From: Patescibacteria group bacterium
GTDB lineage: Bacteria; Patescibacteriota; Patescibacteriia; 2-01-FULL-39-33
Length of the DNA: 64,000 nt
Direction: 5' to 3'
Assembly (NCBI GenBank): GCA_041662745.1
Contig: JBAZRV010000001.1
Coordinates: 69,837 to 133,836, forward strand
The translations under genes and the position numbers were made by a program. Under the pieces are notes generated by a model. That model did no database searches and was not told the DNA's origin. It was given only the letters and a program-made list of their open reading frames with translations. Numbering within the stretch: the first letter of the stretch is position 1; the number at the start of each line of letters is the position of its first letter. Positions 1 through 64,000 of this stretch are shown here, piece by piece.

Positions 1-441
1 CTTGACGTGGGATAGCTCGTGGGCAATCACGCCTTCCAATTCCAATTTGCTTAACTTATTGATCGCGCCGACCGTTAAGGCGATTGAAGCATGGGAAGGA
101 TCTCGACCGGTAGCAAAAGCATTGATGGCTTGCTCCGGCATCAAATAAATTTTAGGCAACGGCACGCCGGCGGTAAGGCAAAGATTTTCAACTAAATGAT
201 AGACATAGGTATTGTCGTTTTCCTTAACTTCTTGGGCTTTGGCCGACCACAAAGCCACCTGATCGCCGCCGTAATAACTGAACAACGACATGATAACGGA
301 AAAAACAGCCGCAGCAACAAGAGCGCCATAACCGTAATTGAAATAATAACCGATAAACCAACCGATAAACAGTATGATAACGGTAAAAACAATAATCAAC
401 AGCCAGGTGCGACGCTTGTTGGAATCTATTTGGTTATACAT
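1..441 (-). CDS. htpX: M48 family zinc metalloprotease HtpX, N-terminal part (5' partial; runs off window start)
   Basis: Reverse-strand translation from the ATG at 441 gives MYNQIDSNKRRTWLLIIVF...GVIAHELSHVK, with N-terminal TM helices and the HEXXH zinc motif (HELSH). There is no stop before the window edge. This ORF is not in the supplied track because it is truncated. Confidence 0.75.
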   Translation of the reverse strand, partial: MYNQIDSNKRRTWLLIIVFTVIILFIGWFIGYYFNYGYGALVAAAVFSVIMSLFSYYGGDQVALWSAKAQEVKENDNTYVYHLVENLCLTAGVPLPKIYLMPEQAINAFATGRDPSHASIALTVGAINKLSKLELEGVIAHELSHVK

Positions 442-511
442 AAGCTATAATTCATAAATTCTATCATCTTTATTTTAACAAAATTAAGCCAAAAAATCAA
501 AATTAAAAAAG

Positions 512-540
512 CCGCGCAACAGTTATTGGCTGTTACGCGG
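512..540 (-). terminator. intrinsic terminator hairpin (CCGCGCAACAG-TTATTGG-CTGTTACGCGG) followed by a T-tract on the minus strand
   Basis: An 11-bp inverted repeat lies immediately downstream of the stop of the 557..1294 gene. A near-identical copy occurs at 1483..1511. Confidence 0.5.
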
Positions 541-556
541 ACTAAAGAGTCAAGGT

Positions 557-1294
557 TCAAGGTTTCAAAGGGATCGGTTCGCGGACAACAGCGAAACGCC
601 AAGAACTGTAAAGACGATACTCAAGACTAATCAATGACAAGAGGCGCCTCCCCACATTTACGTCAAGGTAAGCGAAACTGCGATGGCCGGCTTCGTGCTG
701 CCAAATTGATCCCAAAGCGGCAATGGGGTGTAGCCGTTGCAAACCGGGGTGGGCCGCACCCAGAGCCAGCAATTCCGGCAGGGGGGCGAAGCGGTAGCGA
801 TGCTCCGCTCCTTGCTGAGCCAGCCAATCATTGACCTCTTGCAATTTGGCGATGACTTGATCGCCATTGCTGAAATTTTGATTAAACTGGAGTAACTCTA
901 CTCTAATTTTCCTGGTAAGAGGTGAAAGCCTGAAAGAGAAATGACGGTTGTTGATATCCGGATTAAACGCGTCATACTTGCCGGCGGCAATCATCTGTTC
1001 AAGGTCTTGACTGGGATCAACGGTCACATCGTAAATGCCGACAATGCCGACCGGCTGAGGTAAGACGATTTGTTTGGCGGCTCTTTTCATAATTCCAGCC
1101 TCGGCCGGAGTCAGTCCGGCAATCAATTTGGCGATTGCCCGAAGCGTTGAGTCGCCTTCAGGCTGAGCCAGCAAATAAAGGCACTGACCGACATTGCCGC
1201 CGAATTCCTGGATGTACCTAACCAGATTTACAACAACCGTGAGCAACGCGCCCATGGCCGACACCACCGCTTCAACATTCTTCTTTGTCCTCAT
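557..1294 (-). CDS. hypothetical protein (245 aa)
   Basis: Long ORF with an ATG start and an AGGAG Shine-Dalgarno 9 nt upstream. I recognise no motifs. Confidence 0.55.
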   Translation of the reverse strand: MRTKKNVEAVVSAMGALLTVVVNLVRYIQEFGGNVGQCLYLLAQPEGDSTLRAIAKLIAGLTPAEAGIMKRAAKQIVLPQPVGIVGIYDVTVDPSQDLEQMIAAGKYDAFNPDINNRHFSFRLSPLTRKIRVELLQFNQNFSNGDQVIAKLQEVNDWLAQQGAEHRYRFAPLPELLALGAAHPGLQRLHPIAALGSIWQHEAGHRSFAYLDVNVGRRLLSLISLEYRLYSSWRFAVVREPIPLKP

Positions 1295-1482
1295 GATGCA
1301 TTCTCCTATTTGGCCGGTCTCTCATTCCAGCGTTAACGCCAGAACCACGGACCAACCATTTTTAGGTGCAAATTAGCTCTGCCGACATGACAGTTTGCTA
1401 ATATCTAATTATATCATATTTACAATATTTTGTCAATACCTTTATCCACAATACTTTTTATCTAAATTTAGATAATAAAAAA

Positions 1483-1511
1483 CCGCTCAACAGTTATTGG
1501 CTGTTACGCGG
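1483..1511 (-). terminator. intrinsic terminator hairpin, paralogous copy of the 512..540 element
   Basis: CCGCTCAACAGTTATTGGCTGTTACGCGG with a flanking A/T tract, directly after the stop of the 1527..2603 gene. Confidence 0.5.
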
Positions 1512-1526
1512 GTTAAAGAACGGAGA

Positions 1527-2603
1527 CTAATAAGCCGTAGTGCGAAAAACCGGCTGGAATAATTGTATCCGCTGTTGGCAAATCTTTTCAAAACGACAGC
1601 TATTACATTGGGGCTCTTCCATCTCCGGACAATATTTGCGCGCCAGCCACATTAGCTTGTCAACTTCAGCCATGGGCCTGCCGGAAAGAGTAATTACCCG
1701 GTCAACGGCAGCATAAACCGCCAACCTGATCGCTAATTCAATCTCAGCGTCAACCCAAGAACGGGAACTTACGCAATCAGCAAACCGTTCGGCCAAATCC
1801 ACCAGACCGAGCCGCAAAGCCGAACGCATCAAATGATAATCAACTATCGGACGCCACTGCGGACTATCCGGCTCAATCTTTAAAAAATGTTCCGGACGAT
1901 TGGCTAGGGCCATCGCCAACAACGTGGCCTTTTTATTGAACGGATCGTTGAAACCAACGAGATTCAAAGCTAGAAAACTGATAAATTCTGATAATTTCGG
2001 ATATTGCTTAAGAATATCAAGTGATGTTTGAAAAACCTCAGGGAGCTCTAAAAAAGAACGGCCGTAACCGGTTGTCAGAATATACCTTTGTTCCCAATCC
2101 GGAAAAGGCACTGGGCCATTGTCATCGCTGAGAAACTTCACAAAACCGGCCGGTGACAACGAGGCCAGATTGGTTGGCTTAAAAAAATCCGGATTATTGT
2201 CTAACGCCCTTTTAGCCAACTGCCACAGCAAATCGGAACCCTTGATTCTTTTGCCGTTTAAGGTTCCCCAAAGAGGTTCACTGTAGCCAGCGCAATTACC
2301 ATACCAAAAGCCGAATTGCTGGGAACAGACATAAAAGAAAAAATCCACGGTCGACGGGTGATTAAGCGGCGGGTACATGCCACTGGCGACAATCTCTTCG
2401 CCTTGGGCATTGCGAAAACTGTAAAAATTCAAAAAATCCCTGTCCGGTGGCAAGCCCTTCAAATAAGCGGCCAGCTTCTCTACCGCTTCTTCATTGACAA
2501 CGGCAATTTCCGACAATCGCGATAATTCTTCTAATTCCATTTCCGTCGCTTCTTCTGCCGCCTCAGCAACAAGCAGTCTCATAATATCATCCTGACTGTG
2601 CAT
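1527..2603 (-). CDS. hypothetical protein (358 aa from an internal ATG). Possibly a DUF2419 / queuosine-salvage-like glycosylase-fold protein, very tentative.
   Basis: The track ORF extends to 2672, but the ATG at 2603 has a strong GGAGG SD 8 nt upstream. The protein has a C-terminal CxxC...C region and aromatic-rich motifs (FYVCSQQFGFWYG). Confidence 0.5.
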   Translation of the reverse strand: MHSQDDIMRLLVAEAAEEATEMELEELSRLSEIAVVNEEAVEKLAAYLKGLPPDRDFLNFYSFRNAQGEEIVASGMYPPLNHPSTVDFFFYVCSQQFGFWYGNCAGYSEPLWGTLNGKRIKGSDLLWQLAKRALDNNPDFFKPTNLASLSPAGFVKFLSDDNGPVPFPDWEQRYILTTGYGRSFLELPEVFQTSLDILKQYPKLSEFISFLALNLVGFNDPFNKKATLLAMALANRPEHFLKIEPDSPQWRPIVDYHLMRSALRLGLVDLAERFADCVSSRSWVDAEIELAIRLAVYAAVDRVITLSGRPMAEVDKLMWLARKYCPEMEEPQCNSCRFEKICQQRIQLFQPVFRTTAY

Positions 2604-2681
2604 AACCTTGCCTCCTTCCGGTTGTTTTACTAAGCCTGACTGATTATCAAAGTACCAGATTATTTTTATCATGACACCAAT

Positions 2682-2714
2682 AAAAAAGCAAGGCGTTACG
2701 GCCTTGCTTTTTTA
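2682..2714. terminator. bidirectional intrinsic terminator (AGCAAGGC-GTTACG-GCCTTGCT plus T-tract)
   Basis: 8-bp stem with flanking A and T tracts, between convergent or tandem genes. Confidence 0.45.
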
Positions 2715-2727
2715 ATCAAAATTTAAC

Positions 2728-3288
2728 TTAAAATTTAACCTCAACATTCTGTTTTTCCGCCTCATTGGCTTCAAAAAAATCATACTTCTTGAACTTGAGC
2801 AATTGATTGATCAAGTTATTGGGAAAAACCTCAATCTTGGTGTTGAAATCACGGACATTGCCGTTATAAAATCTTCGAGCGGCCTGAATCTTATTCTCCG
2901 TATCGGAGAGTTCTTCCTGCAACTTCAAGAAATTTTGATTGGCCTTCAAGTCGGGGTAACTTTCCGCTAAAGCGAAAATTGATTTAAGGGTATTGGACAA
3001 TTCACCCTCGGCCTTAGCTTTAGCGGCCAAGCCATCGCCGCTGGCCATCGCCGTGTTTCTGGCTTCAATGACTTTTTGCAAAGTCGCCTGCTCGTGAGCG
3101 GCATAGCCCTTGACCGTCTCAATCAAATTGGGGATCAAGTCATAACGGCGCTTAAGCTGGACATCAATGTCCGACCAGGCCTCCTTGGCGCGATTGTTGG
3201 CGCGGATCAGTCCGTTGTACAGCAGTACGACAGCGATAATCGCCACCGCCAAAACAATCAGAACGATCCAAAGAATGTTTAACAGCAT
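2728..3288 (-). CDS. LemA family membrane protein
   Basis: N-terminal TM helix followed by the conserved LemA core (NGLIRANNRAKEAWSDIDVQLKRRYDLIPNLIETVKGYAAHEQATL...AQ). Confidence 0.85.
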   Translation of the reverse strand: MLLNILWIVLIVLAVAIIAVVLLYNGLIRANNRAKEAWSDIDVQLKRRYDLIPNLIETVKGYAAHEQATLQKVIEARNTAMASGDGLAAKAKAEGELSNTLKSIFALAESYPDLKANQNFLKLQEELSDTENKIQAARRFYNGNVRDFNTKIEVFPNNLINQLLKFKKYDFFEANEAEKQNVEVKF

Positions 3289-3357
3289 ATTTTTATTATT
3301 AGAGTTTATTCCTTGATAACTAAGAAAAACTCATTATTAATTTTAGGTAAGCTGAAG

Positions 3358-4884
3358 TTATCGGGCGTATTCGGTCACGCGTTTTTCACGAATGACATTA
3401 ACCTTGATTTCTCCAGGATATTTAAGCTCGGCTTCTATCTTTTCGGCAATATCCTTGGCCATCTTGATTGCGCCCAAATCGTCAACCTCGTCCGGCGTAA
3501 CAAACACGCGCACTTCGCGGCCGGCCTGGATGGCATAGGCCTTGTCAATGCCGGGGAAGCCGAGGGCGATCTTCTCCAATTCATCCAAACGCTGGAGATA
3601 GTTCTCATAACTGTCTTTGCGAGCGCCCAATCGCGCGCCGGAAATAGCGTCAGCAACCTTGACAATAATGCCTTCAAAGGTGGATGGCTTGTCATTATGG
3701 TGTTCAAAAACCGGAGCGATAATATCCTCGGTAATGCCGAATTTTTTGCAAATATCCCGGCCGATTTCCGGATGCGTGCCCTGGACCTCGTGGTCAACGG
3801 CCTTGCCGATATCATGCAACAGGCCGGCCTTCTTGGCCACAGCCACATTGGCGCCCAATTCTTCGGCTAACAGCGCTGACAAATTAGCGACTTCCGCCGA
3901 ATGGTTTAAAATATTCTGGCCATAGGAGGTGCGGTATTTCAAACGGCCCAAAATTTGCACTAACTTCGGATCCAAACCGGTAATGCCTAATTCATAAACC
4001 GTGGCCTCGCCGGCCTTCTTGATATCAATGGCCAGATCCTGCTTGGCCTCTTTAATTGTTTCCTCAATGCGGGCCGGATGGATACGGCCGTCAAAAATCA
4101 ATTTCTCAATCGCCTTCTTGGCGACTTGGCGGCGAATCGGGGAGAAAGACGACAGAGTAATCGCCTGCGGCGTATCATCAATAATGATTTCCACGCCGGT
4201 CAACTGTTCAATGGTCTTGATGTTTCTGCCTTCGCGCCCGATAATCCGTCCCTTCATTTCGTCATTGGGTATGTCCACAACCGATGAGGTTGTTTCGGCG
4301 GCATGGCTGGAAGCGCAACGTTCAATCACCGTAGCCAACAATCCTTTGGCTTTTTTCTCCAAATCCTCGCTGGCCTCATTCTCCAATTTTTTAATGCGGT
4401 TGACCAAATTGTCGGCAATCATGCGTTCGGCATTTTCCAAAAGCACCTTTTCCGCTTCGGCCTTGGTTAAGCCGGCGATCTTTTCCAGTTTCGCCAATTG
4501 GTCTTCCTTGATTTTTTGAACTTCCTCTTTGGCCTTGTTGATCTTATCCGCCTTGTCAGCCAGACTGGCTTTTTGATTCTCCAAATCCAGAATTTTCTGA
4601 TCAAACATGGTTTCGCGCTTTTCCAATCGGGATTTGGCGCTGTCCATTTCCACTTTAACTTGCCTGGCCTCAACCTTGGCCTCATCAATGATTTTTAAGG
4701 ATTTCTCTTGCGCGACCAAAACAAGCTCTTTCTGCTTGGCTTTAGCCTCAATCAGCATTTTTTCAATTTTTGATTCCAAACTGTCTTTTCTTTTTTGCGC
4801 CCAGTTCTTGCGCATGAGGTAACCGCCGCCAAAACCGACCAATAACATCGCTAAGGCGATAACACCTGAAATAATAATTTCCAT
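3358..4884 (-). CDS. rny: ribonuclease Y
   Basis: N-terminal TM helix, a long coiled-coil, a KH domain (IIGREGRNIKTIEQLTGVEIIID) and an HD domain (LLHDIGKAVDHEVQGTHPEIG). Confidence 0.9.
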   Translation of the reverse strand: MEIIISGVIALAMLLVGFGGGYLMRKNWAQKRKDSLESKIEKMLIEAKAKQKELVLVAQEKSLKIIDEAKVEARQVKVEMDSAKSRLEKRETMFDQKILDLENQKASLADKADKINKAKEEVQKIKEDQLAKLEKIAGLTKAEAEKVLLENAERMIADNLVNRIKKLENEASEDLEKKAKGLLATVIERCASSHAAETTSSVVDIPNDEMKGRIIGREGRNIKTIEQLTGVEIIIDDTPQAITLSSFSPIRRQVAKKAIEKLIFDGRIHPARIEETIKEAKQDLAIDIKKAGEATVYELGITGLDPKLVQILGRLKYRTSYGQNILNHSAEVANLSALLAEELGANVAVAKKAGLLHDIGKAVDHEVQGTHPEIGRDICKKFGITEDIIAPVFEHHNDKPSTFEGIIVKVADAISGARLGARKDSYENYLQRLDELEKIALGFPGIDKAYAIQAGREVRVFVTPDEVDDLGAIKMAKDIAEKIEAELKYPGEIKVNVIREKRVTEYAR

Positions 4885-5199
4885 ATTTCTCCTTCTATGA
4901 TGGCAGGGAGAAATCTGCTGATTTTACTTAAATTAGGCAAAAGACGAATTTAGTCGTAAATAACGGGCAAACAGTAAAAAGACGGATAACCCGCCTAAAA
5001 ATTGTTTTATTTCATTTTTTTCGCCCGCTTAAAATACGAGGTTTTCACAAAAGTATTAACAAAATTAGATAAAATTCGTCTTCTTCCAAGTCAGCATGAT
5101 TCCACCCGAACGCTTAATTCTTATTAATTATCTGATACTATTCTATCACAAAAACAGTTGCGGGTCAATCCGGCTGTTTTTCCTGGGTTTTTGCAATAA

Positions 5200-5778
5200 T
5201 TATTGCTTTATCACCTTATCAATCAGGCCGTATTCCAAAGCCTCTTCGGGTGACATATAATAGTCGCGATCAGTGTCCTTCTCAATCTGCGACAGCGACC
5301 GATTGGTATGTTTAGTTAAAATATTGTCCAATTTGCTTTTAATTTTGAGGATATGTTCGGCACGAATCTTGATGTCGGTTGCCTGCCCCTCGGCTCCGCC
5401 CATTATCTGATGAATCATGATCTCGGCATTGGGCAAGGCCAAACGCTTGCCTGTGGTGCCGCCGGCCAAAATCATCGCGGCCATGGAAGCGGCGGTGCCG
5501 ACGCAAATAGTGGAAACATCGGCTTGGACGTGCTGCATGGTGTCATAGATCGCCAAACCGGCAGAAACCGAACCGCCGGGAGAATTGATGTACAGTTTAA
5601 TGTCAGAATTACTGTCTTCATTATCCAAAAACAATAATTGGGCGATAACCGTATTGGCGAAAGCGTCATCAATGGGCGCGCCCAAAAAAATAATCCTGTC
5701 TTTAAGCAGGCGGGAATAAATATCATAAGCCCGTTCGCCTAAAGACGTTTTTTCTATCACTGTGGGAATAAGATACAT
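5200..5778 (-). CDS. clpP: ATP-dependent Clp protease proteolytic subunit
   Basis: Canonical ClpP sequence with the catalytic Ser context [14 protein letters not shown] and the His/Asp region. Confidence 0.9.
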
Positions 5779-5824
5779 AAAATCAGTTTATAAAATTATC
5801 AGACCCGAAAGCCTTTGGCTATCC

Positions 5825-6775
5825 TCATAGTATCACCAATTCGCCGTTTTTTTCAACCACCTGCCAGGGCGCGGTAAACCCGGCCGCTTTCTTGTGGCCG
5901 CCGCCGCCGAACAAGCGGCAAAAAGCGGCCAAATCAACATCATCGCGCTTGGTGCGCCAACTGGCCTTAACTTGTCCGGTCGACAAACGAAAAACGGCCG
6001 TAGCGGAAACATCGGTAATTACGTTTAAAAAATTAGACAGCCCCTCCACTTCCTCTTCTTGGATCTGGTACAAACGCAAATCATTATCCTTAATATAAGT
6101 AAAAGCCACGCCCAATTCTTGATTGATTTTTAAACGCGACAAGGCCTCGCCCCATAAGCGCAGACCGCCGATAGTCTTATTCTGTATGGCGAAAGAAAAC
6201 AATTGATTGATCTTGACGCCGTATTTAATTAGTTCCGAAGCAATTATCACCGCCTCTGAGTTGGTGGCGGAATTGACAAAGCCGGAAGTATCGCTGATGA
6301 TGCCGGACAATAAGCAAGTGGCGCTGCGGCGATCCAAACGAAAACCGATTGTCTTAAAAAACTTATAAATTATTTCGCAAGCCGAGCTGGCCGAAGCGTC
6401 AATGGCATTGATTGAGGCATAGCCGGAATTGGAGGCGTGGTGATCAAATGCCACCGTTGTCATTCCGGCTAAATCATCGCCGGTCATCCTGGCCATAGCC
6501 AAATCGGCGCAATCCAAAAACACAACCAAATCCCACTGGCGCTTGAGAACCTCCCGATCATTGATTAATCCGTCTATTTTAGGCAAGTAACTAAGGGAGC
6601 TTGGCGCCGGATCCGGCGTATATAAAACATAATCCTTACCCAAGGATTCCAAATATAAACCCAGACTCAATACCGACCCCAAAGTATCCTGGTCGGGACG
6701 CTGATGGCCGACTAAAAGTATCCTGTCAGCCTGCAGAATCAAGCGATCAATTTGTTTAAAGGCTCCGTCTAACAT
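5825..6775 (-). CDS. DHH/DHHA1 family phosphoesterase (NrnA-like nanoRNase / pAp phosphatase)
   Basis: DHH motifs (GHQRPDQDTLGS, DHHASN) and the DHHA1 GGGGH motif near the C-terminus. Confidence 0.8.
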   Translation of the reverse strand: MLDGAFKQIDRLILQADRILLVGHQRPDQDTLGSVLSLGLYLESLGKDYVLYTPDPAPSSLSYLPKIDGLINDREVLKRQWDLVVFLDCADLAMARMTGDDLAGMTTVAFDHHASNSGYASINAIDASASSACEIIYKFFKTIGFRLDRRSATCLLSGIISDTSGFVNSATNSEAVIIASELIKYGVKINQLFSFAIQNKTIGGLRLWGEALSRLKINQELGVAFTYIKDNDLRLYQIQEEEVEGLSNFLNVITDVSATAVFRLSTGQVKASWRTKRDDVDLAAFCRLFGGGGHKKAAGFTAPWQVVEKNGELVIL

Positions 6776-6896
6776 AATAAAGTCAATTGCTTATCTTAAC
6801 GGAATTAGCGGTTCTTGTCAAATGTGGTATAATTAATGGCGTATAGCCGGCGGCGAGCAGGAAGCGGCTGAATATAAAATCAAGCTTATAAACCAT

Positions 6897-7949
6897 ATGA
6901 ATTTAGACAATTTGAAGGCTATCAGATCGCTGGATAAAAGCCAAGTCGCCGAATCCATCGCCAATCTGCCCAAACAACTGGCTCTGACTTGGCAAACGGG
7001 AAAGAAATTCAAACTGCCAGCCGGCCATTTAAAAGCTAAAGCCATCGTGTTCTGCGGCATGGGCGGCTCAAATTTAGCCTCGGAAATGTTGCGGGGAATT
7101 TTTCCTTTTCGGATGCCTTTTATTTTGGTCCGCAACTATAATCTGCCGGCTTTTGTGAACAAAGACACCTTGGTTGTTATAGACAGTTACTCCGGAAACA
7201 CGGAAGAGGCGATCTCTTGCCTGAAAATAGCAATCAAAATAAAAGCCAAGATAGCAGTCATCACTTCCGGCGGCGAACTATTGGCTTTAGCCAAAAAACA
7301 CCGCCTGCCCTGTTTATTATTGGATCCCAAGCTGAATCCCTCGCGCCAACCGCGTTATGACGTCGGTTCGCAGTTGGGCGCCGCCCTGACAATTTTAAAA
7401 AACTTTACCGCCATTAAAGCTGAGGTGGATCCGGCCGCCGCCTTTCTAACCAAATTGGGCCAAACCCTGATGCCGCTGATTCCGGCCAAAAATAATCCGG
7501 CGAAAAATTTAGCTCAGCGATTATTCGGCAAGCAAATCCTAATCTTCGGCGCTGAACACTTAGCGCCTAACGCCCATATTTTAGCCAATCAATTAAATGA
7601 AAGCGCCAAGCAGTTAGCTCATCCCTACGCCATTCCCGAACTTAACCATCATTTCTTAGAGGCACTGGCTTTGCCCAAATCAATCACCAAAAACACCGTT
7701 GTCTTATTATTGTCTTCCGCCGCTTATGCCCCCCGGATCAGCAAAAGAATGGCAGTCACAAAAAAAGTTCTGGACAAACTGAAAATAAAATATCTGACGC
7801 TTGAATCAGCGACTGAAGACAAATGGCTGTCAGCCCTGGAAATACTGGCTCAGGGTAGTTGGCTTAGTTTTTATCTGGCCATGTTAAACAACATCAATCC
7901 GGCGCAAATACCCTGGGTGGATTTCTTTAAAAAAGAACTGAATAAATAA
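6897..7949 (+). CDS. bifunctional phosphoglucose/phosphomannose isomerase-like SIS-domain protein
   Basis: Two SIS-like segments (CGMGGSNLASEML; VIDSYSGNTEE). The size and architecture match the archaeal-type PGI/PMI family. Confidence 0.6.
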   Translation: MNLDNLKAIRSLDKSQVAESIANLPKQLALTWQTGKKFKLPAGHLKAKAIVFCGMGGSNLASEMLRGIFPFRMPFILVRNYNLPAFVNKDTLVVIDSYSGNTEEAISCLKIAIKIKAKIAVITSGGELLALAKKHRLPCLLLDPKLNPSRQPRYDVGSQLGAALTILKNFTAIKAEVDPAAAFLTKLGQTLMPLIPAKNNPAKNLAQRLFGKQILIFGAEHLAPNAHILANQLNESAKQLAHPYAIPELNHHFLEALALPKSITKNTVVLLLSSAAYAPRISKRMAVTKKVLDKLKIKYLTLESATEDKWLSALEILAQGSWLSFYLAMLNNINPAQIPWVDFFKKELNK

Positions 7950-8085
7950 TCCGGCCGGCGGCAACTAACGGCTCGCAAATAAAAATAAAACCGATTCGGC
8001 TGACCGAGTCGGTTTTATAAATTGAGATTTATATCCTGATTGGCAAAGCTTGCTCTAAATGTTTTCTAGCTGCGCTAAAACGAAA

Positions 8086-8466
8086 TTAGTTGATGTTTTC
8101 CAGCTGCGCTAAAACGAAATTAGTTATGGCATAAGCGGCAAAAATAATAACTAAACCGATAACGGCATTATAGATCATCTTCTTGGCTTTTTCCACCTTC
8201 TTTTCGTCACCCTGAGCAGTCATCCACCAGAAGCCGGCATAAATAACGATCAAGACCAGAATCACTCCCAAAACTCCCAAGACAATGCCAATGGCTGTTC
8301 CAATCATTGGCATCAAATCACCACTGCCCAATTGGCTCTCTAATCCGGTTTCATCAAGAAAAGTTCCGAATTCAACGGCGCGAACAAGCAAAGGCGCAGA
8401 TAAAGCCATTACAGACAAAGCCAACGCCAGACCTTGCTTGCCGATTTTTTTAATCATTTTTTTCAT
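8086..8466 (-). CDS. VirB2/TrbC-like pilin-family small membrane protein, paralog 1
   Basis: The track ORF runs to 8664, but the ATG at 8466 (MKKMIKKIGKQG...) has a signal peptide. Two TM helices flank the shared motif IYAGFWWMTAQGDEKKVEKAKKMIYNAVIGLVIIFAAYAI. Confidence 0.5.
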   Translation of the reverse strand: MKKMIKKIGKQGLALALSVMALSAPLLVRAVEFGTFLDETGLESQLGSGDLMPMIGTAIGIVLGVLGVILVLIVIYAGFWWMTAQGDEKKVEKAKKMIYNAVIGLVIIFAAYAITNFVLAQLENIN

Positions 8467-8512
8467 AATTTTTATTTTAGTTATTTTAATGCTAATTTTT
8501 TGGGCTATACTC

Positions 8513-8962
8513 TCAATCAGCAGGGTCATCCGGATTAGTCGGTAAACCTTTGAATTCCTGCGAAGTAACCGCCTGACTGCCGGAGCCGACCCGTTGCAAT
8601 TGATCCAGAACAAAAGCGGTGATCGCCCAAGCGCCGGCCACGATAGCCAAACCGATAACGGCATTATAAATCATTTTCTTGGCTTCATCCACTTTCTTCT
8701 CATTGCCCTGCGCCGTCATCCAAGTAAAGCCGGCATAAATCAGCAGTAAAATCAATAAAATGCCCAAGACACCCAAAACCGCCTTCACTATTCCGCCGAC
8801 AATAACCGGCAAACTGCCCTGGCCTATGCCCTGTAACCCAGTTTGCTGGCCCACTGCGCCCAGATTGGTCAAACCCTCCTTAACCTGCGCCTTTGCCGGG
8901 GCGAGAGCAAAAGCAAAAGCGACAAACAGAATAAAAATTGAAATTATAAGTGTTTTTTTCAT
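8513..8962 (-). CDS. VirB2/TrbC-like pilin-family small membrane protein, paralog 2
   Basis: Signal peptide MKKTLIISIFILFVAFAFA, a Gly-rich TM helix, and the shared motif IYAGFTWMTAQGNEKKVDEAKKMIYNAVIGL. Confidence 0.5.
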   Translation of the reverse strand: MKKTLIISIFILFVAFAFALAPAKAQVKEGLTNLGAVGQQTGLQGIGQGSLPVIVGGIVKAVLGVLGILLILLLIYAGFTWMTAQGNEKKVDEAKKMIYNAVIGLAIVAGAWAITAFVLDQLQRVGSGSQAVTSQEFKGLPTNPDDPAD

Positions 8963-9051
8963 AAGAGGATAAGAGGATAAGAGGAAATTAGCAGATCACA
9001 AAATATTTTATCATCTCCTAATCTCCCCCTAAGGGGAGAAAATAATCTTGA

Positions 9052-9450
9052 CTAAGCTCCGGTACTGCCGACAATCGCTCGCAAATTGCTCATGACGAAC
9101 ATGGCAATGGCATAAGCGGCAAAAATAATGACTAAGCCGATGATACCGGCATAAATCATTTTCTTGGCCTTGTCAACCTTATCTTGTTCACCGCCGGCAG
9201 TCATCCAGATGAAACCGCCGTAAAGGATGATCAAAACCGCGATAACGCCCAAAAAGCCCATGGCTACGTTCAGGATTCCGCCAATAATACTATTGAGGTT
9301 TCCTTGTTCAATCCCGGCCGTGCTGGCTATAAGATCTAAATCAATGTTTTGCACATCATCCTGCGCGCTGACCAAAACCGGCAAAGCGAACATGGACATC
9401 GCCACGACAATCAACATGGAAGCCAATAATTTCTTTAAAGTTTTTTTCAT
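9052..9450 (-). CDS. VirB2/TrbC-like pilin-family small membrane protein, paralog 3
   Basis: Signal peptide followed by LYGGFIWMTAGGEQDKVDKAKKMIYAGIIGLVIIFAAYAI. A terminator hairpin lies at 9014..9031. Confidence 0.5.
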   Translation of the reverse strand: MKKTLKKLLASMLIVVAMSMFALPVLVSAQDDVQNIDLDLIASTAGIEQGNLNSIIGGILNVAMGFLGVIAVLIILYGGFIWMTAGGEQDKVDKAKKMIYAGIIGLVIIFAAYAIAMFVMSNLRAIVGSTGA

Positions 9451-9595
9451 TCTTTGTCACCTCCCTTCCGTGCTTGCAATCGTCAGATTTTTAATTGTGA
9501 TCGCAGCTGCGACATCGCAATACCTTACCCGACAGAAGCAAAATTTAAATTATTATTTTAGAGCACTGTTTTTTATCGGATGATCCCCTTGCTCT

Positions 9596-9937
9596 TTAGC
9601 CGGCGGCGGGAACCAAGATGCTGAACACGAAAGTCACGACAGCATAAGAAGAGAAAATAACCAATAACCCCGCAACAGCCCAAATCATGACGGTCTTGCC
9701 TTTTTTGATATTATCGGCGCTAATGCCGGCAGTCATCCATAGTATGCCGCCATAAATAAAAGACAGGAGAGCGGCGATGCCGACAAGGCCTAAAAGCGCA
9801 TTAATCAGCCGAGCGGCCAGAGCGGGAATCGGTTCGTCTGGCAACTTCAACGGATCAATCAATTGGACCGCTGAAACTGAAAGCGGCAAAATGATAAGAA
9901 GCAACGAGCACAATATTGTCTTAAAAAAATTTTTCAT
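9596..9937 (-). CDS. VirB2/TrbC-like pilin-family small membrane protein, paralog 4 (divergent)
   Basis: Signal peptide followed by IYGGILWMTAGISADNIKKGKTVMIWAVAGLLVIFSSYAV. Confidence 0.45.
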   Translation of the reverse strand: MKNFFKTILCSLLLIILPLSVSAVQLIDPLKLPDEPIPALAARLINALLGLVGIAALLSFIYGGILWMTAGISADNIKKGKTVMIWAVAGLLVIFSSYAVVTFVFSILVPAAG

Positions 9938-9947
9938 AAAATTTTCA

Positions 9948-10370
9948 CTAAACGCAAGTAGTTCCGAAGGAACTGCCGACCAAGGAAGTAAATAAAAAGT
10001 TTACCATGGTAAAAGCGGCTAAAATTATAACTAAAGCGATAACCGTATTAACCATCAAGCTTTTGCCTTTCTTGATTTTATTCTGATCGCCGAAAGATAA
10101 CAGCCAAAACCAAGTACCGCCATAAATAAACAACAGCAAGGCGACAATGCCGGAAAAAGACAGGATCATATTAGTGCCGGTAATGCCAACCTGAAGCAAA
10201 TCGCAAAGACCGCAAACGCCGTTACAAAAACATTGATCGCTGATATCTTTGAGTAAATAGGAAGACGGGCCAGTGGTCGGCTTGGCCGTACAGGCGGCCA
10301 AAACTGCCGGAGTATTCAACGCCAGCAACACCAATAAAACACTCAATATTTTCAGTCCCTTTCTAAACAT
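9948..10370 (-). CDS. VirB2/TrbC-like pilin-family small membrane protein, paralog 5 (with an extra Cys-rich insert)
   Basis: Signal peptide, a Cys-rich segment (CFCNGVCGLCDLL), then IYGGTWFWLLSFGDQNKIKKGKSLMVNTVIALVIILAAF. Confidence 0.45.
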   Translation of the reverse strand: MFRKGLKILSVLLVLLALNTPAVLAACTAKPTTGPSSYLLKDISDQCFCNGVCGLCDLLQVGITGTNMILSFSGIVALLLFIYGGTWFWLLSFGDQNKIKKGKSLMVNTVIALVIILAAFTMVNFLFTSLVGSSFGTTCV

Positions 10371-10406
10371 AAGCGTATTATAGCAAAAATATGATAATTA
10401 CAAAAG

Positions 10407-11825
10407 CTAATATTGCTGGGTTACTGTCTGGTTAATCTTATCCACGGCTACGCCGATAACCTTGGATAATTCCTGCCGGGGATCGGACATCCTGAGATAC
10501 TGCTCAATCATTTCTATCATAGCCTGCTTGGCCGCATCAAAATTCTTGCCCTTGTACCAACTGAAAGCCGAAGGCGCCTGATAGGCCGAGGGATACAAAT
10601 CCTCGTTATCCAATTGGCTGTCGCGCAAATCGCGCAAAGCGGTCGGCTTGACCGTTTTGGCCAAAAACTTTTTTATTTCCGGATAACTCTTATTGGTTCC
10701 GGCGTCATTGATAAACAACAAGAAATCCCACGACTCATTGGGGTGCGTTGATGATTTGGTAACGGTTTCCACCCAATAATCAGCATAATTCTTGCTGGGA
10801 TTGCCGGCAATCTGAGGAATTGGCGCCACGCCGAAATTAACCCGCGACTGCGCCCGCACCTGAGGGATGTTAAAGTTATAACCGAAGAAAAAAGCCACCT
10901 TGCCCTGAGTAAAAGCGTCAAAAGAATTGGGCAGGGAAGCGTCCCAGGAATAAACTCGTTTGCCCACGGTGGCAAAATCGGTATAAAACTGCAAAGCGGT
11001 CTGGCCGGGGTTGACCGTCTTGTAACCGCCGCTGCCGTCTGCTTGTTGGATAGTCTTAAAAAAAGTAACATAACCATTGCCATCAGCCATTGTCGCTCCG
11101 GCCTGCATCATTAAAACGGACAAAATATCAAAGGCGTAATTGACATTGTAACCCATGCCTAAGGCCGCTCCGGCCACCAAAATCTTCTGGGTATCGGAAA
11201 CTTTGGTGATCTTTTCTACGGCATCCTGAAACGCCGACCAATCAGTGGGAATTTGAGCAACACTGTTCTGATTCAATAAATCCTTGTTATAAAACATGAT
11301 CAGCGACTCCAGACTAAGCGGCAGACCGTAAATCTTATTATCCATAATTACATCATTGCTGACGGTATCAAAAAATAAAGCCTTCATTTCCCGGACGGTG
11401 GGCGAAATTTTTGTTCTTAACTCAACAACCTGTTCTTTCTGGATCGTGCCCTTTTCTATAATGTAACCCATTTGGTATTTGGCTGGCAAAGGTGAGATTT
11501 TATTCTTATACTTGGGCAGCCAAGTAACAGGAATGGAGAAGATATCCGGTCCGCGGTCTTCGGCTAAGGCGTTAAGCAAATAGCTCTCATATTCCTCCAT
11601 GCGGAACTTGCGGTAATTGATGGTGATATTGGGATGTTGGACTTGGTAATCTTTGATAACAGCGTCAAAGGCGTCAGAATCATCCCAAACGCGCCAATAA
11701 TTCAAAGTAATCGGCTTAACAGCTTCTTGTTCGGCGGAGCTGAGAAGCTTGCAACCGAAGCCGGCAGTAGCCAACACTAACGCTAATGTAGCTAAAGCAA
11801 GGAGATAAATTTTTTTATTGGTCAT
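10407..11825 (-). CDS. extracellular solute-binding lipoprotein (ABC transporter family 1 substrate-binding protein, sugar-type)
   Basis: Lipoprotein signal with lipobox LVLATAGFGC. The length and composition are typical of SBP_bac_1 family proteins. Confidence 0.65.
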   Translation of the reverse strand: MTNKKIYLLALATLALVLATAGFGCKLLSSAEQEAVKPITLNYWRVWDDSDAFDAVIKDYQVQHPNITINYRKFRMEEYESYLLNALAEDRGPDIFSIPVTWLPKYKNKISPLPAKYQMGYIIEKGTIQKEQVVELRTKISPTVREMKALFFDTVSNDVIMDNKIYGLPLSLESLIMFYNKDLLNQNSVAQIPTDWSAFQDAVEKITKVSDTQKILVAGAALGMGYNVNYAFDILSVLMMQAGATMADGNGYVTFFKTIQQADGSGGYKTVNPGQTALQFYTDFATVGKRVYSWDASLPNSFDAFTQGKVAFFFGYNFNIPQVRAQSRVNFGVAPIPQIAGNPSKNYADYWVETVTKSSTHPNESWDFLLFINDAGTNKSYPEIKKFLAKTVKPTALRDLRDSQLDNEDLYPSAYQAPSAFSWYKGKNFDAAKQAMIEMIEQYLRMSDPRQELSKVIGVAVDKINQTVTQQY

Positions 11826-11951
11826 AATATTATTCTTACTTATGATATTATAACATAAATACCTAAAAATATAAAAACAACTTACTATTTTTTAAAAAAA
11901 ATCACCCCTCGGAATCCATGGCGGACTCCGAGGGGCGGTGAAAGTTCTAAT

Positions 11952-12617
11952 CTAATTATTAGTATCCTTGTGGTACTGCTCCAGCAAGGCCTGGAGATCG
12001 GTCTTCTGGCTCTTGCTCACCGAGTGGTGCAAGGGCCGAGTCGGGCGGGCGATGATTTCCGCCGCCCGAATGCTGACGTTCGCCGTTATTTGGGCGTTAT
12101 CGGCGGCGTCTTGCGCGGTCTTGGCCTTCTTGTCGGCCGTATCAGCCAATGCGCCGACATCATCAATCGACTCCTCCATCAACTTGTCGTACTCCTTGAC
12201 GATGGCGGGTTCAATGTCCCAGATGCCGTTGGTCAGCAACTTTTTGACTTCCTTCTCGGACTTCTGCCCGAGTTCGGAATCATCGCCTCCTCGCGCTTGG
12301 ATTGCCTGCCACTTGGCAAACAACGGATCGTTCTCGGCCTGGACGCGCTTATCCAGACGAGATCTTACCTTGGCGACGCCGGACGCCAGCGCTTCATCGG
12401 CCACGGACTGACTTGCCGTCAAGGCAATCATGTCCGTTTTCAGCAAGGACACGTCCTTTCTCACATTGCCGATGACGGACGCGATAAGGAGTATCAAGAC
12501 CAGGCAAATTAAGAACCCGGCCCAAACGACATGCGGAACGGCTGAAGCAGACTTATCACGACGCCGACCGCCGGACTGTTGGCTTACCTGTTGAGTGTCT
12601 TGGTCATTATCCGACAT
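11952..12617 (-). CDS. hypothetical membrane-anchored coiled-coil protein
   Basis: Polar N-terminus, one TM helix (VVWAGFLICLVLILLIASVIG), then a helical/coiled-coil region. Confidence 0.45.
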   Translation of the reverse strand: MSDNDQDTQQVSQQSGGRRRDKSASAVPHVVWAGFLICLVLILLIASVIGNVRKDVSLLKTDMIALTASQSVADEALASGVAKVRSRLDKRVQAENDPLFAKWQAIQARGGDDSELGQKSEKEVKKLLTNGIWDIEPAIVKEYDKLMEESIDDVGALADTADKKAKTAQDAADNAQITANVSIRAAEIIARPTRPLHHSVSKSQKTDLQALLEQYHKDTNN

Positions 12618-12822
12618 GATTCTTCCTCCTCTTTCCTTGTTTTTTGGTGTTTATCTCATTGTAGGTGCTTTCGGCTCACATTGCCGAATCACTCCATTAT
12701 ATCATACCTACACCATTTTGTCAATCCATTTATCCACAGATAATAGTTATTCATTTAAAATTAGCTAAAATTTGACACAATTAATGCCATTTTACGACTA
12801 ATTTAACGAATCAGCCAAAATA

Positions 12823-12831
12823 TGGTATAAT
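12823..12831 (+). promoter_or_regulatory. extended -10 promoter element TGGTATAAT
   Basis: TGgTATAAT sits 27 nt upstream of the 12858 start codon. Confidence 0.3.
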
Positions 12832-12857
12832 TAACATCAGAAAATTAACCAAAATCT

Positions 12858-13181
12858 ATGGATAATGACTTTATCAAATCATTCTTAGAAAAATTAGTGG
12901 CTGAAGCCGGCTTAGACCAAATGTCCCCCGAATTTAAGGCGCAATATATGGGTAAATTGGAAGAAACGCTTAACCAGCAACTGGGCTTGATTCTGTTGCA
13001 AAACCTTGATGAAGCCAAACAGCAGGAGTTCCAAGCTATGATTGACAGCAAGACTCTGGATAACGCCAAAATCCAAAAGCTGGCCGATCAAATACCGGAT
13101 TTTGATCAAAAAATTAAAGACGGTCTGCTGGCTTTTGCCAACGACTTCATTACTCTGGCTCAAAAGAATAAGCCGGCATAA
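12858..13181 (+). CDS. small helical hypothetical protein (107 aa)
   Basis: ORF with helical composition. It is the first of three tightly spaced co-directional genes. Confidence 0.45.
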   Translation: MDNDFIKSFLEKLVAEAGLDQMSPEFKAQYMGKLEETLNQQLGLILLQNLDEAKQQEFQAMIDSKTLDNAKIQKLADQIPDFDQKIKDGLLAFANDFITLAQKNKPA

Positions 13182-13184
13182 GCT

Positions 13185-13379
13185 ATGGTCCAAAAAACAA
13201 AAAAAATCGCCACTAAAGGCGACTTGGCGCGGGAACTGAAAAAACTGGATAAATTATATCGGGAGACGATGTTGCAATTAAAAAAAATAAAAAATGAGGG
13301 CCGTAAAATGCTAGAAATCCAACAAAAGAAATCAGATGAAGAAAAAATTAAAGCGATCCTAAAAAGTTTAGGCAAATAG
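13185..13379 (+). CDS. small basic coiled-coil hypothetical protein (64 aa)
   Basis: Lies 4 nt after the upstream stop and 4 nt before the downstream start, which suggests translational coupling. Confidence 0.4.
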   Translation: MVQKTKKIATKGDLARELKKLDKLYRETMLQLKKIKNEGRKMLEIQQKKSDEEKIKAILKSLGK

Positions 13380-13382
13380 CTT

Positions 13383-16300
13383 ATGGCGAAAAAACAAAAA
13401 CAACCGCCGGACAATCCGTCAAGGCCAAGAGGCGAAGCCGAACAAACGTTCGGTTCATCTTTGGGTGATAATCCGGAATTGACCAAACTGTTTGCCGAAC
13501 TCAATGCTGCGCCCGAAGAACCGTCCACCAATCTTGATCTAGGAGAAGCGAAAAAGCTTATTACGGAATTAGAGGCCACCATTCAAGCGGAAGTGGGCGC
13601 TGCTGGCGACACTGCGGAATCAACGGAGGCGACAGCGGAGGCGGTTCAAGATTTTTCTCTGGCGGCCATAGCGGCCAGGGCGCTGTTGGACAGCTGGTTA
13701 GCAGATGGGGCAGGAACTGAAGATGGGGAAGAATATGAAGATGAAAATGGAGAGGAGACGGACGAGACTGAAAAACCAATAATTCCGATTGAACCTGTCG
13801 TACCAGCGCCTGATATAACAGAAGCCCCGGAAAAAAAGACGGCAACGCTTTCAACACCTGAAGAAGACAGGCCTATTCCCGTTGAGGAAACAGCCCCGAT
13901 TCCCGTTGCAGAAACAACAACTCAAGAAACGGTCCCGTTACCGCCAACGCCGGAATCAACTTCAGAAAAAACAGAGACTGCAGTACCGTCGACCGAATTT
14001 ATAAATCCTGAATCGCCACTATTGACTTCGGAATTGACTCCGGAAAAACTATTACATATTCTGGACTCTCTTGAAACACCCTCGCCGTTGGTTACCCGCA
14101 AAAGCATCGTAGAAATATTTAATGAGTTGAACTCCCGGAGACTGGTTGCCCAAAGAACGGGTGAGGATAATGTCGCGACATTAAGCGCCGCTGAAAAAAT
14201 GCGGGCCCAAGACGAGGCCGGCTTTGTTTCCGTTGAAACGGTCAAGTCAGGATTAAGCGAGCTACCGGAAACCCGATTAATGGAAATATTGTCAGATCCT
14301 CAAAAGGAAGGCAATGCCGGTTTGCTGACGGAGCTGATTAGGAATTATGCTGAAGCGTCCGGCTTGGATAATAAAGAAACGCAACGAATTTTCCAACAGC
14401 AAGAAAAAAAATTACGCCGGGAAGCGCAACAGAGATTGGCTGAGGGGAAAAGCTTAAAAAAAGAAATGGGCAAGGCCTTGGCTAAAAGCGCCCTCTACAT
14501 CGGCGGCGGCGTTGGCATTTCTCTTGCCACCGGCGGCCTGGCTTCCTTTTTCTCGCCCCTGGCGATCGGCGCCATCAGATCGGCGGATATTTACCTTACT
14601 GCCAAAAAGAACAAAAAAGAGGGGGGGGCAAAACTGCAAGAAATCAGGCAAGAGTTGGCTAATGACGAATCAGCTAAAGGAGCTTATCTGGAAGAATTCT
14701 TTGCCGACCTGGCCGTAGCCAAACAATTGCAATTAGGCCAAAATCAAGAAGGTTCGCTGGCCGATTGCTTGACTGCCAATCCCGATATCCTGGGAAATAT
14801 TTCAGAAGACGAAAAAGCCGGCGACATCCGGGGGTTAGAAATTTTAGAAAAGCATTATAATTTATTAAATAAAGCCAACACCGGCTGGCTGAATAATCAT
14901 CCCTGGGCGAATAAGGCGATCAAAGGATTGGATAAGGTATTCTTGGCCGGCGGAAGCAGCGCCGGAGAAAAAACCGTCACCAGTGCGGCATTGTTTGGCA
15001 TCGGCCAGGCCCTGCGTTACGGCGGAGCCGGCGCTTGGGGCAGACGAACAGTAAGCGGTTTGGCCGGCGCCAAGTTGGGAGCGATCGGAGCCGAGTATCT
15101 GAGCGGAAAAAGTGGCTGGGGAGAAAAAATTGATGTTGAAAAACATATAATTGATCAGGAAGCAGAGGCTGATGCTATTTTTGAAAAATTCAAGGAGTTA
15201 AAGTCAGAAAAAACAAATCTTGACAGTAAAAAATACAAACGAAACGCCGTTAAAACGGCCGGGGTAATCGCCGGCGCTTTGGCCGGCATAGCTTTGGGCG
15301 AAGCGGCCAGCGCCGCAACCCATAAAATCAGTTCTTGGCTGCAAGGCGAAGCAGCGCCGGTTACCGACGCCGGTTCCGCTTCGACGGAAACCGCGCCGCC
15401 GGCCGCCGCCAAAGTTGAACAGGCTGATTTAATGCCGCAGAAAGAGCAATTGGCTTTGGCGACTATCGGCAAAGGCGAGGGCATTGAACACGCCCTGCAC
15501 CGGCAATTGGAAGCCAACGCCAAGGAGCTCGGTTATGCCGGCGATCTGGAAAACAAAAGCGCCCTGCATCATTGGGCGGGCATGCGAGCGCATCAAATAG
15601 CTGTTGCCGAGCATTATGTTGATCCGAAAACCGGAGCGGAAGTCCGTGTCAGCGGTGCCGGCATCGGTCATGCCCAATATATTTTAGATGACAACGGGCA
15701 TATCCACGAATTCATAGACGGCCACCAAACCGGCGAATCTGGAACGATCGCCGCCAAAGCGTTTGAATACGCTTACGAAAAACCGACGACTCCGGCGACG
15801 ATAATTAGCGAGGCAACGCCTGAGGCCGGACATATTTCTGAGGGCAATGTAACCGCCAGTCTAAATAATCTTGATGCTAAATACCCCGGTTCGGCGGAGC
15901 TGATCACGCAAGCGACCATGGAAACAACCGGCCATGCCAATCAACAAGAACTCATTGATGTAACCGATTATTTTTATCATCACCCCAATTTCAAACCGTC
16001 GGCCGGACTGATTGAGCTGGTAACCAGCCATGATCCCCAAGCCAACCGTCTGCTCGGCTTTTTGGAACACCACCAAGTTGCTGATAACCTTAAGATGGTG
16101 GAACTGATAAACTCCAACGACATCTTTGCCGACACTAAAAACATGCCTAACTGGCTGGAAGTATTTTTGGGCTCAACCGAGGGGCGCAATGAAGGCGTGG
16201 CCTCATCGCTGGAGCGGATCTTCCATAATAACGGCTTAAGCGATCATTACAAGAGTGAATTCCATATGCCCGATTTCCAGGTATCGCAAACCCATGCCAG

Positions 16301-16553
16301 CGCCTTCACCGGCGATATTGCCTTTAAAACCCCGGCACCCCTAAACTCAATGCTGACCGGCGGCAAACCGGCAATGATTGATTGGCTTTATGATCCGTCA
16401 AAAGGTTCTTTCAGGGCCACGATTAATTTCCGCGGCCAACTCATCGGTGAAGCATTTGCGCCTCAGCCCGGCGATAATAACCCTAACCGAATTCTGACCC
16501 GAACCTTCGAATCATTGCTAGATAAACTCAAAGACAAGGTGGCCGGCAAATAA
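13383..16553 (+). CDS. large hypothetical protein (1056 aa) with an acidic Pro/Thr/Glu-rich disordered N-terminal region and several Gly-zipper hydrophobic segments
   Basis: Long ORF. It contains low-complexity acidic segments (EDGEEYEDENGEETDETE), putative TM or Gly-zipper segments (GGGVGISLATGGLASFFSPLAIGAI; AGVIAGALAGIALGEAASAA), and a His-rich C-terminal region. Confidence 0.55.
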   Translation: MAKKQKQPPDNPSRPRGEAEQTFGSSLGDNPELTKLFAELNAAPEEPSTNLDLGEAKKLITELEATIQAEVGAAGDTAESTEATAEAVQDFSLAAIAARALLDSWLADGAGTEDGEEYEDENGEETDETEKPIIPIEPVVPAPDITEAPEKKTATLSTPEEDRPIPVEETAPIPVAETTTQETVPLPPTPESTSEKTETAVPSTEFINPESPLLTSELTPEKLLHILDSLETPSPLVTRKSIVEIFNELNSRRLVAQRTGEDNVATLSAAEKMRAQDEAGFVSVETVKSGLSELPETRLMEILSDPQKEGNAGLLTELIRNYAEASGLDNKETQRIFQQQEKKLRREAQQRLAEGKSLKKEMGKALAKSALYIGGGVGISLATGGLASFFSPLAIGAIRSADIYLTAKKNKKEGGAKLQEIRQELANDESAKGAYLEEFFADLAVAKQLQLGQNQEGSLADCLTANPDILGNISEDEKAGDIRGLEILEKHYNLLNKANTGWLNNHPWANKAIKGLDKVFLAGGSSAGEKTVTSAALFGIGQALRYGGAGAWGRRTVSGLAGAKLGAIGAEYLSGKSGWGEKIDVEKHIIDQEAEADAIFEKFKELKSEKTNLDSKKYKRNAVKTAGVIAGALAGIALGEAASAATHKISSWLQGEAAPVTDAGSASTETAPPAAAKVEQADLMPQKEQLALATIGKGEGIEHALHRQLEANAKELGYAGDLENKSALHHWAGMRAHQIAVAEHYVDPKTGAEVRVSGAGIGHAQYILDDNGHIHEFIDGHQTGESGTIAAKAFEYAYEKPTTPATIISEATPEAGHISEGNVTASLNNLDAKYPGSAELITQATMETTGHANQQELIDVTDYFYHHPNFKPSAGLIELVTSHDPQANRLLGFLEHHQVADNLKMVELINSNDIFADTKNMPNWLEVFLGSTEGRNEGVASSLERIFHNNGLSDHYKSEFHMPDFQVSQTHASAFTGDIAFKTPAPLNSMLTGGKPAMIDWLYDPSKGSFRATINFRGQLIGEAFAPQPGDNNPNRILTRTFESLLDKLKDKVAGK

Positions 16554-16567
16554 TAATCAATTATAAA

Positions 16568-16598
16568 AGCCGCCCCGCTTTGCGGGGCGGCTTTTTAT
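16568..16598. terminator. bidirectional intrinsic terminator (GCCGCCCCGC-TTT-GCGGGGCGGC)
   Basis: Perfect 10-bp GC-rich stem with A and T tracts on both sides, between convergent genes. Confidence 0.6.
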
Positions 16599-16602
16599 GT
16601 TG

Positions 16603-16869
16603 TTACTCCAAAGAAATCACCAATAATCCCTTGTCTTCTATTGCTTCTTTCGGCCAAAAAAGCTTATCCAAACTGAATTTACCGACATAAGTTACGGTTT
16701 TTTCTATGGTCCGGCCGGTGTATTTTTCCGTCAAAGGATCCCATTCTTCCAATACCAGAACATCGCCTTCCCGCACTTCAAAGTCATTCAGACGCAGTTC
16801 ATATTTTTTCTTTCCTGAAGCCACGGCGGAAAAATATTGCGGCCAGATTTTCTTATGTATCGTCGCCAT
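16603..16869 (-). CDS. ASCH-like / DUF3850-like small protein
   Basis: 88-aa beta-barrel-like sequence (KKYELRLNDFEVREGDVLVLEEWD) typical of ASCH/DUF3850 domains. Confidence 0.45.
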   Translation of the reverse strand: MATIHKKIWPQYFSAVASGKKKYELRLNDFEVREGDVLVLEEWDPLTEKYTGRTIEKTVTYVGKFSLDKLFWPKEAIEDKGLLVISLE

Positions 16870-16893
16870 ATAATAATCACAAAAAACGATGGC

Positions 16894-17649
16894 TTATCTG
16901 ATAAACAACCTGAACGCCCAACCCAATAAACTAAACCCCTTCTTGGCCGCGCCCAAAGAATTCTCAACTGCCGAACCGGCTTGTTCCAATATCTGTATTT
17001 GCTGAGCCAGCAGCTGCTGATCGCCCTGATTCGCCAATTGATCCTCAAGTTGATTTAATTGTTGAATCCGCTCGCGGTTTTGTTCCAATAATTTTTGCGC
17101 ATTGTTTATTTCGCCGTAATTCGGACCGATGAAAAATTTAGCTAAGCCGCTTCTGCTCTGGACTTTTTCCAGGCTGGCTTCCAGTTTTTCCTGGTTTTGA
17201 TTTTGTTCCTGCGCAATCACTCTTACCTGCTCACCGATTCCACCGTTTCTCTCCGCCACTTGCAACAACTCCTGCACGGCATTAGCGACCTGGCTCCTTC
17301 TTTCTTGCGCAAGAGCAGAGCCGGGAATGTCTTCCTCCTCTGACTGCTCGGCTTGAGTTTGATTTTGATTTTTAACCTGTTCCCCCGCTTCACTGCCATC
17401 CTGCAACTGTTGCTGTGTTTGCTGTTGCGCCGGTTTTTCGGCATTTATCCCCGCCGTGTCCCCGCTTTGAGCCTGCTCATTATTCTGCGTTTCAATCTGG
17501 TCGTTTTCCCCCTGATTGGCGGTTTCGGTTTGTTGTTGATTTGGCTGGCTACCGGCGCCGGCATTATCATCCTTGCCGGCCGCATAAGCATGGCTGGCGA
17601 CAAGCAGAGCCATGCCTACGGCAACGGCGATTAGGCTTTTGTTTTTCAT
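16894..17649 (-). CDS. secreted Gln-rich hypothetical protein
   Basis: Trimmed from the TTG start in the track to the ATG at 17649. It has a signal peptide MKNKSLIAVAVGMALLVASHAYA, then a Q/E/N-rich low-complexity region and a coiled-coil. Confidence 0.5.
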   Translation of the reverse strand: MKNKSLIAVAVGMALLVASHAYAAGKDDNAGAGSQPNQQQTETANQGENDQIETQNNEQAQSGDTAGINAEKPAQQQTQQQLQDGSEAGEQVKNQNQTQAEQSEEEDIPGSALAQERRSQVANAVQELLQVAERNGGIGEQVRVIAQEQNQNQEKLEASLEKVQSRSGLAKFFIGPNYGEINNAQKLLEQNRERIQQLNQLEDQLANQGDQQLLAQQIQILEQAGSAVENSLGAAKKGFSLLGWAFRLFIR

Positions 17650-17912
17650 AGTTTTTTCTTTCTCTTCACCCAATGCTTAGCTTAAACCGAACATTGGGTT
17701 AAATTGATTAATAATCAATATTTGAATCCATTAAATAATCAATTCGTTATGTTAGAGTTTCTGAGTCCCGCTAAATATAGTTATAACAAAAAAGAAGGGT
17801 TTGCGCAAATAAAAATATCATTTGACGGCTGTCCCGTCCCGTGCTAAAATATTTCAGTTAATCAGGCAAGGTTCAGCAATACGAGAGGCCAAAAACAGAG
17901 GAGGACAAGCAA

Positions 17913-18233
17913 ATGGCAGAGCCGTCCGTTGATCGTTTGATAAAGGATGCCCAGCGCGTCTTAAAGAACCCCTTTTGGATTCCTGAGCTGACGGTGGAAC
18001 AAGTATTTGAAAGGATTCATGATGATCACGACGGAAAATTCACCGGCCGTTTAATGGTGCAATTTACGCGAGATGGAGACGCCTGGATTACAACGGATGG
18101 GCATCGCGGTCCGCCATTGCGCTTTAGAGCTCCTCTTGGCGGAGGAAGCAGTCCGAGAGTAAGGAATGCGCTGATGCTTTTGGCGTTAGCTATCAAGTTG
18201 GACAACCAAGAACGGCCGCAAGAGCCCGTTTAA
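17913..18233 (+). CDS. hypothetical protein (106 aa)
   Basis: ORF with a strong SD (AGAGGAGGA) 8 nt upstream. Confidence 0.45.
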   Translation: MAEPSVDRLIKDAQRVLKNPFWIPELTVEQVFERIHDDHDGKFTGRLMVQFTRDGDAWITTDGHRGPPLRFRAPLGGGSSPRVRNALMLLALAIKLDNQERPQEPV

Positions 18234-18591
18234 CGAACAGAACAAAAAAATTGAAGCACAACAACGCCGGGAACAAGAAGTTCTCGGCGTATTTTTATTT
18301 ATTTAATTCGCAGTTTCGTTCAAAGCGCAACAGTCATTGTTCTCTCTGCCTAAAATCTTATTTGCCTTGTTTATCGGGGATAAAATAAATAAACCAAACA
18401 ATCCAGACCAACCAAGCCATATCAAGCCAATCCTGAGTTAATATGCCGGGAATGCCAAGTAAAAATAAAAATCCTAAAAATCCCAATGGCCATTTTTTTC
18501 TCATAGATTATCTTTATTATTTATTGATGTAAAACTTGGCGGAGCAGTCGGGTTAAGCACTAACAGAATGGGATTTGGCGTCTTTTACCCT

Positions 18592-19134
18592 CTATGCCGA
18601 GACGCTCGGATCAGCCTTCTCTATCAATAAATCACTATATGACACCGAAATAAGATCTGACTCCGGTATATCAAAAAGTTTAAGATATTCTTTGCATTGT
18701 TCAAGTAGCTTATTTTTTCCAATACTTCCATCTTCATCAATTGCTTCTATTTCCACGAACGTACCAAGTTTTTCAACGGTATCAATGTGGAATTTTACAT
18801 TCCCCATAAAATAAATCTCTCGTTTTTTGTCTACAATAGTTAATATGCCATTGGCATTAACTAATATTAATTTAAGTGAGCTTTCTGGATCTGATTTGAA
18901 CAAAATAACATCTGATTGTTTTGGACCTTCTTTATTTTCCCGTTCATAATAAACCAGATAATTTTCAATGTTTCCCTCTCGTAATTTTAACCTTCCGTGG
19001 TTAACTTTGAAATAAGTATCAATCTGATGATCAACCCCCCTAAAATCAGCATTGTTGGATTTCAGGAGTTCACGAACCTTTTCGTGATTATTTGATTTAG
19101 CTTTTATTTCAATGTTTATATGATTCATATGCAT
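18592..19134 (-). CDS. CYTH-domain protein (class IV adenylyl cyclase / triphosphatase fold)
   Basis: N-terminal EIEIK-type motif (INIEIKAK) and the alternating acidic/basic beta-strand pattern of CYTH domains. Lies in the AT-rich islet. Confidence 0.55.
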   Translation of the reverse strand: MHMNHINIEIKAKSNNHEKVRELLKSNNADFRGVDHQIDTYFKVNHGRLKLREGNIENYLVYYERENKEGPKQSDVILFKSDPESSLKLILVNANGILTIVDKKREIYFMGNVKFHIDTVEKLGTFVEIEAIDEDGSIGKNKLLEQCKEYLKLFDIPESDLISVSYSDLLIEKADPSVSA

Positions 19135-19347
19135 GAGTCACTCCGATGCTAATTTTTGGCGGTGACGATGTCCCGAAGTTGGAACCGAAAACGGCTTATA
19201 GACGGCTCACTTTCTGGGCCCTTGATCCAATTATAAAGAATCTGAGACATATGCACAAAGAACATCTCGAATGGTTTGAAGTGCCGAAGCCGAAGTCAGA
19301 TAAGGGTAAAAATATGGTCGATTATTCAATCGATAATAAAAACAATG

Positions 19348-19974
19348 TTATTCTTTCTGTAGTCCAACCAAATCTTCTTGGTTAATGTTTTTATCAAAAT
19401 TCAATAATTTTGCGTCTGAAAAGAGTTTAATAATTCCAATACTATGCCACATCGTTAAATGTATATTTGGAATCAAAAATTCAAACTGTTGGTCGTCTGT
19501 TCTGTTAAGGTGCAACTTAAAGCTTTCATGATTTGGATGAACAAATCTACAAATCAGCTTATATTTTTCTTCGTGGGTTTCTTTAAAATTTGGAGGTAAG
19601 AAACTATCCTTTATTTCGTCTTTAATTTCTTTAAGACTCCATTTCTTATTATTAAAAAATTCATCGAGCCTACATAAAACCTGTTCTTCTGACGATCCTG
19701 AGAATATGTAAAAAACTTTTATATATAATTCATAGATATATCTATAAAGATAAATTGATAAAAAAATATCATTAGTAACAAGGCTATTCTCCATTGATAC
19801 ATTTAGAGAATACATTTTATTTAAAATACTTGAAGCAAAATACTCTTTTGGGTTATCTTTTCTAGTTACTGTTCCAAAATTAAAACCCGGTTTGATAATT
19901 TGATTGAACAAAACAATTTTATTTTGCAAGGAACTCTTCAAGATAACATTCTCTTTTTTTAAAAGATTATGCAT
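19348..19974 (-). CDS. hypothetical protein (208 aa), AT-rich
   Basis: ORF in a low-GC islet. I recognise no motifs. Confidence 0.4.
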   Translation of the reverse strand: MHNLLKKENVILKSSLQNKIVLFNQIIKPGFNFGTVTRKDNPKEYFASSILNKMYSLNVSMENSLVTNDIFLSIYLYRYIYELYIKVFYIFSGSSEEQVLCRLDEFFNNKKWSLKEIKDEIKDSFLPPNFKETHEEKYKLICRFVHPNHESFKLHLNRTDDQQFEFLIPNIHLTMWHSIGIIKLFSDAKLLNFDKNINQEDLVGLQKE

Positions 19975-19980
19975 AATTTA

Positions 19981-20526
19981 CTATAGTTCATATTTCCACC
20001 CCGGTTTCCACGCTTTTGTTTTTCTCCAATCTTCTGCAAGCGCTTGTTTCCAAGTTTTGCCTTTCAAGAGTACATCAAGGGCAAGTTGCGGTGCTTTGTG
20101 AGCGACGATAGCTACATGCTTACCTTCGTAGTTCTTTTTTAGAAATTCAAAGAAGTCTGCAACACGAACTTTCACATCCTCGTAACTTTCACCTTCAGGA
20201 AAGGGATTTTCGATGCATTCTTCCTCCTGCATCGGTTCGACAATATTCGATGACGCACCGTTCAGCTTGCCGTAATTACATTCGCGAAGTCTCGCATCAG
20301 GAATGATTTGATATATACCTTCCCACGCAAGCTTTGCAGAATCATGAGCTCGCTTTAGGTCAGAACAGAAAACCACATCAAATTTCTGGTCCTTGGTCTG
20401 ATCTTTGAGCGCAACTGATTGCTGTGCTCCAAGCTCAGAAAGATCAACGTCCTTCCAGCCAGAGGAAATATGCTGTTCGTTGTCAGTTGTGGTTCCGTGT
20501 ACGAAATAAGTAATTTTGATTGCCAT
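19981..20526 (-). CDS. histidine phosphatase superfamily (phosphoglycerate-mutase-like) protein
   Basis: PGM-like layout (FVHGTT...LSELG; FCSDLKRAHDSA; IVAHKAPQLAL). The canonical RHG is VHG here. Confidence 0.5.
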   Translation of the reverse strand: MAIKITYFVHGTTTDNEQHISSGWKDVDLSELGAQQSVALKDQTKDQKFDVVFCSDLKRAHDSAKLAWEGIYQIIPDARLRECNYGKLNGASSNIVEPMQEEECIENPFPEGESYEDVKVRVADFFEFLKKNYEGKHVAIVAHKAPQLALDVLLKGKTWKQALAEDWRKTKAWKPGWKYEL

Positions 20527-20529
20527 AAA

Positions 20530-20853
20530 TTATTCAACAGTTAGACGACAGACATTGAATCCATCTTTGCTTTTACAACCAACCCCACACTCATAGTCAC
20601 CGCGATCTAAATTAGGATCGCCCTTTGCGGTTGCAGAATCTTCCACCCAATCACGACAAGCCTGAACTGAACCGACATCTATTTCGCTTTCCCATTCGGT
20701 GAGATTATTGACGTCAGGATAATAGAAGGCATCCACTTTCTCCCATGGGGCATTACTATCTGCCCAAAAAATACCCGCCAAGAACCCCGGAGCAGCAGAA
20801 AGCACCCAAACTACGAGCACTACTCCTAAGATCCATTTAATAGCTGTTTTCAT
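20530..20853 (-). CDS. small secreted hypothetical protein
   Basis: Signal peptide (MKTAIKWILGVVLVVWVLSAAPG) and a Cys-containing C-terminus. Confidence 0.45.
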   Translation of the reverse strand: MKTAIKWILGVVLVVWVLSAAPGFLAGIFWADSNAPWEKVDAFYYPDVNNLTEWESEIDVGSVQACRDWVEDSATAKGDPNLDRGDYECGVGCKSKDGFNVCRLTVE

Positions 20854-20895
20854 ATGGTTATATGACTGGCTTTAAAAAGTTCAAAGTTGCCAATC

Positions 20896-20986
20896 TGGCG
20901 GAGAGGGGGAGATTCGAACTCCCGAGGGGCTATAAACCCCTGCCGCTTTTCGAGAGCGGTACCTTCAACCACTCAGACACCTCTCC
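20896..20986 (-). tRNA. tRNA-Ser(CGA), CCA encoded
   Basis: Reverse complement GGAGAGGTGTCTGAGTGGTTGAAGGTACCGCTCTCGAAAAGCGGCAGGGGTTTATAGCCCCTCGGGAGTTCGAATCTCCCCCTCTCCGCCA. It has a long variable arm and anticodon loop CTCGAAA. Confidence 0.85.
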
Positions 20987-20994
20987 AAAATAAA

Positions 20995-22290
20995 TCACTT
21001 CTTATACCTGATGTTTAAGGTTGATACGGCCAGAAGTATCCAAACCAATAAAGACAAGTCATTCTTAAAATAAGGCACGTCCACCAATCCATGGATCACG
21101 ATTTCCAAAGCTACGGCCATAAAAACCACGCTGGCAATCTTATCAAACGGCCATTCCTGGCTGTAGCGCCAAACAATGGAAAAAATATTCTTCAGATTGT
21201 CATAAACAAACTTGCCCGCCAGCCACAAAAAAGCGCCGATACCCAAAACTCCGACTTCGCTCCAAAAATTAAACAGAATATTGTGCGGGTAAGGAAACAC
21301 CTCAAACCAATGGGTATGATAAGGCAAAATAGAGGCCGGATAGCCGGCCAAACCGCCGCCGAAAAACCAATGATCCTTAAGCATCTGCCGGGTTTCGCCC
21401 CAGATTAACCGGCGGATAAAACCGGAGTAATCCTGCAAGGATACCTTTTGCCAAATCAAATCGCGCCAACCGCTGTTAAGCAGAACAATTGTAGCGGAAA
21501 AGACCAAAAATATCAAGGCATAGCCGCGGGAACGGCGGTTAAACAAAAGCAGTAAGAAACTGACTGCTAAAACAGCCAGGATAGCGCCCTCTGATTGCGC
21601 CAAGACAATAACGCTGAAGCCGACGATAATAACCAGCCATTTCAGCCACTGTCGCTGGCGGTTGGACAGATAAAGCAACAGCGAATCTTGGTTGCGATAA
21701 AACAAAAAACCGACGAAGGCGATAATAATCGGCCCGAAAAACAAGCCCAGGGCGTTGGGGTAACCATAAGTGCCGACCACCCGGTCAACGCTGCCGGTAG
21801 CGGTTAAAAACGCTTGGGGCACACCCCAACCGGTGAGTTTTTGCGCGTAACAAATCAGTCCCATGTATAACACCGACAAGCCCAAACTCCAAAAAACCCC
21901 CTCTATCTGCCGGCGGACATCAACTAATGAAATCAAAATGAAATAAAACATGATCGGCTCCGCAAAATACGCTTTCCAGGCGCCTAAGGCCTTTAACGGC
22001 AGAGGCGAGACAAAAACCGCAATCGTAACAGCAATCAAAACCGCCAAGGCCGGATAAAACAAAGGATCGGATTTGATGACCGACCAATGGAAGTTCCTTT
22101 TCAATAAAACGACAATAAATAAAATCAGCACCATTGCCTCCAGCCAAGTAAAAGGAATGGTAAAAATCTGAAAACGCACGACATAGGTCGGCAATAAGGC
22201 AGTAATCAGGTAAGCGGCCCATAACGGACGAAAATAGGCCAGAAAGAAAAACAGGATAGCGGCCAAACCGATAAGGAACATTGACGCCAT
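20995..22290 (-). CDS. O-antigen ligase-like (Wzy_C family) polytopic membrane protein
   Basis: About 12 TM helices with a large periplasmic loop, the architecture of O-antigen ligase/polymerase-like proteins. Confidence 0.45.
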   Translation of the reverse strand: MASMFLIGLAAILFFFLAYFRPLWAAYLITALLPTYVVRFQIFTIPFTWLEAMVLILFIVVLLKRNFHWSVIKSDPLFYPALAVLIAVTIAVFVSPLPLKALGAWKAYFAEPIMFYFILISLVDVRRQIEGVFWSLGLSVLYMGLICYAQKLTGWGVPQAFLTATGSVDRVVGTYGYPNALGLFFGPIIIAFVGFLFYRNQDSLLLYLSNRQRQWLKWLVIIVGFSVIVLAQSEGAILAVLAVSFLLLLFNRRSRGYALIFLVFSATIVLLNSGWRDLIWQKVSLQDYSGFIRRLIWGETRQMLKDHWFFGGGLAGYPASILPYHTHWFEVFPYPHNILFNFWSEVGVLGIGAFLWLAGKFVYDNLKNIFSIVWRYSQEWPFDKIASVVFMAVALEIVIHGLVDVPYFKNDLSLLVWILLAVSTLNIRYKK

Positions 22291-22296
22291 ATGATT

Positions 22297-23718
22297 TTAT
22301 ATTTTTTTTAATTTAATCATGTCCAGCACTTCGCTCTTATTATAACCCCTAAACAAATAGAGGGCCAAAAAATAAATAATCGCGCCGGCCAGCACTAAAG
22401 TCAAAATATTCTGATTCAATAACGGATATAAACATAAACCCATAACCGCCGAAGCCAGGACGGCTTTCCAAAAAGCCCTTAAACTAATCCTGGTTTTGGT
22501 TTCGCGACGCAAAATATAAAAAGCCGATAAAGTGATGATCGCTTCCGTTGCTACGGTCAGGATTGCCCCAGCCCAATAAGAGAATATGGGAATAAAAATC
22601 AAATAAGCGGCCAAAGAGAACACGGCGTCAAAAAGATAAAAGCTGATCATTTTCTTCTGCAGACCGCAGGCCACAATGGCATAGCCGGCCAAAGCGCCGA
22701 AATAAATCATGGCCGCTCCGACGATCAAAATCCTTAACGGTCCGGCGGCGATAATAAAATCCGCTCCGGCCACAAACCCCATAATTTTTTCCGCTAACAG
22801 CCAAGTGGCTATGACCATGGGTACGGCCAAAATAGCCATAAAATCAAAAGACTTTTGCAGGGTCTTTTCAAACAGCCCTTTGCTGGTCAAATAAAACTCG
22901 GTTAACAGAGGCAAAATCAAACCGAGAAACAAGTAAGGAAACTGAATCAGCGTTTCCAACACCTTATAGGCCGCGCCATAAATGCCGACATCTTCAGCCG
23001 GCCGAACCAAAGATAAAATAATCGTATCGGCGCGAAAATACACCAGGGTCAAAGAAATGGTAATGGCTAACGGCCAGGACACTTCCCATATCTGCCGCCA
23101 AACTTTAAAATCCGCTTCCAATCTCAAACTCAAATGTTTGCGCGCTTTGATTGCCAAATATAAAAAGTTCACCAGACTGCCCAAAGACACGGCGGCAATG
23201 ACAGCCAACAACCCCAAATCGGCGGCAACAGCCAGCCAGACGCCAAGAAGTAAAATAAACCTGCCCCAAACTTCGGCAATGGCCACTTCCGCCATAGCCA
23301 TCTGCTTCTGATATAGGCCGATCAAAACCGATTGCAAAGAAATGAAGAAAAAGGAGAGGGAGGCCACGCCGACACCCAGCTTAACGGCCAACGGATAAGG
23401 TAAAAACCAAATCAGGGCCGAGGCCGTACCCAAAAAAACTACGGCGGAAAGCAGGCGGACAGTCAGGATATTGGCAAAAATCTTATGTTGATTCGCACCG
23501 GGACGAGAAAGCATCTGGGCGGTAGTCATCTGCAGGCCGAAATCAATCAAGACGCCAAAAAACTGCAAAAAAGAAATAACGGTGGTGTAATAACCGAAAC
23601 CTTCACGCCCCAAATAACGCGTCATCAAAGCGATAGTGACCAAACCCAAAACCGTACCGGCGATTTTGCCGCTGATTTGCCAAAAAGTATTCTGCGCGAT
23701 TTTTGCCGCTAAACCCAT
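22297..23718 (-). CDS. polysaccharide biosynthesis protein / oligosaccharide flippase (MOP/Wzx family)
   Basis: 473 aa with about 14 TM helices and an N-terminus typical of Wzx-like flippases. Confidence 0.6.
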   Translation of the reverse strand: MGLAAKIAQNTFWQISGKIAGTVLGLVTIALMTRYLGREGFGYYTTVISFLQFFGVLIDFGLQMTTAQMLSRPGANQHKIFANILTVRLLSAVVFLGTASALIWFLPYPLAVKLGVGVASLSFFFISLQSVLIGLYQKQMAMAEVAIAEVWGRFILLLGVWLAVAADLGLLAVIAAVSLGSLVNFLYLAIKARKHLSLRLEADFKVWRQIWEVSWPLAITISLTLVYFRADTIILSLVRPAEDVGIYGAAYKVLETLIQFPYLFLGLILPLLTEFYLTSKGLFEKTLQKSFDFMAILAVPMVIATWLLAEKIMGFVAGADFIIAAGPLRILIVGAAMIYFGALAGYAIVACGLQKKMISFYLFDAVFSLAAYLIFIPIFSYWAGAILTVATEAIITLSAFYILRRETKTRISLRAFWKAVLASAVMGLCLYPLLNQNILTLVLAGAIIYFLALYLFRGYNKSEVLDMIKLKKI

Positions 23719-23727
23719 AAATTAATT

Positions 23728-24747
23728 TTATTGCGCCCAAAGTTTTTTCGTCTCATCCCAATAGCCGTGATAATCCTTTTCCGTTTTCATGTAATACCAC
23801 CATTCCGCGCCCCACAAATAAGCCTCATCAAAACCGGCGCGGCGGGTAAAGGAAATGTTTTCTTTGAGTTGCTGCAAGCTCATGGACAAATTATGGTCGG
23901 CCAAGGACATCTGAGCCAAATTGACATTGGGCTTATGCCAGCTTTCCGCTTGCAATTCGGCCACAATGACTTTTTGGATCGGCGTAAACCATTTTATCAA
24001 CTGCACCCGCGCCCAATAAAAGGCCGGGGGCGTAAACCAACGGAAATAGCCGATTTGCGGATTATACACCACGCGATACAAAGTTGATCCCAAAACTTCT
24101 CCGCCGACATGGGAAATCGGCCACCAAGTGGACAACTCGCCGCTGTCGGTGACTAAAATCGGCTTAGCTGTCAATTTTTTTACTTGAGCAATCTCCTCTT
24201 TTAACAACGGTTTGTTGGGTGGCGGACAGATGCCGAAAGTGGACAGAAACGGTTCATTCTCCACTTGGAAATATTTGATCTGCTGGTTATCCTTATATCT
24301 GCCGACCACCGCCTGGACGAACTTTAACTGGACTTCTTCGGCGTCAATCGCTTTCAAATCCTTAAGCCAAATCGGATCGTGGCATTCCGGCCAACGCGGC
24401 AAACGGCGCCCGACCGCCAAAACTATTTTTATCTGACGTTTGGACGCCTCGTTAATCTGCCAATCCAAATCCTTAAAATCATAACGGCCCCTGACCGTCT
24501 CAACCTGATTCCAATAAGCGGACAAGCGAATATTATCAACTTTCAAATCATCTAGAATGGCCAGATATGTTTTTTGCCAATCCAATCCTAATTCGGTCTG
24601 CGCATAGACCGAAGAAAAAGTTACGCCCCACTCCAGATGCCTCCGAGAAAAATCAAGGGAATAACTGGCTATTATCCCGCCGATTAAAGCCAATAAAATT
24701 ATGCAAACTGTCGCTAAAAACCAATGGCGACGCAAAAAAAATATCAT
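23728..24747 (-). CDS. membrane-anchored glycoside hydrolase-like protein (clan GH-A TIM barrel, tentative)
   Basis: N-terminal TM anchor and a candidate catalytic acid/base motif (FQVENEPF, the NEP of clan GH-A). Confidence 0.4.
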   Translation of the reverse strand: MIFFLRRHWFLATVCIILLALIGGIIASYSLDFSRRHLEWGVTFSSVYAQTELGLDWQKTYLAILDDLKVDNIRLSAYWNQVETVRGRYDFKDLDWQINEASKRQIKIVLAVGRRLPRWPECHDPIWLKDLKAIDAEEVQLKFVQAVVGRYKDNQQIKYFQVENEPFLSTFGICPPPNKPLLKEEIAQVKKLTAKPILVTDSGELSTWWPISHVGGEVLGSTLYRVVYNPQIGYFRWFTPPAFYWARVQLIKWFTPIQKVIVAELQAESWHKPNVNLAQMSLADHNLSMSLQQLKENISFTRRAGFDEAYLWGAEWWYYMKTEKDYHGYWDETKKLWAQ

Positions 24748-24772
24748 AGTATTTAATGGATTACTGATTGTT

Positions 24773-25666
24773 TCATAAGGCTAAAATAGCCAGGCCCGCG
24801 ACAATGAAAGCCGTAGCAATAATTTTCTGCCACAAAATTTTCCTAGTCATTTTTTCTTTCATGGCGCCGGGTTGGATCCTTTGCACTGCTATGACAATAA
24901 GCAATAAAAAGACATACTGCAATCCTTGCAGGGCATTAATGATAGCCGTCGCGCCGACAGAAATGGCGATGGCAAAATTAACCAAGATTGACGATAGGGC
25001 GCCCGAAGTCTGACCGAAAAGCAAAAGTCCGCTGGTCTGTTTCTGGGGACGGCGCACGACGGCAAAAAAAGAGCGTCGATGGCGCGGCCAGGCAAACAGG
25101 CATAAGGCGAATAATAAGGCGCCGAGACGCGTCATGACAAAGGGCGTGATAAAACTACCTTGAGAATTGTAAGCGTATTTGGCGATAATCAACGAGACGG
25201 CAAACAGTATGGCGGAAAAAATAGCGGCGCCATAAGCGACTTTGTCGGCCTTACCCTTGCCATAAGAAATCAGCACCGTGCCCATGATGATAACAAAAAA
25301 AGCCAACAAAAATTTTTCAGATACGGCCTCACCGACGAACAGCCAAGCCAAAGGCAAAACGATTAAAGGTTGCAAACCGCCTAAAAAAGGAATGATGCGC
25401 GAAGCCTCGCCTCTGTTTAGGGCGACAAACATCAGATAAATTCCGGCGCCGAATAAAAAACCGGAAATCAACTCCCAAGCCAATTGCGAGCCGGTCGGCT
25501 GGGACCAATCAAACGGCAAAAGCACCAGCGCCAGAATTCCCAAAAAAGAAATGATGATGGTATAAACGGCGGGATTGGGAATTTTTTTATTGAGCAGGAA
25601 TTTATCAGTCGCCAGAGCGGCGGCGTTTAGGGCGTACGAAATAATAGTAATAGGCAACCAAAACAT
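24773..25666 (-). CDS. EamA/DMT family transporter
   Basis: Ten TM helices with a duplicated EamA-like topology. Confidence 0.6.
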   Translation of the reverse strand: MFWLPITIISYALNAAALATDKFLLNKKIPNPAVYTIIISFLGILALVLLPFDWSQPTGSQLAWELISGFLFGAGIYLMFVALNRGEASRIIPFLGGLQPLIVLPLAWLFVGEAVSEKFLLAFFVIIMGTVLISYGKGKADKVAYGAAIFSAILFAVSLIIAKYAYNSQGSFITPFVMTRLGALLFALCLFAWPRHRRSFFAVVRRPQKQTSGLLLFGQTSGALSSILVNFAIAISVGATAIINALQGLQYVFLLLIVIAVQRIQPGAMKEKMTRKILWQKIIATAFIVAGLAILAL

Positions 25667-25824
25667 AAATAATTTTTAGGAATTACAAACTTTTTATTTT
25701 TTTATAAATAACCTCTAATTTTTCCTTTTAACCTATATATCATACCATAATCCGTCATTTTGCGCCAAACAAAAAACGACTCCCGCCGGCACGACAAATA
25801 GCGGGAGCCGAAAACAAGTTGCTA

Positions 25825-26874
25825 TTATGGCTGAAGGATCTGATCTTGCTGGCAATTGCCGTCAATGCAGATCTTGACTGACTGGACTTGGGCAAATTGC
25901 ATCAGGGTATTGGTGATTTGCGACCTGATGGCGGTAACGGCGCAAGAACCGGCGGCCTTGTCCAATTGGGAATCAAAATTCACTTCCAATGTCCCGTCAT
26001 CATCAAGCTTAACATATTTTAAGCGGGTTCCCAAGGGAATGGCGGAATAATAGCCGGCGGCTTTGTCTGCGGAGGACAATGGTTGCAACAAACCGATTAC
26101 CGTATTAACGATATTGGAATCAAACTTATCATCAATCTCCCTCTCCAAGGGTTCCACTTTGGAGCAATCGCTGGAATTGGCATTTTTAACCGTATTGCTA
26201 TAATAAGCGATGACTTTTGTTGTCGGCCAGACCGGCACATCGTCACTGGTTACATTGACTTTTATTTCTTCGGGAACTTCTTCAATAATGCTGACTTTGC
26301 CATCCTCCAGCGTTGTGGAGACTCTGACCGAACCATCGCCTTCGGCGACCTGGCCTTGGCTCATATTGCTGACAATCAGCCAAATAACCGCAATAACTAT
26401 AAGCAAAGCAATCACTGCAGCCGCGATAGTCTTTGGCTGCGGCCGATCGGATTTGATAATTCCTTCTTTTTCAATTCGTTCCGGCTGTTTTTCCATTTCA
26501 ACCTCCGGCTTCTCCTTGACTTCATCCGGTTCTTTTACCGGTTCGTTACTTTTCGCGACCGGCGTTGTCTCGGCTTCCGGCTTAATTTCAGCCTTGCTCG
26601 TTGACGCCTCATTCTCCATGGCCGACGCTATTTCAGTTGTCACCGCCTCATCTATCGTTTCAATCGGTTTGTTTGATTCCTCCGCCACGGATTTTTCCGC
26701 AATAGCCCCTCCGGTTTCCTCTGCTTTTATTTCCTCTGTCTCCGCCATGGTTTCTAACGGAGCCGATTCTGCCACCGAAACAACGGTATCGTCAACCGGC
26801 GCAATCGCCTGTTCTTGATTATCCGGTTGGCCGTCAAGAGGCAAGGCGGATTGGGTTTTTTCTTCTTCAGTCAT
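25825..26874 (-). CDS. membrane-anchored protein with a C-terminal GerMN-like domain
   Basis: Acidic N-terminus, a TM helix (IAAAVIALLIVIAVIWLIV), and a C-terminal region resembling GerMN (LEVNFDSQLDKAAGSCAVTAIRSQITNTL). Confidence 0.4.
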   Translation of the reverse strand: MTEEEKTQSALPLDGQPDNQEQAIAPVDDTVVSVAESAPLETMAETEEIKAEETGGAIAEKSVAEESNKPIETIDEAVTTEIASAMENEASTSKAEIKPEAETTPVAKSNEPVKEPDEVKEKPEVEMEKQPERIEKEGIIKSDRPQPKTIAAAVIALLIVIAVIWLIVSNMSQGQVAEGDGSVRVSTTLEDGKVSIIEEVPEEIKVNVTSDDVPVWPTTKVIAYYSNTVKNANSSDCSKVEPLEREIDDKFDSNIVNTVIGLLQPLSSADKAAGYYSAIPLGTRLKYVKLDDDGTLEVNFDSQLDKAAGSCAVTAIRSQITNTLMQFAQVQSVKICIDGNCQQDQILQP

Positions 26875-26886
26875 ATATTTTTATAG

Positions 26887-27150
26887 CTAATTGACTAATA
26901 ACAGCTTGGCCAAATTATATACCATTACCGCCAAACCCGCAAGAAAAGAAAAAAACATCAATTTTCTCATATAAACGGCGGGTTCGCCATCTATATTATG
27001 GGTTAAATAATAAATCAAGGCGCAAGCGCCGAGAAACAAGACGGAAAACATGACCAGACCGAACACTTTATTGCCCCAAATAAAAATCAAAGCCGCTAAA
27101 ATCAATAGGGCGTAAAAAACATAAATTGCCGAAGAGATGACTATTTCCAT
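26887..27150 (-). CDS. small integral membrane protein (87 aa)
   Basis: Three hydrophobic helices. No homology recognised. Confidence 0.35.
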   Translation of the reverse strand: MEIVISSAIYVFYALLILAALIFIWGNKVFGLVMFSVLFLGACALIYYLTHNIDGEPAVYMRKLMFFSFLAGLAVMVYNLAKLLLVN

Positions 27151-27240
27151 ATAATCTTAATTTAGGTTAAAAATACGGATCAGTCAAGGGTAATAAACAA
27201 AAAAATAATAAAAACCGCCATAGAGACAGCTCAGGGACGG

Positions 27241-27267
27241 TTTTTTAATTAAGCGGGTAAGGAGAGT
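27241..27267. repeat. 27-bp direct-repeat copy of the tRNA-Gly 3' end plus its flank (att-like scar)
   Basis: TTTTTTAATTAAGCGGGTAAGGAGAGT is identical to 27452..27478, which overlaps the 3' end of the tRNA-Gly gene. Confidence 0.6.
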
Positions 27268-27435
27268 TATTCGCTCTCACCAGCCGCCAAAAAGCGGCAG
27301 GTTCGTTTGTCCTGGGTAGCCGCCGGACGCTCCCAATGGTCGCGTCTGTCGTCGCTCGATTACTCGGTTTCGCTTCCGCTGCACCTCACATCTCGCTCGC
27401 TACCTAGTTCGACTCTCGCCATCTGTAATTAAAAA

Positions 27436-27460
27436 ACCGCCCAATGGGCGGTTTTTTAAT
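27436..27460. terminator. intrinsic terminator hairpin (CCGCCCAATGGGCGG) flanked by A and T tracts
   Basis: Perfect 6-bp GC stem directly downstream of the tRNA-Gly 3' end. Confidence 0.55.
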
Positions 27461-27462
27461 TA

Positions 27463-27534
27463 AGCGGGTAAGGAGAGTCGAACTCCTGTCACGAGTTTGG
27501 AAAACTCGGATAATAACCGTTATATGATACCCGC
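27463..27534 (-). tRNA. tRNA-Gly(TCC), no encoded CCA
   Basis: Reverse complement GCGGGTATCATATAACGGTTATTATCCGAGTTTTCCAAACTCGTGACAGGAGTTCGACTCTCCTTACCCGCT. Anticodon loop TTTCCAA, T-loop TTCGACT. Confidence 0.85.
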
Positions 27535-27576
27535 AATCTGGGGTTATATTAACATAAATCATCAGAATAATCAAGC

Positions 27577-27605
27577 TTGACAAATAATCGGTTTTAATAT
27601 TAAAT
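27577..27605 (+). promoter_or_regulatory. sigma70-like promoter (TTGACA, 17-nt spacer, TTAAAT)
   Basis: Consensus -35 with an AT-rich -10, about 45 nt upstream of the 27651 start codon. Confidence 0.4.
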
Positions 27606-27650
27606 ACAAGAATAAGATGAACTTTGACAAAAATTGAAGGGGGGGTAAAA

Positions 27651-27941
27651 ATGGCTTCAAAGAAAAAAATTTTAGTTGAATGGCTACGGGAAGAATCTGT
27701 CTGTCCTGATGATCGCTCGCCACACTTCGGAAAATTCTGTCTCTGCGCGATATGCCGGCCCGAGAATTATTGTATCCCGGACGGAGGCGGTTGCGTAGAA
27801 TGCGACGGACCGGTTACCGAATGTGGCGGACCCACCGCCAAAGAAGAGGAAGAGGAGGAGAAAAACAGGTATGCTTACGAAAATCAACAACTAAGACAAG
27901 GCGAGGAGACAAACCATGACCACCGTCCTACCCAAAAATAA
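27651..27941 (+). CDS. small Cys-rich hypothetical protein (96 aa) with a poly-Glu tract
   Basis: Trimmed from the TTG start in the track to the ATG at 27651, which has a GAAGGGGGGG SD. It has 10 Cys in CPDD...CLCAICRPENYCIPDGGGCVECDGPVTECGGP. Confidence 0.5.
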   Translation: MASKKKILVEWLREESVCPDDRSPHFGKFCLCAICRPENYCIPDGGGCVECDGPVTECGGPTAKEEEEEEKNRYAYENQQLRQGEETNHDHRPTQK

Positions 27942-28329
27942 AAAATCAGCCAAAAATGCAACCGCGTCTTTCGGTCAGATCTGCGCCATTTGCAAGCATC
28001 AAGATCAAGGCGGTCTTCACCCTGATCCTAACGGCAGCATAAGGATAAAAATAAAAAGGGCCGGCCAAGAATTTCATTTGTGCGAACATTGCGTCCGAGA
28101 AACCATCAACGCCGAACGACGACGCATCTATAGGCAAAATCATTGGGCGCTTAACGAGTTGAAAAGGATAAAAAAACATAAAAATCGTCCAAGTAGCATC
28201 AAAATAACAACCCAACAATCAACTCCACGGCAACCCACGGATGATGAACTGATTGACCAAATCATGGAACGCAGTCCTCACCGATCGCGGCCCATCCATC
28301 CCGGCGCCGAAAGATTCCGACGGGATTAA
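27916..28329 (+). CDS. zinc-ribbon-like small basic protein (137 aa)
   Basis: CAICKHQ...HLCEHC motif. GGAGA SD. Overlaps the upstream gene by 26 nt. Confidence 0.45.
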   Translation: MTTVLPKNKKSAKNATASFGQICAICKHQDQGGLHPDPNGSIRIKIKRAGQEFHLCEHCVRETINAERRRIYRQNHWALNELKRIKKHKNRPSSIKITTQQSTPRQPTDDELIDQIMERSPHRSRPIHPGAERFRRD

Positions 28330-28354
28330 GCCAAAAAAGAGAGGGGAAACAGCA

Positions 28355-28573
28355 ATGCCAAAACTAAACATTACGGCTGAGGTTGTAATTGAATTACAAG
28401 ATGAAAGTCCAAATAGAAATGCCCGGATAGAAATTAAAACGACTGATACCTTGCTTGGCCTTTATGAAGCGGTAACGGTTTCGCAAAAAGACGCTGATGG
28501 CAAAACTTATCCGATTATTATCTTTAGGGAAATACCCATCGTAGAAGGATCGCCCTTAGAATCAACTTATTAG
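28355..28573 (+). CDS. small hypothetical protein (72 aa)
   Basis: Trimmed to the ATG at 28355, which has an AGAGGGGAAAC SD. Confidence 0.4.
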   Translation: MPKLNITAEVVIELQDESPNRNARIEIKTTDTLLGLYEAVTVSQKDADGKTYPIIIFREIPIVEGSPLESTY

Positions 28574-28626
28574 TTATAAGTGCTTTATCAATCAATTGAT
28601 TTAGTGGCCGAAAGGATACTAAAACC

Positions 28627-28848
28627 ATGCAAAAACACCCTGTACAAGAAAATCATCATGAAAAAGAAGTTTGGGTTAACCAAAATACGGAATCACTTCG
28701 ACGAGAAGAATGCCTTTGTTTAAATTGTAGCGACCTAAAATCCGAAAAACCTGATGGCTGCCCGGTAGCTAAAAGATTATATGAGATTTGTCTGGGGGCT
28801 AACATTGCCCTAGCGGTAACACGTTGCCCCTATTGGGTTAATAACTGA
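28627..28848 (+). CDS. small Cys-containing hypothetical protein (73 aa)
   Basis: CLCLNC...DGCP...RCPYW motif. Followed by a terminator hairpin at about 28866..28897. Confidence 0.4.
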   Translation: MQKHPVQENHHEKEVWVNQNTESLRREECLCLNCSDLKSEKPDGCPVAKRLYEICLGANIALAVTRCPYWVNN

Positions 28849-29028
28849 AATTAAAAGGTACTTTATTAGAGCGACTTGTTCGCTCTTTTTTTATTAACAT
28901 AAACGACTACAACTGTCGAAAATTTTCGACAGGAATCAGCTAATTTTTAAAAAACACTGATAAATAATCATTTATAAACAAAAAACTGTCGAAAAACTTC
29001 GACAGCTTCATTGATTTAGCTACACAAT

Positions 29029-29135
29029 ACCCGCGGCTGCCTACTTTCCCCACAAGGAGTATCATCGGCGCTGGAGGTCTTAACTGCTGAGTTCGGGATG
29101 GGATCAGGTGTATCACCCCCGCTAGAGCCACGGAA
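29029..29135 (-). rRNA. 5S ribosomal RNA (boundaries approximate)
   Basis: Reverse complement contains the 5S core ...CCTGATCCCATCCCGAACTCAGCAGTTAAGACCTCCAGCGCCGATGATACTCCTTGTGGGGAAAGTAGGCAGCCGCGG. Helix I pairs CCGUGGCU with AGCCGCGG. Confidence 0.8.
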
Positions 29136-29530
29136 ATTCTATAGCTAAATCAGTAAAGAAATGTTATGAGCCGCGGCAATCAAGCCGCAAAACTCATGGG
29201 TGTGACAGCGAATTACATATCCCGACAAGCCGGCGAACCGGCAGCGGGGTGTTATCCATTCTTGCGATTAAACTAAACCATTAGTATCGCTCGGCTGAAC
29301 GCATTACTGCGCTTACACCTGCGACCTATCAACCTCCTCGTCTCGAAGGGGTTTAATGAAATCTAATCTTGAAGACAGCTTCACGCTTAGATGCTTTCAG
29401 CGTTTATCTTAACCGAACGTAGCTACCCAGCGATGCCCTTGGCAGAACAGCTGGTACACTAGAGGTTCGTCACTTCCGGTCCTCTCGTACTAGGAAGTGG
29501 CCTTCTCAAATTTCTGCGCCCATGGTAGAT

Positions 29531-30284
29531 AGGAGACCGACAAATATGTTACTCTTTCGAAATCATTATCGAAAGGCTCCAAATATTTCTATTGGAGTCT
29601 GCATATCGCTATGCAGTTCGGACTATATCTTATCGCTTACGGCGATTCTGACGTATAGTCTCTGAGGATTTCAAATAATCTAATAATTTATCCTGGCTTA
29701 CCTTGCGGTAAGCGCCTTGCTTATTCATAGAATAAGCCAGTTTAATAATATATTGCGCACCAGTTTTGGTGCTATGCTTTCCAGTGCTTAACATTTTAAC
29801 TACCTTCTTAAAGGTTAAAAATGTTTTTTGCTTATTAGAGAGCAAGGGATACTGATCAAAAAAAGGAATAATCTTGTTTTCCAAATCAAGCCTGTTTCTA
29901 ACGACAAATACCTGAGTATCATCTTTGGTATTTTGGCGATGGTTACATTTGATATAACCGCAACCGAAATACTTTTGGATTTCTTCTAGGGTTTCGTGTC
30001 TTAAAAAGCTTTGATTAATGTGGAATTCAGGAATGAATTTCAAATTGCATTTCATTTTATCATCACGATAAATGGCAATATGGAATGTCCCCTCTCCTTC
30101 AGTAAACCCGGTAATATACCACGGACTTAGATGACTTGATCTTTCCTGCTGATTGTCTGCACTCAACACATTTTTACTCATAATACATTAATTATATCAC
30201 GAGTAGTGTGAGATACCCAAGTCCCCCTATAGGGACTTTTCCAGAGTTTCCAGCATTTAGTCAGATTTATAGACAGCAAAGTCT
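29531..30284 (-). mobile_element. group I intron in 23S at the I-CreI/I-CeuI-type site (E. coli position about 2593), encoding a LAGLIDADG endonuclease
   Basis: Exon ...AGAUAGGAGACCGA ends at 29530 and ACUGUCUCACGACGUUC resumes at 30285. This is the conserved ...GUGAGACAGU|UCGGUC junction. The intervening 754 bp have no rRNA similarity. Confidence 0.75.
29630..30181 (-). CDS. LAGLIDADG homing endonuclease (single-motif type, 183 aa), intron-encoded
   Basis: LAGLIDADG-like motif WYITGFTEGEGTFHIAI near the N-terminus. The size is typical of I-CreI-like homodimeric enzymes. Confidence 0.8.
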   Translation of the reverse strand: MSKNVLSADNQQERSSHLSPWYITGFTEGEGTFHIAIYRDDKMKCNLKFIPEFHINQSFLRHETLEEIQKYFGCGYIKCNHRQNTKDDTQVFVVRNRLDLENKIIPFFDQYPLLSNKQKTFLTFKKVVKMLSTGKHSTKTGAQYIIKLAYSMNKQGAYRKVSQDKLLDYLKSSETIRQNRRKR

Positions 30285-30328
<44 letters not shown>

Positions 30329-30362
30329 TGGCGAACAGCCAAACCCTTGGGAGCTTCTCCAC

Positions 30363-30395
<33 letters not shown>

Positions 30396-30934
30396 GAACC
30401 TGGTCGTCGATATGGACTCTTGGACCAGACTAGCCTGTTATCCCCGGAGTAGCTTTTATCCGATGAGCTTCCACCATCCTACATTGAATGGTCGGATCAC
30501 TAAATTCTACTTTCGTAACTGCTCGACTTGCAGGTCTCGCAGTAAAGCTGGCTTGTGCTTTTGCGCTATCACTCCGATTTCCATCCGGAGCTAGCCAACC
30601 TTTGTAAACGCCTCCGTTACATTTTGGGAGGCAACCGCCCCAGTTAAACTACCCACCATACACTGTCCCTCTCCCGGATTACGGGAGGAAGTTAGAATTA
30701 TAATATAACAAGGGTGGTATTTCACTGGCGCCCGAAGGCTCCCACCTATTCTAAACATATTAGATCACAATTCAGTGCAAAGTTGTAGTAAAGCTTCACG
30801 GGGTCTTTTCGTCTAACCACGGGTAGGAGGCATCTTCACCTCCCTTGCAATTTCGCTGAGTACTTCGCTGAGACAGTTGTCAAGTCGTTATGCCATTCGT
30901 GCGGGACGGAACTTACCCGTCAAGGAATTTCGCT

Positions 30935-31625
30935 TCAAGTTTCCTTTCTTGGGACTCTATCTTCATCCCGATGGGATGCTTAGCGTTTGGTCTCTGAGGA
31001 TTCTAAAAATCGAGCTGGTAATCGACGGTTCATTTGTTCAATGATCCCGGCGATTTGTATTTTTCCCTTCTCCTTAAGATGTTTTCCTTGCTTTATCAAC
31101 TTTATTATCTTGATAAATTTTTTGAAATCATCCGCCTTGGCTGTTTGCAGCCGGCGAGCAGAGAAAAATGGGATTATGACTTCGGATAAATCACTGATTG
31201 ATCTTACGCAATACCGATAAAGATTCTCTTGATGGTTATCTTTACGGCGGTTGATATAAATCTTGCCGCAGCGAAAAAATTTTTGTATTTTTTCTAGTGC
31301 TTTAAGACTTTTTTCTCCCTGCGTAATCACAAATTCAGGAAAAATCTGCCAGCCTGATTTGGTAGTGTGATTTTTGATGATACTGACTGAAAAACAGCCC
31401 TCACCATCAGTAAATCCGACTATCCAATGCTCGAATTTCAGCCTTTCCTGCTGATTGATCGACATAAATTAAGTTATTTTCTATGGTATAATTTTACCAT
31501 AGTTTTGTCGATTTTCCCAGCATATGGCTAAGTATTTTGGACCATTCTTATATTGCTATAAGAAGAGGCAGCGTTAATAGATAACGGTCCCAGTCCTTTT
31601 GCATCCGAATTATTTCCGATGCAAA
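30935..31625 (-). mobile_element. group I intron in 23S at E. coli position about 1917 (domain IV, helix 69 region), encoding a LAGLIDADG endonuclease
   Basis: Exon ...CAAGGAAUUUCGCU ends at 30934 and (A)CCUUAGGACCGUUAUAG resumes at about 31626. This matches the conserved GGUCCUAAGGUAG|CGAAAUUCC junction. Confidence 0.7.
30980..31465 (-). CDS. LAGLIDADG homing endonuclease (single-motif type, 161 aa), intron-encoded
   Basis: Motif HWIVGFTDGEGCFSVSI. Paralogous to the 29630..30181 protein. Confidence 0.8.
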   Translation of the reverse strand: MSINQQERLKFEHWIVGFTDGEGCFSVSIIKNHTTKSGWQIFPEFVITQGEKSLKALEKIQKFFRCGKIYINRRKDNHQENLYRYCVRSISDLSEVIIPFFSARRLQTAKADDFKKFIKIIKLIKQGKHLKEKGKIQIAGIIEQMNRRLPARFLESSETKR

Positions 31626-32457
31626 ACCTTAGGACCGTTATAGTTACGGCCGGCGTTCATCTGCGCTTCGATTCAAAGCTGCCCCGGTAAACCGGTTGAC
31701 CTCTCCTCTTAACGTTCAGACACTGGCCAGGCATCAGCCCCTATACATCAGCTTGCGCTTTAGCAGGGACCTAAGTTTTTGGTAAACAGTCGCTTGACAT
31801 CTTTAGCTGCGCCCCAAATAAATTTGGGGAGGCCTTATCCCTAAGTTACGGCCGATTTTTTGCCGAGTTCCTTAGCGAAGTTTCTCTCATACACCTGAGG
31901 CTACTCGCCTCATCCACCTGTGTCGGTTTAAGTACGGTTGCCTTGATCTTAACCCTAGAAGTTTTTCATGGCACTCGGTTTAATATAATTGAGTCCGCCT
32001 TGCGGCTTCCTCTGCTGCCGTATTCGTTGCTTAATGACCGGCGGATTTGCCTGCCGATCACAACTACTAACGTCATCGTCATAGCCATAGGACGATATAT
32101 CTCCCCTGATGCGTCACTCCTTCGGAAAATCAAGCCAGCGCAGGAATATTAACCTGCTCATCCATCGGCTACGCCTTTCGGCCTCGTCTTAGGACCGGCT
32201 AACCCTGGGTCGATTCTCGTTGCCCAGGAAACCTCGGATTTACGGTGTCTAGAATTTTCATCTAGATTCTTGCTACTTATGCCAACATTCTTACTTCCTA
32301 GCAGTCCACCGCGCCTCACAGCTACGGCTTCGTTCCGCTAAGAACACTCCTCTACCACTCTATATAAATATAGAATTCGCAATTTCGGTACTATGTTTAG
32401 CCCCGATACATTTTCGGCGCAAGAAAACTTGACCAGTGAGCTATTACGCTATCTTTA

Positions 32458-32488
<31 letters not shown>

Positions 32489-33987
32489 TTGTCGCGGTCT
32501 TGATACCACCTTTTACACTTAACATAGATTTAGGGACCTTAATTGGCGATCTGGGCTGTTTCCCTTTTGACTGATGGACCTTAGCGCCCATAGTCTGACT
32601 TCCGAAATAAAGATTACCGGTATTCGGAGTTTGATTGAAGACAGTAACCTTGCGGACCTGTCCTCATTCAGTGCTCTACCCCCGGGTCTATTTTCGAAGC
32701 TAGCCCTGAAGCTATTTCGAGGAGAACCAGCTATCACGAAGTTCGATTGGAATTTCTCCGCTATCCACAGCTCATCCCCAAGTGTTGTACAGCTTGTGGG
32801 TTCGGGCCTTCCCAGACTGTTACATCTGGTTCACCCTGGCCATGGATAGATCACCTCGTTTCGGGTCTTATCCGCGCTACAATTGTTCGGACTATTAATC
32901 CTCGCTTTCACTGTGCCTTCTCCCCGAAGGGATTAAGCAAGCAACGCAGAATAAACTCGTTGGCTCATTCTTCAATAGGAACGCCGTCATCCAGAATTCG
33001 TATTGCTACGACCTTGGACTCCGACTCGTTTGTAAGCAAATGGTTTCAGATACTATTTCATCGCCCTAACCGGGCTGCTTTTCACCTTTCCCTCACGGTA
33101 CTTGTTCGCTATCGATCATCAAAAGTATTTAGCCTTGCCATATAGTCATGGCGGATTCCTACAAGATTTCACGAGTCCTGTAGTACTTTAGATTATAACG
33201 ACGGAAGTACGATTCTTTTCGCGTACGGGGCTTTCACCCGCTCTGGCCGGCTGTTCCAAAACCGTTCCGCTAAAAATTTTATTCCGCTCGGATACAAGTG
33301 CAATCCGCTGGTTATAATCATCACCCCAAAGCAGCAACGGGCACTCCTTTATGCCGACGCTACGCTTTCCCCTTGCGGGAAAAGTTTCACACCGGCAACA
33401 CTGCTAAGGTTTAGGCTGCTCCGCTTTCGCTCGCCACTACTCGCGGAATGCAATCCATAGATCCGTGTCCTGCTTACGCAGAAAACGGAACTAAGGATTC
33501 AATTTTTTCTTTTCCTCCAGCTACTGAGATGTTTCACTTCGCTGGGTTTGCGTTTGTAACCTATGAATTCAGTTACAAATGACGCGGGTTTGCCGCGCCG
33601 GGTTTCCCCATTCGGATATCTCCGGATCAAAGGTTGCTTGCCACCTCCCCGAAGCTTTTCGCAGGCTGCTACGTCCTTCATCGCCTTTTGATGTCTAGGC
33701 ATCCACCATTCGCCCTTAATGTTTAATCGCAAGAATCTGGATAACTTATAAAAAAGAAAATTGCCTTATTCTGTCATTCCCGAAAATTTGCAGTGAGTTT
33801 TCGACTAATGTCGAAACGAACCAAAATTTATCGGGAATCCAGCATTAAGAATTTCCTCTTGTAAGAGTTTTTCCTTATTCTGTATTTTATTACTAAAATA
33901 CTAAAAGTATGTACTCATTAATAATTGCAATTCGCTGCCACGCCCATAAATTTGGCGCGGCATTAAATTACCCATTTCTTTACTATG

Positions 33988-34004
33988 CACTATTCAGTTG
34001 TCAA
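33988..34004 (-). promoter_or_regulatory. conserved 17-mer TTGACAACTGAATAGTG (minus-strand sense) about 255 bp upstream of 23S. An identical copy lies upstream of 16S. Candidate rRNA promoter -35 or regulator site.
   Basis: CACTATTCAGTTGTCAA is identical at 33988..34004 and 56608..56624, each about 250 bp upstream of an rRNA 5' end. Confidence 0.4.
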
Positions 34005-34540
34005 TGTTCCCAGGTTCAGGATATTTGACATTAACTTCCGCAATTTGAGCGATAAATTTCTTTATCAGTCGGATCCGAAAGCTAACAAAAAAACCGCTTT
34101 CTCCAAGCGGTTCGGGCGGACACTAAAAAGTTAGTCCGTCAGACTTGGAGAAGAATTATTAGTGATGTTTAACCTCATATGGTTGTTCCTTTCCAATATG
34201 CCCTCCGGCATTTATGGGTTAAAGAGACAAACTTAGCTGAATTTTGGCTCTGCAAAGCCAAGCTTTGATTTATTCAACAGTATTAGTCAGATGTCTACAA
34301 TTATATGTTATTTTTTATACAATGTCAAGAGATAAATTAAAAAACAAAATAATACAAGAAGGGCCAACCGCACCGCGGTATAAAATTAACGAAGATTTTA
34401 TCTAAATTTAAACAAATTTTATCTATTTTTCAACTGTGACCTGGGGAATAATAATCAAAATCAACCGCTAACCTCTAAACCCCATTATTTCTCAATTTAT
34501 TAAATAATTATTGACTTTTCCCCAGCTTCTCCACTAACTA

Positions 34541-34569
34541 TTGACTTTTTATTTAAGAAATGCTAATAT
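34541..34569 (+). promoter_or_regulatory. sigma70-like promoter (TTGACT, 17-nt spacer, TAATAT)
   Basis: Good -35/-10 pair in the AT-rich region upstream of the 34721 gene. Confidence 0.35.
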
Positions 34570-34720
34570 TATATGATTTAGTACGTTGAAAATTTAAGAT
34601 TCCATGGAATATGGGCAAGTCAAAACAGCCATAAAAAGGCAAGTCCAAAGGCAAATGTCAAAAAATCGCAAATAACGGCAATAAAAACAAAAAAACAACC
34701 CCAACAGGAAAGGACGAACA

Positions 34721-35578
34721 ATGAATACTCTGCTCAGCCTTTGTCTCTGGCACTCTTTGTACATCGGCATATTGGCCGCCGCACTATCGCTTTTTACTAT
34801 CTCAATCATTCCGACTATAATCTTGGTCAATGGCATCAAACAACGCCGTAATAGCCGCTACAATTTCAAAATTACCTGGTTTCCGCCTCAGTGGTTAATG
34901 AGCTGTTTTTATATGTTGGATTATGTGATGGATGTTATCTATCATAAAATCAAAAAACTGCCTGTACCGCCCTGGCAAGAATACAGGAATTCAAAATATA
35001 CCATTGACTTTTTTATTGAAAAAACGGTTGGGGAGGATGGGATTATTGGCGGATTGATTTCTACACTTTTCGGCAGTTTAGTGCTTGCAATAATTAATGG
35101 CGCGGTTGTCTGCCTGATTTTGGGATTGGCCAGCCTGTTGCTTTTCCTGTGGTGGCTAACATTGCCGATCATCATTATCTGTCTCGCCTTCCTATTCCTT
35201 TATCGCAAGTATCGCGAGTACCAGTCGGCCCTGGAGAGGCAACGGAAAGACAATGGGGATTTGCGAGCAATCATTGAGGAATTCAGAAAGGGTTATGACG
35301 ACATAAAAGTGTGGTTGCAACAAAGCAACCCGGCCGATCAAGAAATTCATGAGCAACCTGAGGCGGTGAAAAGCGACCCGGCTGACCGGACTGCTGCCGG
35401 CGCCGAAGATGCTACCGCTCTTGCCGGTGACACCGCGAAACAGCCTGCCACGGAACAGGCCGTTGACAAATCGGAAAAAAAACCGACGGACGGCCCGAAG
35501 ACGGACGGTCCGAAGAAGACGCGAAAGCCACGACGGAAAACTTCCCAAAAGCCGGATGACGCCGGCTCCGATACCTAA
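34721..35578 (+). CDS. hypothetical polytopic membrane protein with a disordered charged C-terminal tail
   Basis: GGAAAGGA SD. About 5 TM helices. The C-terminus is rich in K, R, D, E, P and T. Followed by a terminator at 35596..35620. Confidence 0.55.
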   Translation: MNTLLSLCLWHSLYIGILAAALSLFTISIIPTIILVNGIKQRRNSRYNFKITWFPPQWLMSCFYMLDYVMDVIYHKIKKLPVPPWQEYRNSKYTIDFFIEKTVGEDGIIGGLISTLFGSLVLAIINGAVVCLILGLASLLLFLWWLTLPIIIICLAFLFLYRKYREYQSALERQRKDNGDLRAIIEEFRKGYDDIKVWLQQSNPADQEIHEQPEAVKSDPADRTAAGAEDATALAGDTAKQPATEQAVDKSEKKPTDGPKTDGPKKTRKPRRKTSQKPDDAGSDT

Positions 35579-35740
35579 ACAATCAGCACCTTACGCCGAC
35601 CAGCTTGACTGGTCGGTTTTATTATGCCCAAAATCGCTAAAAGGATAGAAAATAATCACAAAAATTACCTAAATTTAGATAAAAAATTTATAAATAATTA
35701 CTTTAATCCGAGGCTACTTCTATTATTTATGACAAATTAG

Positions 35741-35769
35741 TTGACAAATATTATTTTTTTTGCTAAGAT
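35741..35769 (+). promoter_or_regulatory. sigma70-like promoter (TTGACA, 17-nt spacer, TAAGAT) for the 7-gene operon
   Basis: Consensus -35, about 190 nt upstream of the 35957 start codon, downstream of the 35596 terminator. Confidence 0.4.
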
Positions 35770-35956
35770 AAGCAATCGCTTTAGGCCGATAATTCGGCGT
35801 AAAGGTGCGGACTTTGACAACTTAATAGCTTTAAAAATAAGGAGGAAAAGTGAATTAGGTAACACCAAGATACGCGATGTATTATTGGCGATTAAACCCT
35901 TAAAAACATCAAAGTTGCGCCGCTTAGCGGGTCAGCGACAACAAGGAGCTGTGATC

Positions 35957-37267
35957 ATGGCGACGGAACAAACGGACAGTGGCAACTTTTTGAACAGCAT
36001 GTTGCAGAATCTTGATACTGCCAGCCAAAAATTGGAACAAAGACCGGCAGCGACCAATTTGGGCTTTGACATCAACGCCTTACTTGGCGATATGCGGCAA
36101 GGCCTGGAAACAGCCGTCAAAGACAAGAGACCGATTTTCTCCCTGGACATCAAAAGCCGTTTACAGACGGCCGACTGGGAGCAAGTCCGTGTCAACTTAG
36201 TCAAAGAAAAGATGGATTTGGCCGGCATGATGGCCAATCTCAATATCGTACTGGAAGGGCTGGGGGCCGAGGTGATTCAACTCAAAGAGATGACACCCAA
36301 AGAAAAGGTCTCCCTGGAACAGGCCGGCGAAAGAATCAAAGAAGCCGAGCTTGCTTTGGCCAAGGCGGAAACAAAACGCTTGTTCCGCAAGAGCGCCACT
36401 CTCAAGGCTCAGGCCGGCTTAGCGTCCGCCAAACAACTGGAAGTGGCGACTAAGGAACGCATTAACAGAGCGATGCGTGATCGGATTAATAATGCAACGA
36501 TTGAAGATAGCCTGACAGCCTACAAACTGGCTTGCGACCGGCTCTTAAAAGCCATGCAGGCGCGCGCTCAATCTCAGAAAAAGCAATTGGAGCAAGACAA
36601 GTCGCAGAAACGGCTGGCGTTTGAAACGCACGCGCAAGCGACCGAGGCCTGCGAAAAGATTGAACAACAAATCAATGCGCTCAAGGGCGAGTTGGCCGAA
36701 GCCGAGCAAACCCTAATAACGATGGACAAGTCCGATAAGGGCTTTGCCAAACAGGACCAAAAAACTTCCGATTTGAAACAAACATTGAATGCCTTGCAGG
36801 GCAAGTACAACATTTGCATGGCAATCGCTCAGGAAGCGCAGAACTTTGCGCATCAATTGGATCTTCATGTCCAGACGATTAATGACCTTTTGACCATCAA
36901 CCTCACCTGGCAAGCCATGATCACTAAGCAGGTGGAATACCGCCAAACAACGGTGCGTTCCTGGCTGGAAGCCACCAAGTCCCATCAGGATTTGGCGTCG
37001 GCCGAAGAATTGAACCGAGCCGGTCGCGGAGTTGATGCCAGGAGCATGGCCAGTATGGCGGAAATCAGAGCCGCAGCGCAGAAAGCGCTAGTCAAAGCGC
37101 TTCAAGAGATTCCGGAGTGGCTCAGGCTCTACCATGAAATCATGGCGGCTTCCAACCAACAAGACCGGCAATTTCGCGGTGACGTAGAGGAGCAAATCAA
37201 GCTGTTTCAAAAAAATTACGGTTTTGATCTGAAAAAAGAGTCATTCTTCGGAGATAATGAGAAATAA
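35957..37267 (+). CDS. long coiled-coil hypothetical protein (436 aa), first gene of the unannotated operon
   Basis: Trimmed to the ATG at 35957, which has a CAAGGAG SD. Almost entirely helical, with heptad-like repeats rich in A, E, K, Q and L. Confidence 0.6.
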   Translation: MATEQTDSGNFLNSMLQNLDTASQKLEQRPAATNLGFDINALLGDMRQGLETAVKDKRPIFSLDIKSRLQTADWEQVRVNLVKEKMDLAGMMANLNIVLEGLGAEVIQLKEMTPKEKVSLEQAGERIKEAELALAKAETKRLFRKSATLKAQAGLASAKQLEVATKERINRAMRDRINNATIEDSLTAYKLACDRLLKAMQARAQSQKKQLEQDKSQKRLAFETHAQATEACEKIEQQINALKGELAEAEQTLITMDKSDKGFAKQDQKTSDLKQTLNALQGKYNICMAIAQEAQNFAHQLDLHVQTINDLLTINLTWQAMITKQVEYRQTTVRSWLEATKSHQDLASAEELNRAGRGVDARSMASMAEIRAAAQKALVKALQEIPEWLRLYHEIMAASNQQDRQFRGDVEEQIKLFQKNYGFDLKKESFFGDNEK

Positions 37268-37352
37268 ATAACACACGCAACGGAGGAGATCCTTAATCTT
37301 GGATCTCCTCCTTTTTCTTTCACTACGGCTAATCGCCATGAAAGGAGTTGTT

Positions 37353-38585
37353 ATGGGAGGACTATCATTTTTTGGCCAGGGATTAAGCACGGTTGACATT
37401 ACCCCCTCTGACTTAAGACGATCTGCTGACGAGCTTAACAGATTAGTCGGTGAGGATTTTACCAACGGCGGCAGCATGGATTTTGCTTTGCTGGAGGATA
37501 CCGACGAATACGTCAAATATTTCGCTCAGCAACTCCGGGTAATAAAAATCCTGCTGTCCTGGTGCCATAAAATCGGCAACGATGCCGGCAACCAAACCGG
37601 CATCATTATTGATTTTCTAAAACGTTTTTCTTACACCCTGGAATGCCTGCGGATGAAATACGTCCACAATAACCAGCATCGCCTGCGGGTGGACTTGACC
37701 GAATCCGGCTTCCCCAATTTTATTGAGCCGGATAATTTGAGAATTGATCTTCTGCAACGCGACGAACGATTGGCCAGTTTGCCCGGATCGGATCGCCTGA
37801 AAAAGTCAGCGCTGGAATATATGTTCAGCCATCTGGCCGAAGCCGAGGATATTTTGGCGATTTTGGGCGAACGATCTTATTTTTCCATGCTGACGGAAGA
37901 CAAGTTGTTCCTGCCGTTTACGGCCGGAGAACTGGCAATCTTGAAGTCAGACAACCCTAAAGCGCGTTATTACAGTTTCGCTTGGGCTTGTTTTGACTTT
38001 GCCACTAACCGTCCCTATTTATATCTGATGCATTTTGCATACGATAATGATTGCGAACCGCTGGAAGAACGCGGCCAGAACTGGAAAGAATTCCGGCACA
38101 TCATCACCAATGTCGGCTCGCGGGCTCCCCAGCTCGGCATCCTGGCTTTGGACATTGATGATCGCTTGGCTAACGTTCATCCTAAGGCCGTCAGGCGCAT
38201 CAGTTTGGGCCCGCTATATTCCAAGTTCCTTTGCAATAACCCGTCAGCAACCGCTGACAAGTGGCAGGAGGCTTGGTGTCGGATTATGACGGAATTCAGT
38301 CGGAAGGAAGACGATTTTGTCTTGTTGCTGACCGAAGAAGAAGTCATTTCCGAACGGCAAGAAGTTTATGGCCGACCCCTGCGTCGCAAAGTCCGGGAGA
38401 TCTTTAAAATCAATGAACTCTCTATGGAATGTCTGAACCGGCAAGTTTCCGCAGTCAAGCATTATTGCGTTTTGCCTCATTGTTTGTTGCAACAGGCCGT
38501 CAATGATCCCCAGCTTTGCGAGTTGGGCTTTGCCGGTTTTAAATGCGTAACCTTCAACGGGGAGGATTCAATTAATGGGAGATAA
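37353..38585 (+). CDS. hypothetical protein (410 aa). Its N-terminal FGQGLSTVDITPSDL motif is shared with the 40612 gene.
   Basis: Trimmed to the ATG at 37353 (AAAGGAG SD). The N-terminus aligns with the N-terminus of the 40612..41916 protein. Confidence 0.55.
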   Translation: MGGLSFFGQGLSTVDITPSDLRRSADELNRLVGEDFTNGGSMDFALLEDTDEYVKYFAQQLRVIKILLSWCHKIGNDAGNQTGIIIDFLKRFSYTLECLRMKYVHNNQHRLRVDLTESGFPNFIEPDNLRIDLLQRDERLASLPGSDRLKKSALEYMFSHLAEAEDILAILGERSYFSMLTEDKLFLPFTAGELAILKSDNPKARYYSFAWACFDFATNRPYLYLMHFAYDNDCEPLEERGQNWKEFRHIITNVGSRAPQLGILALDIDDRLANVHPKAVRRISLGPLYSKFLCNNPSATADKWQEAWCRIMTEFSRKEDDFVLLLTEEEVISERQEVYGRPLRRKVREIFKINELSMECLNRQVSAVKHYCVLPHCLLQQAVNDPQLCELGFAGFKCVTFNGEDSINGR

Positions 38586-40527
38586 AAACGGCTCATGCGT
38601 GCCGATTACGGCAGAGCAACTCAAGCCTTTTGATGTTTTTGCCGGCAAATTGATACAAAGCGCCGGTTGGCAACCCAAAAAGCCGCTAACGGCGCCTTCA
38701 GCCGACGGCGGATTAAAATTTAGCGAATCAATGCCGATGGAAGAAAGAATCAATTGGCTGGAACTCATTAAACAGTACAACCCCAACGGAATCATTAATT
38801 CCGCCAACGTCAACCAACTGCTCAATTCCTTGTACACGGGAATCGGCATCGGCTGTTACGTAGTGGAAATGTATGCTAAAAGTTCGGGATTGGCCAAATT
38901 GCTTGATGACAATTCGCGTCAACGGCTGAATGAAGGACAAAAAGCGGAATTTTCCAAAAAGCTGGCAACGGCTGCGGCCGTCGCCCAGTTCAGCTTCGCT
39001 TCCTTCGTCTCTTGGTCATTGTCGCGTTACCAAGGCGAAAAACTTGATTCCCTGTCTATGGATTTTCCCGGTTATCCGGAAATCTGCTTGACTGACTACT
39101 TGCGCGGTTTCAACTGCCTGTTAGTCTACATGGGAAAGTTCGTCAAAGAATCGGGAAAAATCAGAACTGATCTGGATCTTCTGAAGGCCGTCCAAGTGGC
39201 GGCTCAGGGAGCGCTGGACGAAATCAAACTGCGTCGCGACTCGTTGGAATACACCCAATTCTTCACCGATGTGGCGTACAAGCTGGAAGGCGAAGATTTT
39301 ACTATTTCCGGTTTTGAAAACAGATTAAACAACGGCACGATTGGCGTGGAGTTTAAGCGGGTTGACATCAAAACCATTGTCGGCAATCGCGATGCCAAGC
39401 GTTTTTTCCAACGATTGGCTGTACGCGCGGCTTGCTATAAAGTGGCGGAGAGACGCAACGTCATGTACGATTTAGGGGGTATGCCGGCCGCCAGCATCGG
39501 CTTTGGCATTCCCGGTACGGGTAAAACCATGATGATTGGCGCTTTTTCCACGATGCTTTACGATCTCTGTAAGTGGCTGGAATTGCCCTATGTATTTGAT
39601 CCTCATCCTCCCAATATCGTTTCTACCTACCAAGGCGGATCCAGAGAACGGGCCGAGGAGTGGTGGCAACGCATCTTGAATCCCAATAGGATTTCCTTCG
39701 GTCCGGCCGATGATGCTGAAGTTAATTATGAAGACAGGACCCGCCCAGGCGTGTCTGCCGGCGTCCGTGAAGTTATCGGCGCGGCTCTAACCAACCTGGA
39801 AGGGGCCTCAGCTATTTGGCGAGGCAACGCCGTAGTATTTTTTCTAACCAATATCCCCGATCAACTGGATCCGGCTTTGCTGTCGCGCATTGTAACCCGT
39901 TTCAAAATTGATGGGGCTACCACCTGGCAGGATTTCCTGGACCAGGACCACTTATGGTGGAAACGCATTGCCGAAATCGATCCTGCTTTCATTGCCATGG
40001 CCGATCCTGACGATTACGAATACTTGTTTGCTCAACGCCTGATCGGCAGCATGGCCGAGACTTACATAGGCTATCAGCAACCAAGGGAACGGGTCATTCT
40101 GGATATTTTCAACCGCGTGAATAAAGAACGCGACATAAAGGAACAAAAGTTTTTTGCTCAACTCTATCAAGAAATCCAAAAACAATTTCCCAAATTCAGT
40201 TCGCGCGATGTCCGTAATATCCAACGGGCCGTTGACGATCGGTTGTTAGACTTTGATTTTCCTGAGGCCTGGATGTCCGATCCGGAAATATTTTTCCGTC
40301 AGCCTTACGACCGGCAAAAAATCATGGTGTTGGAATTAATGCGAGAGAATATGCAAGGAAAATCGTTCGCGGAAATCAGATTCCAAGAGGCGATGCGCTA
40401 TCTGGACAATATGGTGGCGATTGTTGACCTGGGCCATCGTCGCGAAGTGGAACGAGCAAGCGAACAAATGATGATCCAAGCGGAAGCCAGCCGGGCAATC
40501 CAAAGCCGATTGGAACCGCGCAAATAA
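38575..40527 (+). CDS. classical-clade AAA+ ATPase (650 aa) with an unknown N-terminal domain of about 310 aa and a non-canonical Walker B
   Basis: Walker A GFGIPGTGKT. Second region of homology / sensor-1 FFLTNIPDQLDPALLSRIVTRF, compare FtsH [20 protein letters not shown]. The Walker B position reads ISFGPADDAE rather than hhhhDE. Overlaps the upstream gene by 11 nt, with a GGGGAGGA SD. Confidence 0.75.
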   Translation: MGDKNGSCVPITAEQLKPFDVFAGKLIQSAGWQPKKPLTAPSADGGLKFSESMPMEERINWLELIKQYNPNGIINSANVNQLLNSLYTGIGIGCYVVEMYAKSSGLAKLLDDNSRQRLNEGQKAEFSKKLATAAAVAQFSFASFVSWSLSRYQGEKLDSLSMDFPGYPEICLTDYLRGFNCLLVYMGKFVKESGKIRTDLDLLKAVQVAAQGALDEIKLRRDSLEYTQFFTDVAYKLEGEDFTISGFENRLNNGTIGVEFKRVDIKTIVGNRDAKRFFQRLAVRAACYKVAERRNVMYDLGGMPAASIGFGIPGTGKTMMIGAFSTMLYDLCKWLELPYVFDPHPPNIVSTYQGGSRERAEEWWQRILNPNRISFGPADDAEVNYEDRTRPGVSAGVREVIGAALTNLEGASAIWRGNAVVFFLTNIPDQLDPALLSRIVTRFKIDGATTWQDFLDQDHLWWKRIAEIDPAFIAMADPDDYEYLFAQRLIGSMAETYIGYQQPRERVILDIFNRVNKERDIKEQKFFAQLYQEIQKQFPKFSSRDVRNIQRAVDDRLLDFDFPEAWMSDPEIFFRQPYDRQKIMVLELMRENMQGKSFAEIRFQEAMRYLDNMVAIVDLGHRREVERASEQMMIQAEASRAIQSRLEPRK

Positions 40528-40611
40528 GGCCTCTCCCAATGGAGGGGGTTACGGTAAAAAACCTAACCCCCTCCAAAATGCTGGTGGGGCTAAACTGAGG
40601 AAAGGACGAAG

Positions 40612-41916
40612 ATGGATAAACTACTTGCCGATGCCGGATTATTCGGTCAGGGCTTGACCCTGATAGATACGCCGCAACTTGTAGAAAGATACAACGATTG
40701 CCTTAAACGATTGGGCCTTCCCCCGACTCAACTAACGTCATTTTCCATTGACGGCATCGGTTGGTCGCCGGAAATAGCCCAGGAAACTGGCAATCCGCTG
40801 TATCTGTCGCATGGCGTGGCTAATCAACTGGCGATAATCATTTCGCCCGATCAAGAACATAAGCCGATTTACTTTCCCTTCAGTTCGTTTGATCGTTCGC
40901 TCCTGGCGGAGTTCTTCAAAAAATTCCGTCAAGCTATTACGGATATCACTACGACTTCCGGCATAGCCCTGGATATTGATCAAGAACTGACGTCTTATGA
41001 AACGATCTTGGATTTGCTCTTAGTGGAGAACATCACGGTTATAAGTTATTGCGATAATTTGATCCAGGCGGCTCAACGTCAAAGAGAGCTGACGGAAAGA
41101 TTCCTTGCCCCGGGCGACAACTGGGCCGACAGGGAATTGGCCCGGCAAATTATCGCCAGCGCTCAACAGTATGGCAATTTGCGGTACCGTACGGTAGAAA
41201 TACCGGAATGGCGCTACGATAATCTGGGCTGTTTTTATAGCCGGGCGCTGGACGGCGTGTTTATATTCCGCAATCTGCCCGGCGGCGACTTTATGGTCGT
41301 TGAGAACGGCAAATTGGCCAGAAAGAACCGAGCGACGCAAATTGACATTTTTCAATTGACTGACAAGCGTTTAATAGATCGTTTGGAAGAGGCCGGACTA
41401 ATCGCTGTTGATCTCTCCTGGTATCGGGATCATCCCGAAATTTTGGAAGAAAAACGCGATTGTCTGCTGATTGACATTCTTTCTGCCGCTGATCCCGAAA
41501 TTGATTATCTGCATTTGACTGAACCGCAAAAAAAATCGCGCTTAAGAAATCTCGGTGTCAAGCTTCCCAAAATTTACAAGGATCTGGAACGGCTGATCAA
41601 ACGATTGGGGCAGGATGAGGTTGAAAGTTTTAATGAACTATCAGATGAACTTAAACTTTTGCTCCTGCAACCGCACCCGGATCTGGAAGAAGAAATGTGG
41701 GAATTGGTCGGCATGCTGATTGCGCGCTTGCAACCCTGGCGGTTGCTTATCACGTTTATCTGCGATAAGAATCTGTTCTATAAACGCTATGATGACTGGC
41801 CGAAAGGAAAACGGCTTTGGGCCATCGCTACGTTGAAAGAACATTACCGGCCCAAAATGAATATTCTAAGAGAACGAGCCGCTGAAGCAGAATCAACTGA
41901 AGACCTGCAAAAATAA
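40612..41916 (+). CDS. hypothetical protein (434 aa), N-terminal paralog of the 37353 gene (shared FGQGLTLIDTPQL motif)
   Basis: GAAAGGA SD. The N-terminal motif is shared with the 37353 protein. Confidence 0.55.
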   Translation: MDKLLADAGLFGQGLTLIDTPQLVERYNDCLKRLGLPPTQLTSFSIDGIGWSPEIAQETGNPLYLSHGVANQLAIIISPDQEHKPIYFPFSSFDRSLLAEFFKKFRQAITDITTTSGIALDIDQELTSYETILDLLLVENITVISYCDNLIQAAQRQRELTERFLAPGDNWADRELARQIIASAQQYGNLRYRTVEIPEWRYDNLGCFYSRALDGVFIFRNLPGGDFMVVENGKLARKNRATQIDIFQLTDKRLIDRLEEAGLIAVDLSWYRDHPEILEEKRDCLLIDILSAADPEIDYLHLTEPQKKSRLRNLGVKLPKIYKDLERLIKRLGQDEVESFNELSDELKLLLLQPHPDLEEEMWELVGMLIARLQPWRLLITFICDKNLFYKRYDDWPKGKRLWAIATLKEHYRPKMNILRERAAEAESTEDLQK

Positions 41917-41962
41917 ATTTTAATCGCTATCACCCTGAAACCGCAAAACAAGGAGGACAATC

Positions 41963-42754
41963 ATGCTGATTTTCTTATCTTACGCTCTGTTGTTTACCGC
42001 TCTCGGAATTTTTTGGTTCGGCATTGACAAATACTTCGGAGTAGTCGTCTTCTCTTTCGTTTACAACCTAACCCACAGCAAGCGTTTGCCGGCCGATCGG
42101 GTTTCCGGTTTCATCTTGGGCCGCAAAGCGCGAGGACGATTCTACTCGGCTTTGCTTCTGGGTTTCGTCAATTGGCGGTCATGCCTCTACTTTATGACGC
42201 ATGGCCCCGTAGTCAACTCTTTCCTCTTGCTACTGGCTGTCGTTTTTACGATGGTCGGCTTCTATTGCGGTCCTATGGTCATGCGACTGTTGGGCAGACG
42301 CGACCAACTGCTTAAACATCTGGACGTAATTGACCAGATTGAAGCCGGAGAAATCCAAGTCGGCGATGAAGCCAAAAAGAAGGCCAAAAGCTGGTGGAAA
42401 AATTTAAAGGGCGGTTTAGCTGATTGGAAAAGCGCTCTCAGGGATGCGATCAACGCAACCAAAAATCCGGAACAAGCCGCGGTTATTGACACGGCTCCCG
42501 CGGAAACGGAAGAGATGCCGGCAACGGCAGCGACCGAGCTATCCGCCCTGCAACAAGAACTTGCCGGTGTACAGGCCAGCATTAATCTTATGGGCGAGCA
42601 GGCCAAAACCGCTCCATCAAACAGTAATGGCGATGAGGCGATTCAACCACCAAATGAAAACCATTTGAAAAAAGCGAAAGCCTGTCTGGAAAAATTTTCC
42701 CGAGGCGAGGATCCCGGCCTGGGGGCGTCCGATTCCGACCTCAAAAATGAATAG
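41963..42754 (+). CDS. hypothetical membrane protein (263 aa; about 3 TM helices plus a coiled-coil / disordered C-terminus)
   Basis: AAGGAGG SD. Hydrophobic N-terminal half and a helical, polar C-terminal half. Confidence 0.5.
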   Translation: MLIFLSYALLFTALGIFWFGIDKYFGVVVFSFVYNLTHSKRLPADRVSGFILGRKARGRFYSALLLGFVNWRSCLYFMTHGPVVNSFLLLLAVVFTMVGFYCGPMVMRLLGRRDQLLKHLDVIDQIEAGEIQVGDEAKKKAKSWWKNLKGGLADWKSALRDAINATKNPEQAAVIDTAPAETEEMPATAATELSALQQELAGVQASINLMGEQAKTAPSNSNGDEAIQPPNENHLKKAKACLEKFSRGEDPGLGASDSDLKNE

Positions 42755-42762
42755 GAGAAGGC

Positions 42763-44388
42763 ATGATGAGTGAAAAACAAGATAAGGGCGGTCGGCTATA
42801 CTGGCTGTTCAAACACAGCGCCGGCTGGGCGCTGAATTTTGCCAAACGCCACTGGCTGATTTTTACCATCCTCCTGTTGGCAACTTGTCTGGAACTGTTT
42901 ATCGCCCGAGGTTATGTGTACGGGTATATTATCACTGTCAGGAAATTCTTCGGTTCTTTTTTGGCAATAATTTCAGCCCTAGGCGTTTTCCGTTGGCTAT
43001 ACCGCAAATACCGTTGGCGCGGAAAACTATTGCTGGTAATCTTCTATTTGCTTGTTAGTTATGGCATTTATGAAGTCGGCAAACCGATTCATCATTACTT
43101 TGCGCAGTTTTACTGCTACAAAATAACTGATTTCGTAGAGCTGGATCAATTGCCGGAAACGGCCCATGAGCGGATCTTGCCGCTCAACTCCGTTTTCTCG
43201 CAAGCGCGGGAATTGGTGCAGGACAATGTCCAACCGGCCGAACCCCACTTCGTACGAATTGACGACCAATACCGTTTCACTATGGGCATTGAACCCACTC
43301 CGCTTCTGCCCCGTATTTTTTCCGGAATCCGTCAAGTTTATAATATTGACGGCGCCTCCCCGTCGCCTGATTGGGGTTTGCAAAATCTGGTTGATGTCAG
43401 ATTTGAAACCGGAGAAGGACTTAAGTGGAGCAGGAACACTTACATTGCCACCAGTCGCGCCTTCGGATTGTGGCGCTATTTCAACTATGAGCCGGACGGC
43501 GTTATCTACCTTAAAGACGACTCCGGAAAAATGGTGCAAGCGGTGCCACTGATCCGTTGGAAAGGGTTATTGTTTCCCCGGCCAACTTTTGGCGGCGTGC
43601 AAGTAATTGAACAATCGCCGGACGGCATCTGGCAAAGCCTCAGGCGAGTCCTGTTCGGCTGCGGTTATTATGTCTCGCCGGCCAAAATGAAAAACTATCC
43701 GTTCTTAAACGGACAGAACGTTCTATCTTACAAGGTGTCTCGTTATGTCGCTGAAAGCTTCAAATTCCATAAAGGGCTTTCTGCTCCTCTGCCTTGGATC
43801 CATCGAGGCGATGTCAGAATCGCCAATATGCCCGAGGATATGAACGACCAACCATTCACTATCTTTTTCCGTCTGGGACAACTTGGCGGTAAAGATGCTC
43901 TTTATCACTACTTCTCACTTCAACCCTACTCGGAAAAATCGCAAGGGTTATCCGTTTCCCTGTTCGTGCCGGCTGATGGCCTGGGAAAAATATTTATCTT
44001 CTCTCATCACCAGAAAGAACCGATGCTGGGAGTGACCGCCGTAACCAATAAAGTCATCGGCGATCATAAGTTTTTTGACTGGACAATCAATCGGCCGGTT
44101 GAACAACGGCCCTACATCACCAAAGTAAACGGCAAGATCCGCTTTTACTGGCTGACGACCGTCGTTACCCTGGACAATAAGGACGCCAAACATTATATTG
44201 CCGGCAGTCGTCCCGACGTAATCTTGACCGACGCGGCCAATCAATGCGTTTATTGGATGGAGTCAGCTGACTCCAGTGCTTGGAAAAAGCAACTGGAAGC
44301 GAATGTCAGTTTCAAGCCAGTTATGGGAGGACCGCCTCAAGCAGAAAAAGTGGAACCGGCGACGATCCAGCCGATTTCCGCAGAATAA
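42763..44388 (+). CDS. hypothetical membrane protein (541 aa; N-terminal TM bundle plus a large soluble domain)
   Basis: AGGAGAAGG SD. 3-4 N-terminal TM helices, then an aromatic-rich globular domain. Confidence 0.55.
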   Translation: MMSEKQDKGGRLYWLFKHSAGWALNFAKRHWLIFTILLLATCLELFIARGYVYGYIITVRKFFGSFLAIISALGVFRWLYRKYRWRGKLLLVIFYLLVSYGIYEVGKPIHHYFAQFYCYKITDFVELDQLPETAHERILPLNSVFSQARELVQDNVQPAEPHFVRIDDQYRFTMGIEPTPLLPRIFSGIRQVYNIDGASPSPDWGLQNLVDVRFETGEGLKWSRNTYIATSRAFGLWRYFNYEPDGVIYLKDDSGKMVQAVPLIRWKGLLFPRPTFGGVQVIEQSPDGIWQSLRRVLFGCGYYVSPAKMKNYPFLNGQNVLSYKVSRYVAESFKFHKGLSAPLPWIHRGDVRIANMPEDMNDQPFTIFFRLGQLGGKDALYHYFSLQPYSEKSQGLSVSLFVPADGLGKIFIFSHHQKEPMLGVTAVTNKVIGDHKFFDWTINRPVEQRPYITKVNGKIRFYWLTTVVTLDNKDAKHYIAGSRPDVILTDAANQCVYWMESADSSAWKKQLEANVSFKPVMGGPPQAEKVEPATIQPISAE

Positions 44389-44464
44389 CAGTTAATCAAA
44401 AACATTTTTAACAAAAAAACAGACGAAACCGCCAAGAGCGACTCGTCATCAAAGGAGAACCATC

Positions 44465-44662
44465 ATGTTGGTTGCTGTCACTATTTTGATTATCGGTCTG
44501 TTCGTTGGGTACAAATTCAAGGTAGCGGAAAAATATCTGATGCCGTTCTGGCGCAATGTGATCAAGCCCTTCATTGTAACCAAGGTCAAGCCCTTCATCA
44601 CGACGAAGGTCCTGCCGGCATTGGCAAGGCTCGTCAATGCCCCCGTGAACCGGCAACAATAA
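44465..44662 (+). CDS. small single-pass membrane protein (65 aa), last gene of the operon
   Basis: AAAGGAGAA SD. One TM helix, then a basic repeated KPFI(V/T)TKV motif. Followed by a strong terminator at 44679..44710. Confidence 0.45.
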   Translation: MLVAVTILIIGLFVGYKFKVAEKYLMPFWRNVIKPFIVTKVKPFITTKVLPALARLVNAPVNRQQ

Positions 44663-44678
44663 TAAGTACTTTCTCATT

Positions 44679-44710
44679 CCGTTCCGACGTTTTCGTCGGA
44701 ACGGTTTTAT
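44679..44710 (+). terminator. intrinsic terminator (CCGTTCCGACG-TTTT-CGTCGGAACGG plus T-tract)
   Basis: Perfect 11-bp stem with a T-tract, ending the seven-gene operon. Confidence 0.6.
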
Positions 44711-44761
44711 ATTTGATCAAAAAATCCCGGCCTTAAACCGAGACTGAACCGCAACGCATTA

Positions 44762-45337
44762 TCAATCATTAACCTTAAGCATTTGTTCCATTAAATTAAT
44801 AAATACTTTGGCATTAACTTCCACATCGGGCATGGCGCGATGGGCATTACGATTCTCATGTCCGAAGTGACGGGCCACGGCTGTCAGATTATACTGCGGC
44901 AAAGACAGCAGTTTGCGAGACAATTCCAAAGTGTCAATCATCTTATTCTGCGGCGCGCTTAAAGCATGGCGCTGGACATGAGATAGGACAAACAGCCAAT
45001 CAAAGTCTTTAATATTGTGGCCAACCATAATAGAATCACCGGCGAAAGACAAAAATTCAGCCAGCACCTGGCTGCCGGGACGGCCATTAACCAATAAATA
45101 TATCTCATTTAGGCCGTTAATTTTCTCCACTTCCGGCGCAATCGGACGCGTGGGGCGGATCAAGGCCTCAAAACGAGCCAGCTCCTCACCGCCACGCAAA
45201 CGAATGCCGGCGATTTCCAGAATTTCATCGCGCGCCGGATCCAGGCCGGAAGTTTCCAAATCAAAAACCGTAAATTCCGTCTTGAGAAAGCTCCGGTATT
45301 TCTCTTTCAGTTGTTCCGCTGTCATGTTGTTTGCCAT
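44762..45337 (-). CDS. DEDDh 3'-5' exonuclease (DnaQ / Pol III epsilon-like)
   Basis: Exo I motif VFDLETSGLD, Exo II GHNIKDFDWLF, and a C-terminal H-x4-D region (AHRAMPD). Confidence 0.8.
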   Translation of the reverse strand: MANNMTAEQLKEKYRSFLKTEFTVFDLETSGLDPARDEILEIAGIRLRGGEELARFEALIRPTRPIAPEVEKINGLNEIYLLVNGRPGSQVLAEFLSFAGDSIMVGHNIKDFDWLFVLSHVQRHALSAPQNKMIDTLELSRKLLSLPQYNLTAVARHFGHENRNAHRAMPDVEVNAKVFINLMEQMLKVND

Positions 45338-45444
45338 AATATGGATATATTAACTGAATAAAAAAAATAATTCAACTTAATTGTTCGCCGATTAACAATA
45401 AAAAAATAATTTTAAAAAATATTATCGGCAGTTGTGGATAACTA

Positions 45445-45473
45445 TTGTTGTCAGAAAAAAAATATGCTATAAT
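45445..45473 (+). promoter_or_regulatory. promoter (TTGTTG, 17-nt spacer, TATAAT)
   Basis: Consensus -10 with a weak -35, upstream of the small basic peptide gene. Confidence 0.35.
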
Positions 45474-45548
45474 ATATTCAGTTGAAATAGTTTTTGCAGA
45501 GAAAATCGTTTCAGCTTACACTTATAAAAGAAGGGAGGTGAGCTATTT

Positions 45549-45656
45549 ATGGCTAAAAAGAAAAAAGCAAAGAAGAAGGTCGCGAAAAAGACCGTAAAGA
45601 AGGCTGCAAAGAAACCGGCAAAGAAAAAGAAAGCTGCCAAAAGAAAGAAGAAATAA
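45549..45656 (+). CDS. 35-aa Lys/Ala-rich highly basic peptide (MAKKKKAKKKVAKKTVKKAAKKPAKKKKAAKRKKK)
   Basis: Strong SD GAAGGGAGGTGAG 8 nt upstream of the ATG. A rho-independent terminator (ATCCCCT...AGGGGAT plus T-tract) follows directly at 45671..45705. Too short for the 60-aa track. Confidence 0.55.
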   Translation: MAKKKKAKKKVAKKTVKKAAKKPAKKKKAAKRKKK

Positions 45657-45728
45657 AAATTTTCTCAAGGGAAAAATCCCCTCTCTGCAGAAGGGGATTT
45701 TTTCTTTGGCAAAATTTTATTTTAAATT

Positions 45729-46973
45729 TTAAAATAATTCTTTTTGCTCGGCCGGAGACCGGGTATTTTTTATCTTTATCCTGCCGAAGATGCCGTCATA
45801 ACCGGCGGCGATTTCCACTTGGCCCTGACGCATGGCGATTATGGCCTCGGTGATTTCCGGCAGGGTGATCTTATTCAATTCTGCCGAAGATGCGTCCAAT
45901 AATATGGCGAATTCATTGGCATGACTGATCAAATTAAAATATTCTTTCCGGACTTTTTTGGAATTTTTCCCCACCCCCGAGACGGCAGCGATTATTTCTT
46001 GCAAAGGAACTAAATTTTTGTAAGGGATAAAATCATCGATTGCGATTTCTTGCCGATCGGCCAAGGAGTTGACCCGATTAAGAACGCCCAGAGTAAGCGG
46101 TTTGCCGCACTTCGGGCATCTATTGTCCAGTTGCCGGCTTTTCTCCGGCTCGCAAGAAAAACCGCACACGGCGTGACCGTCAATATGATACTTTCCTTCC
46201 TCGGGAAAAAATTCTACTGTCATTAAAAACCTTTTGCGATCTTTTTCTTTTATTATTCTTCTCAGCTCCTGATAAGAAAATTTATTTTCACTAAAATCAA
46301 AAACATTAGCTTCGCGTCCGAGATTGGCCGGTGAATGCGCGTCGGAATTGGAAAGCAGAGTTAACCGATCCAATTTTGACAAACGCCAATTCATCGCCGG
46401 ATCGGAAGATAGGCCCGTTTCCAACGCAAAAATTTTCGGCGTCAATTCTTCAAAACATTCTTCCAGCGAATCAAAGCCGGATTTTGATCCGAACACGGCA
46501 AACCATGGCGTCCAAATATGCGCGGGAAAGACAATAATATTTTCATCAACCGCAAAAGCCAGGCGTGCCAATTCTTTGGCTGGTAGGCCGATAATCGGCC
46601 GGCCGTCTGATTTTAGGTTGCAACCGCGATTAATTAACTCTTGAATCAGCTTTTCCGCCGCCTCAATTGACGGCAAAAGCAAGCAGGTATGGATGCGCCG
46701 GCATTTTCCGCCTTGAGTATAGATACAGCTGATTTCTCCGCCCAAAACAAACCTAACCGCGGAAGAACCGTCCTTAAGCTGAAAAAATCCCGGTTCCGCC
46801 GAAATCAATTCTTCTTTAATTGATTTAAACCAGGCCGGATGAGTAAAATCACCGGTAGCAACTAAGTCGATGCCCTTATGCTCGCACCATTTGGCAATAT
46901 TGGGCAAGGTCAATTCCCGGCTGCAGCCGCGGGAATATTTTGAGTGGATGTGTAAATCAGCAATGACTTTCAT
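45729..46973 (-). CDS. PHP-domain nuclease of the endonuclease Q-like family (TIGR00375-like) with a C-terminal zinc finger
   Basis: N-terminal PHP motif IADLHIHSKYSRG, a later HxH region, and a C-terminal CPKCGKP zinc ribbon. The size (414 aa) matches EndoQ. Confidence 0.5.
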   Translation of the reverse strand: MKVIADLHIHSKYSRGCSRELTLPNIAKWCEHKGIDLVATGDFTHPAWFKSIKEELISAEPGFFQLKDGSSAVRFVLGGEISCIYTQGGKCRRIHTCLLLPSIEAAEKLIQELINRGCNLKSDGRPIIGLPAKELARLAFAVDENIIVFPAHIWTPWFAVFGSKSGFDSLEECFEELTPKIFALETGLSSDPAMNWRLSKLDRLTLLSNSDAHSPANLGREANVFDFSENKFSYQELRRIIKEKDRKRFLMTVEFFPEEGKYHIDGHAVCGFSCEPEKSRQLDNRCPKCGKPLTLGVLNRVNSLADRQEIAIDDFIPYKNLVPLQEIIAAVSGVGKNSKKVRKEYFNLISHANEFAILLDASSAELNKITLPEITEAIIAMRQGQVEIAAGYDGIFGRIKIKNTRSPAEQKELF

Positions 46974-47056
46974 AATATTAATATACTAACAAGTCGGCGG
47001 TTTTAAAGCAATATTAAAACCGGAGAAACAAGCTCTCCGGCTAAAAGGTACAGTTT

Positions 47057-47239
47057 CTATGTCATAATCACATGCAATGTCAAAGAGGCGAGAAAAAAAG
47101 CGGCAGCCAGAGCGATTGTAATGATTAACTTCTTAAAATTTTCTTCTGTCATCTCGTCTGGGTCAAACTGTCCCGCCGAAAAAAACAAAAATGCAATTCC
47201 TACAAAAAACAACAATGTTGTTAAGACGAATATAAGCAT
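47057..47239 (-). CDS. small membrane protein (60 aa)
   Basis: Two hydrophobic helices. Weak call. Confidence 0.3.
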   Translation of the reverse strand: MLIFVLTTLLFFVGIAFLFFSAGQFDPDEMTEENFKKLIITIALAAAFFLASLTLHVIMT

Positions 47240-47250
47240 GTCATTCCTCC

Positions 47251-48240
47251 TTATTGGTTGCGCCCATTGCTGTGTTTGCCGTTATTCATAGGACGAGCGG
47301 GCTTGGATCGATTAACCGACGTACTGCGTTGGGACGACCGGGCGGGTGACACATTGGGCGTCGGCCGAGACGAACGAGTAGGTACTGCCGCTCTTGCCGG
47401 CGCATTGCGTTGCGGCGATCGGATCGGCGACGTACTGCGTGTTGTCGGTCTGGCCGGAGTTACCGCTCTTGCCGGTGACGACTGCCGCGACGGCGATACG
47501 TGAGAGGGTTGCCGCGACGGCGTCTGACGCAAGGAGGGCGAATGGGTGTTGGGATTGCTATATTGTTGCCTGGGTGTAACCGGTCGGACAGTTTGGGGCG
47601 TGCTACGCATTGGCCTGGCCGGAGTTACCGCTCTTGCCGGTGACGATTGCCGGGACGGCGATACGTGAGACGGTTGTCGCGACGGCGATACGTGAGACGG
47701 TTGTCGCGACGGCGTCACGGAATGATTAATACCGGAACCGCCATGGGGCGTCTGTTGCCGTGGCGGTTCGCGCCTCGGTGGCGACACATGGAATGGTTGT
47801 CCGTGCCGTGGCGGTTCGCGCCTCGGTGGCGAAGAATATGATCTCGGTTGATGATGATTTATCAAAACACCATGAATGCCGACATTTACATCAACGTGGC
47901 CGTAATGATGGCCGGGCGATCGATGGAAGTGGCTGCGGTAATAAGGCGTCGGACGCCAATAATAATTCAATACCACATGATCAATCGGCACCGGGCGGAC
48001 CCATACGGTATCCACGCCAAAATAAACACGGTGCGTAACGCCTCCGGCAACATAATAATAGTGATCGGGGTCAGGATAAACCACTTCTTCCGTAACAAAC
48101 GTTTCCTTGGTAACGGTCGTTACGCCATTTTCCGATGTGGTGGTTATAACCGTTTCCACTCTTCGGTTGGTGGCGCAACCCAAAGACAGTGTCAAAGCGG
48201 ATACCAGAATAATACACAAAACTGCGGCTGACTTTTTCAT
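47251..48240 (-). CDS. lipoprotein with Pro/Ser/Arg-rich tandem repeats
   Basis: Lipobox LTLSLGCATN. The C-terminal half has repeated RQPSHVSPSRQ(S/P)S... units. The DNA shows about 70-bp tandem repeats at 47455..47525 and 47604..47680. Confidence 0.55.
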   Translation of the reverse strand: MKKSAAVLCIILVSALTLSLGCATNRRVETVITTTSENGVTTVTKETFVTEEVVYPDPDHYYYVAGGVTHRVYFGVDTVWVRPVPIDHVVLNYYWRPTPYYRSHFHRSPGHHYGHVDVNVGIHGVLINHHQPRSYSSPPRREPPRHGQPFHVSPPRREPPRQQTPHGGSGINHSVTPSRQPSHVSPSRQPSHVSPSRQSSPARAVTPARPMRSTPQTVRPVTPRQQYSNPNTHSPSLRQTPSRQPSHVSPSRQSSPARAVTPARPTTRSTSPIRSPQRNAPARAAVPTRSSRPTPNVSPARSSQRSTSVNRSKPARPMNNGKHSNGRNQ

Positions 48241-48256
48241 TTGCGGCTCCTTTCGG

Positions 48257-48463
48257 TTAGGCCTTCACATCAAAAATATTTCTTATCGGCCGAACAACTG
48301 CGGGTTGCCCGTCACTTCTCTGCTTCTTTTTCGCAAAAGGGCTTAAGTCATGGTAACAAGCAAAACAAGTCTGATTCTTACGATCATAAATCCTGGCTAA
48401 ACGGCCGCACCGGCCGCATCTTTCCGGCTCAATAAACGGCAATTTATCCATAAGCATCTCCAT
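48257..48463 (-). CDS. small zinc-ribbon protein (68 aa)
   Basis: CGRCGR...CFAC four-Cys motif. Confidence 0.4.
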   Translation of the reverse strand: MEMLMDKLPFIEPERCGRCGRLARIYDRKNQTCFACYHDLSPFAKKKQRSDGQPAVVRPIRNIFDVKA

Positions 48464-48612
48464 TGTTAAGGTTCAATTAATACTGAATTGTATCATAACG
48501 CTAAAAAATTGTCAACAGTAATTGCCAATAATTAATTTATAGACAATGGGAGCGATTTCCTATTTGGCAATTTAATTGCTAAAATGCAGTTATTAAATAA
48601 ATCAAAAAAAAT

Positions 48613-49458
48613 ATGAAAATCCTGATTATTGGCAATGGCTATATTGGCAGCCGCTGCGCCCAAGAATGGGGGAACGAGGCCATCCTATCGGATAAAATTA
48701 TTAATTCAACTGAAGACGCTACTGATATTTTAGAAAAGTTTTGCCCGGATGCGGTTTTAAACGCGGCGGGAATTGTCGGTAAGCCGAATGTTGACTGGTG
48801 CGAGGCTAATCAATTGGAAACAATCAAAGGCAATACCCTATTACCTCTTATAATTGCCTCGGCCTGCGCGCAAAAAAACATTTATTTGCTGCACATTGGC
48901 AGTGGCTGTATTTTTTATGGCCAATCTCCCGAACCAAAAGGCTGGAAAGAAACTGATTTCGCTAATCCGGAAGTAGTTTATACAAAATCAAAATATGCGG
49001 CCGACCTGGCCTTAATGAATCTGTCTAACGTCGGCATTGCTAGAATCAGGATGCCCATCGATAGCCTGCCTTATCGTGGCAACTTGATTGATAAGTTAGC
49101 TGCTTATAAACAAGTCATTGACGTGGAAAACAGCGTAACTGTAATTGAAGACATGATAAAAATTTTTTATCAATTACTATCAAAAAGGGCTAGGGGCATT
49201 TTTCATGTCACTAACCCCGGAAGCATCAAACACAAGGAGATCCTTAATTTATATCGAGAGTTGGTTGATCCGCAACATGAAAATAGCTGGATTAATGAAG
49301 CTGACTTGGTCAACCTGGGACTAGCGGTAAAGAAACGTTCTAGTAATATTCTGCAGTCAAAAAACTTGGCTGATTTAGGCATCGCCATGAGGCCAATTAA
49401 AGAAGCTTTAAGGCAAACCCTGATTGACTATGCTAAAAACAGGCGCTCGGATTCTTGA
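48613..49458 (+). CDS. NAD(P)-dependent sugar-nucleotide reductase / epimerase (RmlD-like SDR)
   Basis: Rossmann motif GNGYIGS and the catalytic YxxxK (YTKSKYAAD). The size fits dTDP-4-dehydrorhamnose reductase-like proteins. Confidence 0.6.
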   Translation: MKILIIGNGYIGSRCAQEWGNEAILSDKIINSTEDATDILEKFCPDAVLNAAGIVGKPNVDWCEANQLETIKGNTLLPLIIASACAQKNIYLLHIGSGCIFYGQSPEPKGWKETDFANPEVVYTKSKYAADLALMNLSNVGIARIRMPIDSLPYRGNLIDKLAAYKQVIDVENSVTVIEDMIKIFYQLLSKRARGIFHVTNPGSIKHKEILNLYRELVDPQHENSWINEADLVNLGLAVKKRSSNILQSKNLADLGIAMRPIKEALRQTLIDYAKNRRSDS

Positions 49459-49571
49459 CTTTTTATTAAAAATTCAGTAAACTGCAATAGTAAATTAGGA
49501 TATTAGGTGAGGACGTAGTACCTGCCTACCGGCAGGCAGGCGCGCCCATGGTATCATAGCGGAAGTAAAAT

Positions 49572-49630
49572 CGGGGTGGAGTATGTCGGTAGTACCTGCC
49601 TACCGGCAGGCAGGCGCGCCCATGGGGTGG
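49572..49630 (+). pseudogene. truncated tRNA-Pro 5' half (acceptor, D arm, anticodon arm) carrying a 19-nt palindromic insertion; repeat unit 1
   Basis: CGGGGTGGAGTATGTCGGTAGTAC-[CTGCCTACCGGCAGGCAGG]-CGCGCCCATGGGGTGG, then a breakpoint. A more degenerate copy lies at 49507..49571. Confidence 0.6.
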
Positions 49631-49796
49631 TTTAAAATCCATCAAAGATTTTAAAAGGTTAGAAGTGAAATAAGCGCGAGAGCGCGAAATTGAACGATCA
49701 AAAATATGCCAGTGACATATTTTTGCTAACCCTGGACGAGCTGAGCGAGAGCGAAACGAGGTTTAACTAAATACCGAAAACAAAATCGGGGTGGAG

Positions 49797-49855
49797 TATG
49801 TCGGTAGTACCTGCCTACCGGCAGGCAGGCGCGCCCATGGGGTGGTTTAAAATCC
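49797..49855 (+). pseudogene. truncated tRNA-Pro 5' half with the same palindromic insertion; repeat unit 2 (225-bp period)
   Basis: Identical to 49572..49630. The 165-bp spacer sequence that follows each truncated copy is also repeated. Confidence 0.6.
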
Positions 49856-50001
49856 ATCAAAGATTTTAAAAGGTTAGAAGTGAAATAAGCGCGAGAGCGC
49901 GAAATTGAACGATCAAAAATATGCCAGTGACATATTTTTGCTAACCCTGGACGAGCTGAGCGAGAGCGAAGCGAGGTTTAACTAAATACCGAAAACAAAA
50001 T

Positions 50002-50072
50002 CGGGGTGGAGTATGTCGGTAGTACGCGCCCATGGGGTGGGTGTAGACGGGGTTCAATTCCCCGCACCCCGA
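50002..50072 (+). tRNA. tRNA-Pro(GGG), intact, no encoded CCA
   Basis: CGGGGTGGAGTATGTCGGTAGTACGCGCCCATGGGGTGGGTGTAGACGGGGTTCAATTCCCCGCACCCCGA. Anticodon loop ATGGGGT (U33, G37). All stems pair. Confidence 0.8.
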
Positions 50073-50080
50073 CATTATTA

Positions 50081-50122
50081 AGAATCAAAAAAATCCCTAA
50101 ACTGGGATTTTTTTGATTCTAA
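50081..50122. terminator. bidirectional intrinsic terminator (AGAATCAAAAAAATCCC-TAAACT-GGGATTTTTTTGATTCT)
   Basis: Long perfect inverted repeat after tRNA-Pro and the convergent 50178..53534 gene. Confidence 0.55.
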
Positions 50123-50177
50123 AACTTTAGTGATACCGATAACCAAAAATATAATAAGTTAAGATAAACAGAACAGT

Positions 50178-53100
50178 TTAATCTTTTAAGTTAGGATTGT
50201 ATCTAAATAAAGCTTCTCGGCCGTCTTTATAACCATCGCCGTCACTGTCGGCATTAGCCGGTTGAGTATTATAGATGTTAGTCTCATCGCTATCGGCCAG
50301 ACCATCTTTATCGCTATCAATAAAACCGGCATCGTTCCTGATATAATCATTCTCAAAGCTTGATTGGATAATGATTAATCGGTTCTTCCATTTTTCCCCA
50401 AAAATATCAGCTGCTTCCTGCTCGCTAATATATTTCAAATTATTATTGCCAAAAACCATGTAAACTCTGGGACTATTATCAAAACTAATCAAGTTTGATC
50501 CGGGATTAGCCCTAACATGATCCCCTTCGGTTAACGCATCAAAGGTTGCTTGGTTGATTACTTCTACTTTTTGTTGCGCCCAAGCGCCGGTATGCCAAGT
50601 CCAATAAGTCGCCTCGTTAACATATAAATGCCTTTTATTATCGTCAGTCACATGATAAACAGCTGGATTGTTTGCTACTTTTATCATTCTGCCGGCAGTA
50701 TAAATTCCCTTCCCAACCGTTGAAGCCGTCGAACTGCTTTCAATAATTGAACTGCCACACGGCTGGCTCTCGGCCGGCCTCGTGCTGTTTTGTTTACAGC
50801 CGTGACTATCGGTGCAGGTTCTAATCTGCGTACCATTAGAACAAGCCATCCAAGCCGTGCAACCCCACTTAGGCGTACAGGCTGAAGCGCAGGTTTGAGA
50901 AAGCGCCGGCCTATTGGCAACCGTACCGCAACTGCTTGAATCGGCGCATGTTCTGGTTTGATTATTGCCGGAACAAGCAGACCAAGAGCCACAAGTCCAA
51001 TTTTCCGTACAATCCGATCCGCTTGAAGCGCAGGTTTGAGAAAGTGCCGGTCTGTTGGCAACCGTACCGCAACCATTACTGTCAGTGCAGGTCCTGATCT
51101 GGCTATTATTAGAACAAGCAGACCAAGAACCACAAGTCCAATTTTCCGTGCAACCGGAAGCTGTCGTTGGTTTGATTTTAATTGCAATATCCTTTGAGAA
51201 ACTGGGTATTGATCCGGTTAATACTCCGCCGACGGTCTGAACCTGCCCCTCGCTAATCAAACCGCCCGTTCCCCAAGTATTATAATATTGTATTTTGTAA
51301 GTACCGGCGCTAAGGCCGGGTAAAGTGAAAGTAGTATTGCTTATAACTCCATTGTTTTCTAATCCATACTGACTCCCGATATCATAAACCCATAAGTAAG
51401 CGGAATTATTTCCAACTAAACTGATATTTTGCAAAATATGAGAATTAAAAGCAACTGAAGTGGGACAGCTGAAAGAATAATCTTTGATATAAAACCAATC
51501 GCGGCCGGTATTTTTAACCTGGATTGTGTGTGTTCCGGCCGGGATAGAAGCCTCCAATTCCAGATTTGAGGCTCCGGCGGCCGGCGCCAATGAGGCAGCC
51601 ACCACCCCATCAACCAAAATCTCCATGCTGCTCGGCAAATAAGCGTAATTGGAAACAGAGGGAATAATAAGCTTGATAGTTGCCGGCGCATCAAAATTTG
51701 TATGAAAAATTGGATCGGAACGAAGGCTTTCTTGGATTGTTCCATGGAGATTAACGGTCATTTTTTCAAAATCTTCTATTTGCCCGTACTGATCAACATT
51801 AAATATTCGCTGTTGAGGCACATCATAAAAATTAATAAGGCCGGGAAGATTAGAACGAACAACAGTCTCTCTGGCCATCGTTTGAGTGGTTACCTGCACC
51901 TCAGTATTTATAAGGCCCTCATCGCCCCAAGTCTCGCCGTCCATAAAAAGGAATGGCGGTTTGAAAAGTTGATATAACCTTAAACTGCCACCGACATAAG
52001 AGGCGTACCAAATATGGGCTGATGATTTTAAAAACAACGATTCCCATATAATATTATGAAGATGCAATCCTTCCGCTAATTGCGAACGATACGGTTCGGA
52101 GAAGGAAGAATAAGTGAGTTCCGGCGCGTCATCGTCAGCTCCTAAACCAAATTCACCCGTAAAAATCGGCTTGCCATACTGACGAAGTTTTTCTGTTGAT
52201 GATTTAAGATAAGCGAAAATATCAGTGGTATAGGAATGAAGCTGTATTATATCCATATTGGACAACGACCAAAACGGTGTTTCGTTGGCTTCAGTGTATC
52301 CGGCCTCAACGCTGGTAGTAATGGGGTGGTCAAAAGGATCAAGCTCCTTGATAAACCGCGCCATCTCCTCATGCCAAGCAACGATAGCGTTTCGGTTGCT
52401 GGCGGCTCCGCTGGAATACATCACCTCATTAAATAATTCCCAACTTTGGACGGACGTGGAATAACCCCAGCGGGCAATAATATAACGATATTTATTTTTG
52501 GTTAGACGAATTGCTTCTGCGTCGGTAAAAAATTGTTGCGGGTTGGTCAGCCAACCGCCATAATCTGAATTAGCGCTGTTATAAGGATTATTGCGCCACT
52601 CGTCATAATTAAGAAATTGCTGAAAATATTGCAAAACAAGCTGAATGGCAACACCATTTTGTTCGGCAAGCTCAATAACCCTGTCTAATCGCCAAGAAAT
52701 TTCAAGGCCGTATTGACCAACGCCATGATAATAGGGCGGCGGGCTGGTAATATTTTTGGGAGTCCATTCAATATTTTCTCCGGTATTATAACTGCTCATC
52801 CAAACTCTTTCCCAAGTAACGCCATTATCATGCATTTTTTGAAAATGAGCTGTCCACCAGGCTAGGCCGGTATTGTTACCGGCGCAAATTTGATTATAGC
52901 CAATAGGGGCAAATTGTTCTCCTGTTGTCCGTCGCAACAAAGAATGATCGCGTGAATCTATGCGGATAAAACCCTTTTTTGCCGAGGAGACGCATTGAAA
53001 ACTATTGGCGCCTGGAATAGTCTGGGTGCCAATGCTGTCAGTCACACTAATGGTATAACTATGCGTGCCGAATTGGGTGGGAGCAAAACGAGCTTTCCAA

Positions 53101-53534
53101 GAAGGATTACGGCCATTGCCATAACGTTCGGGATTGCCGGCTGTAATATCATATTCCATATAATAAAAAGCAGGGACAACCTTACTTGTTCCATCCGGTT
53201 GGATAAAAGTCACATCCACCTTTATCTGGTCGGCATCAAAAGGATTTTTATAAGTCGCGGTCTCAGAAGGATTTGAATAATTTCCTTCCAAAGTAAAGGT
53301 TAATTCAAATTTTTCATATTGGCCGATACTGTTTGAGTTTTGGGATTGGGAAATAACCGGATTATCACCCGTCAATGCTTGAGCCACATTAATCTGTCTT
53401 GCTAGGCCAAACCCAAAAAACATTAAAATTAAAGTAATAAATAAAAAAACAGCTGGCCATAAAAACTTGGCTATAGCTGTTTCAATTTTGTTACGACCGT
53501 TTAATTTCTTTATTTTCCGTGAAAATAAAGCCAT
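50178..53534 (-). CDS. large secreted/anchored multidomain protein: GH5-like (clan GH-A) catalytic domain, three Cys-rich 40-aa repeats, and C-terminal TSP type-3-like calcium-binding Asp repeats
   Basis: N-terminal signal anchor. ELFNEV (acid/base NE) and IFTGEFG (nucleophile GEF) motifs of GH5. Three repeats of CTENWTCGSWSACS..QIRTCTDS.GCGTVANRPALSQTCAS. C-terminal DSDKDGLADSDE...DSDGDGYKDG. Confidence 0.6.
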   Translation of the reverse strand: MALFSRKIKKLNGRNKIETAIAKFLWPAVFLFITLILMFFGFGLARQINVAQALTGDNPVISQSQNSNSIGQYEKFELTFTLEGNYSNPSETATYKNPFDADQIKVDVTFIQPDGTSKVVPAFYYMEYDITAGNPERYGNGRNPSWKARFAPTQFGTHSYTISVTDSIGTQTIPGANSFQCVSSAKKGFIRIDSRDHSLLRRTTGEQFAPIGYNQICAGNNTGLAWWTAHFQKMHDNGVTWERVWMSSYNTGENIEWTPKNITSPPPYYHGVGQYGLEISWRLDRVIELAEQNGVAIQLVLQYFQQFLNYDEWRNNPYNSANSDYGGWLTNPQQFFTDAEAIRLTKNKYRYIIARWGYSTSVQSWELFNEVMYSSGAASNRNAIVAWHEEMARFIKELDPFDHPITTSVEAGYTEANETPFWSLSNMDIIQLHSYTTDIFAYLKSSTEKLRQYGKPIFTGEFGLGADDDAPELTYSSFSEPYRSQLAEGLHLHNIIWESLFLKSSAHIWYASYVGGSLRLYQLFKPPFLFMDGETWGDEGLINTEVQVTTQTMARETVVRSNLPGLINFYDVPQQRIFNVDQYGQIEDFEKMTVNLHGTIQESLRSDPIFHTNFDAPATIKLIIPSVSNYAYLPSSMEILVDGVVAASLAPAAGASNLELEASIPAGTHTIQVKNTGRDWFYIKDYSFSCPTSVAFNSHILQNISLVGNNSAYLWVYDIGSQYGLENNGVISNTTFTLPGLSAGTYKIQYYNTWGTGGLISEGQVQTVGGVLTGSIPSFSKDIAIKIKPTTASGCTENWTCGSWSACSNNSQIRTCTDSNGCGTVANRPALSQTCASSGSDCTENWTCGSWSACSGNNQTRTCADSSSCGTVANRPALSQTCASACTPKWGCTAWMACSNGTQIRTCTDSHGCKQNSTRPAESQPCGSSIIESSSTASTVGKGIYTAGRMIKVANNPAVYHVTDDNKRHLYVNEATYWTWHTGAWAQQKVEVINQATFDALTEGDHVRANPGSNLISFDNSPRVYMVFGNNNLKYISEQEAADIFGEKWKNRLIIIQSSFENDYIRNDAGFIDSDKDGLADSDETNIYNTQPANADSDGDGYKDGREALFRYNPNLKD

Positions 53535-53648
53535 ATTTATTAGATCTTTTAAATTATTATGAAATAATTACCATTCTTTACTTATTCATTTTAACATATA
53601 AAACAGTTTTTATCCAACATTTTATCTATCTTTTAAGCCATAAAAACA

Positions 53649-53683
53649 AAATTGTTACGTAGCCTGCTACGTAACAATTTATC
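53649..53683. terminator. intrinsic terminator (AAATTGTTACGTAG-CCTG-CTACGTAACAATTT)
   Basis: Perfect 14-bp inverted repeat downstream of tRNA-Pro(TGG). Confidence 0.5.
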
Positions 53684-53697
53684 AAAGTTTCGTCTTA

Positions 53698-53771
53698 TCG
53701 GGGTGACACGACTCGAACGTGCGACTTCTTGCTCCCAAAGCAAGCGCTCTAGCCAACTGAGCTACACCCCG
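53698..53771 (-). tRNA. tRNA-Pro(TGG)
   Basis: Reverse complement CGGGGTGTAGCTCAGTTGGCTAGAGCGCTTGCTTTGGGAGCAAGAAGTCGCACGTTCGAGTCGTGTCACCCCGA. Anticodon loop TTTGGGA. Confidence 0.85.
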
Positions 53772-53866
53772 TAAATAAAATTACGAACTGCGAATTAAAA
53801 ACTACGATTTAATCATTTTTTTCGTAATTCATAATTCGCAGTTCGTAATTATTTTACAATTCAGGA

Positions 53867-54181
53867 TGCCGAGGGCGAGAATTGAACTCGCGACACAAAG
53901 ATTTTCCATATGCTTGCTTGAGTTTCCTCAAGGATTGGACTATTTCATCTTCGTATTCTTACGAACTTAGAAGTCGGGCGCTAATGTGAGATTATTGTTG
54001 GGACTCACTCACTAGTCTCTACACCTTTTCCGGAAATTTTACCCGCCGGAACTTGGCTCGAGATTGCCTATTCGTTAAAAACGAATTTAGGTTTCCTCGA
54101 ATTCACCCGATTTTCATTTTAAGGTTTCCCTTAAACGGACCAAAAATCAGTCTTCTGCTCTACCACTGAGCTACCTCGGCA
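53867..54181 (-). tRNA. tRNA-Phe(GAA) interrupted by a 243-nt group I intron in the anticodon loop (exon 1 54150..54181, intron 53907..54149, exon 2 53867..53906)
   Basis: The exons join to GCCGAGGUAGCUCAGUGGUAGAGCAGAAGACU|GAAAAUCUUUGUGUCGCGAGUUCAAUUCUCGCCCUCGGCA, which resembles E. coli tRNA-Phe including the GUGUC variable loop. The intron starts with G, ends with G, and follows a U. Its core contains CGAGCCAAG...AAGGUGUAGAGACUAG, as in Azoarcus-type IC3 introns. Confidence 0.75.
53907..54149 (-). ncRNA. group I self-splicing intron (IC3-like) inside tRNA-Phe
   Basis: P1: exon GACU pairs with intron GGUC (G-U at the splice site). P2: UUUAAGG-GAAA-CCUUAAA with a GNRA loop. The P7 region reads GUAGAGACUAG. 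The last nucleotide is G. Confidence 0.65.
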
Positions 54182-54268
54182 AATTAGCTTATAGCTAATG
54201 GCCAATAGCTTATAGTAATTTATTAAAAACTATATGCCATACGCCATGAGCCATATGCTTTTTCGCTG

Positions 54269-54342
54269 TGCGCATACCAAGATTCGAACTTGGGACCTCG
54301 TCATTATCAGTGACGCGCTCTAACCAACTGAGCTATATGCGC
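54269..54342 (-). tRNA. tRNA-Ile(GAT)
   Basis: Reverse complement GCGCATATAGCTCAGTTGGTTAGAGCGCGTCACTGATAATGACGAGGTCCCAAGTTCGAATCTTGGTATGCGCA. Anticodon loop CTGATAA, variable loop AGGTC. Confidence 0.85.
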
Positions 54343-54382
54343 ATAATAAAGGGAGAAATCTCTCCCAAAGAACGGCAAAAAA

Positions 54383-54646
54383 TTAATTCAAATAAATGCA
54401 ATTCTTGGCGAAAGTGACTTTAAATAAATTATCGGAAAAAAATTTGATCAATTTTTTCCGTTCTTCCGCTGACAGAACTGGCAGATGAATCGTATCACTA
54501 TAAGGAATATAATTCTCACCTCGGCCGTCGCACAAAATATACATCCTGCCGAAGATGAACTCTACCCATTGATTTAAGGCGTGTAATTCGCGAATAGCAT
54601 TAAGCGCAATAGTGTTACATTTGAAATCATCCGGTTTTGGAAACAT
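54383..54646 (-). CDS. small hypothetical protein (87 aa) between 16S and tRNA-Ile
   Basis: ATG with a strong AAGGAGGG SD 5 nt upstream. Lies downstream of the terminator that follows 16S. Confidence 0.4.
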   Translation of the reverse strand: MFPKPDDFKCNTIALNAIRELHALNQWVEFIFGRMYILCDGRGENYIPYSDTIHLPVLSAEERKKLIKFFSDNLFKVTFAKNCIYLN

Positions 54647-54737
54647 TGCTCTCCCTCCTTTTTAGTTTACAATTCTAAAAGAACAAAATCACTTAATTAA
54701 TATATCAAAATAATGCCGGTTGTTCAATATCCATTAA

Positions 54738-54780
54738 AAAATCCCGACTCCCGCTCTTCCGCGGGGCGGGATTTTTTTTG
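54738..54780. terminator. intrinsic terminator hairpin (ATCCCGACTCCCGC...GCGGGGCGGGAT) with a T8 tract
   Basis: GC-rich inverted repeat with A/T tracts on both sides, 100 bp downstream of the 16S 3' end. Confidence 0.45.
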
Positions 54781-54882
54781 ACAACTAGATAGCGGTAAAA
54801 AGCTTTCCAAACCCATTCTTATGCCTTTCGGCACAAGAGCGACCATGAGACAAATTCGTGAGAACTGTCTCAATTTCTCCTT

Positions 54883-56358
<1,476 letters not shown>

Positions 56359-56607
56359 AGATGAATAAAAGGGTTCCTTATCAACACCGAAGTGAGATAA
56401 AGAAATTTCATTCAACTGGCTTTGCAACTAGATTACGATCAGTTGCCAACCGTTTTTTGCTTTATGACTTGCGCTAAGGGCGCGCCGGCGAACCGGTTGT
56501 CATAAAGTTGGATTGAAAGTATTGTAGTGAATTCGGTTTACTCCGCGGGGGCGGAAACGAATTCATAATAAACTCAAATTTAAATTCTTTGGTTTGGTGC
56601 TTTTTAC

Positions 56608-56624
56608 CACTATTCAGTTGTCAA
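56608..56624 (-). promoter_or_regulatory. second copy of the conserved 17-mer TTGACAACTGAATAGTG, about 250 bp upstream of 16S
   Basis: Identical to 33988..34004, which lies upstream of 23S. Confidence 0.4.
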
Positions 56625-57374
56625 ATTTCATTTCTCAACACTCATCCGCCTTGTTCTTCCTGTTCTCCTTTGTCATTCCCGCGCAGGCGGGAATCCAGGT
56701 TTTATGGATTCCTGATATTTTTGTTTCGGCCATTAGGCCTTAACACAAAAATTCAGGAATGACAGGGTGAGGAAACGGCTGATTTTTGAGTTAAGAAAAA
56801 ACAGAGGGATCCGACTTGACGAACTTTGCCTGAAGCAAAATTCATTTCAGATACCACTGTTTTCCCTTTTTTATCTCACCGCAATATCAATGCCGGCGGA
56901 TAAAACAACTTAATTTTGATTTCTTTTTGGGAAAGAGTTTGGTGTTAAGTTTTTACCCTCTAATTTTATCTTATTTTAGAAAGAATGTCAAGGATAATTA
57001 ATAAAGAATAAATAATAAGCCAAAATCATTACATTATTAGCTAAATTTAGACAAAATTAAGCCAAATAAAAACCGCCGGCCTTAACCGACGATTTTTGAG
57101 TAAACTCATTTATGCACAGCATTTGCACAAACCCGCTTTCATTATTCAGCGGCTTCTTCAGCCGGAGCTTCGGTAACTTCGGGCATAGCTTCTTCAGTGG
57201 CAACCTCGGCTGTCGGCTCTGCGGTTTCTTCGGTGGCAGCGACTTCTTCAGTCGGGGCAACAACAGTATTGTCGTCGTCGCCTAAAAATTGAAATGACAT
57301 GTGTTTGTGGTTATTAGTTAATTATTTTTTAATCATACGCTACAAATGGCGATTCGTCAATAATTGGAAATGAC

Positions 57375-58091
57375 TTATTGTTTTTTGCTTTTTTTCTGTC
57401 GCCATTTTTCCACGGCGCCATGATGGCCGGACAAAAGCACTTTGGGCACTCTTAATTTTTTGCCGTTAACCGTAAAAACTTCCGGTCGAGTATAGTGCGG
57501 ATGCTCTAAGTAGCCGACGGTCGCATGCGATTCTTTCTCCACTGATTCCTGCTTGCCGACAAAGCCCGGCAATTGACGGCAGACGGCCTCAATAATCACT
57601 GCCGCCGGCAATTCGCCGCCGGCCAGAACATAATCGCCGATAGAAATTTTTTCATCAACTAATTTTTCCACTCGCGCGTCCACGCCTTCATATCGGGGAC
57701 AGACAAAAACCAATTGCTCGTATTTGGCCAAACGCGCCGCATCTTTCTGAGTGAACCTCTTGCCGTTGGCCGCAGTTAAGATTATTCTGGTCTTTAGCTT
57801 GTAGCTTGTAGCTTGTAGCTTTTTATTACTATTATTCTTTTTGATTATTGTATCTTGTTTCTTGGTTATTGCTTTGAGTGCCTTATATATCGGTTCAATC
57901 TTAAACAGCAAACCCGCTCCCCCGCCATAAGGCTTAGCATCCACCGTCTGATGGCGATCGGTCGTCCAACGACGCAGGTTATGGGTCTTAACGGCGAATA
58001 ATTTATTTTTCTGCGCGCGCTTAAACAAAGACTCATTAAAATATGATTCTAAAATTTCCGGAAAAATTGTAACAATATCAAATCGTTTCAT
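57375..58091 (-). CDS. trmD: tRNA (guanine37-N1)-methyltransferase TrmD with a lineage-specific insertion
   Basis: TrmD core motifs (VTIFPEI, YGGGAG, GDYVLAGGELPAAV). The insertion KKQDTIIKKNNSNKKLQATSYKLKT is encoded partly by a GCTTGTA tandem repeat. Confidence 0.85.
   Translation of the reverse strand: MKRFDIVTIFPEILESYFNESLFKRAQKNKLFAVKTHNLRRWTTDRHQTVDAKPYGGGAGLLFKIEPIYKALKAITKKQDTIIKKNNSNKKLQATSYKLKTRIILTAANGKRFTQKDAARLAKYEQLVFVCPRYEGVDARVEKLVDEKISIGDYVLAGGELPAAVIIEAVCRQLPGFVGKQESVEKESHATVGYLEHPHYTRPEVFTVNGKKLRVPKVLLSGHHGAVEKWRQKKSKKQ
57797..57822. repeat. tandem heptamer repeat (TAGCTTG)x3-4 inside the trmD insertion
   Basis: tagcttgtagcttgtagcttgtagc encodes LQATSYKLK. Confidence 0.6.
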
Positions 58092-58266
58092 ATAATCATT
58101 TCAAACAATTTAATTATAACAGATAATTTAAAACCGGCCAAAATGACCGGTAAAGAACTTTTTATGTTATGAACATACTGTAAAAATAAAATTTTGTCAA
58201 GACTGCTTTATCTAAACAAAACACCGCCCCAAGCGAGGCGGTGTTTTTATGTTTCTGATGGCTTTA

Positions 58267-58593
58267 TTAAATGCTCAAGTCATCAACTACATCGGTGTCA
58301 ACTCTTTCGGCATCAACCGGTCGAGAAGCGCGAGGGCCTCTGGAACCTTCCGGTTCATCAATTTTTAAGTTGACTCTGGCGTTGTTCTTAGCGCCGATGA
58401 TTTTGGCCAAAGTTCTAATTGCTTTGGCGGTCTGGCCCTGGCGGCCGATAACGTAACCGATATCGGTGGGGGCGACATGGAGGGTCAATAAAACGCCTCT
58501 TTCGTCGACGGTTCTGTCGACTCTGACATCATCGGGGTTGGCAACAATCGCCTTGACGATGGTTTCTACAAACATTTGGTCTTTCTCAGCCAT
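58267..58593 (-). CDS. KH-domain RNA-binding protein (KhpA/YlqC-like) with a C-terminal acidic/basic extension
   Basis: KH GXXG motif IGRQGQTAKAIR. Conserved neighbourhood with trmD. Confidence 0.7.
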   Translation of the reverse strand: MAEKDQMFVETIVKAIVANPDDVRVDRTVDERGVLLTLHVAPTDIGYVIGRQGQTAKAIRTLAKIIGAKNNARVNLKIDEPEGSRGPRASRPVDAERVDTDVVDDLSI

Positions 58594-58728
58594 ATTCTTT
58601 GTTTAATAATAAACCGATAACACTTTCACAAATTCCAGCAAAAGCGGAATAACTGCGAAGTAAGTTATCAAGGTTCATGGGTTTTTCTACCCTTCACCTG
58701 TGTATAATTATAGCAAATCAAAACAAAC

Positions 58729-58758
58729 TTGTCAAGAGGATGAAAAATCAAGTATAAT
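58729..58758 (+). promoter_or_regulatory. sigma70-like promoter (TTGTCA, 18-nt spacer, TATAAT)
   Basis: Near-consensus elements 47 nt upstream of the ATG at 58805. The track ORF start at 58700 lies inside this promoter. Confidence 0.45.
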
Positions 58759-58804
58759 AACAATAAGAAAGACAAAAAACTATCTCTTACACTACACATC
58801 ATAT

Positions 58805-61800
58805 ATGACTGATACTTTAGGACCATCACTGGAAGACCTTATGACGGGAGAGGCAACCGAAGAAGAATCGGCCGGAGAAAAACTCCAACAGAAATTGACG
58901 CAAATAAAAATCAAGGAAAAAGAGGACGAGGTGGCGAAAAACGCCGACGCCTTGGGTTTGCCTTATATTAATTTAGTCGGTTTCCCTATTTCTCCCGACG
59001 CGCTAAGCTCTATTGCTGAAGCAGCGGCCAAAGCCGCTCAAGCGATTTGTTTTTTCAATAACGGTTCGGAGTTGCGCGTCGGTTGCGTAAATTATAATGA
59101 TGAAGTCAAAAAAATAGTGGCTGACTTGCAAGAAAAATTCCACGCCAATGTCCTGCCTTATCTTATTTCCCAACACAGTTTTGAACGCTCGGCTAAATTA
59201 TATGACTCTCTGCCTAAAATCACCCGACTGGTGGGCGGAGTGGAAATAAAAAAAGAAGATATTGAGCGTTTTGAAAAAGAAATAACCACTTTCAAAGATT
59301 TAAATGAAAAAATAAATAAAGTTAGCATCACTGACGTAGTGGCGATTATTTTGGCAGCCGGCCTTAAGGCCGAAGCTTCGGATGTCCATATTGAAGCCGA
59401 GGAGAAAGGCATCATAGTGCGCTTGCGCGTGGATGGCGTTTTGCATGATTCGGCCATGATTGAAAAAGATAAATGGAAAAAAATAATTGCTCGCCTTAAA
59501 GTTTTGGCGCGAGTCAAAATCAATATTGATGACAAGCCCCAAGACGGCCGTTTCACTATTTTTTTAGAAGATGACGCCGTGGATGTCAGAACATCCTTCC
59601 TGCCGACTAATTTTGGCGAGAGCGTGGTTATGCGTTTACTGCATTCCCAGTCAGTCGCCCTGTCTTTTGAACAGCTGGGTTTATTGCCGGCGGCCTTTAA
59701 AACATTGGAGGCGGAAATTAAAAAACCCAACGGCTTAATCTTGACTGCCGGCCCTACCGGCTCGGGTAAAACCACTACCCTGTATGCAATTCTCAATAAA
59801 CTCAATCATCCGGACGTAAAAATCATCACTTTGGAAGATCCGATTGAATATCGCCTTAAGGGCATTAACCAATCACAGGTAGACCCCAAGAAAGATTATA
59901 CTTTTGCCAAGGGCTTGCGTTCTATTTTGCGCCAAGATCCGGATATTGTAATGGTTGGCGAAATTCGCGACAATGAGACGGCTGATATCGCCACTCAAGC
60001 GGCCCTGACCGGCCACCTGGTGCTTTCTACCGTCCATACCAACGATGCGGCCGGCGTGATCCCGCGCTTAATGGATATGGGCATTAAACCCTTCTTTATT
60101 GTTCCGTCCATTAACGCCGTTATCGGCCAACGCTTGGTGCGTAAACTTTGCGAGAAATGCAAACAACCGCATCAAATTACAGAAGAGGAAAAAACCACCA
60201 TAGAGAAGATTTTGGCGACCATCTCGCCCAAATCGGGCATTGATGTTCCGGCCAACCTGCCCCAAATGTACGAACCCGGTCCGGGTTGCGAGACTTGTGG
60301 CGGCATCGGCTATAAGGGCCGCATCGGCATCTATGAAATTTTCACCATGACCGACAATATCAAAACCTTGACTATGGCCGGAGCGGCGGCTTTTGAAATT
60401 CTCAAACAAGCGATTGAAAACGGCATGATTACCATGTTGCAAGACGGCATCATTAAATCTTTAAACGGCGTTACTGATGTGCAAGAAGTTTTCCGCGTTA
60501 TCGGCAAATTGGATTATGTGGAAGAACTTTATGATATTGTCATTACTCAAACAATCGGCCGTGGCATCAGTTTGACTGCCAAAGAATTAATAAAAGGCGA
60601 GGAACTATCCAAAAACTTAAAACAAATCCAAGAAAGCTTAGAAAATCTGCCCGCCAAAGAATTAACGGCTCTATTAATGGCTGCAGCGCTTAAAGCGGAT
60701 GCCGGCGATATTCATATTGAACCGACCGATACCGGCGTTAAGGTGCGCTTCAGAATTGATGGCATCTTATATGATATGGCTACGCTGGATAAAAGCCAAT
60801 ACCTGCCGGTTTTATCCAATATGAAAATTTTAGCCGGCATGCCCACCAATATTAAAAAGGCGGCTTGGGACGGACGGTTCGGCATCTTTACGCCACAAGC
60901 TAAATTGGATTGTCGCATTTCCATTATCTCCGGCGGTTACGGTGAAACAATCGTTATCCGTATTTTATCGGCGCAAGCCGCCAGCCTGAGAGTTGAGGAT
61001 TTGGGTATGCGCGAGTATTCTTTAAGGTTGCTGCAAGGGTCAATGGAAAAGACTAAGGGTATTATTGTCACTACCGGGCCGACGGGCTCGGGCAAAACCA
61101 CTACCCTGTATGCCCTGCTTAATCAACTTAACAAACCGGACACCAAGATTATTACCATAGAAGATCCGATTGAGTATCATTTGGCCGGCGTAATGCAGAC
61201 GCAAATTGATGAGGCTCAAGGCTACACTTTTGCCGCGGCCATGCGTTCCTTGTTGCGTCAAAATCCCAACATCATGATGATCGGAGAAATCCGCGATAGC
61301 GAGACGGCTAAAACAGCGATTGAAGCGGCTTTGACCGGCCACTTAGTCTTATCCACCATCCACACCAATTCCGCGGCCGGCGCCTTCCCGCGTTTCTTGG
61401 GGTTAGGCATTGAACCTCATATTTTAGCCAACTCCTTAGAGTGCACTATTGGCCAACGTTTAGTCAGAAAAATCTGTCCTTATTGCAAACAGCCGGTTGA
61501 GCTTAATCCGGAGATTGCTGGGGAGGTGGAAAAAATAATCAAAAGCATCAATACCAAATCGGGAGCCAAAATACCTGATAAACCGACTTATTTCAAAGCG
61601 GTTGGTTGCGAAAAATGCGGCGGTTTGGGTTACAAAGGACGTTTAGGCATCTATGAAGTCATACCGAATACCGCTGAAATGCAAAAAGTGGTGCAAGGAC
61701 CGGCGGTTACCAATTTGGAAATTGAAGCCTTAGCCGTTAAAGAAGGGGTAGTTCTAATGCTGCAGGACGGTATCCTAAAGGCTATGGCCGGAGAAACAAC

Positions 61801-61831
61801 AGTGGAAGAAGTATTCCGAGTAGCCAAATAG
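58805..61831 (+). CDS. fused tandem GspE/PilB-type secretion/pilus ATPase (two complete N-domain plus ATPase-core modules in one 1008-aa protein)
   Basis: Two Walker A boxes TAGPTGSGKTTTLYA / TTGPTGSGKTTTLYA. Two Asp-box/Walker B regions (IVMVGEIRD / IMMIGEIRD). Two His boxes (LVLSTVHTN / LVLSTIHTN). Two tetracysteine motifs (CEKCKQP...CETCGG / CPYCKQP...CEKCGG). Confidence 0.8.
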   Translation: MTDTLGPSLEDLMTGEATEEESAGEKLQQKLTQIKIKEKEDEVAKNADALGLPYINLVGFPISPDALSSIAEAAAKAAQAICFFNNGSELRVGCVNYNDEVKKIVADLQEKFHANVLPYLISQHSFERSAKLYDSLPKITRLVGGVEIKKEDIERFEKEITTFKDLNEKINKVSITDVVAIILAAGLKAEASDVHIEAEEKGIIVRLRVDGVLHDSAMIEKDKWKKIIARLKVLARVKINIDDKPQDGRFTIFLEDDAVDVRTSFLPTNFGESVVMRLLHSQSVALSFEQLGLLPAAFKTLEAEIKKPNGLILTAGPTGSGKTTTLYAILNKLNHPDVKIITLEDPIEYRLKGINQSQVDPKKDYTFAKGLRSILRQDPDIVMVGEIRDNETADIATQAALTGHLVLSTVHTNDAAGVIPRLMDMGIKPFFIVPSINAVIGQRLVRKLCEKCKQPHQITEEEKTTIEKILATISPKSGIDVPANLPQMYEPGPGCETCGGIGYKGRIGIYEIFTMTDNIKTLTMAGAAAFEILKQAIENGMITMLQDGIIKSLNGVTDVQEVFRVIGKLDYVEELYDIVITQTIGRGISLTAKELIKGEELSKNLKQIQESLENLPAKELTALLMAAALKADAGDIHIEPTDTGVKVRFRIDGILYDMATLDKSQYLPVLSNMKILAGMPTNIKKAAWDGRFGIFTPQAKLDCRISIISGGYGETIVIRILSAQAASLRVEDLGMREYSLRLLQGSMEKTKGIIVTTGPTGSGKTTTLYALLNQLNKPDTKIITIEDPIEYHLAGVMQTQIDEAQGYTFAAAMRSLLRQNPNIMMIGEIRDSETAKTAIEAALTGHLVLSTIHTNSAAGAFPRFLGLGIEPHILANSLECTIGQRLVRKICPYCKQPVELNPEIAGEVEKIIKSINTKSGAKIPDKPTYFKAVGCEKCGGLGYKGRLGIYEVIPNTAEMQKVVQGPAVTNLEIEALAVKEGVVLMLQDGILKAMAGETTVEEVFRVAK

Positions 61832-61914
61832 ATTTATAACAGCTGAAAGTAAAAACTCCGAGACTGTTCGGAGTTTTTATATTAAAAATATTATTTTTAT
61901 TTAATTCCTAAAGA

Positions 61915-62439
61915 CTAATCCATATGAATCATCCTTTGGGGATTATAAGCTGGCTTTTTGCCGTAAACAGCTATGCCATGATTAATTATCTTCTGGTCTT
62001 TCTCTTGAGCGTGCCATCTTTCCTTAAGCTCTTCGTACGACAAATAGACGTAAGCGAAGGAATAAGGATCTTCAAAAAATATTTTATCTTTATCGTAGCC
62101 GATGGCGATAGCCCAATGGCCGTCACGGTAACTGTCGGTATAATCAATTTTCTCAAAACTCCAAGCTTGTAACAGTAACATAACGGGAATCTTCTTATCA
62201 AGATACTTCTTTAATTCTTTAACGGTTAGGCTTCGCGAATCAGTCTTTAAACCGTATTTTTTGAAAACCGCTACCAGAGGGTTTATCAATGTTCCTTCTT
62301 TTTTATTGGTTTTAGCACATTTAATAAGCGCCTCTTCACGCACTTCTAGGCCGTAATAGAGCAAGACCGCCTGCAGGGCCTTGGCGCCGCAATCATATTC
62401 GTAAGTCTGTATGACCCTGGGAAAATTCAATTGCTTCAT
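61915..62439 (-). CDS. papain-like cysteine peptidase, C39-like domain protein (tentative)
   Basis: N-terminal YDCGAKALQAVLLYYG (Cys in a Q...C context) and a downstream GHWAIAIGYD His. Confidence 0.4.
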   Translation of the reverse strand: MKQLNFPRVIQTYEYDCGAKALQAVLLYYGLEVREEALIKCAKTNKKEGTLINPLVAVFKKYGLKTDSRSLTVKELKKYLDKKIPVMLLLQAWSFEKIDYTDSYRDGHWAIAIGYDKDKIFFEDPYSFAYVYLSYEELKERWHAQEKDQKIINHGIAVYGKKPAYNPQRMIHMD

Positions 62440-62463
62440 ATGATTATTTATGGAATAATAAAA

Positions 62464-62901
62464 TTATTTTATTTTGATTTCCCTTTCATCACCTTTTAAA
62501 ATTTTAAACTCAATTCTAATTATCTTCTTCGGCCAGATATCGCGAACGCGATCGGCCCATTCAATAACCGTCACGCAATCAGGGTCGGACAAATAATCCA
62601 ACGCGCCAATGGCCGCCAGCTGTTCTCCGTCAATCAAGCGATAAGCGTCAATGTGAACCAATTGCCTGATTTCTGACTTTGCCGGCTGGCGGCTTTCAAT
62701 TTTATAATTTTTCATTAATACGAAAGTCGGACTGGTAATAATGCCTTTGATTCCCAATCCGCCGGCCAAACCTTTGGTAAAAGCTGTCTTGCCGGCGCCT
62801 AAATCGCCAATCAAACAAAAAACTTCTCCGCCTTGCAACTGTTTAGATAATTTTTTGGCAAAATTATATGTTTCCTTTTCTGATTTGGAAATAAACTTCA
62901 T
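62464..62901 (-). CDS. tsaE: tRNA threonylcarbamoyladenosine biosynthesis protein TsaE
   Basis: P-loop GDLGAGKTAFTKG and the size and pattern of YjeE. Adjacent to tsaD. Confidence 0.85.
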   Translation of the reverse strand: MKFISKSEKETYNFAKKLSKQLQGGEVFCLIGDLGAGKTAFTKGLAGGLGIKGIITSPTFVLMKNYKIESRQPAKSEIRQLVHIDAYRLIDGEQLAAIGALDYLSDPDCVTVIEWADRVRDIWPKKIIRIEFKILKGDEREIKIK

Positions 62902-62919
62902 AAAAATTTTAACTTTAAC

Positions 62920-63951
62920 TTATACCAGTTCCCAATTCGGATTAGCCGTGGCTCTTTTATAATTTTCTATCGGCACCTTTTTCTTGGCTGAAAGATAATA
63001 AGCAGCTAATCCCACCATAGCAGCATTATCAGTACAAAGCTTGAATTCCGGTATGGTAAATTTTAGGCCGGATTTTTCTGCTTGCAGCTTCAGTTCCTCC
63101 CTTAGCCGCTTATTGGCGGCAACTCCTCCGGCCATCATTACTGTTTTTACTTTATATTTTTTAGCCGCTTTGATTGTTTTGCTCACCAAAACCTCTACCG
63201 CCGCTTCTTGAAATTCATAAGCCATGGCCGAACGAAAAACGTCGTCAAGATGGCGAATTTTCTGAGTAGCATACAAAACCGCCGTTTTGAGTCCGGAAAA
63301 ACTAAAATTAAAATCATTGGACTTCAGCATGGGTCGGGGCAAATCAATTTTCTTATACATTTTCTTGCTATTGCCATATTCCTCGGCTAAACGAGAGATC
63401 GCCGGACCGCCCGGATATCCCAAATTCAATAATTTAGCCACTTTATCAAACGCCTCGCCCGCAGCATCATCAACCGTTTGTCCGATTTTAATATACTTAT
63501 AATAACTGTTCAACACTACTATTTCCGTATGGCCGCCGGACACCACCAAACAAACAGCGGGAAAGGACAAATTAGCATCTAAAAAATTAGCAGCAATGTG
63601 CGCGTACATATGATTAACCGCCAAAAGCGGTTTATGCCACGCTAAAGACAAACCCTTGGCTGTTTCTAATCCCACTACCAAAGAACTCACTAATCCCGGT
63701 CCGGAAACGGCGGCTAATAAATCAACGTCTTGTGATTTAATATTGGCCTTAGTTAAGGCTTCCATTACTACCGGCAAAACATTTTTAATATGATGGCGCG
63801 CGGCTATTTCCGGCACTACTCCGCCGTATTCTTTATGGATATTTATTTGTGAAGAAACAATATTAGACATTATTTCCAATTGGCCGCGATCAGCCTTAAT
63901 AACGGCCGCGGAAGTTTCATCACAAGATGTTTCTAAAGCTAAAATTTTCAT
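62920..63951 (-). CDS. tsaD: tRNA N6-adenosine threonylcarbamoyltransferase TsaD
   Basis: N-terminal ILALETSCDETSAAV, metal-binding HH motifs (VNHMYAHIAANF) and the Kae1/TsaD fold pattern. Confidence 0.9.
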   Translation of the reverse strand: MKILALETSCDETSAAVIKADRGQLEIMSNIVSSQINIHKEYGGVVPEIAARHHIKNVLPVVMEALTKANIKSQDVDLLAAVSGPGLVSSLVVGLETAKGLSLAWHKPLLAVNHMYAHIAANFLDANLSFPAVCLVVSGGHTEIVVLNSYYKYIKIGQTVDDAAGEAFDKVAKLLNLGYPGGPAISRLAEEYGNSKKMYKKIDLPRPMLKSNDFNFSFSGLKTAVLYATQKIRHLDDVFRSAMAYEFQEAAVEVLVSKTIKAAKKYKVKTVMMAGGVAANKRLREELKLQAEKSGLKFTIPEFKLCTDNAAMVGLAAYYLSAKKKVPIENYKRATANPNWELV

Positions 63952-64000
63952 AAGCTTACTTTAAATTTACCCGAAAATTAGTCTTTTGGCAATATTTGGA

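Follow-up and report, generated by a model that had tools for sequence, protein, structure and literature searches.

A sugar-type solute-binding lipoprotein and five PF18895 pilin-like proteins encoded in one Patescibacteria operon

One operon of a Patescibacteria MAG encodes a sugar-type solute-binding protein (SBP), a lipoprotein, together with five pilin-like proteins of the Pfam family PF18895, and we lean toward the view that the latter build a heteromeric, T4SS-assembled structure of which the third protein, c3, would be the major subunit. Patescibacteria, which account for much of bacterial diversity, live attached to other cells. In the one species of this group that was tested, Ca. 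Southlakia epibionticum, a T4SS-like system and a pilin array are essential, the six pilin genes of the array being part of the essential cluster of T4SS genes (Wang et al., 2023, PMC10633639).

Arrays of tandem VirB2-like pilin genes have already been published for Patescibacteria, with 441 arrays of 2–11 genes that are most abundant in Microgenomatia and Saccharimonadia and whose copies share on average 25% and at most 54% identity; VirB4 is also present in most Patescibacteria with such pilins, and the arrays were interpreted as a means of antigenic or host-range variation (Quinonero-Coronel et al., 2025, PMC12102498). The array described here therefore belongs to a known kind. Like the published ones, it consists of at least two tandem, strongly divergent, same-strand copies defined by PF18895/PF04956, on the chromosome of a monoderm, ultra-small member of the Patescibacteria. 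Unlike them, it occurs in an ABY1-like lineage (probably class ABY1), has no T4SS cluster within 64 kb and is headed by an SBP lipoprotein gene, a feature absent from the main text of that study. The locus brings no new kind of system, but the comparative picture sharpens the question of what the arrays do. They appear to combine three ancient classes of subunits in a set order, one subunit probably being the major one, and to be under purifying selection and, in many lineages, co-transcribed with a sugar-binding lipoprotein at a distance from T4SS ATPases, which yields testable predictions on stoichiometry, partner protein and ATPase dependence.

Operon layout and family of the pilin-like proteins

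The SBP gene and the pilin genes c5, c4, c3, c2 and c1 form one operon on the minus strand of the window, i.e., of the whole 64-kb stretch of DNA that was analyzed:

10407–11825, minus strand: SBP lipoprotein gene, first gene of the operon; family-1 (carbohydrate-type) solute-binding protein, 472 aa, lipobox GFGC
9948–10370, minus strand: c5, pilin position 1, "type A", decorated subunit, 140 aa; PF18895 29.7 bits
9596–9937, minus strand: c4, pilin position 2, "type B", shortest subunit, 113 aa; PF18895 33.0 bits
9052–9450, minus strand: c3, pilin position 3, "type C", proposed major subunit, 132 aa; PF18895 37.1 bits
8513–8962, minus strand: c2, pilin position 4, type C duplicate with a hydrophilic C-terminal tail, 149 aa; PF18895 37.5 bits
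8086–8466, minus strand: c1, pilin position 5, type C duplicate, 126 aa; PF18895 37.7 bits

The SBP stop codon lies 36 nt ahead of the c5 start, c4 starts 10 nt past the c5 stop, and c2 and c1 are separated by 46 unstructured nt. A 192-aa version of c1 in the list of open reading frames begins within c2, and the gene called in a relative encodes 125 aa. The original prediction of five tandem minus-strand paralogs holds for positions 8086–10370: the other four copies are 49, 49, 34, and 29% identical to c1, which makes them true paralogs, mutual identities among the five range from 29 to 50%, and an HMM built from them matches exactly these five in the window (E-values of 1e-36 to 1e-55). A consensus block that had been quoted for all copies fits c1–c3 only, c4 and c5 matching it loosely in an alignment of the five. 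Similarly, the Cys-rich insertion that had been placed in the most distal copy does exist in c5 (Cys 27, 47, 49, 53, and 56, with Cys 139 as the sixth), whose signal peptide ends in a lipobox-like LAAC, but c5 is the promoter-proximal gene among the pilins.

Judged by profile scores, the five proteins are members of the VirB2/TrbC-related pilin family PF18895 (T4SS_pilin), as had been proposed. All of them score above its gathering threshold of 26.6 bits (29.7–37.7 bits), this being the only Pfam family whose cutoff was passed, and an unrelated holin or bacteriocin-immunity family did not emerge as best match. The gathering score of TrbC/VirB2 sensu stricto (PF04956, 27.9 bits) was not reached by c1 (20.3 bits) and c3 (20.0 bits), and c2, c4, and c5 had no match to this family; among the 120 homologs listed, 44 carry precomputed PF04956 matches, and the c4 ortholog of the related locus L003 matches it at E ≤ 1e-5. 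The predicted layout of signal peptide and two helices is also seen in the hydropathy of all five proteins, each with an N-terminal signal peptide and its AxA-type site, followed by two hydrophobic helices with a short basic loop between them. Each protein would be exported by Sec, cleaved and left in the membrane as an N-out/C-out hairpin.

This small hairpin architecture, with its signal peptide and short basic cytoplasmic/lumenal loop, is shared with the VirB2/TrbC/TraA pilins of diderm T4SS (A. tumefaciens T-pilus, F-pilus), which the sub-threshold PF04956 matches of c1 and c3 also recall. By contrast, the copies of the window stay below PF04956 gathering, match solved VirB2 significantly neither in sequence nor in fold, and are encoded as five paralogs instead of one, in a monoderm host and outside of any VirB operon context. 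A second comparison is offered by NF045849, the NCBIfam model of the Mbov_0395 family of pilin-like conjugal transfer proteins (Mbov_0395/MMCAP2_0565 of mycoplasma ICEs), whose cutoff of 40 bits is passed by c1 (50.4 bits) and c2 (42.1 bits) and nearly reached by c3 (37.7 bits), whereas c5 (25.7 bits) and c4 (19.6 bits) remain far below. Both sides of this comparison involve wall-poor or monoderm lineages with T4SS of the MPF-FATA type. However, the model is labelled as an equivalog for ICE proteins, whereas the genes of the window belong to a chromosomal operon, with no ICE genes, integrase or relaxase in the neighborhood.

That the five are unrelated small membrane proteins (holins, bacteriocin-immunity proteins or TctB/DctQ accessory subunits), similar to pilins in hydrophobicity only, appears very improbable. 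Weak, sub-threshold matches to TctB (1.7e-4), DctQ, YajC and others, as well as the lack of a significant structural match to solved pilins, would agree with such an origin, but five of the five proteins exceed the curated PF18895 cutoff and that of no other family, the independent NCBIfam conjugal pilin-like model is matched too, and a phage or bacteriocin context is absent from the window. The small subunit of a tripartite transporter (TctB at 1.7e-4, DctQ) was rejected as a candidate, all these matches being below their own cutoffs and the helix number being wrong.

The AF2 model of c3 predicts two helices (residues 49–84 and 89–130) with pLDDT above 90. A Foldseek search of the PDB with this model returned nothing at E ≤ 0.001 and only generic helical hairpins, the best match being the ATP synthase c subunit (E = 1.1, not significant), which means little because the helical-hairpin fold is generic; the archaeal conjugative pilus of A. 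pernix (8dfu) came at rank 21 (E = 4.8, TMt 0.61). Searching the PDB with a profile likewise yielded no significant match, A. tumefaciens VirB2 (8cue) being found at E = 4.3. Many members of the family are single open reading frames with 2–16 fused hairpins, such as P0361, in which one signal peptide and 6 hairpins make up a 12-helix membrane protein. An oligomer embedded in the membrane would account for these fused forms no less well than an extruded filament, and no filament is described for any PF18895 protein in the literature consulted.

Subunit order, selection and expression signals

Same-strand arrays of 2–16 copies were found in 30 further loci, and the synteny of the operon is the same in relatives. 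Best matches indicate that the order SBP, type A (long and decorated; c5), type B (shortest; c4), type C (c3) and extra type C (c2 and c1) is conserved across many lineages, with three ancient classes of subunits that keep their order. Indeed, c5 matches position 1 and c4 position 2 in 10 of the 11 other loci each, and c3 matches position 3 in nine of them, even in genomes whose pilins are only 40–60% identical, whereas the best matches of c2 are scattered over positions 3–5. In most arrays, position 1 is the longest pilin and position 2 has 106–121 aa; the number of type C copies differs among lineages, with a minimum of 1 and a maximum above 10. As estimated from dN/dS, all five pilin genes are under purifying selection (0.04–0.18, similar to housekeeping neighbors), the most conserved copy being c3 (94.7% identity and dN/dS of 0.038 against L001) and the fastest evolving one c2 (77.9% identity and dN/dS of 0.175).

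Signals for transcription and translation are unevenly distributed over the array:

7981–8016, minus strand: intrinsic terminator (GC hairpin and U-run) after c1, which ends the operon and is common to the convergent PGI gene
8961–8985, minus strand: tandem repeat CCTCTTAT, 8 nt × 3.1, reaching the c2 start codon (TRF)
8978–9031, minus strand: long RNA hairpin directly 3′ of c3, candidate attenuator or transcript-stabilizing element
9457–9465, minus strand: extended Shine-Dalgarno site GGGAGGTGA ahead of c3, within a 145-nt unstructured spacer (9451–9595)

Downstream of the final pilin gene, 10 of 11 related loci also have a stable structure. The long hairpin after c3 has a folding energy of −28.2 kcal/mol (z −3.3, none of 200 shuffles being equally stable) and lacks a U-run; it is identical in L001 and L002 despite a dS of 0.6–0.8 in the flanking genes, and a strong hairpin (z of −4 to −8) occupies the equivalent position in 7–8 of 12 loci. 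The idea that each gene is independently terminated has to be abandoned, since there is one true terminator, after c1, and one hairpin, after c3, the remaining gaps being of 10 nt, of 46 unstructured nt and a spacer (9451–9595, between c4 and c3) that folds no better than its shuffles (z −1.0). The terminator that had been placed at 9014–9031 is part of the 8978–9031 hairpin, and the number of terminator-like matches across the region (5) does not exceed chance expectation (3.7 ± 1.9).

The Shine-Dalgarno site GGGAGGTGA shows complementarity to the 3′ end of the 16S rRNA (...GGATCACCTCCTT), and the motif GG(A/G)GGTGA is found ahead of the c3-type gene in about 10 of 12 loci but before none of the genes at other positions. 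The strong Shine-Dalgarno site and the downstream hairpin, both present at c3 only, mark c3, judged from expression signals only, as the likely major subunit. It would be made in excess, with c5, c4, c2, and c1 as minor or specialized subunits.

The original prediction tentatively regarded the paralogs as a variable repertoire, as did the published survey (PMC12102498); that they are alternative subunits for antigenic or phase variation or for matching different host strains is a view which we consider rather unlikely here. Several features do speak for variability: the copies within the array are divergent (29–50% identity), lineages differ in their number of type C copies (1 to more than 10), c2, the fastest evolving copy, has a variable tail, a 34-nt tandem duplication is present at the 3′ end of c1, and the 8-nt repeat before c2 counts three copies in the window and a single one in the close relatives L001 and L002, a difference of 16 nt. 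However, positions 1–3 are orthologous across distant lineages, gene-wide dN/dS values resemble those of the neighbors, the expression signals pick out one fixed copy, and all copies lie in one operon with intact starts. Neither silent cassettes, inverted or invertible repeats nor long homopolymeric or simple repeats that could act as switches were found at the locus, the 8-nt repeat upstream of c2 being the only one of its kind. Positional orthology and purifying selection thus argue against the published idea of antigenic or host-range variation, which is not borne out for this array; by these comparisons, it is a fixed set of subunits and not a variation cassette.

The solute-binding lipoprotein and the link to T4SS

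Among 17 SBP orthologs, 15 match PF01547 (SBP_bac_1) and 13 PF13416 (SBP_bac_8), and a profile of the family matches SBPs of sugar ABC transporters in the PDB (4qrz, 1.7e-27). The copy of the window alone gave no Pfam match at E ≤ 0.01 and a below-threshold match to the NCBIfam MalE model (6.8e-10). Of 33 loci, 21 have an SBP gene directly upstream of the pilin array, and its stop codon frequently overlaps the start codon that follows; the distance between the SBP gene and the first pilin gene is −32 to +181 nt in 20 of these 21 loci and −8 to +36 nt in 16. Sampling in the reverse direction, from the SBP, recovered an adjoining pilin array in three of three further loci. As to ABC partners, no BPD_transp or ABC_tran protein is encoded in the 64-kb window and none recurs as a neighbor in the 33 loci. 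A literature search returned no report of an SBP-pilin link; the original prediction mentioned neither the SBP gene heading the operon nor the published Patescibacteria arrays.

The absence of VirB4, VirB6, and VirD4 from the window had been correctly noted: no such protein was found among open reading frames of at least 120 aa, and phmmer with a patescibacterial T4SS ATPase gave nothing in the 64 kb. Two proteins were considered as hidden ATPases and rejected, namely a divergent 1056-aa neighbor (13383–16553), which is of low complexity with few hydrophobic segments and has neither a P-loop match nor a Pfam or NCBIfam family, and a 650-aa AAA protein beside DUF6638 (38575–40527), with a generic AAA match only and no phmmer match. 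When the L013 ATPase was used as query, neither the contig of the window nor that of its close relative was among the best 120 matches. Elsewhere, the T4SS ATPase P0172 and the L014 array share an 842-kb contig at a distance of about 435 kb, the L003 genome is listed as VirB4-positive (Table S1 of PMC12102498) with its ATPase on another contig, and 2.4 kb separate a pilin pair from a T4SS ATPase in L013/L018.

In the reading that we favor, patescibacterial T4SS ATPases whose genes lie at another site of the genome would assemble the pilin subunits into a single heteromeric structure of the envelope or surface, such as a short pilus or a conduit, and the co-transcribed lipoprotein would work with this structure, for instance in binding glycans of the host surface or in sugar capture. 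A less probable competitor dispenses with the T4SS: the hairpin proteins would oligomerize in the membrane as a ring, pore or platform serving the sugar-binding lipoprotein, the whole acting as a surface device for sugar capture or adhesion, a concept that recalls the archaeal "bindosome" discussed below. The tight and reciprocal SBP-pilin linkage, with stop and start codons often overlapping, agrees with this view, as do the lack of linkage to T4SS genes both here and in L014, the absence of a nearby ABC permease or ATPase, the frequency of polysaccharide genes as neighbors and the natural fusions of 2–16 hairpins behind one signal peptide (6 hairpins and 12 helices in P0361). The best fold match is also a ring-forming protein, the ATP synthase c subunit, but this match is not significant and carries little meaning for a generic helical hairpin. 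Against a T4SS-independent role, the family shares homology with pilin-like proteins of conjugation, VirB4 accompanies such pilins in most Patescibacteria that have them, the Saccharibacteria array lies within an essential T4SS cluster, and the L013/L018 pair is close to a T4SS ATPase.

A broader proposal, which we regard as speculative and rather doubtful, is that the SBP and the ordered set of VirB2-like hairpins constitute a distinct, T4SS-unlinked module, widespread in Patescibacteria of the ABY1/Paceibacteria type. The hairpins would then form a scaffold presenting or serving the SBP, either as a glycan-binding attachment pilus or as a bindosome-like device for nutrient capture that replaces the ABC permease, and the role of the pilins would be host feeding or attachment rather than secretion. 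Zolghadr and colleagues are said to have described in 2007 (Mol Microbiol) an archaeal "bindosome," in which pilin-like proteins position sugar-binding proteins. In the Bas system of Sulfolobus, type IV-pilin-like proteins bear signal peptides of class III, and the ATPase and membrane protein form a PilB/PilC-type pair. As a conceptual analogy only, both cases combine small pilin-like membrane proteins, needed in Bas for the surface function of the sugar-binding proteins, with genes for such binding proteins, whereas the proteins of the window are VirB2-like and carry Sec-type signal peptides.

A pilin gene array headed by a solute-binding lipoprotein

Five consecutive minus-strand genes occupy 8086-10370 and are a real feature of the window. 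Together with the lipoprotein gene that heads their operon (SBP), they are in operon order:

10407-11825, minus, SBP lipoprotein, 472 aa, lipobox GFGC, directly upstream of c5
9948-10370, minus, pilin gene c5, 140 aa
9596-9937, minus, pilin gene c4, 113 aa
9052-9450, minus, pilin gene c3, 132 aa
8513-8962, minus, pilin gene c2, 149 aa
8086-8466, minus, pilin gene c1, 126 aa

Alignment of the copies bears out their proposed paralogy (identity to c1 of 49, 49, 34 and 29%), and an HMM built from them matches exactly these five across the whole 64-kb window. Each protein has the predicted signal peptide (AxA-type site) and a pair of long hydrophobic helices with a short basic loop between them; in an AlphaFold2 model of c3 (73 homologues) the helices span residues 49-84 and 89-130 at pLDDT >90. 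The consensus block originally quoted for all five holds for c1-c3 only, c4 and c5 resembling it loosely. Six cysteines (27, 47, 49, 53, 56 and 139) and a lipobox-like LAAC are found in c5. A 192-aa version of c1 from the ORF lister, starting inside c2, is contradicted by the 125-aa gene called in a close relative. A 34-nt tandem duplication (8059-8125, 2.0 copies, 96% identical) lies across the c1 stop codon; its junction created the TAA stop, and the ancestral ending ...LENI-stop is kept in the second copy (compare ...LESI in the relative).

All five proteins score above the curated Pfam cutoff for PF18895, T4SS_pilin (29.7-37.7 bits versus 26.6). NF045849, the NCBIfam Mbov_0395 family of pilin-like conjugal transfer proteins from mycoplasma ICEs, is matched above cutoff by c1 and c2 and just below it by c3, and precomputed TrbC/VirB2 (PF04956) matches accompany PF18895 in 44 of the best 120 homologues. 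The predicted PF18895 membership is therefore firm. For the putative kinship with classical VirB2 the evidence is remote sequence similarity: c1 and c3 match PF04956 below its threshold, and the family profile reaches A. tumefaciens VirB2 at E 4.3 only. Foldseek found no significant PDB match for the c3 model, a generic helical hairpin; an ATP synthase c subunit came first (E 1.1) and a conjugative pilus from an archaeon 21st. The family counts 76,984 representatives at 50% identity (E<=1e-3). Many of its members are "poly-pilins", in which one ORF holds 2-16 hairpin repeats (P0361, P0363 and P0380 among others); P0361 has six hairpins after one signal peptide. One pilin domain is also fused to giant proteins, of ~3000-3500 aa in P0471 and P0484 and of 3280 aa in locus L019 (8470-18309).

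Judged by its sequence, the lipoprotein is a solute-binding protein of family 1; among 17 orthologues, 15 match PF01547, and the family profile matches sugar ABC-transporter binding proteins (1.7e-27). No ABC permease or ATPase lies near its gene. The SBP stop is 36 nt from the c5 start, and in neighbour clustering 21 of 33 loci had SBP directly 5' of the array, with a gap to the first pilin of -32 to +181 nt in 20 of the 21 and of -8 to +36 nt in 16. Such short or overlapping gaps suggest that the two genes are translationally coupled. In reverse sampling, three of three further SBP homologues (47-52% identical) were followed by PF18895 genes, and at least 18 SBP matches had a longest contig of the same size as pilin matches.

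A GalU-like NTP_transferase gene often stands just before SBP. In three Magasanik-/Patescibacteria loci (L010, L012, L016), three genes (c19-c21) with type IV prepilin-like N-termini (e.g. RGISLIETMVAV) immediately precede the GalU-SBP-pilin block. Genes for envelope polysaccharides (Wzy_C, Polysacc_synt flippase, GH42-like, EamA) also recur near the module:

Window 20995-25666, minus, 10 kb from the module
L040 2932-7661, directly upstream of the module
L038 12556-16875, downstream of the module

Ordered subunit classes and expression signals

Two relatives (c3 95% and 58-60% identical) share the window's layout of SBP and five pilins followed by a convergent PGI gene, DHH and ClpP, and a scan of species-representative genomes added 30 loci, nearly all same-strand arrays of 2-16 copies. 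Across 11 other loci, the best match of c5 was position 1 in 10, that of c4 position 2 in 10 and that of c3 position 3 in 9; c2 and c1 seem to have arisen later, by duplication of the position-3 type. The position-1 pilin is usually the longest and the position-2 pilin the shortest. Against the 95% relative, dN/dS was 0.105 for c5, 0.118 for c4, 0.038 for c3, 0.175 for c2 and 0.054 for c1, adjoining housekeeping genes giving 0.015-0.10. This positional orthology and these ratios fit a fixed heteromeric subunit set, and they speak against the fast-changing antigenic or phase repertoire first proposed.

The genes are not independently terminated, as had been supposed. Genes c5 and c4 are 10 nt apart, the 46 nt between c2 and c1 are unstructured, the c4-c3 spacer is no more stably folded than its shuffles, and terminator-like matches in the pilin region are at chance level. 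A classical terminator lies 3' of c1 (7981-8016) and a long hairpin 3' of c3 (8978-9031; -28.2 kcal/mol, equalled by 0 of 200 shuffles); the originally cited hairpin at 9014-9031 lies within the latter. The hairpin is identical in the window and the relative, although synonymous divergence of flanking genes is 0.6-0.8, and a strong hairpin follows the c3-type gene in 7-8 of 12 loci. An extended Shine-Dalgarno, GG(A/G)GGTGA, precedes this gene, and no other position, in ~10 of 12 loci; the c3 site is complementary to the 3' end of the 16S found in the window. Since conservation, too, is highest in c3, we infer that it is the major subunit. An 8-nt repeat, CCTCTTAT, occurs at 8961-8985 in 3.1 copies directly before the c2 start codon and once in the 95% relative (L001 10400-10472), shifting the hairpin-to-start distance by 16 nt.

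A divergent three-gene unit flanks the module, encoding a DUF5663-like protein of 107 aa, then 64 aa, then 1056 aa:

Window 12858-16553, plus
L001 2925-6552, minus

All three genes are kept beside the module in L001. L008 has a DUF5663-like and a ~1000-aa gene nearby, and L003 a similar large gene (1137 aa). The 1056-aa protein is of low complexity, matches no known family and evolves fast (66% identity versus 93% for SBP).

Secretion machinery and competing readings

A MAG protein of a Patescibacteria group bacterium (locus tag WC668_00385) matches c3 at 100% identity. The relatives carry the names Buchanan-, Falkow-, Komeili-, Uhr- and Magasanikbacteria, and the syntenic ADurb.Bin326 is listed as ABY1 (Table S1 of PMC12102498). 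Tandem VirB2-like arrays in Patescibacteria are already published, and the present array belongs among them: 441 arrays of 2-11 genes in 383 assemblies, their copies sharing 25% identity on average and 54% at most, were read as possible antigenic or host-range variation (PMC12102498), and Ca. Southlakia epibionticum has an essential 6-pilin array within a T4SS cluster (PMC10633639). The locus is of moderate interest, chiefly for its conserved link with SBP, for subunit classes that keep their order and for its distance from T4SS machinery.

As first noted, VirB4, VirB6 and VirD4 were absent from a Pfam scan of all window ORFs >=120 aa, and a phmmer search there with a patescibacterial T4SS ATPase as query gave no match. 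L013/L018 carry an 820-aa T4SS ATPase (DUF87, TrwB_AAD_bind, T4SS-DNA_transf) at a distance of 2.4 kb from a pilin pair. L014 (Nomurabacteria; SBP and five pilins) has the orthologous ATPase ~435 kb away on the same 842-kb contig. The L003 genome is VirB4-positive (Table S1, PMC12102498), with no VirB4 within 10 kb of its array.

We consider it somewhat probable that Sec export and cleavage would leave the hairpins in the membrane, where putative distant T4SS ATPases would build a single heteromeric structure of the envelope or surface from them; c3 would be the major subunit and the SBP lipoprotein a partner. A T4SS-independent membrane ring or scaffold serving the binding protein is its main rival; the tight SBP linkage, the lack of T4SS genes nearby and the natural fusions of 2-16 hairpins after a single signal peptide all favour it, and we hold it to be a serious but minority explanation. 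A variation repertoire would draw on the varying copy number of the c3 class (type C) and on the 8-nt repeat before c2, threefold here and single in the relative; the orthology and dN/dS results weaken this reading, which appears improbable. That the five are unrelated small membrane proteins is disfavoured and very unlikely given their family scores.

Other features of the window

29028-33729 and 54885-56359, both minus, unlinked rRNA genes, 16S ~21 kb from 23S
29630-30181, LAGLIDADG endonuclease gene between 23S and 5S
30980-31465 and 32747-33145, ORFs within 23S
38575-41916, plus, AAA ATPase (650 aa), then DUF6638 protein (434 aa)
53867-54180, minus, tRNA-Phe(GAA) gene
58700-61831, plus, 1043-aa protein

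With 3478 nt, the 23S match is longer than its 2925-nt model, which implies ~550 nt of insertions. Downstream of the 16S gene, between tRNA-Ile and tRNA-Pro, the anticodon loop of tRNA-Phe(GAA) is split by a group I intron of ~240 nt (Rfam RF00028, 86 bits); the gene was missed by ARAGORN, and its exons were joined by eye (GCCGAGGTAGCTCAGTGGTAGAGCAGAAGACTGA and AAATCTTTGTGTCGCGAGTTCAATTCTCGCCCTCGGCA). The AAA-DUF6638 stretch, with higher GC (~0.49-0.50) and several ORFs without family, is a candidate defence or mobile island. A T2SSE/PilB-GspE ATPase stretch occurs twice in the 1043-aa protein (PF00437, 757 bits; TIGR02533, 899 bits), a type IV pilus ATPase of tandem or fused form that is unrelated to T4SS.

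Follow-up and report, generated by a model that had tools for sequence, protein, structure and literature searches.

A bacterial gene cluster of conserved order encoding a classical-clade AAA+ ATPase, a DUF6638 protein and a variable membrane module

A conserved unit of six genes

A cluster of genes in a Patescibacteria genome represents a bacterial system that is uncharacterised and deeply conserved, with its gene order kept in at least eight phyla. This copy lies in a 64,000-nucleotide stretch of DNA (the window), and its genes are termed g1 to g7. The order and strand of g1 to g6 are identical in 68 of the 83 loci that were fetched, which span Patescibacteria, Bacteroidota, Desulfobacterota, Gammaproteobacteria, Bdellovibrionota, Deinococcota and Verrucomicrobiota. 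Most exceptions are loci at contig ends, and four complete loci contain g1 to g4 only. Genes g1 to g6 are the conserved unit, and within it g1 to g4 are a soluble four-gene core. This core is present in Sinorhizobium, Vibrio and three distant loci (confirmed by HMM), and it occurs without an adjacent membrane gene in Vibrio megaplasmids, Trueperaceae and Desulfonema.

A sequence-only reading of the window had proposed a self-contained operon of seven genes forming a dedicated multi-protein system. Co-conservation of the AAA+ ATPase of the classical clade with its coiled-coil partner and membrane components agrees with such a system, and its recurrence in so many loci is far from a chance arrangement. 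The number of genes needs revision: the unit has six, its core has four, and g7 is lineage-specific. The outcome that would have refuted that reading, components from unrelated housekeeping families that lack co-conservation, is clearly not what is seen; the components are co-conserved exclusively with each other.

Functional annotation is lacking for five of the six conserved proteins, and two of these, g4 and g6, are modelled confidently and have no relative of solved structure. Patescibacteria with genomes of about 1 Mb, marine Flavobacteriaceae, rhizobia and Vibrio megaplasmids all keep the set intact, and such a pattern is usually the mark of a discrete molecular machine.

Operon organisation

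The seven open reading frames of the sequence-only reading were recovered, all on the + strand and each preceded by an AGGAG-type Shine-Dalgarno sequence, and the proposed promoter, terminator and 11-nucleotide g2/g3 overlap were likewise present. The promoter (35741..35769, +) is sigma-70-like, with the sequence TTGACA-17-TAAGAT, 10 of 12 consensus matches and a TG extension. It is kept in L004, the closest relative that was fetched, according to an alignment of this locus with the window. The 5' UTR of g1 is about 185 nucleotides long and includes the element GGACTTTGACAACTTAATA (35808..35828, +), a block that is identical in the window and L004 within diverged flanking sequence. It could act in regulation or as another promoter. 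The operon ends in an intrinsic terminator (44679..44714, +) with a stem of 11 pairs, including 8 G-C pairs, and a T-run behind it (fold z = -4.8).

Spacings between consecutive genes from g1 to g7 are 85, -11, 84, 46, 8 and 76 nucleotides. Overlapping or abutting g2 and g3 genes are found in eight gene-called loci, with gaps of -11, -8, -11, -11, +2, -4, -8 and +3 nucleotides. The gap between g5 and g6 is 8 nucleotides in the window and 11, 1, -8 and 3 nucleotides in four relatives; a Winogradskyella-like locus (L001), with 77 nucleotides, is the exception to this tight spacing.

A hairpin resembling an intrinsic terminator follows g1 (37282..37321, +) and consists of an 11-bp stem followed by UUUUUCUUUC (fold z = -6.1). 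This hairpin was overlooked in the sequence-only reading. Hairpins of -15 kcal/mol or lower follow g1 in 69% of loci, compared with 13% of control windows inside g3, and the median energy of the best hairpin is -18.4 kcal/mol after g1 versus -10.2 kcal/mol inside g3. The structure is probably an attenuator or a stabiliser of the mRNA 3' end. With a strong hairpin after g1 in most loci, and a terminator-like one in the window, g1 is probably made in excess and transcription of the operon is probably uneven. Another strong, GC-rich hairpin, which has no U-tract, lies between g3 and g4 (40540..40574, +; -38 kcal/mol for the region, z = -4.3), and hairpins of -15 kcal/mol or lower are found after g3 in 27% of loci.

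The terminator-like hairpins after g1 and g3 in the window could be taken to mean that there is no system, and that the genes are unrelated neighbours or are transcribed separately. This is extremely improbable. Start and stop codons of neighbouring genes overlap, and only one strong promoter, kept in L004, was found, together with bracketing terminators. Gene order is also the same across phyla down to 23% AAA identity, which effectively rules out this reading.

The AAA+ ATPase g3

The g3 gene (38575..40527, +) encodes a 650-amino-acid ATPase of the classical AAA+ clade (PF00004, 26.2 bits against a cut-off of 21.2). The protein comprises an N-terminal domain of about 300 amino acids, a single AAA module and an enlarged C-terminal region. 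Matches to PDB profiles are limited to about 130 residues of the AAA module, the best being Cdc48 D1 (E = 3e-9), NVL, VAT, Pex6, Rpt4, AFG2 and Vps4. The N-domain profile has no PDB match at E values up to 10, the MIT domain included.

Like Cdc48, p97 and VAT, g3 has a Walker A motif of the form GxPGTGK[ST], an aromatic residue in pore loop 1, a sensor-1 Asn and the arginines of the second region of homology (SRH). Its Walker A sequence is GIPGTGKT, of which G311, G314, T315, G316 and K317 are invariant in the family, as are the sensor-1 Asn (TN425-426) and the SRH arginines R438 and R442. The pore-loop-1 sequences T[FY]QGGS and KYYGET align with KWMGES of Vps4 and keep the aromatic residue. 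In contrast to Cdc48, p97 and VAT, g3 has DD in Walker B, an N-domain of about 300 amino acids with no detectable relative, and a long insertion between the SRH and the lid. The sequence-only reading had called the ATPase non-canonical, and Walker B is indeed DD instead of DE in every clade examined, with D379 and D380 invariant. The tripeptide (I/M/A)DD aligns with IDE of Vps4 in all 12 sequences compared, those from distant clades included, so the hhhhDE form of Walker B with its catalytic Glu is lacking. This substitution suggests that hydrolysis may be slow or regulated.

The g3 family is small and isolated, with 352 cluster representatives at E values up to 1e-3 among 1.84 billion. Genomic context was fetched for three distant relatives (23-30% identity), all of which adjoin a DUF6638 gene in the same arrangement.

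The coiled-coil protein g1

The 436-amino-acid product of g1 (35957..37267, +) is helix-rich with a central coiled coil, and its family is found in 77 of the 83 loci. A conserved [RK]YGID..SSFF.Y motif at the C-terminus is followed by an acidic tail. No Pfam family scores above its cut-off. The protein is likely an abundant scaffold or substrate.

A coiled-coil protein apparently in excess, an AAA+ ATPase and small membrane proteins are also the ingredients of the Psp (PspA-PspB/C-PspF) and ESCRT-III/Vps4 systems. In the Psp operon a stem-loop follows the first gene, pspA, much as the hairpin follows g1. One reading is that the cluster is a highly diverged true homologue of ESCRT-III/Vps4 (CdvB/CdvC) or PspA/Vipp1, with g1 a member of the ESCRT-III superfamily. 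What favours homology is this analogy of an excess coiled-coil protein, a classical-clade AAA+ ATPase and membrane partners, together with the presence of Vps4 and CdvC among weak AAA matches. Searches of 35 g1 family members gave no match to Snf7 (PF03357) or PspA_IM30 (PF04012) at E values up to 0.5-1, at variance with the homology that the sequence-only reading had offered as an option. The hhalign probabilities of g1, with hand-entered reference sequences, are 0.6% for PspA and 0.1% for Snf7, below the 19% of a tropomyosin control, and any likeness is no more than that of a generic coiled coil. Moreover, g1 is about twice as long as ESCRT-III proteins, the g3 AAA module scores higher to Cdc48 D1, NVL and VAT than to Vps4, and the g3 N-domain profile finds neither MIT nor any other PDB relative. 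True homology is thus very unlikely. The known systems differ further in that g3, unlike PspF, is no sigma-54 activator, and in that neither Psp nor ESCRT-III/Vps4 has counterparts of g2, g4 and g6.

The g2 and g4 proteins

The g2 gene (37353..38585, +), whose stop overlaps the g3 start by 11 nucleotides, encodes a globular protein of 410 amino acids. Its unnamed family occurs in 78 loci and has no relative in Pfam or PDB. The g4 gene (40612..41916, +) encodes a globular protein of 434 amino acids, alpha/beta in its N-terminal half and helical in the rest, and its homologues carry the database label "DUF6638 family protein". With 138.3 bits against PF20343 (cut-off 27), and residues 15-414 matching positions 5-399 of the 439-position model, g4 qualifies by profile score as a bona fide DUF6638 member. 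The Pfam entry gives no function, and no mention of DUF6638 was found in the literature searched. The present analysis adds fixed operon partners and a confident model with no fold match in PDB.

A paralogous relation between g2 and g4, with a degron-like shared motif, had been suggested from their N-termini. BLASTP finds only an N-terminal peptide in common (10 residues; alignment of residues 1-31), and comparison of the two families by hhalign gives a probability of 0.1%, so g2 and g4 are not paralogues detectable at the sequence level. Nor is the motif a feature of the system, as FGQGL in g2 is confined to the lineage of the window: 1 of 77 family members and the near-identical relative L096.

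The membrane module

The g5 gene (41963..42754, +) encodes a polytopic membrane protein of 263 amino acids with a variable tail; its family occurs in 77 loci and has no Pfam match. The g6 gene (42763..44388, +) encodes a membrane protein of 541 amino acids with four long N-terminal helices, among which are about three hydrophobic segments, and a confidently modelled, beta-rich C-terminal domain of about 400 amino acids. The model has no relative of solved structure, and one viral protein in BFVD has the same fold. Hydrophobicity and the positive-inside rule, on which the topology of both proteins is based, place the g5 tail probably in the cytoplasm and the beta-rich domain of g6 probably outside it. 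The 65-amino-acid product of g7 (44465..44662, +) is a lineage-specific, single-pass membrane peptide outside the conserved unit. Among the first loci analysed, g7 and the membrane gene upstream of the operon were matched in L004 only; L096 has a 65-amino-acid gene after g6 and three upstream genes that correspond by position.

The membrane module is variable, comprising g5 and g6 in the window and most phyla and a DUF2333 protein in rhizobia. A pair of proteins occupies the g5/g6 position in a distant clade, the smaller weakly g5-like and the larger without detectable homology to g6. Because the larger protein has a positive N-terminus, one transmembrane segment and a large C-terminal domain, its N-terminus is predicted to be inside and its C-terminus outside. 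The module as a whole probably faces outward.

The large, probably external domain of g6 and the tight spacing of the membrane pair immediately downstream, in most gene-called loci, would suit a machine for translocation, extraction or assembly, in which a client, either g1 or some other protein, is unfolded by the AAA+ ATPase and either handed over to a g5/g6 membrane complex or drawn out of it. Such a reading covers a secretion or surface-assembly route as well as quality control resembling Msp1 or FtsH. The pore-loop aromatic residue kept in g3 and the acidic, disordered C-terminal tail of g1 are consistent with it. However, the transmembrane helices of g5 and g6 add up to only about seven, neither protein resembles a known channel, g3 lacks a membrane anchor, and the membrane pair is missing from the four-gene variants. 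There is also no protease domain, which leaves degradative quality control without an obvious end point. We consider translocation rather improbable.

Genomic distribution

The distribution of the cluster is patchy, and protein identities are at odds with phylogeny (for example, 41% for Sungiibacteriota and 42% for Desulfonema), which implies horizontal transfer. The operon is located between the 16S and 23S genes in the window, and in one Patescibacteria locus it splits the spc ribosomal-protein operon; these placements look like those of an inserted cassette. Open reading frames near the two Trueperaceae loci resemble CRISPR-Cas and type I restriction-modification genes when N-terminal sequences are read by eye. 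These observations, the copies on Vibrio megaplasmids, the viral protein with the g6 fold and the pairing of a constant cytoplasmic module with a swappable, outward-facing one might reflect an anti-phage or conflict system. In it, attack on the envelope would be sensed by a variable protein outside the cytoplasm (g6, DUF2333 or their distant-clade counterpart), which would set off the AAA+ effector module in the cytoplasm. Against this, no effector domain, such as a nuclease, protease, pore-former or NADase, is recognisable. Membership of a known defence system is not supported either: PADLOC-DB v2 has no match for g1 to g7 at E values up to 1, and the cluster is absent from phage and IMG/VR collections, the sole PHROG matches being two sub-threshold ones to the g3 AAA module. 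Many Flavobacteriaceae genera share the same flanking genes, and Gammaproteobacteria and Verrucomicrobiota loci have ordinary metabolic genes as neighbours. Because of the stable Flavobacteriaceae flanks and the recurrence of the proteins across Sinorhizobium species, the evidence weighs somewhat against a mobile defence island of the classic kind, and we regard a defence function as unlikely. If it were true, the cluster would be a new type outside the coverage of PADLOC.

Proposed mechanism

We tentatively propose that the AAA+ motor, with g2 and g4 as cofactors, remodels a g1 scaffold that is tethered to the envelope through g5 and g6. Genes g1 (coiled-coil), g2, g3 (AAA+) and g4 (DUF6638) are the invariant cytoplasmic module. 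The g3 protein, with its conserved Walker A, pore-loop-1, sensor-1 and SRH residues, would form a ring that threads polypeptide through its pore. Given translational coupling to g3, both g2 and g4 are probably its stoichiometric cofactors or adaptors. Probable excess production, conserved terminal peptides and the disordered acidic tail are the reasons for reading g1 as a scaffold or polymer, which g3 might assemble, disassemble or recycle; that g1 is the g3 substrate we only infer. Linkage of this cycle to the cell envelope, as a tether or a coupling, would fall to g5 through its probably cytoplasmic tail and to g6 through its probably external domain. In its logic the system might resemble PspA/PspBC or ESCRT-III/Vps4 in envelope maintenance or remodelling, without detectable homology. 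The four-gene versions in Vibrio, Trueperaceae and Desulfonema imply that membrane coupling is not obligatory, or that membrane genes lie elsewhere in those genomes.

More broadly, the cluster could conceivably be an ancient, hitherto unrecognised AAA+ machine of the envelope, present in at least eight phyla and made of folds that lack solved relatives, as is the case for DUF6638 and g6. On this doubtful reading it would be a bacterial counterpart, in function, of ESCRT-III/Vps4 or NSF/SNARE: the unfoldase would take an abundant coiled-coil scaffold through cycles at the membrane, in communication with an exchangeable module outside the cytoplasm. A true envelope remodelling or sensing machine would be a new class beside Psp, ESCRT-like, Tol-Pal and similar systems. 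The g3 motor offers a way in, through a Walker A mutant and pull-downs; for a standard substrate trap, a substitute for the Walker B Glu that g3 lacks would have to be found.

The Sinorhizobium copy

Sinorhizobium has homologues of g1, g2, g3 and g4 in the same order, and their membrane partner is a single DUF2333 protein with no detectable homology to g6. The S. meliloti copy, whose DUF6638 protein is UniProt Q92N41, is probably within the range SMc02729-SMc02734. This genetically tractable model has existing Tn-seq and fitness resources, and the role of DUF6638 is therefore directly testable. ChvI belongs to a two-component system related to the envelope. By gene counting, SMc02733 probably falls inside the S. 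meliloti copy, and a ChvI-binding fragment has been reported inside SMc02733 (PMC3687685), which is a weak lead. One identical S. meliloti DUF6638 sequence is present on 513 contigs, and clusters of DUF6638 proteins at 90% identity include several species of Sinorhizobium and Ensifer. The AAA and DUF6638 genes of strain Ak57 are separated by an IS element and a gene with an endonuclease domain.

A six-gene unit conserved across phyla

Seven open reading frames lie on the + strand between 35741 and 44714, as the sequence-only reading had proposed, and an AGGAG-like Shine-Dalgarno (SD) sequence precedes every start codon. These are g1 (35957-37267, 436 aa), which encodes a coiled-coil protein; g2 (37353-38585, 410 aa), a globular protein; g3 (38575-40527, 650 aa), an AAA+ ATPase; g4 (40612-41916, 434 aa), a DUF6638 protein; g5 (41963-42754, 263 aa) and g6 (42763-44388, 541 aa), both membrane proteins; and g7 (44465-44662), a 65-aa peptide. 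The intergenic spacings, in gene order, are 85, -11, 84, 46, 8 and 76 nt.

Species-representative genomes were scanned with a DUF6638 alignment, which gave 449 coding stretches, and 80 loci were fetched. Iterated HMMs, each started from a window protein and run on 83 loci, recovered g1 in 77, g2 in 78, g3 in 81, g4 in 83, g5 in 77 and g6 in 74. The order g1-g2-g3-g4-g5-g6 is kept on one strand in 68 of the 83, and most of the others are cut by contig ends. Synteny of g1-g6 thus holds across phyla, and these genes are a co-inherited set. Hosts include Patescibacteria (Buchananbacteria, Sungiibacteriota, Pacebacteria and Saccharibacteria), Desulfobacterota, a gammaproteobacterial MAG, Bdellovibrionota, Trueperaceae, Saprospiraceae, Chitinophagales, many Flavobacteriaceae and the verrucomicrobium Rubellicoccus.

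The conserved unit comprises six of the seven genes first proposed. Among the 83 loci, g7 and the upstream membrane-protein gene g0 are matched only in L004, a close relative of the window, and both are lineage-specific add-ons. The window has a single charged-tail g0 gene (34721-35578), and L004 has two homologues of it in tandem (1827-3097). The near-identical relative L096 carries a 65-aa gene 3' of g6 and, matched by position to g0, three tandem genes (423-2811). The g0 type looks like a lineage-specific family that is expanding beside the operon.

More distant copies were found by tblastn of plasmid records in a chromosome-sized Sinorhizobium meliloti record, other Sinorhizobium strains, Rhizobium, Shinella and Vibrio megaplasmids of ~0.9 Mb. 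The S. meliloti locus has g1-like, g2-like, AAA and DUF6638 genes followed by a gene for a DUF2333 membrane protein, and the Vibrio locus has the four soluble genes only; HMMs confirm the g1-g4 homology in both. Desulfonema and two Trueperaceae loci likewise have g1-g4 alone. A phmmer search with g3 of 1.84 billion cluster representatives returned only 352 matches at E values up to 1e-3. Three of the most distant full-length matches, at 23-30% identity, were fetched with their context, and all three have the same arrangement with an adjoining DUF6638 gene. Downstream are two membrane proteins similar to g5 and g6 in size and position. The smaller reaches only 57% hhalign probability against g5, and homology of g6 to the larger, or to DUF2333, was not detected on comparison. 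The g1-g4 genes are therefore an invariant cytoplasmic quartet, accompanied by an interchangeable membrane module that is swapped between clades.

In S. meliloti Ak57 (CP090106.1, 7060-8805), the AAA gene is separated from the DUF6638 gene by an ISRm16 transposase gene and one with an endonuclease domain. The record, of 3.72 Mb, bears the label "plasmid pSymB" yet carries trpE, tdk, fhs and choXW, and looks like a chromosome. The candidate g2-g3 fusion P0302 looks like a frameshifted fragment and was discarded as evidence of fusion.

Transcription signals and gene coupling

The promoter TTGACA-17-TAAGAT, with a TG extension, is present at 35741-35769 and is among the region's best promoter-like matches, and the terminator at 44679-44704 ranks first among its terminator-like sites. 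A terminator-like hairpin at 35595-35617 belongs to g0, which is probably a separate transcription unit. This hairpin, the promoter and a block of the 5' UTR (35808-35828) are kept in L004, the closest fetched relative. Within 35808-35860, this conserved block, GGACTTTGACAACTTAATA, contains a second TTGACA and is followed 3' by a strong AAGGAGG and a two-codon mini-ORF, GTG-AAT-TAG; a second promoter is one possible reading and a leader element another.

The proposed single operon has a promoter and a terminator at its two ends, and after g1 it contains an internal hairpin at 37282-37311, which together with UUUUUCUUUC ranks second among the terminator-like sites of the region (z = -6.1). A strong hairpin immediately 3' of g1 recurs across phyla, and its sequence is not conserved. 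When the best 50-nt hairpin within 110 nt 3' of the g1 stop codon was taken in 74 loci, the median energy was -18.4 kcal/mol, and 69% of loci had a hairpin of -15 kcal/mol or stronger, compared with 13% where the window lay within g3, 27% 3' of g3 and 9% 3' of g4. The hairpin can be read as an attenuator or a 3' stabilizer, either of which would make g1 more abundant than the other proteins.

Across eight loci with called genes, one of them the window, g2 either overlaps g3 or lies directly against it (-11, -8, -11, -11, +2, -4, -8 and +3 nt), and the g3/g4 spacing is often tight. The g5/g6 spacing is tight in most (8 nt in the window; 11, 1, -8 and 3 nt in four relatives), with a 77-nt gap in a Winogradskyella-like locus as the exception, and g1 is always set off by 60-200 nt that hold the hairpin. 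The expression design sets g1 apart, and the spacing suggests three expression modules, namely g1, g2-g3-g4 and g5-g6.

The AAA+ motor and its coiled-coil neighbour

The g3 protein scores only weakly above the PF00004 cut-off. A profile of its family matched PDB entries with the AAA module alone (Cdc48 D1, NVL, VAT, Pex6, Rpt4, AFG2, Vps4 and TRIP13), and a profile of the g3 N-terminal domain of ~300 aa found no relative in the PDB. The family conserves Walker A, an aromatic residue in pore loop 1, the sensor-1 Asn and the arginines of the SRH. The description of g3 as non-canonical is upheld, because Walker B is DD rather than DE in every clade examined, including the rhizobial, Vibrio and distant clades, so that the catalytic Glu is absent family-wide. 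This replacement suggests slow or tightly gated ATP hydrolysis. A translocation or extraction machine is an unlikely reading of the system.

Pore loop 1 of g3, T[FY]QGGS, aligns with KWMGES of Vps4. Membrane remodelling of an ESCRT-III- or PspA-like kind was among the options named in the sequence-only reading for the whole machine. Residues A/E/K/Q/L/R make up 56% of g1, which has four prolines, and a crude Fourier measure places the peak of heptad periodicity at about residues 200-350. The C-terminus carries a conserved [RK]YGID..SSFF.Y and then an acidic tail, which ends in DDLL[GS] in Bacteroidota. Pfam scans and hhalign gave no Snf7 or PspA signal for g1, and a true ESCRT-III or Psp homologue is accordingly very improbable. 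A TelA-like identity for g1, raised from a motif, was also dropped, as Pfam did not support it.

The FGQGL peptide, DUF6638 and the membrane proteins

The g4 protein belongs clearly to Pfam DUF6638 (E = 4e-40), and in its confident AlphaFold2 model (pLDDT 89.4) the N-terminal half is alpha/beta and the C-terminal half helical. The paralogy suggested for g2 and g4 is not detectable: BLASTP aligns the N-terminal peptide alone, and family-versus-family hhalign gives a probability of 0.1%. Nor is FGQGL a feature of the g2 family, being present in 1 of 77 members plus the near-identical L096. An [FY]GxGL peptide belongs to the DUF6638 N-terminus in 14 of 82 members, and in the sequences inspected no flavobacterial member has it. 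The FGQGL codons of g2 and g4 differ at synonymous sites, so recent gene conversion is rejected as the source of the g2 peptide, which in the lineage of the window seems to be kept by constraint on the protein. The first ten residues of the g4 model have a pLDDT of 68, and this apparent maintenance hints that the flexible g4 N-terminus is a binding peptide. PDB profile search and Pfam scans of family members found no relatives of known function for g2.

The N-terminal part of g5 includes hydrophobic segments, and its C-terminal tail is variable. The AlphaFold2 model of g6 (pLDDT 90.2) comprises four long N-terminal helices and then a beta-rich domain of ~400 residues. Strong positive charge at the N-terminus and in the loop at residues 81-87 (RKYRWRG) plus K88 argues for a topology in which the N-terminus is inside and the large domain is probably external. 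This orientation is also supported by the distant clade, whose single-TM equivalent begins with a strongly positive N-terminus. By Foldseek, the g6 model matches BFVD entry A0A6G5YLZ4, one unnamed viral protein of 588 aa, over its full length (E = 8.8e-15, TM 0.58, 12% identity). A strongly conserved acidic motif, HxGD[IV]RIPDLPxDxNDQPF, lies at g6 residues ~347-365 (window ~43801-43857). The non-homologous distant-clade protein at the g6 position (L091, 12096-13910) has an EF-hand-like match to PF13202 (E = 2e-4, below the Pfam cut-off). These external modules may bind Ca2+.

A proposed function

Scans of all window proteins against Pfam, NCBIfam, PADLOC and PHROGs identified AAA and DUF6638 only. 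Pfam scans of 30-55 family members each of g1, g2 and g6 gave no consistent weak matches, and PDB searches with profiles of g1, g2, g4, g6 and the g3 N-terminal domain gave nothing meaningful. Five of the six conserved proteins are without any annotated relative, and the models of g4 and g6 have no solved-structure counterpart by fold match to the PDB. A literature search found no publication on DUF6638 or the g1-g6 operon; the sole mention of DUF2333 is as an uncharacterized gene in a T6SS-linked locus (PMC5256989). The motor itself is a familiar kind of protein. Taken together, the genes correspond to no described system. The interest of the system lies in its phylogenetic breadth, its inferred modularity, the absence of a PDB fold match for g4 and g6, and a tractable model host.

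As a tentative proposal, g3, with g2 and g4 as coupled cofactors, would remodel a scaffold of g1, and g5/g6 or DUF2333 would tie this cycle to the envelope. Two observations lend it weak support. A DNA-binding screen for ChvI recovered a fragment inside SMc02733 (PMC3687685), the only match in a literature search of S. meliloti locus tags; counting genes between trpE, shmR and choX loosely places SMc02733 in the S. meliloti copy of the cluster. In addition, a NudK-like NUDIX hydrolase gene lies between g3 and g4 in 35 Flavobacteriaceae loci (for example, L001 9340-9930), DUF2333 adjoins a NUDIX gene in Pseudomonas fluorescens (PMC5256989), and DUF2333 adjoins DUF6638 in rhizobia, a faint three-way neighbourhood link. 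The probability left over from this remodelling scheme and the rival readings falls to something else.

Genomic context

A new defence or conflict system is another candidate, one we consider improbable. A defence module was among the options of the sequence-only reading, and a PADLOC run on g1-g7 gave no match. PHROGs gave two sub-threshold matches only, both to the g3 AAA module, and searches of IMG/VR and INPHARED with g4 and g6 found no relatives. Flanks recur in Flavobacteriaceae, with an ABC-F gene upstream in 41 loci and arginase and acetyltransferase genes downstream in 27 and 25. A single S. meliloti DUF6638 sequence turns up unchanged on 513 contigs, with close relatives in S. medicae, S. 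fredii and Ensifer, and gammaproteobacterial and verrucomicrobial loci have ordinary metabolic genes as neighbours. All of this points away from a mobile defence island.

Pointing toward mobility, in contrast, the cluster is distributed patchily and does not follow phylogeny. The window operon sits in a gap of ~21 kb (33730-54884) between the 23S gene on one side and the 16S gene with its tRNAs on the other, and in another patescibacterium (L087, 4490-15360) the operon splits the spc ribosomal-protein operon between S8 and L5 on the opposite strand; these placements suggest insertion into highly conserved loci. Downstream of g1-g4 in Trueperaceae (L014, 13410-19366; L016, 16202-17155), open reading frames resemble Cas5, Cas3 and a type I restriction-modification HsdM, as judged by eye from N-terminal sequences. 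The operon has a GC content of 0.47-0.50, little higher than the ~0.45 averaged over the window.

The rRNA regions of the window have further features. Just downstream of the 16S gene, Rfam RF00028 (group I intron) gives a match of 86 bits at 53916-54178 on the - strand, flanked by tRNA genes at 53698-53771 and 54269-54342. The 23S rRNA match on the - strand (30252-33729) spans 3478 nt, compared with a model of 2925 positions, and has ~550 nt of insertions. A 161-aa open reading frame on the same strand (30980-31465) lies inside the match. An intron, or an intervening sequence, that carries a homing-endonuclease-like open reading frame is a possible reading.

What the first reader, a model, noticed from the sequence alone, without database searches (positions are those of the whole stretch)
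38575..40527. AAA+ ATPase with intact Walker A and classical SRH/sensor region but a Walker B that lacks the catalytic Asp-Glu
Walker A (GFGIPGTGKT) and the second region of homology (VVFFLTNIPDQLDPALLSRIVTRF) align with FtsH/Vps4-class AAA proteins. The Walker B position (IIFIDEIDA in FtsH) reads ISFGPADDA, which replaces the D-E dyad with P-A. This suggests either an ATP-binding but hydrolysis-deficient regulatory AAA, or a shifted acidic pair (ADDAE) as the catalytic residues. An N-terminal domain of about 310 aa has no recognisable family.
Basis: partly seen in the sequence, partly recalled or inferred. Interest (0 to 1): 0.5.

Follow-up and report, generated by a model that had tools for sequence, protein, structure and literature searches.

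The report
AAA ATPase with Asp-Asp Walker B
This gene encodes a normal-looking AAA motor protein whose "missing" catalytic motif is in fact present as a conserved Asp-Asp pair two residues further along, and it sits in an uncharacterised gene cassette found in hundreds of bacterial species.

Summary

Family-level evidence overturns it:
- Profile HMMER and hhalign both place D379-D380 on the canonical D-E and E382 on the second Asp of the classical DExD.
- DDxE is invariant in 36/36 aligned homologs and 80/80 genomic orthologs.
- Distant relatives read LAIVLFDDID or LMLVFFDDVD, a textbook hhhhDD[IV]D.
- One member has DE at exactly these positions.

So the Walker B is intact. Its real peculiarity is Asp instead of Glu at the catalytic position.

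Walker A, an aromatic pore loop (ST[FY]QGGS), sensor-1 Asn and SRH arginines are also invariant. That argues for an active translocating motor and against a hydrolysis-dead regulator.

The gene lies in a conserved cassette: a coiled-coil protein, a partner with no fold match among solved structures, the AAA, DUF6638 and membrane proteins. The cassette occurs in at least 515 species of several phyla. I found no matching system in the libraries and papers I searched.

The motif question is ordinary. The cassette is moderately interesting.

The parts
38575..40527 (+). AAA ATPase gene (650 aa). It has an N-terminal, mostly helical domain of about 300 aa, one classical-clade AAA module (about aa 270-560), and a long C-terminal helix (aa 598-649).
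39505..39528 (+). Walker A / P-loop, GIPGTGKT (G311-T318).
   Evidence: G311, P313, G314, T315, G316 and K317 are invariant in 36 homologs. GxPGTGK[ST] is present in 80/80 loci.
39622..39642 (+). Pore-loop-1 motif, STYQGGS (S350-S356), with a conserved aromatic residue (F or Y).
   Evidence: S350, T351, Q353, G354 and G355 are invariant, and position 352 is F or Y in 36/36. HMMER aligns it to Cdc48 'SMWYGES' and Rpt4 'DKYIGES'.
39691..39720 (+). Walker B, ISFGPADDAE (I373-E382). Beta-3 carries small residues G-P-A. D379-D380 is the acidic pair. E382 corresponds to the second Asp of the classical DExD.
   Evidence: D379, D380 and E382 are invariant. DDxE is present in 80/80 loci. Profile alignments put DD on D-E. 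The wider superfamily has hhhhhhDD[IV]D, and one member has DE. Model pLDDT is about 92 here, with a strand at 373-375, a bridge at 378 and a helix at 381-384.
39832..39903 (+). Beta-4, sensor-1 (T425-N426) and the second region of homology, with R438 and R442 as candidate arginine fingers.
   Evidence: T425, N426, P428, D432, A434, S437 and R438 are invariant, and R442 is at least 90% conserved. TNxP[DE]xxDxAxxSR is present in 80/80 loci. The stretch aligns to the TN...DPAL of Cdc48, Rpt4 and FtsH.
40195..40224 (+). Lid-domain motif FSSRDVRNIQ (F541-Q550). R544 lies opposite the Ala of the classical 'FSGAD', which is the sensor-2 position (tentative).
   Evidence: F541, S543, R544, D545, R547, N548 and Q550 are invariant. 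Lid-only hhalign gives its best local match to FtsH 'FSGADLANLV', but weakly (E 0.01, probability 4%). Vibrio and Sinorhizobium relatives read F[ST]GR.
35957..37267 (+). First gene of the cassette: a coiled-coil protein of about 436 aa (the mechanical ORF starts at TTG 35741).
   Evidence: tblastn detects it in 33/80 loci at the same position. hhalign gives 97.5% to the Sinorhizobium neighbour and 97.1% to the Vibrio neighbour. There are only weak coiled-coil-type matches (HBL, SipB, keratin).
37353..38585 (+). Second gene: a soluble partner of about 410 aa with no family and no fold match among solved structures. Its stop overlaps the AAA start by 11 nt.
40612..41916 (+). Fourth gene: a DUF6638 protein (434 aa).
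   Evidence: PF20343 E 4.4e-40. Present in 78/80 loci. hhalign gives 100% and 99.7% to the Sinorhizobium and Vibrio neighbours. It is not a paralog of the 410-aa partner (hhalign 1.8%).
41963..42754 (+). Fifth gene: a small multi-pass membrane protein (263 aa) with a hydrophilic tail.
   Evidence: Hydropathy segments. Detected in 14/80 loci by tblastn. A gene of similar size occupies the same slot in other loci.
42763..44388 (+). Sixth gene: a 541-aa membrane protein with N-terminal TM helices and a C-terminal domain of about 430 aa. By the positive-inside rule that domain is probably extracytoplasmic (my inference).
   Evidence: Present in 72/80 loci and 81% identical in L001. No Pfam or PDB relatives. 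TM segments.
35741..35769 (+). Promoter-like site TTGACA-17-TAAGAT, with TG, upstream of the cassette.
   Evidence: Consensus scan only. The count of such sites in the region is not far above the shuffled expectation.
37282..37311 (+). Terminator-like hairpin (11-bp stem plus a T run) directly after the coiled-coil gene. It may be an internal attenuator.
   Evidence: Consensus scan. Function not tested.
44679..44704 (+). Terminator-like hairpin (11-bp stem with 8 GC pairs, plus a T run) after the last cassette gene.
   Evidence: Consensus scan. Genes beyond it are on the other strand and are not conserved neighbours.

Best explanation
The gene encodes a catalytically competent, single-ring, classical-clade AAA ATPase.

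Its Walker B motif is intact but non-standard. Beta-3 reads hh[FY][AG][PT]h and ends in an invariant Asp-Asp (D379-D380), followed by x-Glu (E382). This corresponds to the classical hhhhDE-x-D. D379 would coordinate Mg2+. D380 would take the role of the catalytic carboxylate, possibly helped by E382.

The other parts of the motor are also kept:
- the Walker A Lys
- the sensor-1 Asn
- the SRH arginines R438 and R442
- an aromatic pore loop, ST[FY]QGGS

The protein most likely works as a hexameric ATP-driven protein translocase or remodeller.

It is the motor of a self-contained cassette. The four-gene core is a coiled-coil protein, a 410-aa partner with no fold match, the AAA and DUF6638. A variable membrane module is attached: here a small multi-pass protein plus a 541-aa protein with a large, probably extracytoplasmic domain. 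The AAA probably remodels or disassembles one of these partners at the cytoplasmic face of the membrane.

Shown: the motif positions and their conservation, the fold class, the alignment register and the cassette conservation.
Inferred: hexamer formation, ATP hydrolysis, threading, the identity of the substrate and the membrane location.
For: Alignment register:
- The profile alignment to Rpt4 (24 bits) and to Cdc48 D2 opens a 2-residue gap, so DD falls on D-E.
- hhalign against FtsH does the same at 92.7% probability.

Conservation:
- D379, D380 and E382 are invariant in 36 homologs down to 37% identity.
- DDxE, GxPGTGK[ST] and TNxP[DE]xxDxAxxSR are present in 80/80 genomic orthologs.
- In 94 representatives of 50%-identity clusters, about 89 have DD, one has DE at the same two positions (P0188, LTYMPMDEAE) and one has ED.
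- Distant members have a fully hydrophobic strand before DD, such as LAIVLFDDID and LMLVFFDDVD.
- Vibrio and Sinorhizobium relatives read GFGTIDD[IV]D.
- The pore loop ST[FY]QGGS is invariant and aligns to the aromatic pore loops of Cdc48 and Rpt4.

Fold:
- The AF2 model has pLDDT 85, and about 92 around the Walker B.
- The strand at 373-375 continues through a bridge at 378 to the DD, and a helix follows.

Cassette:
- Synteny holds in 72-78 of 80 loci across Patescibacteria, Deinococcota, Desulfobacterota, Gammaproteobacteria, Verrucomicrobiota and Bacteroidota.
- The core is homologous in Sinorhizobium and Vibrio.
- The 11-nt overlap with the upstream gene carries an internal GGGAGGA site.
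Against: - No coordinates were available, so I could not measure the distance from D379 or D380 to the P-loop or the nucleotide. The structural placement rests on the secondary-structure string and on sequence alignment.
- Asp is shorter than the usual catalytic Glu. In other P-loop ATPases an E-to-D change usually slows hydrolysis (my background knowledge). Activity could therefore be slow or could need a partner.
- Pairwise HMMER and the Cdc48 D1 profile alignment (10.5 bits) still give the ungapped register.
- The arginine-finger equivalence of R438 is off by one residue in hhalign.
- Nothing identifies the substrate. Partner folds gave no functional clue.
Confidence: 0.7

Rival explanations
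1. Nucleotide-dependent switch rather than processive motor. The DD Walker B, as in the DnaA-type 'hhhhDD' motif (my background knowledge), supports ATP binding and only slow, partner-triggered hydrolysis. The protein would then act as an assembly or timing switch for the cassette's complex.
For: Asp, not Glu, occupies the catalytic position in about 95% of the representatives examined. Three conserved soluble partners are encoded alongside and could act as activators.
Against: The aromatic pore loop is invariant across phyla. The closest folds are all translocating unfoldases. That conservation is hard to explain without substrate threading. One natural member carries DE, which suggests the position behaves as an ordinary catalytic carboxylate.
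Confidence: 0.2
2. The Walker B has lost its D-E (replaced by P-A), and the protein is an ATP-binding, hydrolysis-dead regulatory AAA.
For: Pairwise phmmer to Cdc48 D1 aligns ISFGPADDA with IIFIDEIDS without a gap. The weakest of the profile alignments does the same (Cdc48 D1, 10.5 bits).
Against: - Higher-scoring profile alignments and hhalign put DD on D-E.
- DD, E382, the sensor-1 Asn and the SRH Arg are invariant.
- Distant relatives have a textbook hhhhhhDD[IV]D, and one has DE there.
- Degenerate AAA domains normally lose several motifs at once (my background knowledge). Here none is lost.
Confidence: 0.05
3. The cassette is a mobile anti-phage defence system. The AAA would be the sensor or motor, and the variable membrane proteins would be abortive-infection effectors.
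For: The distribution is patchy and phylum-crossing, and identities do not follow taxonomy: 45% to Trueperaceae against about 40% to other Patescibacteria. The cassette sits in unrelated flanks. The membrane module is swapped between lineages: TM263 plus TM541, DUF2333, or none.
Against: - There are no PADLOC matches for any of the six proteins.
- Flanks are housekeeping genes, not defence islands.
- There are no relatives in phage records or on IMG/VR contigs.
- All ten plasmid-collection hits are very large, non-mobilizable replicons.
- The cassette is present in many Flavobacteriaceae genera.
Confidence: 0.1

Closest known systems
Classical-clade AAA unfoldases (Cdc48/p97, proteasomal Rpt/PAN, FtsH/Yme1, Vps4, Msp1; Pfam PF00004)
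   Same: - P-loop GxPGTGK[ST].
- An acidic pair at the end of beta-3, followed by x-[DE].
- An aromatic pore loop 1.
- A sensor-1 Asn inside 'TN.P..[LI]D.A'.
- SRH arginines.
   Different: - The acidic pair is Asp-Asp, not Asp-Glu.
- Beta-3 carries [AG][PT] two and three residues before it.
- The pore loop is [FY]-Q-G instead of aromatic-hydrophobic-Gly.
- An invariant Arg (R544) appears to sit where the classical clade has Ala, the sensor-2 position (tentative).
- The 300-aa helical N-domain and the long C-terminal helix match no known cofactor or substrate-binding domain. There is no MIT domain, no double-psi barrel, no TM segment and no protease domain.
Vps4/CdvC with ESCRT-III, and the bacterial PspA/Snf7-AAA+ associations described in PMC11237479
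   Same: A single-ring classical AAA is encoded next to a coiled-coil protein and membrane proteins. This is a plausible analogue of polymer disassembly at a membrane.
   Different: - There is no MIT domain. The CdvC model scores 12.9 bits against a cut-off of 650.
- The coiled-coil partner shows no PspA_IM30 or Snf7 match in 9 members scanned at E up to 1.
- The architectures listed in that paper are Vps4-like with TPR/6TM, a double-AAA protein, and an AAA fused to a coiled coil plus beta-propeller. None corresponds to this cassette.
DnaA-type Walker B 'hhhhDD' (my background knowledge, not tested here)
   Same: An Asp-Asp pair takes the place of Asp-Glu at the end of the Walker B strand of an AAA+ module.
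   Different: DnaA belongs to the initiator clade, has no pore loop and acts as a DNA-bound switch. The present protein is classical-clade by fold and sequence.
DUF6638 (PF20343) gene neighbourhoods in Vibrio and Sinorhizobium, annotated 'ATP-binding protein' plus 'DUF6638 family protein'
   Same: They share a homologous four-gene core: coiled-coil protein, 410-aa-like protein, AAA and DUF6638. The Walker B has the same DD.
   Different: The AAA is only about 26% identical. The motif is DDxD instead of DDxE. The membrane module differs: DUF2333 in Sinorhizobium and none adjacent in Vibrio.

Membership tests
Classical AAA clade (Pfam PF00004) | Matches the family HMM above the curated gathering score. 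| tested here: met
   26.2 bits against a cut-off of 21.2, E 1.2e-5, aa 310-445 on profile positions 4-129 of 131.
Classical AAA clade (Pfam PF00004) | Walker A P-loop GxxGxGK[ST]. | tested here: met
   GIPGTGKT. It is invariant in 36 homologs and 80 loci.
Classical AAA clade (Pfam PF00004) | Walker B: a hydrophobic strand ending in an acidic pair (canonically D-E). | tested here: met
   Met in the DD variant. Profile HMMER and hhalign put D379-D380 on D-E. Relatives have hhhhhhDD[IV]D, and one has DE. The catalytic Glu is replaced by Asp.
Classical AAA clade (Pfam PF00004) | Sensor-1 polar residue at the end of beta-4. | tested here: met
   T425-N426 are invariant and align to the TN of Cdc48, Rpt4 and FtsH.
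Classical AAA clade (Pfam PF00004) | Second region of homology with arginine finger(s). | tested here: inconclusive
   R438 is invariant and R442 is at least 90% conserved, in 'ALLSRxxxRF'. The alignments end at residues 436-437, and hhalign puts S437 opposite the first FtsH Arg, one residue off. No hexamer model was available.
Classical AAA clade (Pfam PF00004) | Absence of a sensor-2 arginine (Ala in the lid motif 'GAD'). | tested here: inconclusive
   The lid motif FSSRD aligns with FtsH FSGAD and places the invariant R544 opposite that Ala. The alignment is weak (E 0.01, probability 4%). If it is correct, this hallmark is not met.
Classical AAA clade (Pfam PF00004) | AAA alpha/beta plus lid fold closest to classical-clade members. 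| tested here: met
   [not shown]
Classical AAA clade (Pfam PF00004) | ATP hydrolysis and hexamer formation. | not testable with these tools
   This needs biochemistry or a multimer model.
Cdc48/p97 family (TIGR01243) | Two tandem AAA modules and a double-psi-barrel N-domain. Score above the family cut-off. | tested here: not met
   17.5 bits against a cut-off of 802.65. There is one AAA module only.
Vps4/CdvC (NF041006) | N-terminal MIT domain and a Vps4-type module. Score above the family cut-off. | tested here: not met
   12.9 bits against a cut-off of 650. No MIT match in Pfam.
FtsH | N-terminal TM helices and a C-terminal M41 zinc-protease domain. | tested here: not met
   No hydrophobic segment. 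No Peptidase_M41 match.
Known anti-phage defence systems (PADLOC-DB 2.0) | Any cassette protein matches a defence-system model. | tested here: not met
   No match at E up to 0.1 for any of the six cassette proteins.
DUF6638-linked AAA cassette (unnamed; defined here) | Syntenic order: coiled-coil protein, about-400-aa partner, about-650-aa AAA with DD Walker B, then DUF6638. | tested here: met
   The window has all four in this order. The same holds in 78/80 loci for the partner and for DUF6638, and in Vibrio and Sinorhizobium.

The most novel reading that the evidence does not exclude
The AAA ATPase is the motor of an undescribed, widely distributed bacterial machine. The four-gene core is a coiled-coil protein, a partner with no solved-structure relative, an AAA with a DD Walker B, and DUF6638. 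Interchangeable membrane modules plug into this core. It would carry out ATP-driven remodelling at the cytoplasmic membrane and would be a functional analogue of Vps4/ESCRT-III or NSF/SNARE. No such single-ring classical AAA system with these partners was found in the libraries and papers I searched.
Probability: 0.35. Interest if true: 0.7.

Novelty: new variant of a known kind. Interest (0 to 1): 0.4.

Why it matters
For the motif itself, the lesson is cautionary. A pairwise alignment register made an intact Walker B look dead, and family-level evidence restores it.

What remains of interest:
1. A whole lineage of classical-type AAA ATPases uses Asp-Asp rather than Asp-Glu and apparently keeps a sensor-2 arginine. 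There are at least 164 clusters at 50% identity and at least 515 species. This bears on how strict the 'catalytic Glu' rule is and on where this lineage branches within AAA+.
2. The lineage is locked into a conserved cassette with three soluble partners of unknown function and with membrane proteins. One partner has no detectable fold relative in the PDB. The cassette is present in cultivable organisms (Flavobacteriaceae, Vibrio, Sinorhizobium meliloti), so its function can be tested genetically.

Tried and rejected
1. A shared N-terminal 'FGQGL..D.P' motif in the two AAA-flanking proteins, as a possible recognition tag. BLASTP gave E 0.004. The motif is absent from orthologs of the 410-aa partner, which start further in. 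It is conserved only in DUF6638. Rejected.
2. The 410-aa partner and DUF6638 as paralogs. hhalign probability is 1.8%. Rejected.
3. TM541 as a divergent DUF2333. hhalign probability is 1.1%. Rejected.
4. The coiled-coil protein as PspA, Snf7 or TelA. No such Pfam match in 9 members at E up to 1. Only sporadic HBL, SipB and keratin coiled-coil hits. Not supported.
6. PDB sequence-profile searches for all partners found nothing.
7. Defence-system models, phage records and viral contigs gave nothing.
8. Literature:
- 'DUF6638' appears in 0 papers.
- 'DUF2333' has one irrelevant mention.
- A search on non-canonical Walker B in bacterial classical-clade AAA ATPases returned nothing relevant.
- A search on guessed S. 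meliloti locus tags returned one paper that I could not tie to these genes and did not use.
- The PSP/ESCRT comparative paper lists other AAA+ contexts but not this one.
9. AFDB50 fold search: the library was unavailable.
10. Coordinate-level inspection of the AF2 model is not possible with these tools.


Full report
**The observation**

The ORF 38575..40527 (+) encodes 650 aa. It is identical to a deposited MAG protein named 'AAA family ATPase [Patescibacteria group bacterium]'. The ATG is preceded by GGGAGGA and overlaps the stop of the upstream gene by 11 nt.
- GIPGTGKT at 39505-39528
- ISFGPADDAE at 39691-39720
- VVFFLTNIPDQLDPALLSRIVTRF at 39832-39903

Pfam PF00004 matches aa 310-445 above its gathering score (26.2 bits against 21.2). 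NCBIfam gives only sub-threshold Cdc48 and CdvC hits. Nothing covers the first 300 residues.

**Is the D-E really replaced by P-A?**

So the by-eye alignment was not careless. Three lines of family-level evidence overturn it.

First, the family itself. A search of 5.8 billion proteins found 391 relatives of about 650 aa. In an alignment of 36 of them, down to 37% identity, D379, D380 and E382 are invariant and the local consensus is KIIFAPIDDAEN. In 80 genomic orthologs, 80/80 have DDxE, GxPGTGK[ST] and TNxP[DE]xxDxAxxSR.

Second, profile alignments.
- A profile of the family scores best against Rpt4 (24 bits) with a 2-residue gap: 'kiiyapiDDaE' against 'CIIF--MDEVD'. The same happens for Cdc48 D2.
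- Only the weakest alignment (Cdc48 D1, 10.5 bits) stays ungapped.
- hhalign of the family against the E. coli FtsH AAA module gives 'ISFGPADDAE' / 'IIFI--DEID' at 92.7% probability.
- Both methods place D379-D380 on the canonical D-E and E382 on the second Asp of the classical DExD.

Third, the wider superfamily. An exhaustive profile search of 1.84 billion cluster representatives found 164 clusters at E up to 1e-30. Ninety-four representatives span the region:
- About 89 have DD: 57 DDxE, 29 DDxD, one DDxN, plus P0157 (IDDGE) and P0250 (IDDID), which the pattern scan missed.
- One has DE at exactly these two positions (P0188, LTYMPMDEAE).
- One has ED.
- One (P0252) reads DQ, and two look frameshifted.
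- The more distant members read LAIVLFDDID, LMLVFFDDVD or LHLVILDDID, a textbook hhhhhhDD[IV]D.

Vibrio and Sinorhizobium relatives (26% identity) read GFGTIDD[IV]D.

The AF2 model has mean pLDDT 85, and about 92 here. It shows a strand at 373-375 that continues through a bridge at 378 to the DD, followed by a short helix at 381-384. That fits DD sitting at the C-terminal end of beta-3. I could not read coordinates, so this last point is only supportive.

Conclusion: the Walker B is intact. The "P-A" are small residues inside the strand. The real deviation is Asp instead of Glu at the catalytic position.

**Is it likely to be active?**

All the other working parts are under strong purifying selection:
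- Walker A Lys317.
- Sensor-1 T425-N426.
- S437-R438 invariant, and R442 at least 90% conserved, in the SRH.
- An invariant S-T-[FY]-Q-G-G-S that HMMER aligns with the aromatic pore loops of Cdc48 ('SMWYGES') and Rpt4 ('DKYIGES').

I therefore favour an active, probably hexameric, substrate-threading ATPase. Because Asp is shorter than Glu, hydrolysis may be slower or partner-dependent. That is the main rival (a switch-like enzyme, by analogy with the DD Walker B of DnaA, again from background knowledge).

One further peculiarity is tentative. The invariant lid motif F-[ST]-S-R-D-[VLI]-R-N-I-Q aligns with classical 'FSGADLANL', which puts R544 where the classical clade has Ala, the sensor-2 position. 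This is hhalign's best local lid alignment, but it is weak (E 0.01, probability 4%). The Vibrio and Sinorhizobium clade reads F[ST]GR.

**N-terminal domain**

**Context**

The gene is the third of six co-directional genes between a terminator-like hairpin at 35595-35617 and a strong one at 44679-44704:
1. Coiled-coil protein of about 436 aa (35957-37267).
2. Soluble protein of about 410 aa (37353-38585).
3. AAA.
4. DUF6638 (40612-41916; PF20343, E 4e-40).
5. Multi-pass membrane protein of 263 aa.
6. Membrane protein of 541 aa.

The named hosts include Patescibacteria, Trueperaceae, Desulfonema magnum, a gammaproteobacterial MAG, Opitutaceae and Verrucomicrobiales, Chitinophagales and Saprospiraceae, and many Flavobacteriaceae isolates.

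tblastn of the window's genes against the 80 best loci gave these counts:
- 410-aa partner: 78/80
- DUF6638: 78/80
- TM541: 72/80
- Coiled-coil protein: 33/80 (it is divergent)
- Small TM protein: 14/80
- Genes outside 35741-44388: 0-1/80

All are in the same order. Gene calls around a Mesoflavibacter ortholog and a gammaproteobacterial ortholog show the same layout inside unrelated housekeeping flanks. Flavobacteriaceae carry one extra 3-TM gene.

More distant versions in Vibrio vulnificus and Sinorhizobium meliloti are annotated only as 'hypothetical protein', 'ATP-binding protein' and 'DUF6638 family protein'. They keep the four-gene core: hhalign gives 97-100% for the coiled-coil protein, the partner and DUF6638. 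Their membrane component differs. Sinorhizobium has DUF2333, unrelated to TM541 at 1.1%, and Vibrio has none adjacent.

Sequence identities do not follow taxonomy: 45% to Trueperaceae against about 40% to other Patescibacteria. This suggests horizontal spread.

**What the partners are**

I could not identify them.
- There is no Pfam family for four of the five partners, even when nine orthologs of each of three families were scanned.
- There are no PDB sequence relatives.
- There is no PADLOC match.
- The two soluble partners are not paralogs.
- The family is absent from phage records and IMG/VR contigs.
- No paper mentions DUF6638.
- The comparative study of PspA/Snf7-AAA+ associations describes other architectures, not this one.

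**Mechanism (inferred)**

A hexameric AAA ring uses K317, T318 and D379 for Mg-ATP, D380 (with or without E382) as the catalytic carboxylate, N426 as sensor-1, and R438/R442 in trans. It threads a partner polypeptide through [FY]352 pore loops.

Three observations point to a stoichiometric complex working at the cytoplasmic face of the membrane:
- the translational coupling with the 410-aa protein
- the conserved coiled-coil protein, followed by an internal hairpin that could raise its relative expression
- the membrane proteins

The substrate and the physiological role remain unknown.

**Verdict**

The striking claim (a Walker B without its acidic dyad) is an alignment-register artefact. What is left is a new variant of a known kind: a large lineage of classical-type AAA ATPases with a DD Walker B and an unassigned N-domain, embedded in a widespread, uncharacterised cassette. 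Interest is moderate and rests mainly on the cassette.

Noticed in passing
window 58700..61831 (+): A 1043-aa ORF (GTG start) matches PF00437 T2SSE, the PilB/GspE-type secretion ATPase, at 757 bits. The match is in two stretches (best aa 209-599), and there is a second P-loop region around aa 784-830. It looks like a fused or duplicated PilB-like ATPase, or one that carries an insertion.
   Followed up: no
window 37282..37311 (+): A strong terminator-like hairpin (11-bp stem plus a T run) lies inside the cassette, directly after the stop of the coiled-coil gene (37267) and before the next gene. It could be an attenuator that makes the coiled-coil protein more abundant than the downstream proteins.
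   Followed up: no
[not shown]
   Followed up: partly
window 40612..41916 (+) and orthologs in L001-L083: DUF6638 proteins keep a conserved N-terminal 'G[LF][FY]GxGL...[LV]VxRYNxCL' segment within the first 30 or so residues. The window's 410-aa protein has a similar 'FFGQGL' near its start, but its orthologs lack it.
   Followed up: yes
L081 11966..12622 (Mesoflavibacter) and other Flavobacteriaceae loci: Flavobacteriaceae versions of the cassette carry an extra gene of about 218 aa, predicted to have 3 TM helices, inserted between the AAA gene and DUF6638.
   Followed up: partly
L086 10824..12569 (Sinorhizobium meliloti Ak57): In this strain the cassette is interrupted between the AAA gene and DUF6638 by an endonuclease-domain gene and an ISRm16 transposase.
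   Followed up: no
window 18001..20000: A low-GC patch (GC 0.345 against about 0.45 for the rest of the window) lies just upstream of a polysaccharide-synthesis gene group (Wzy_C and Polysacc_synt at 20995-23718, minus strand).
   Followed up: no
window 50178..53534 (-): A 1118-aa ORF whose only family match is a DUF5060 domain near the N-terminus. It is flanked by two tRNA-Pro genes at 50002 and 53698.
   Followed up: no
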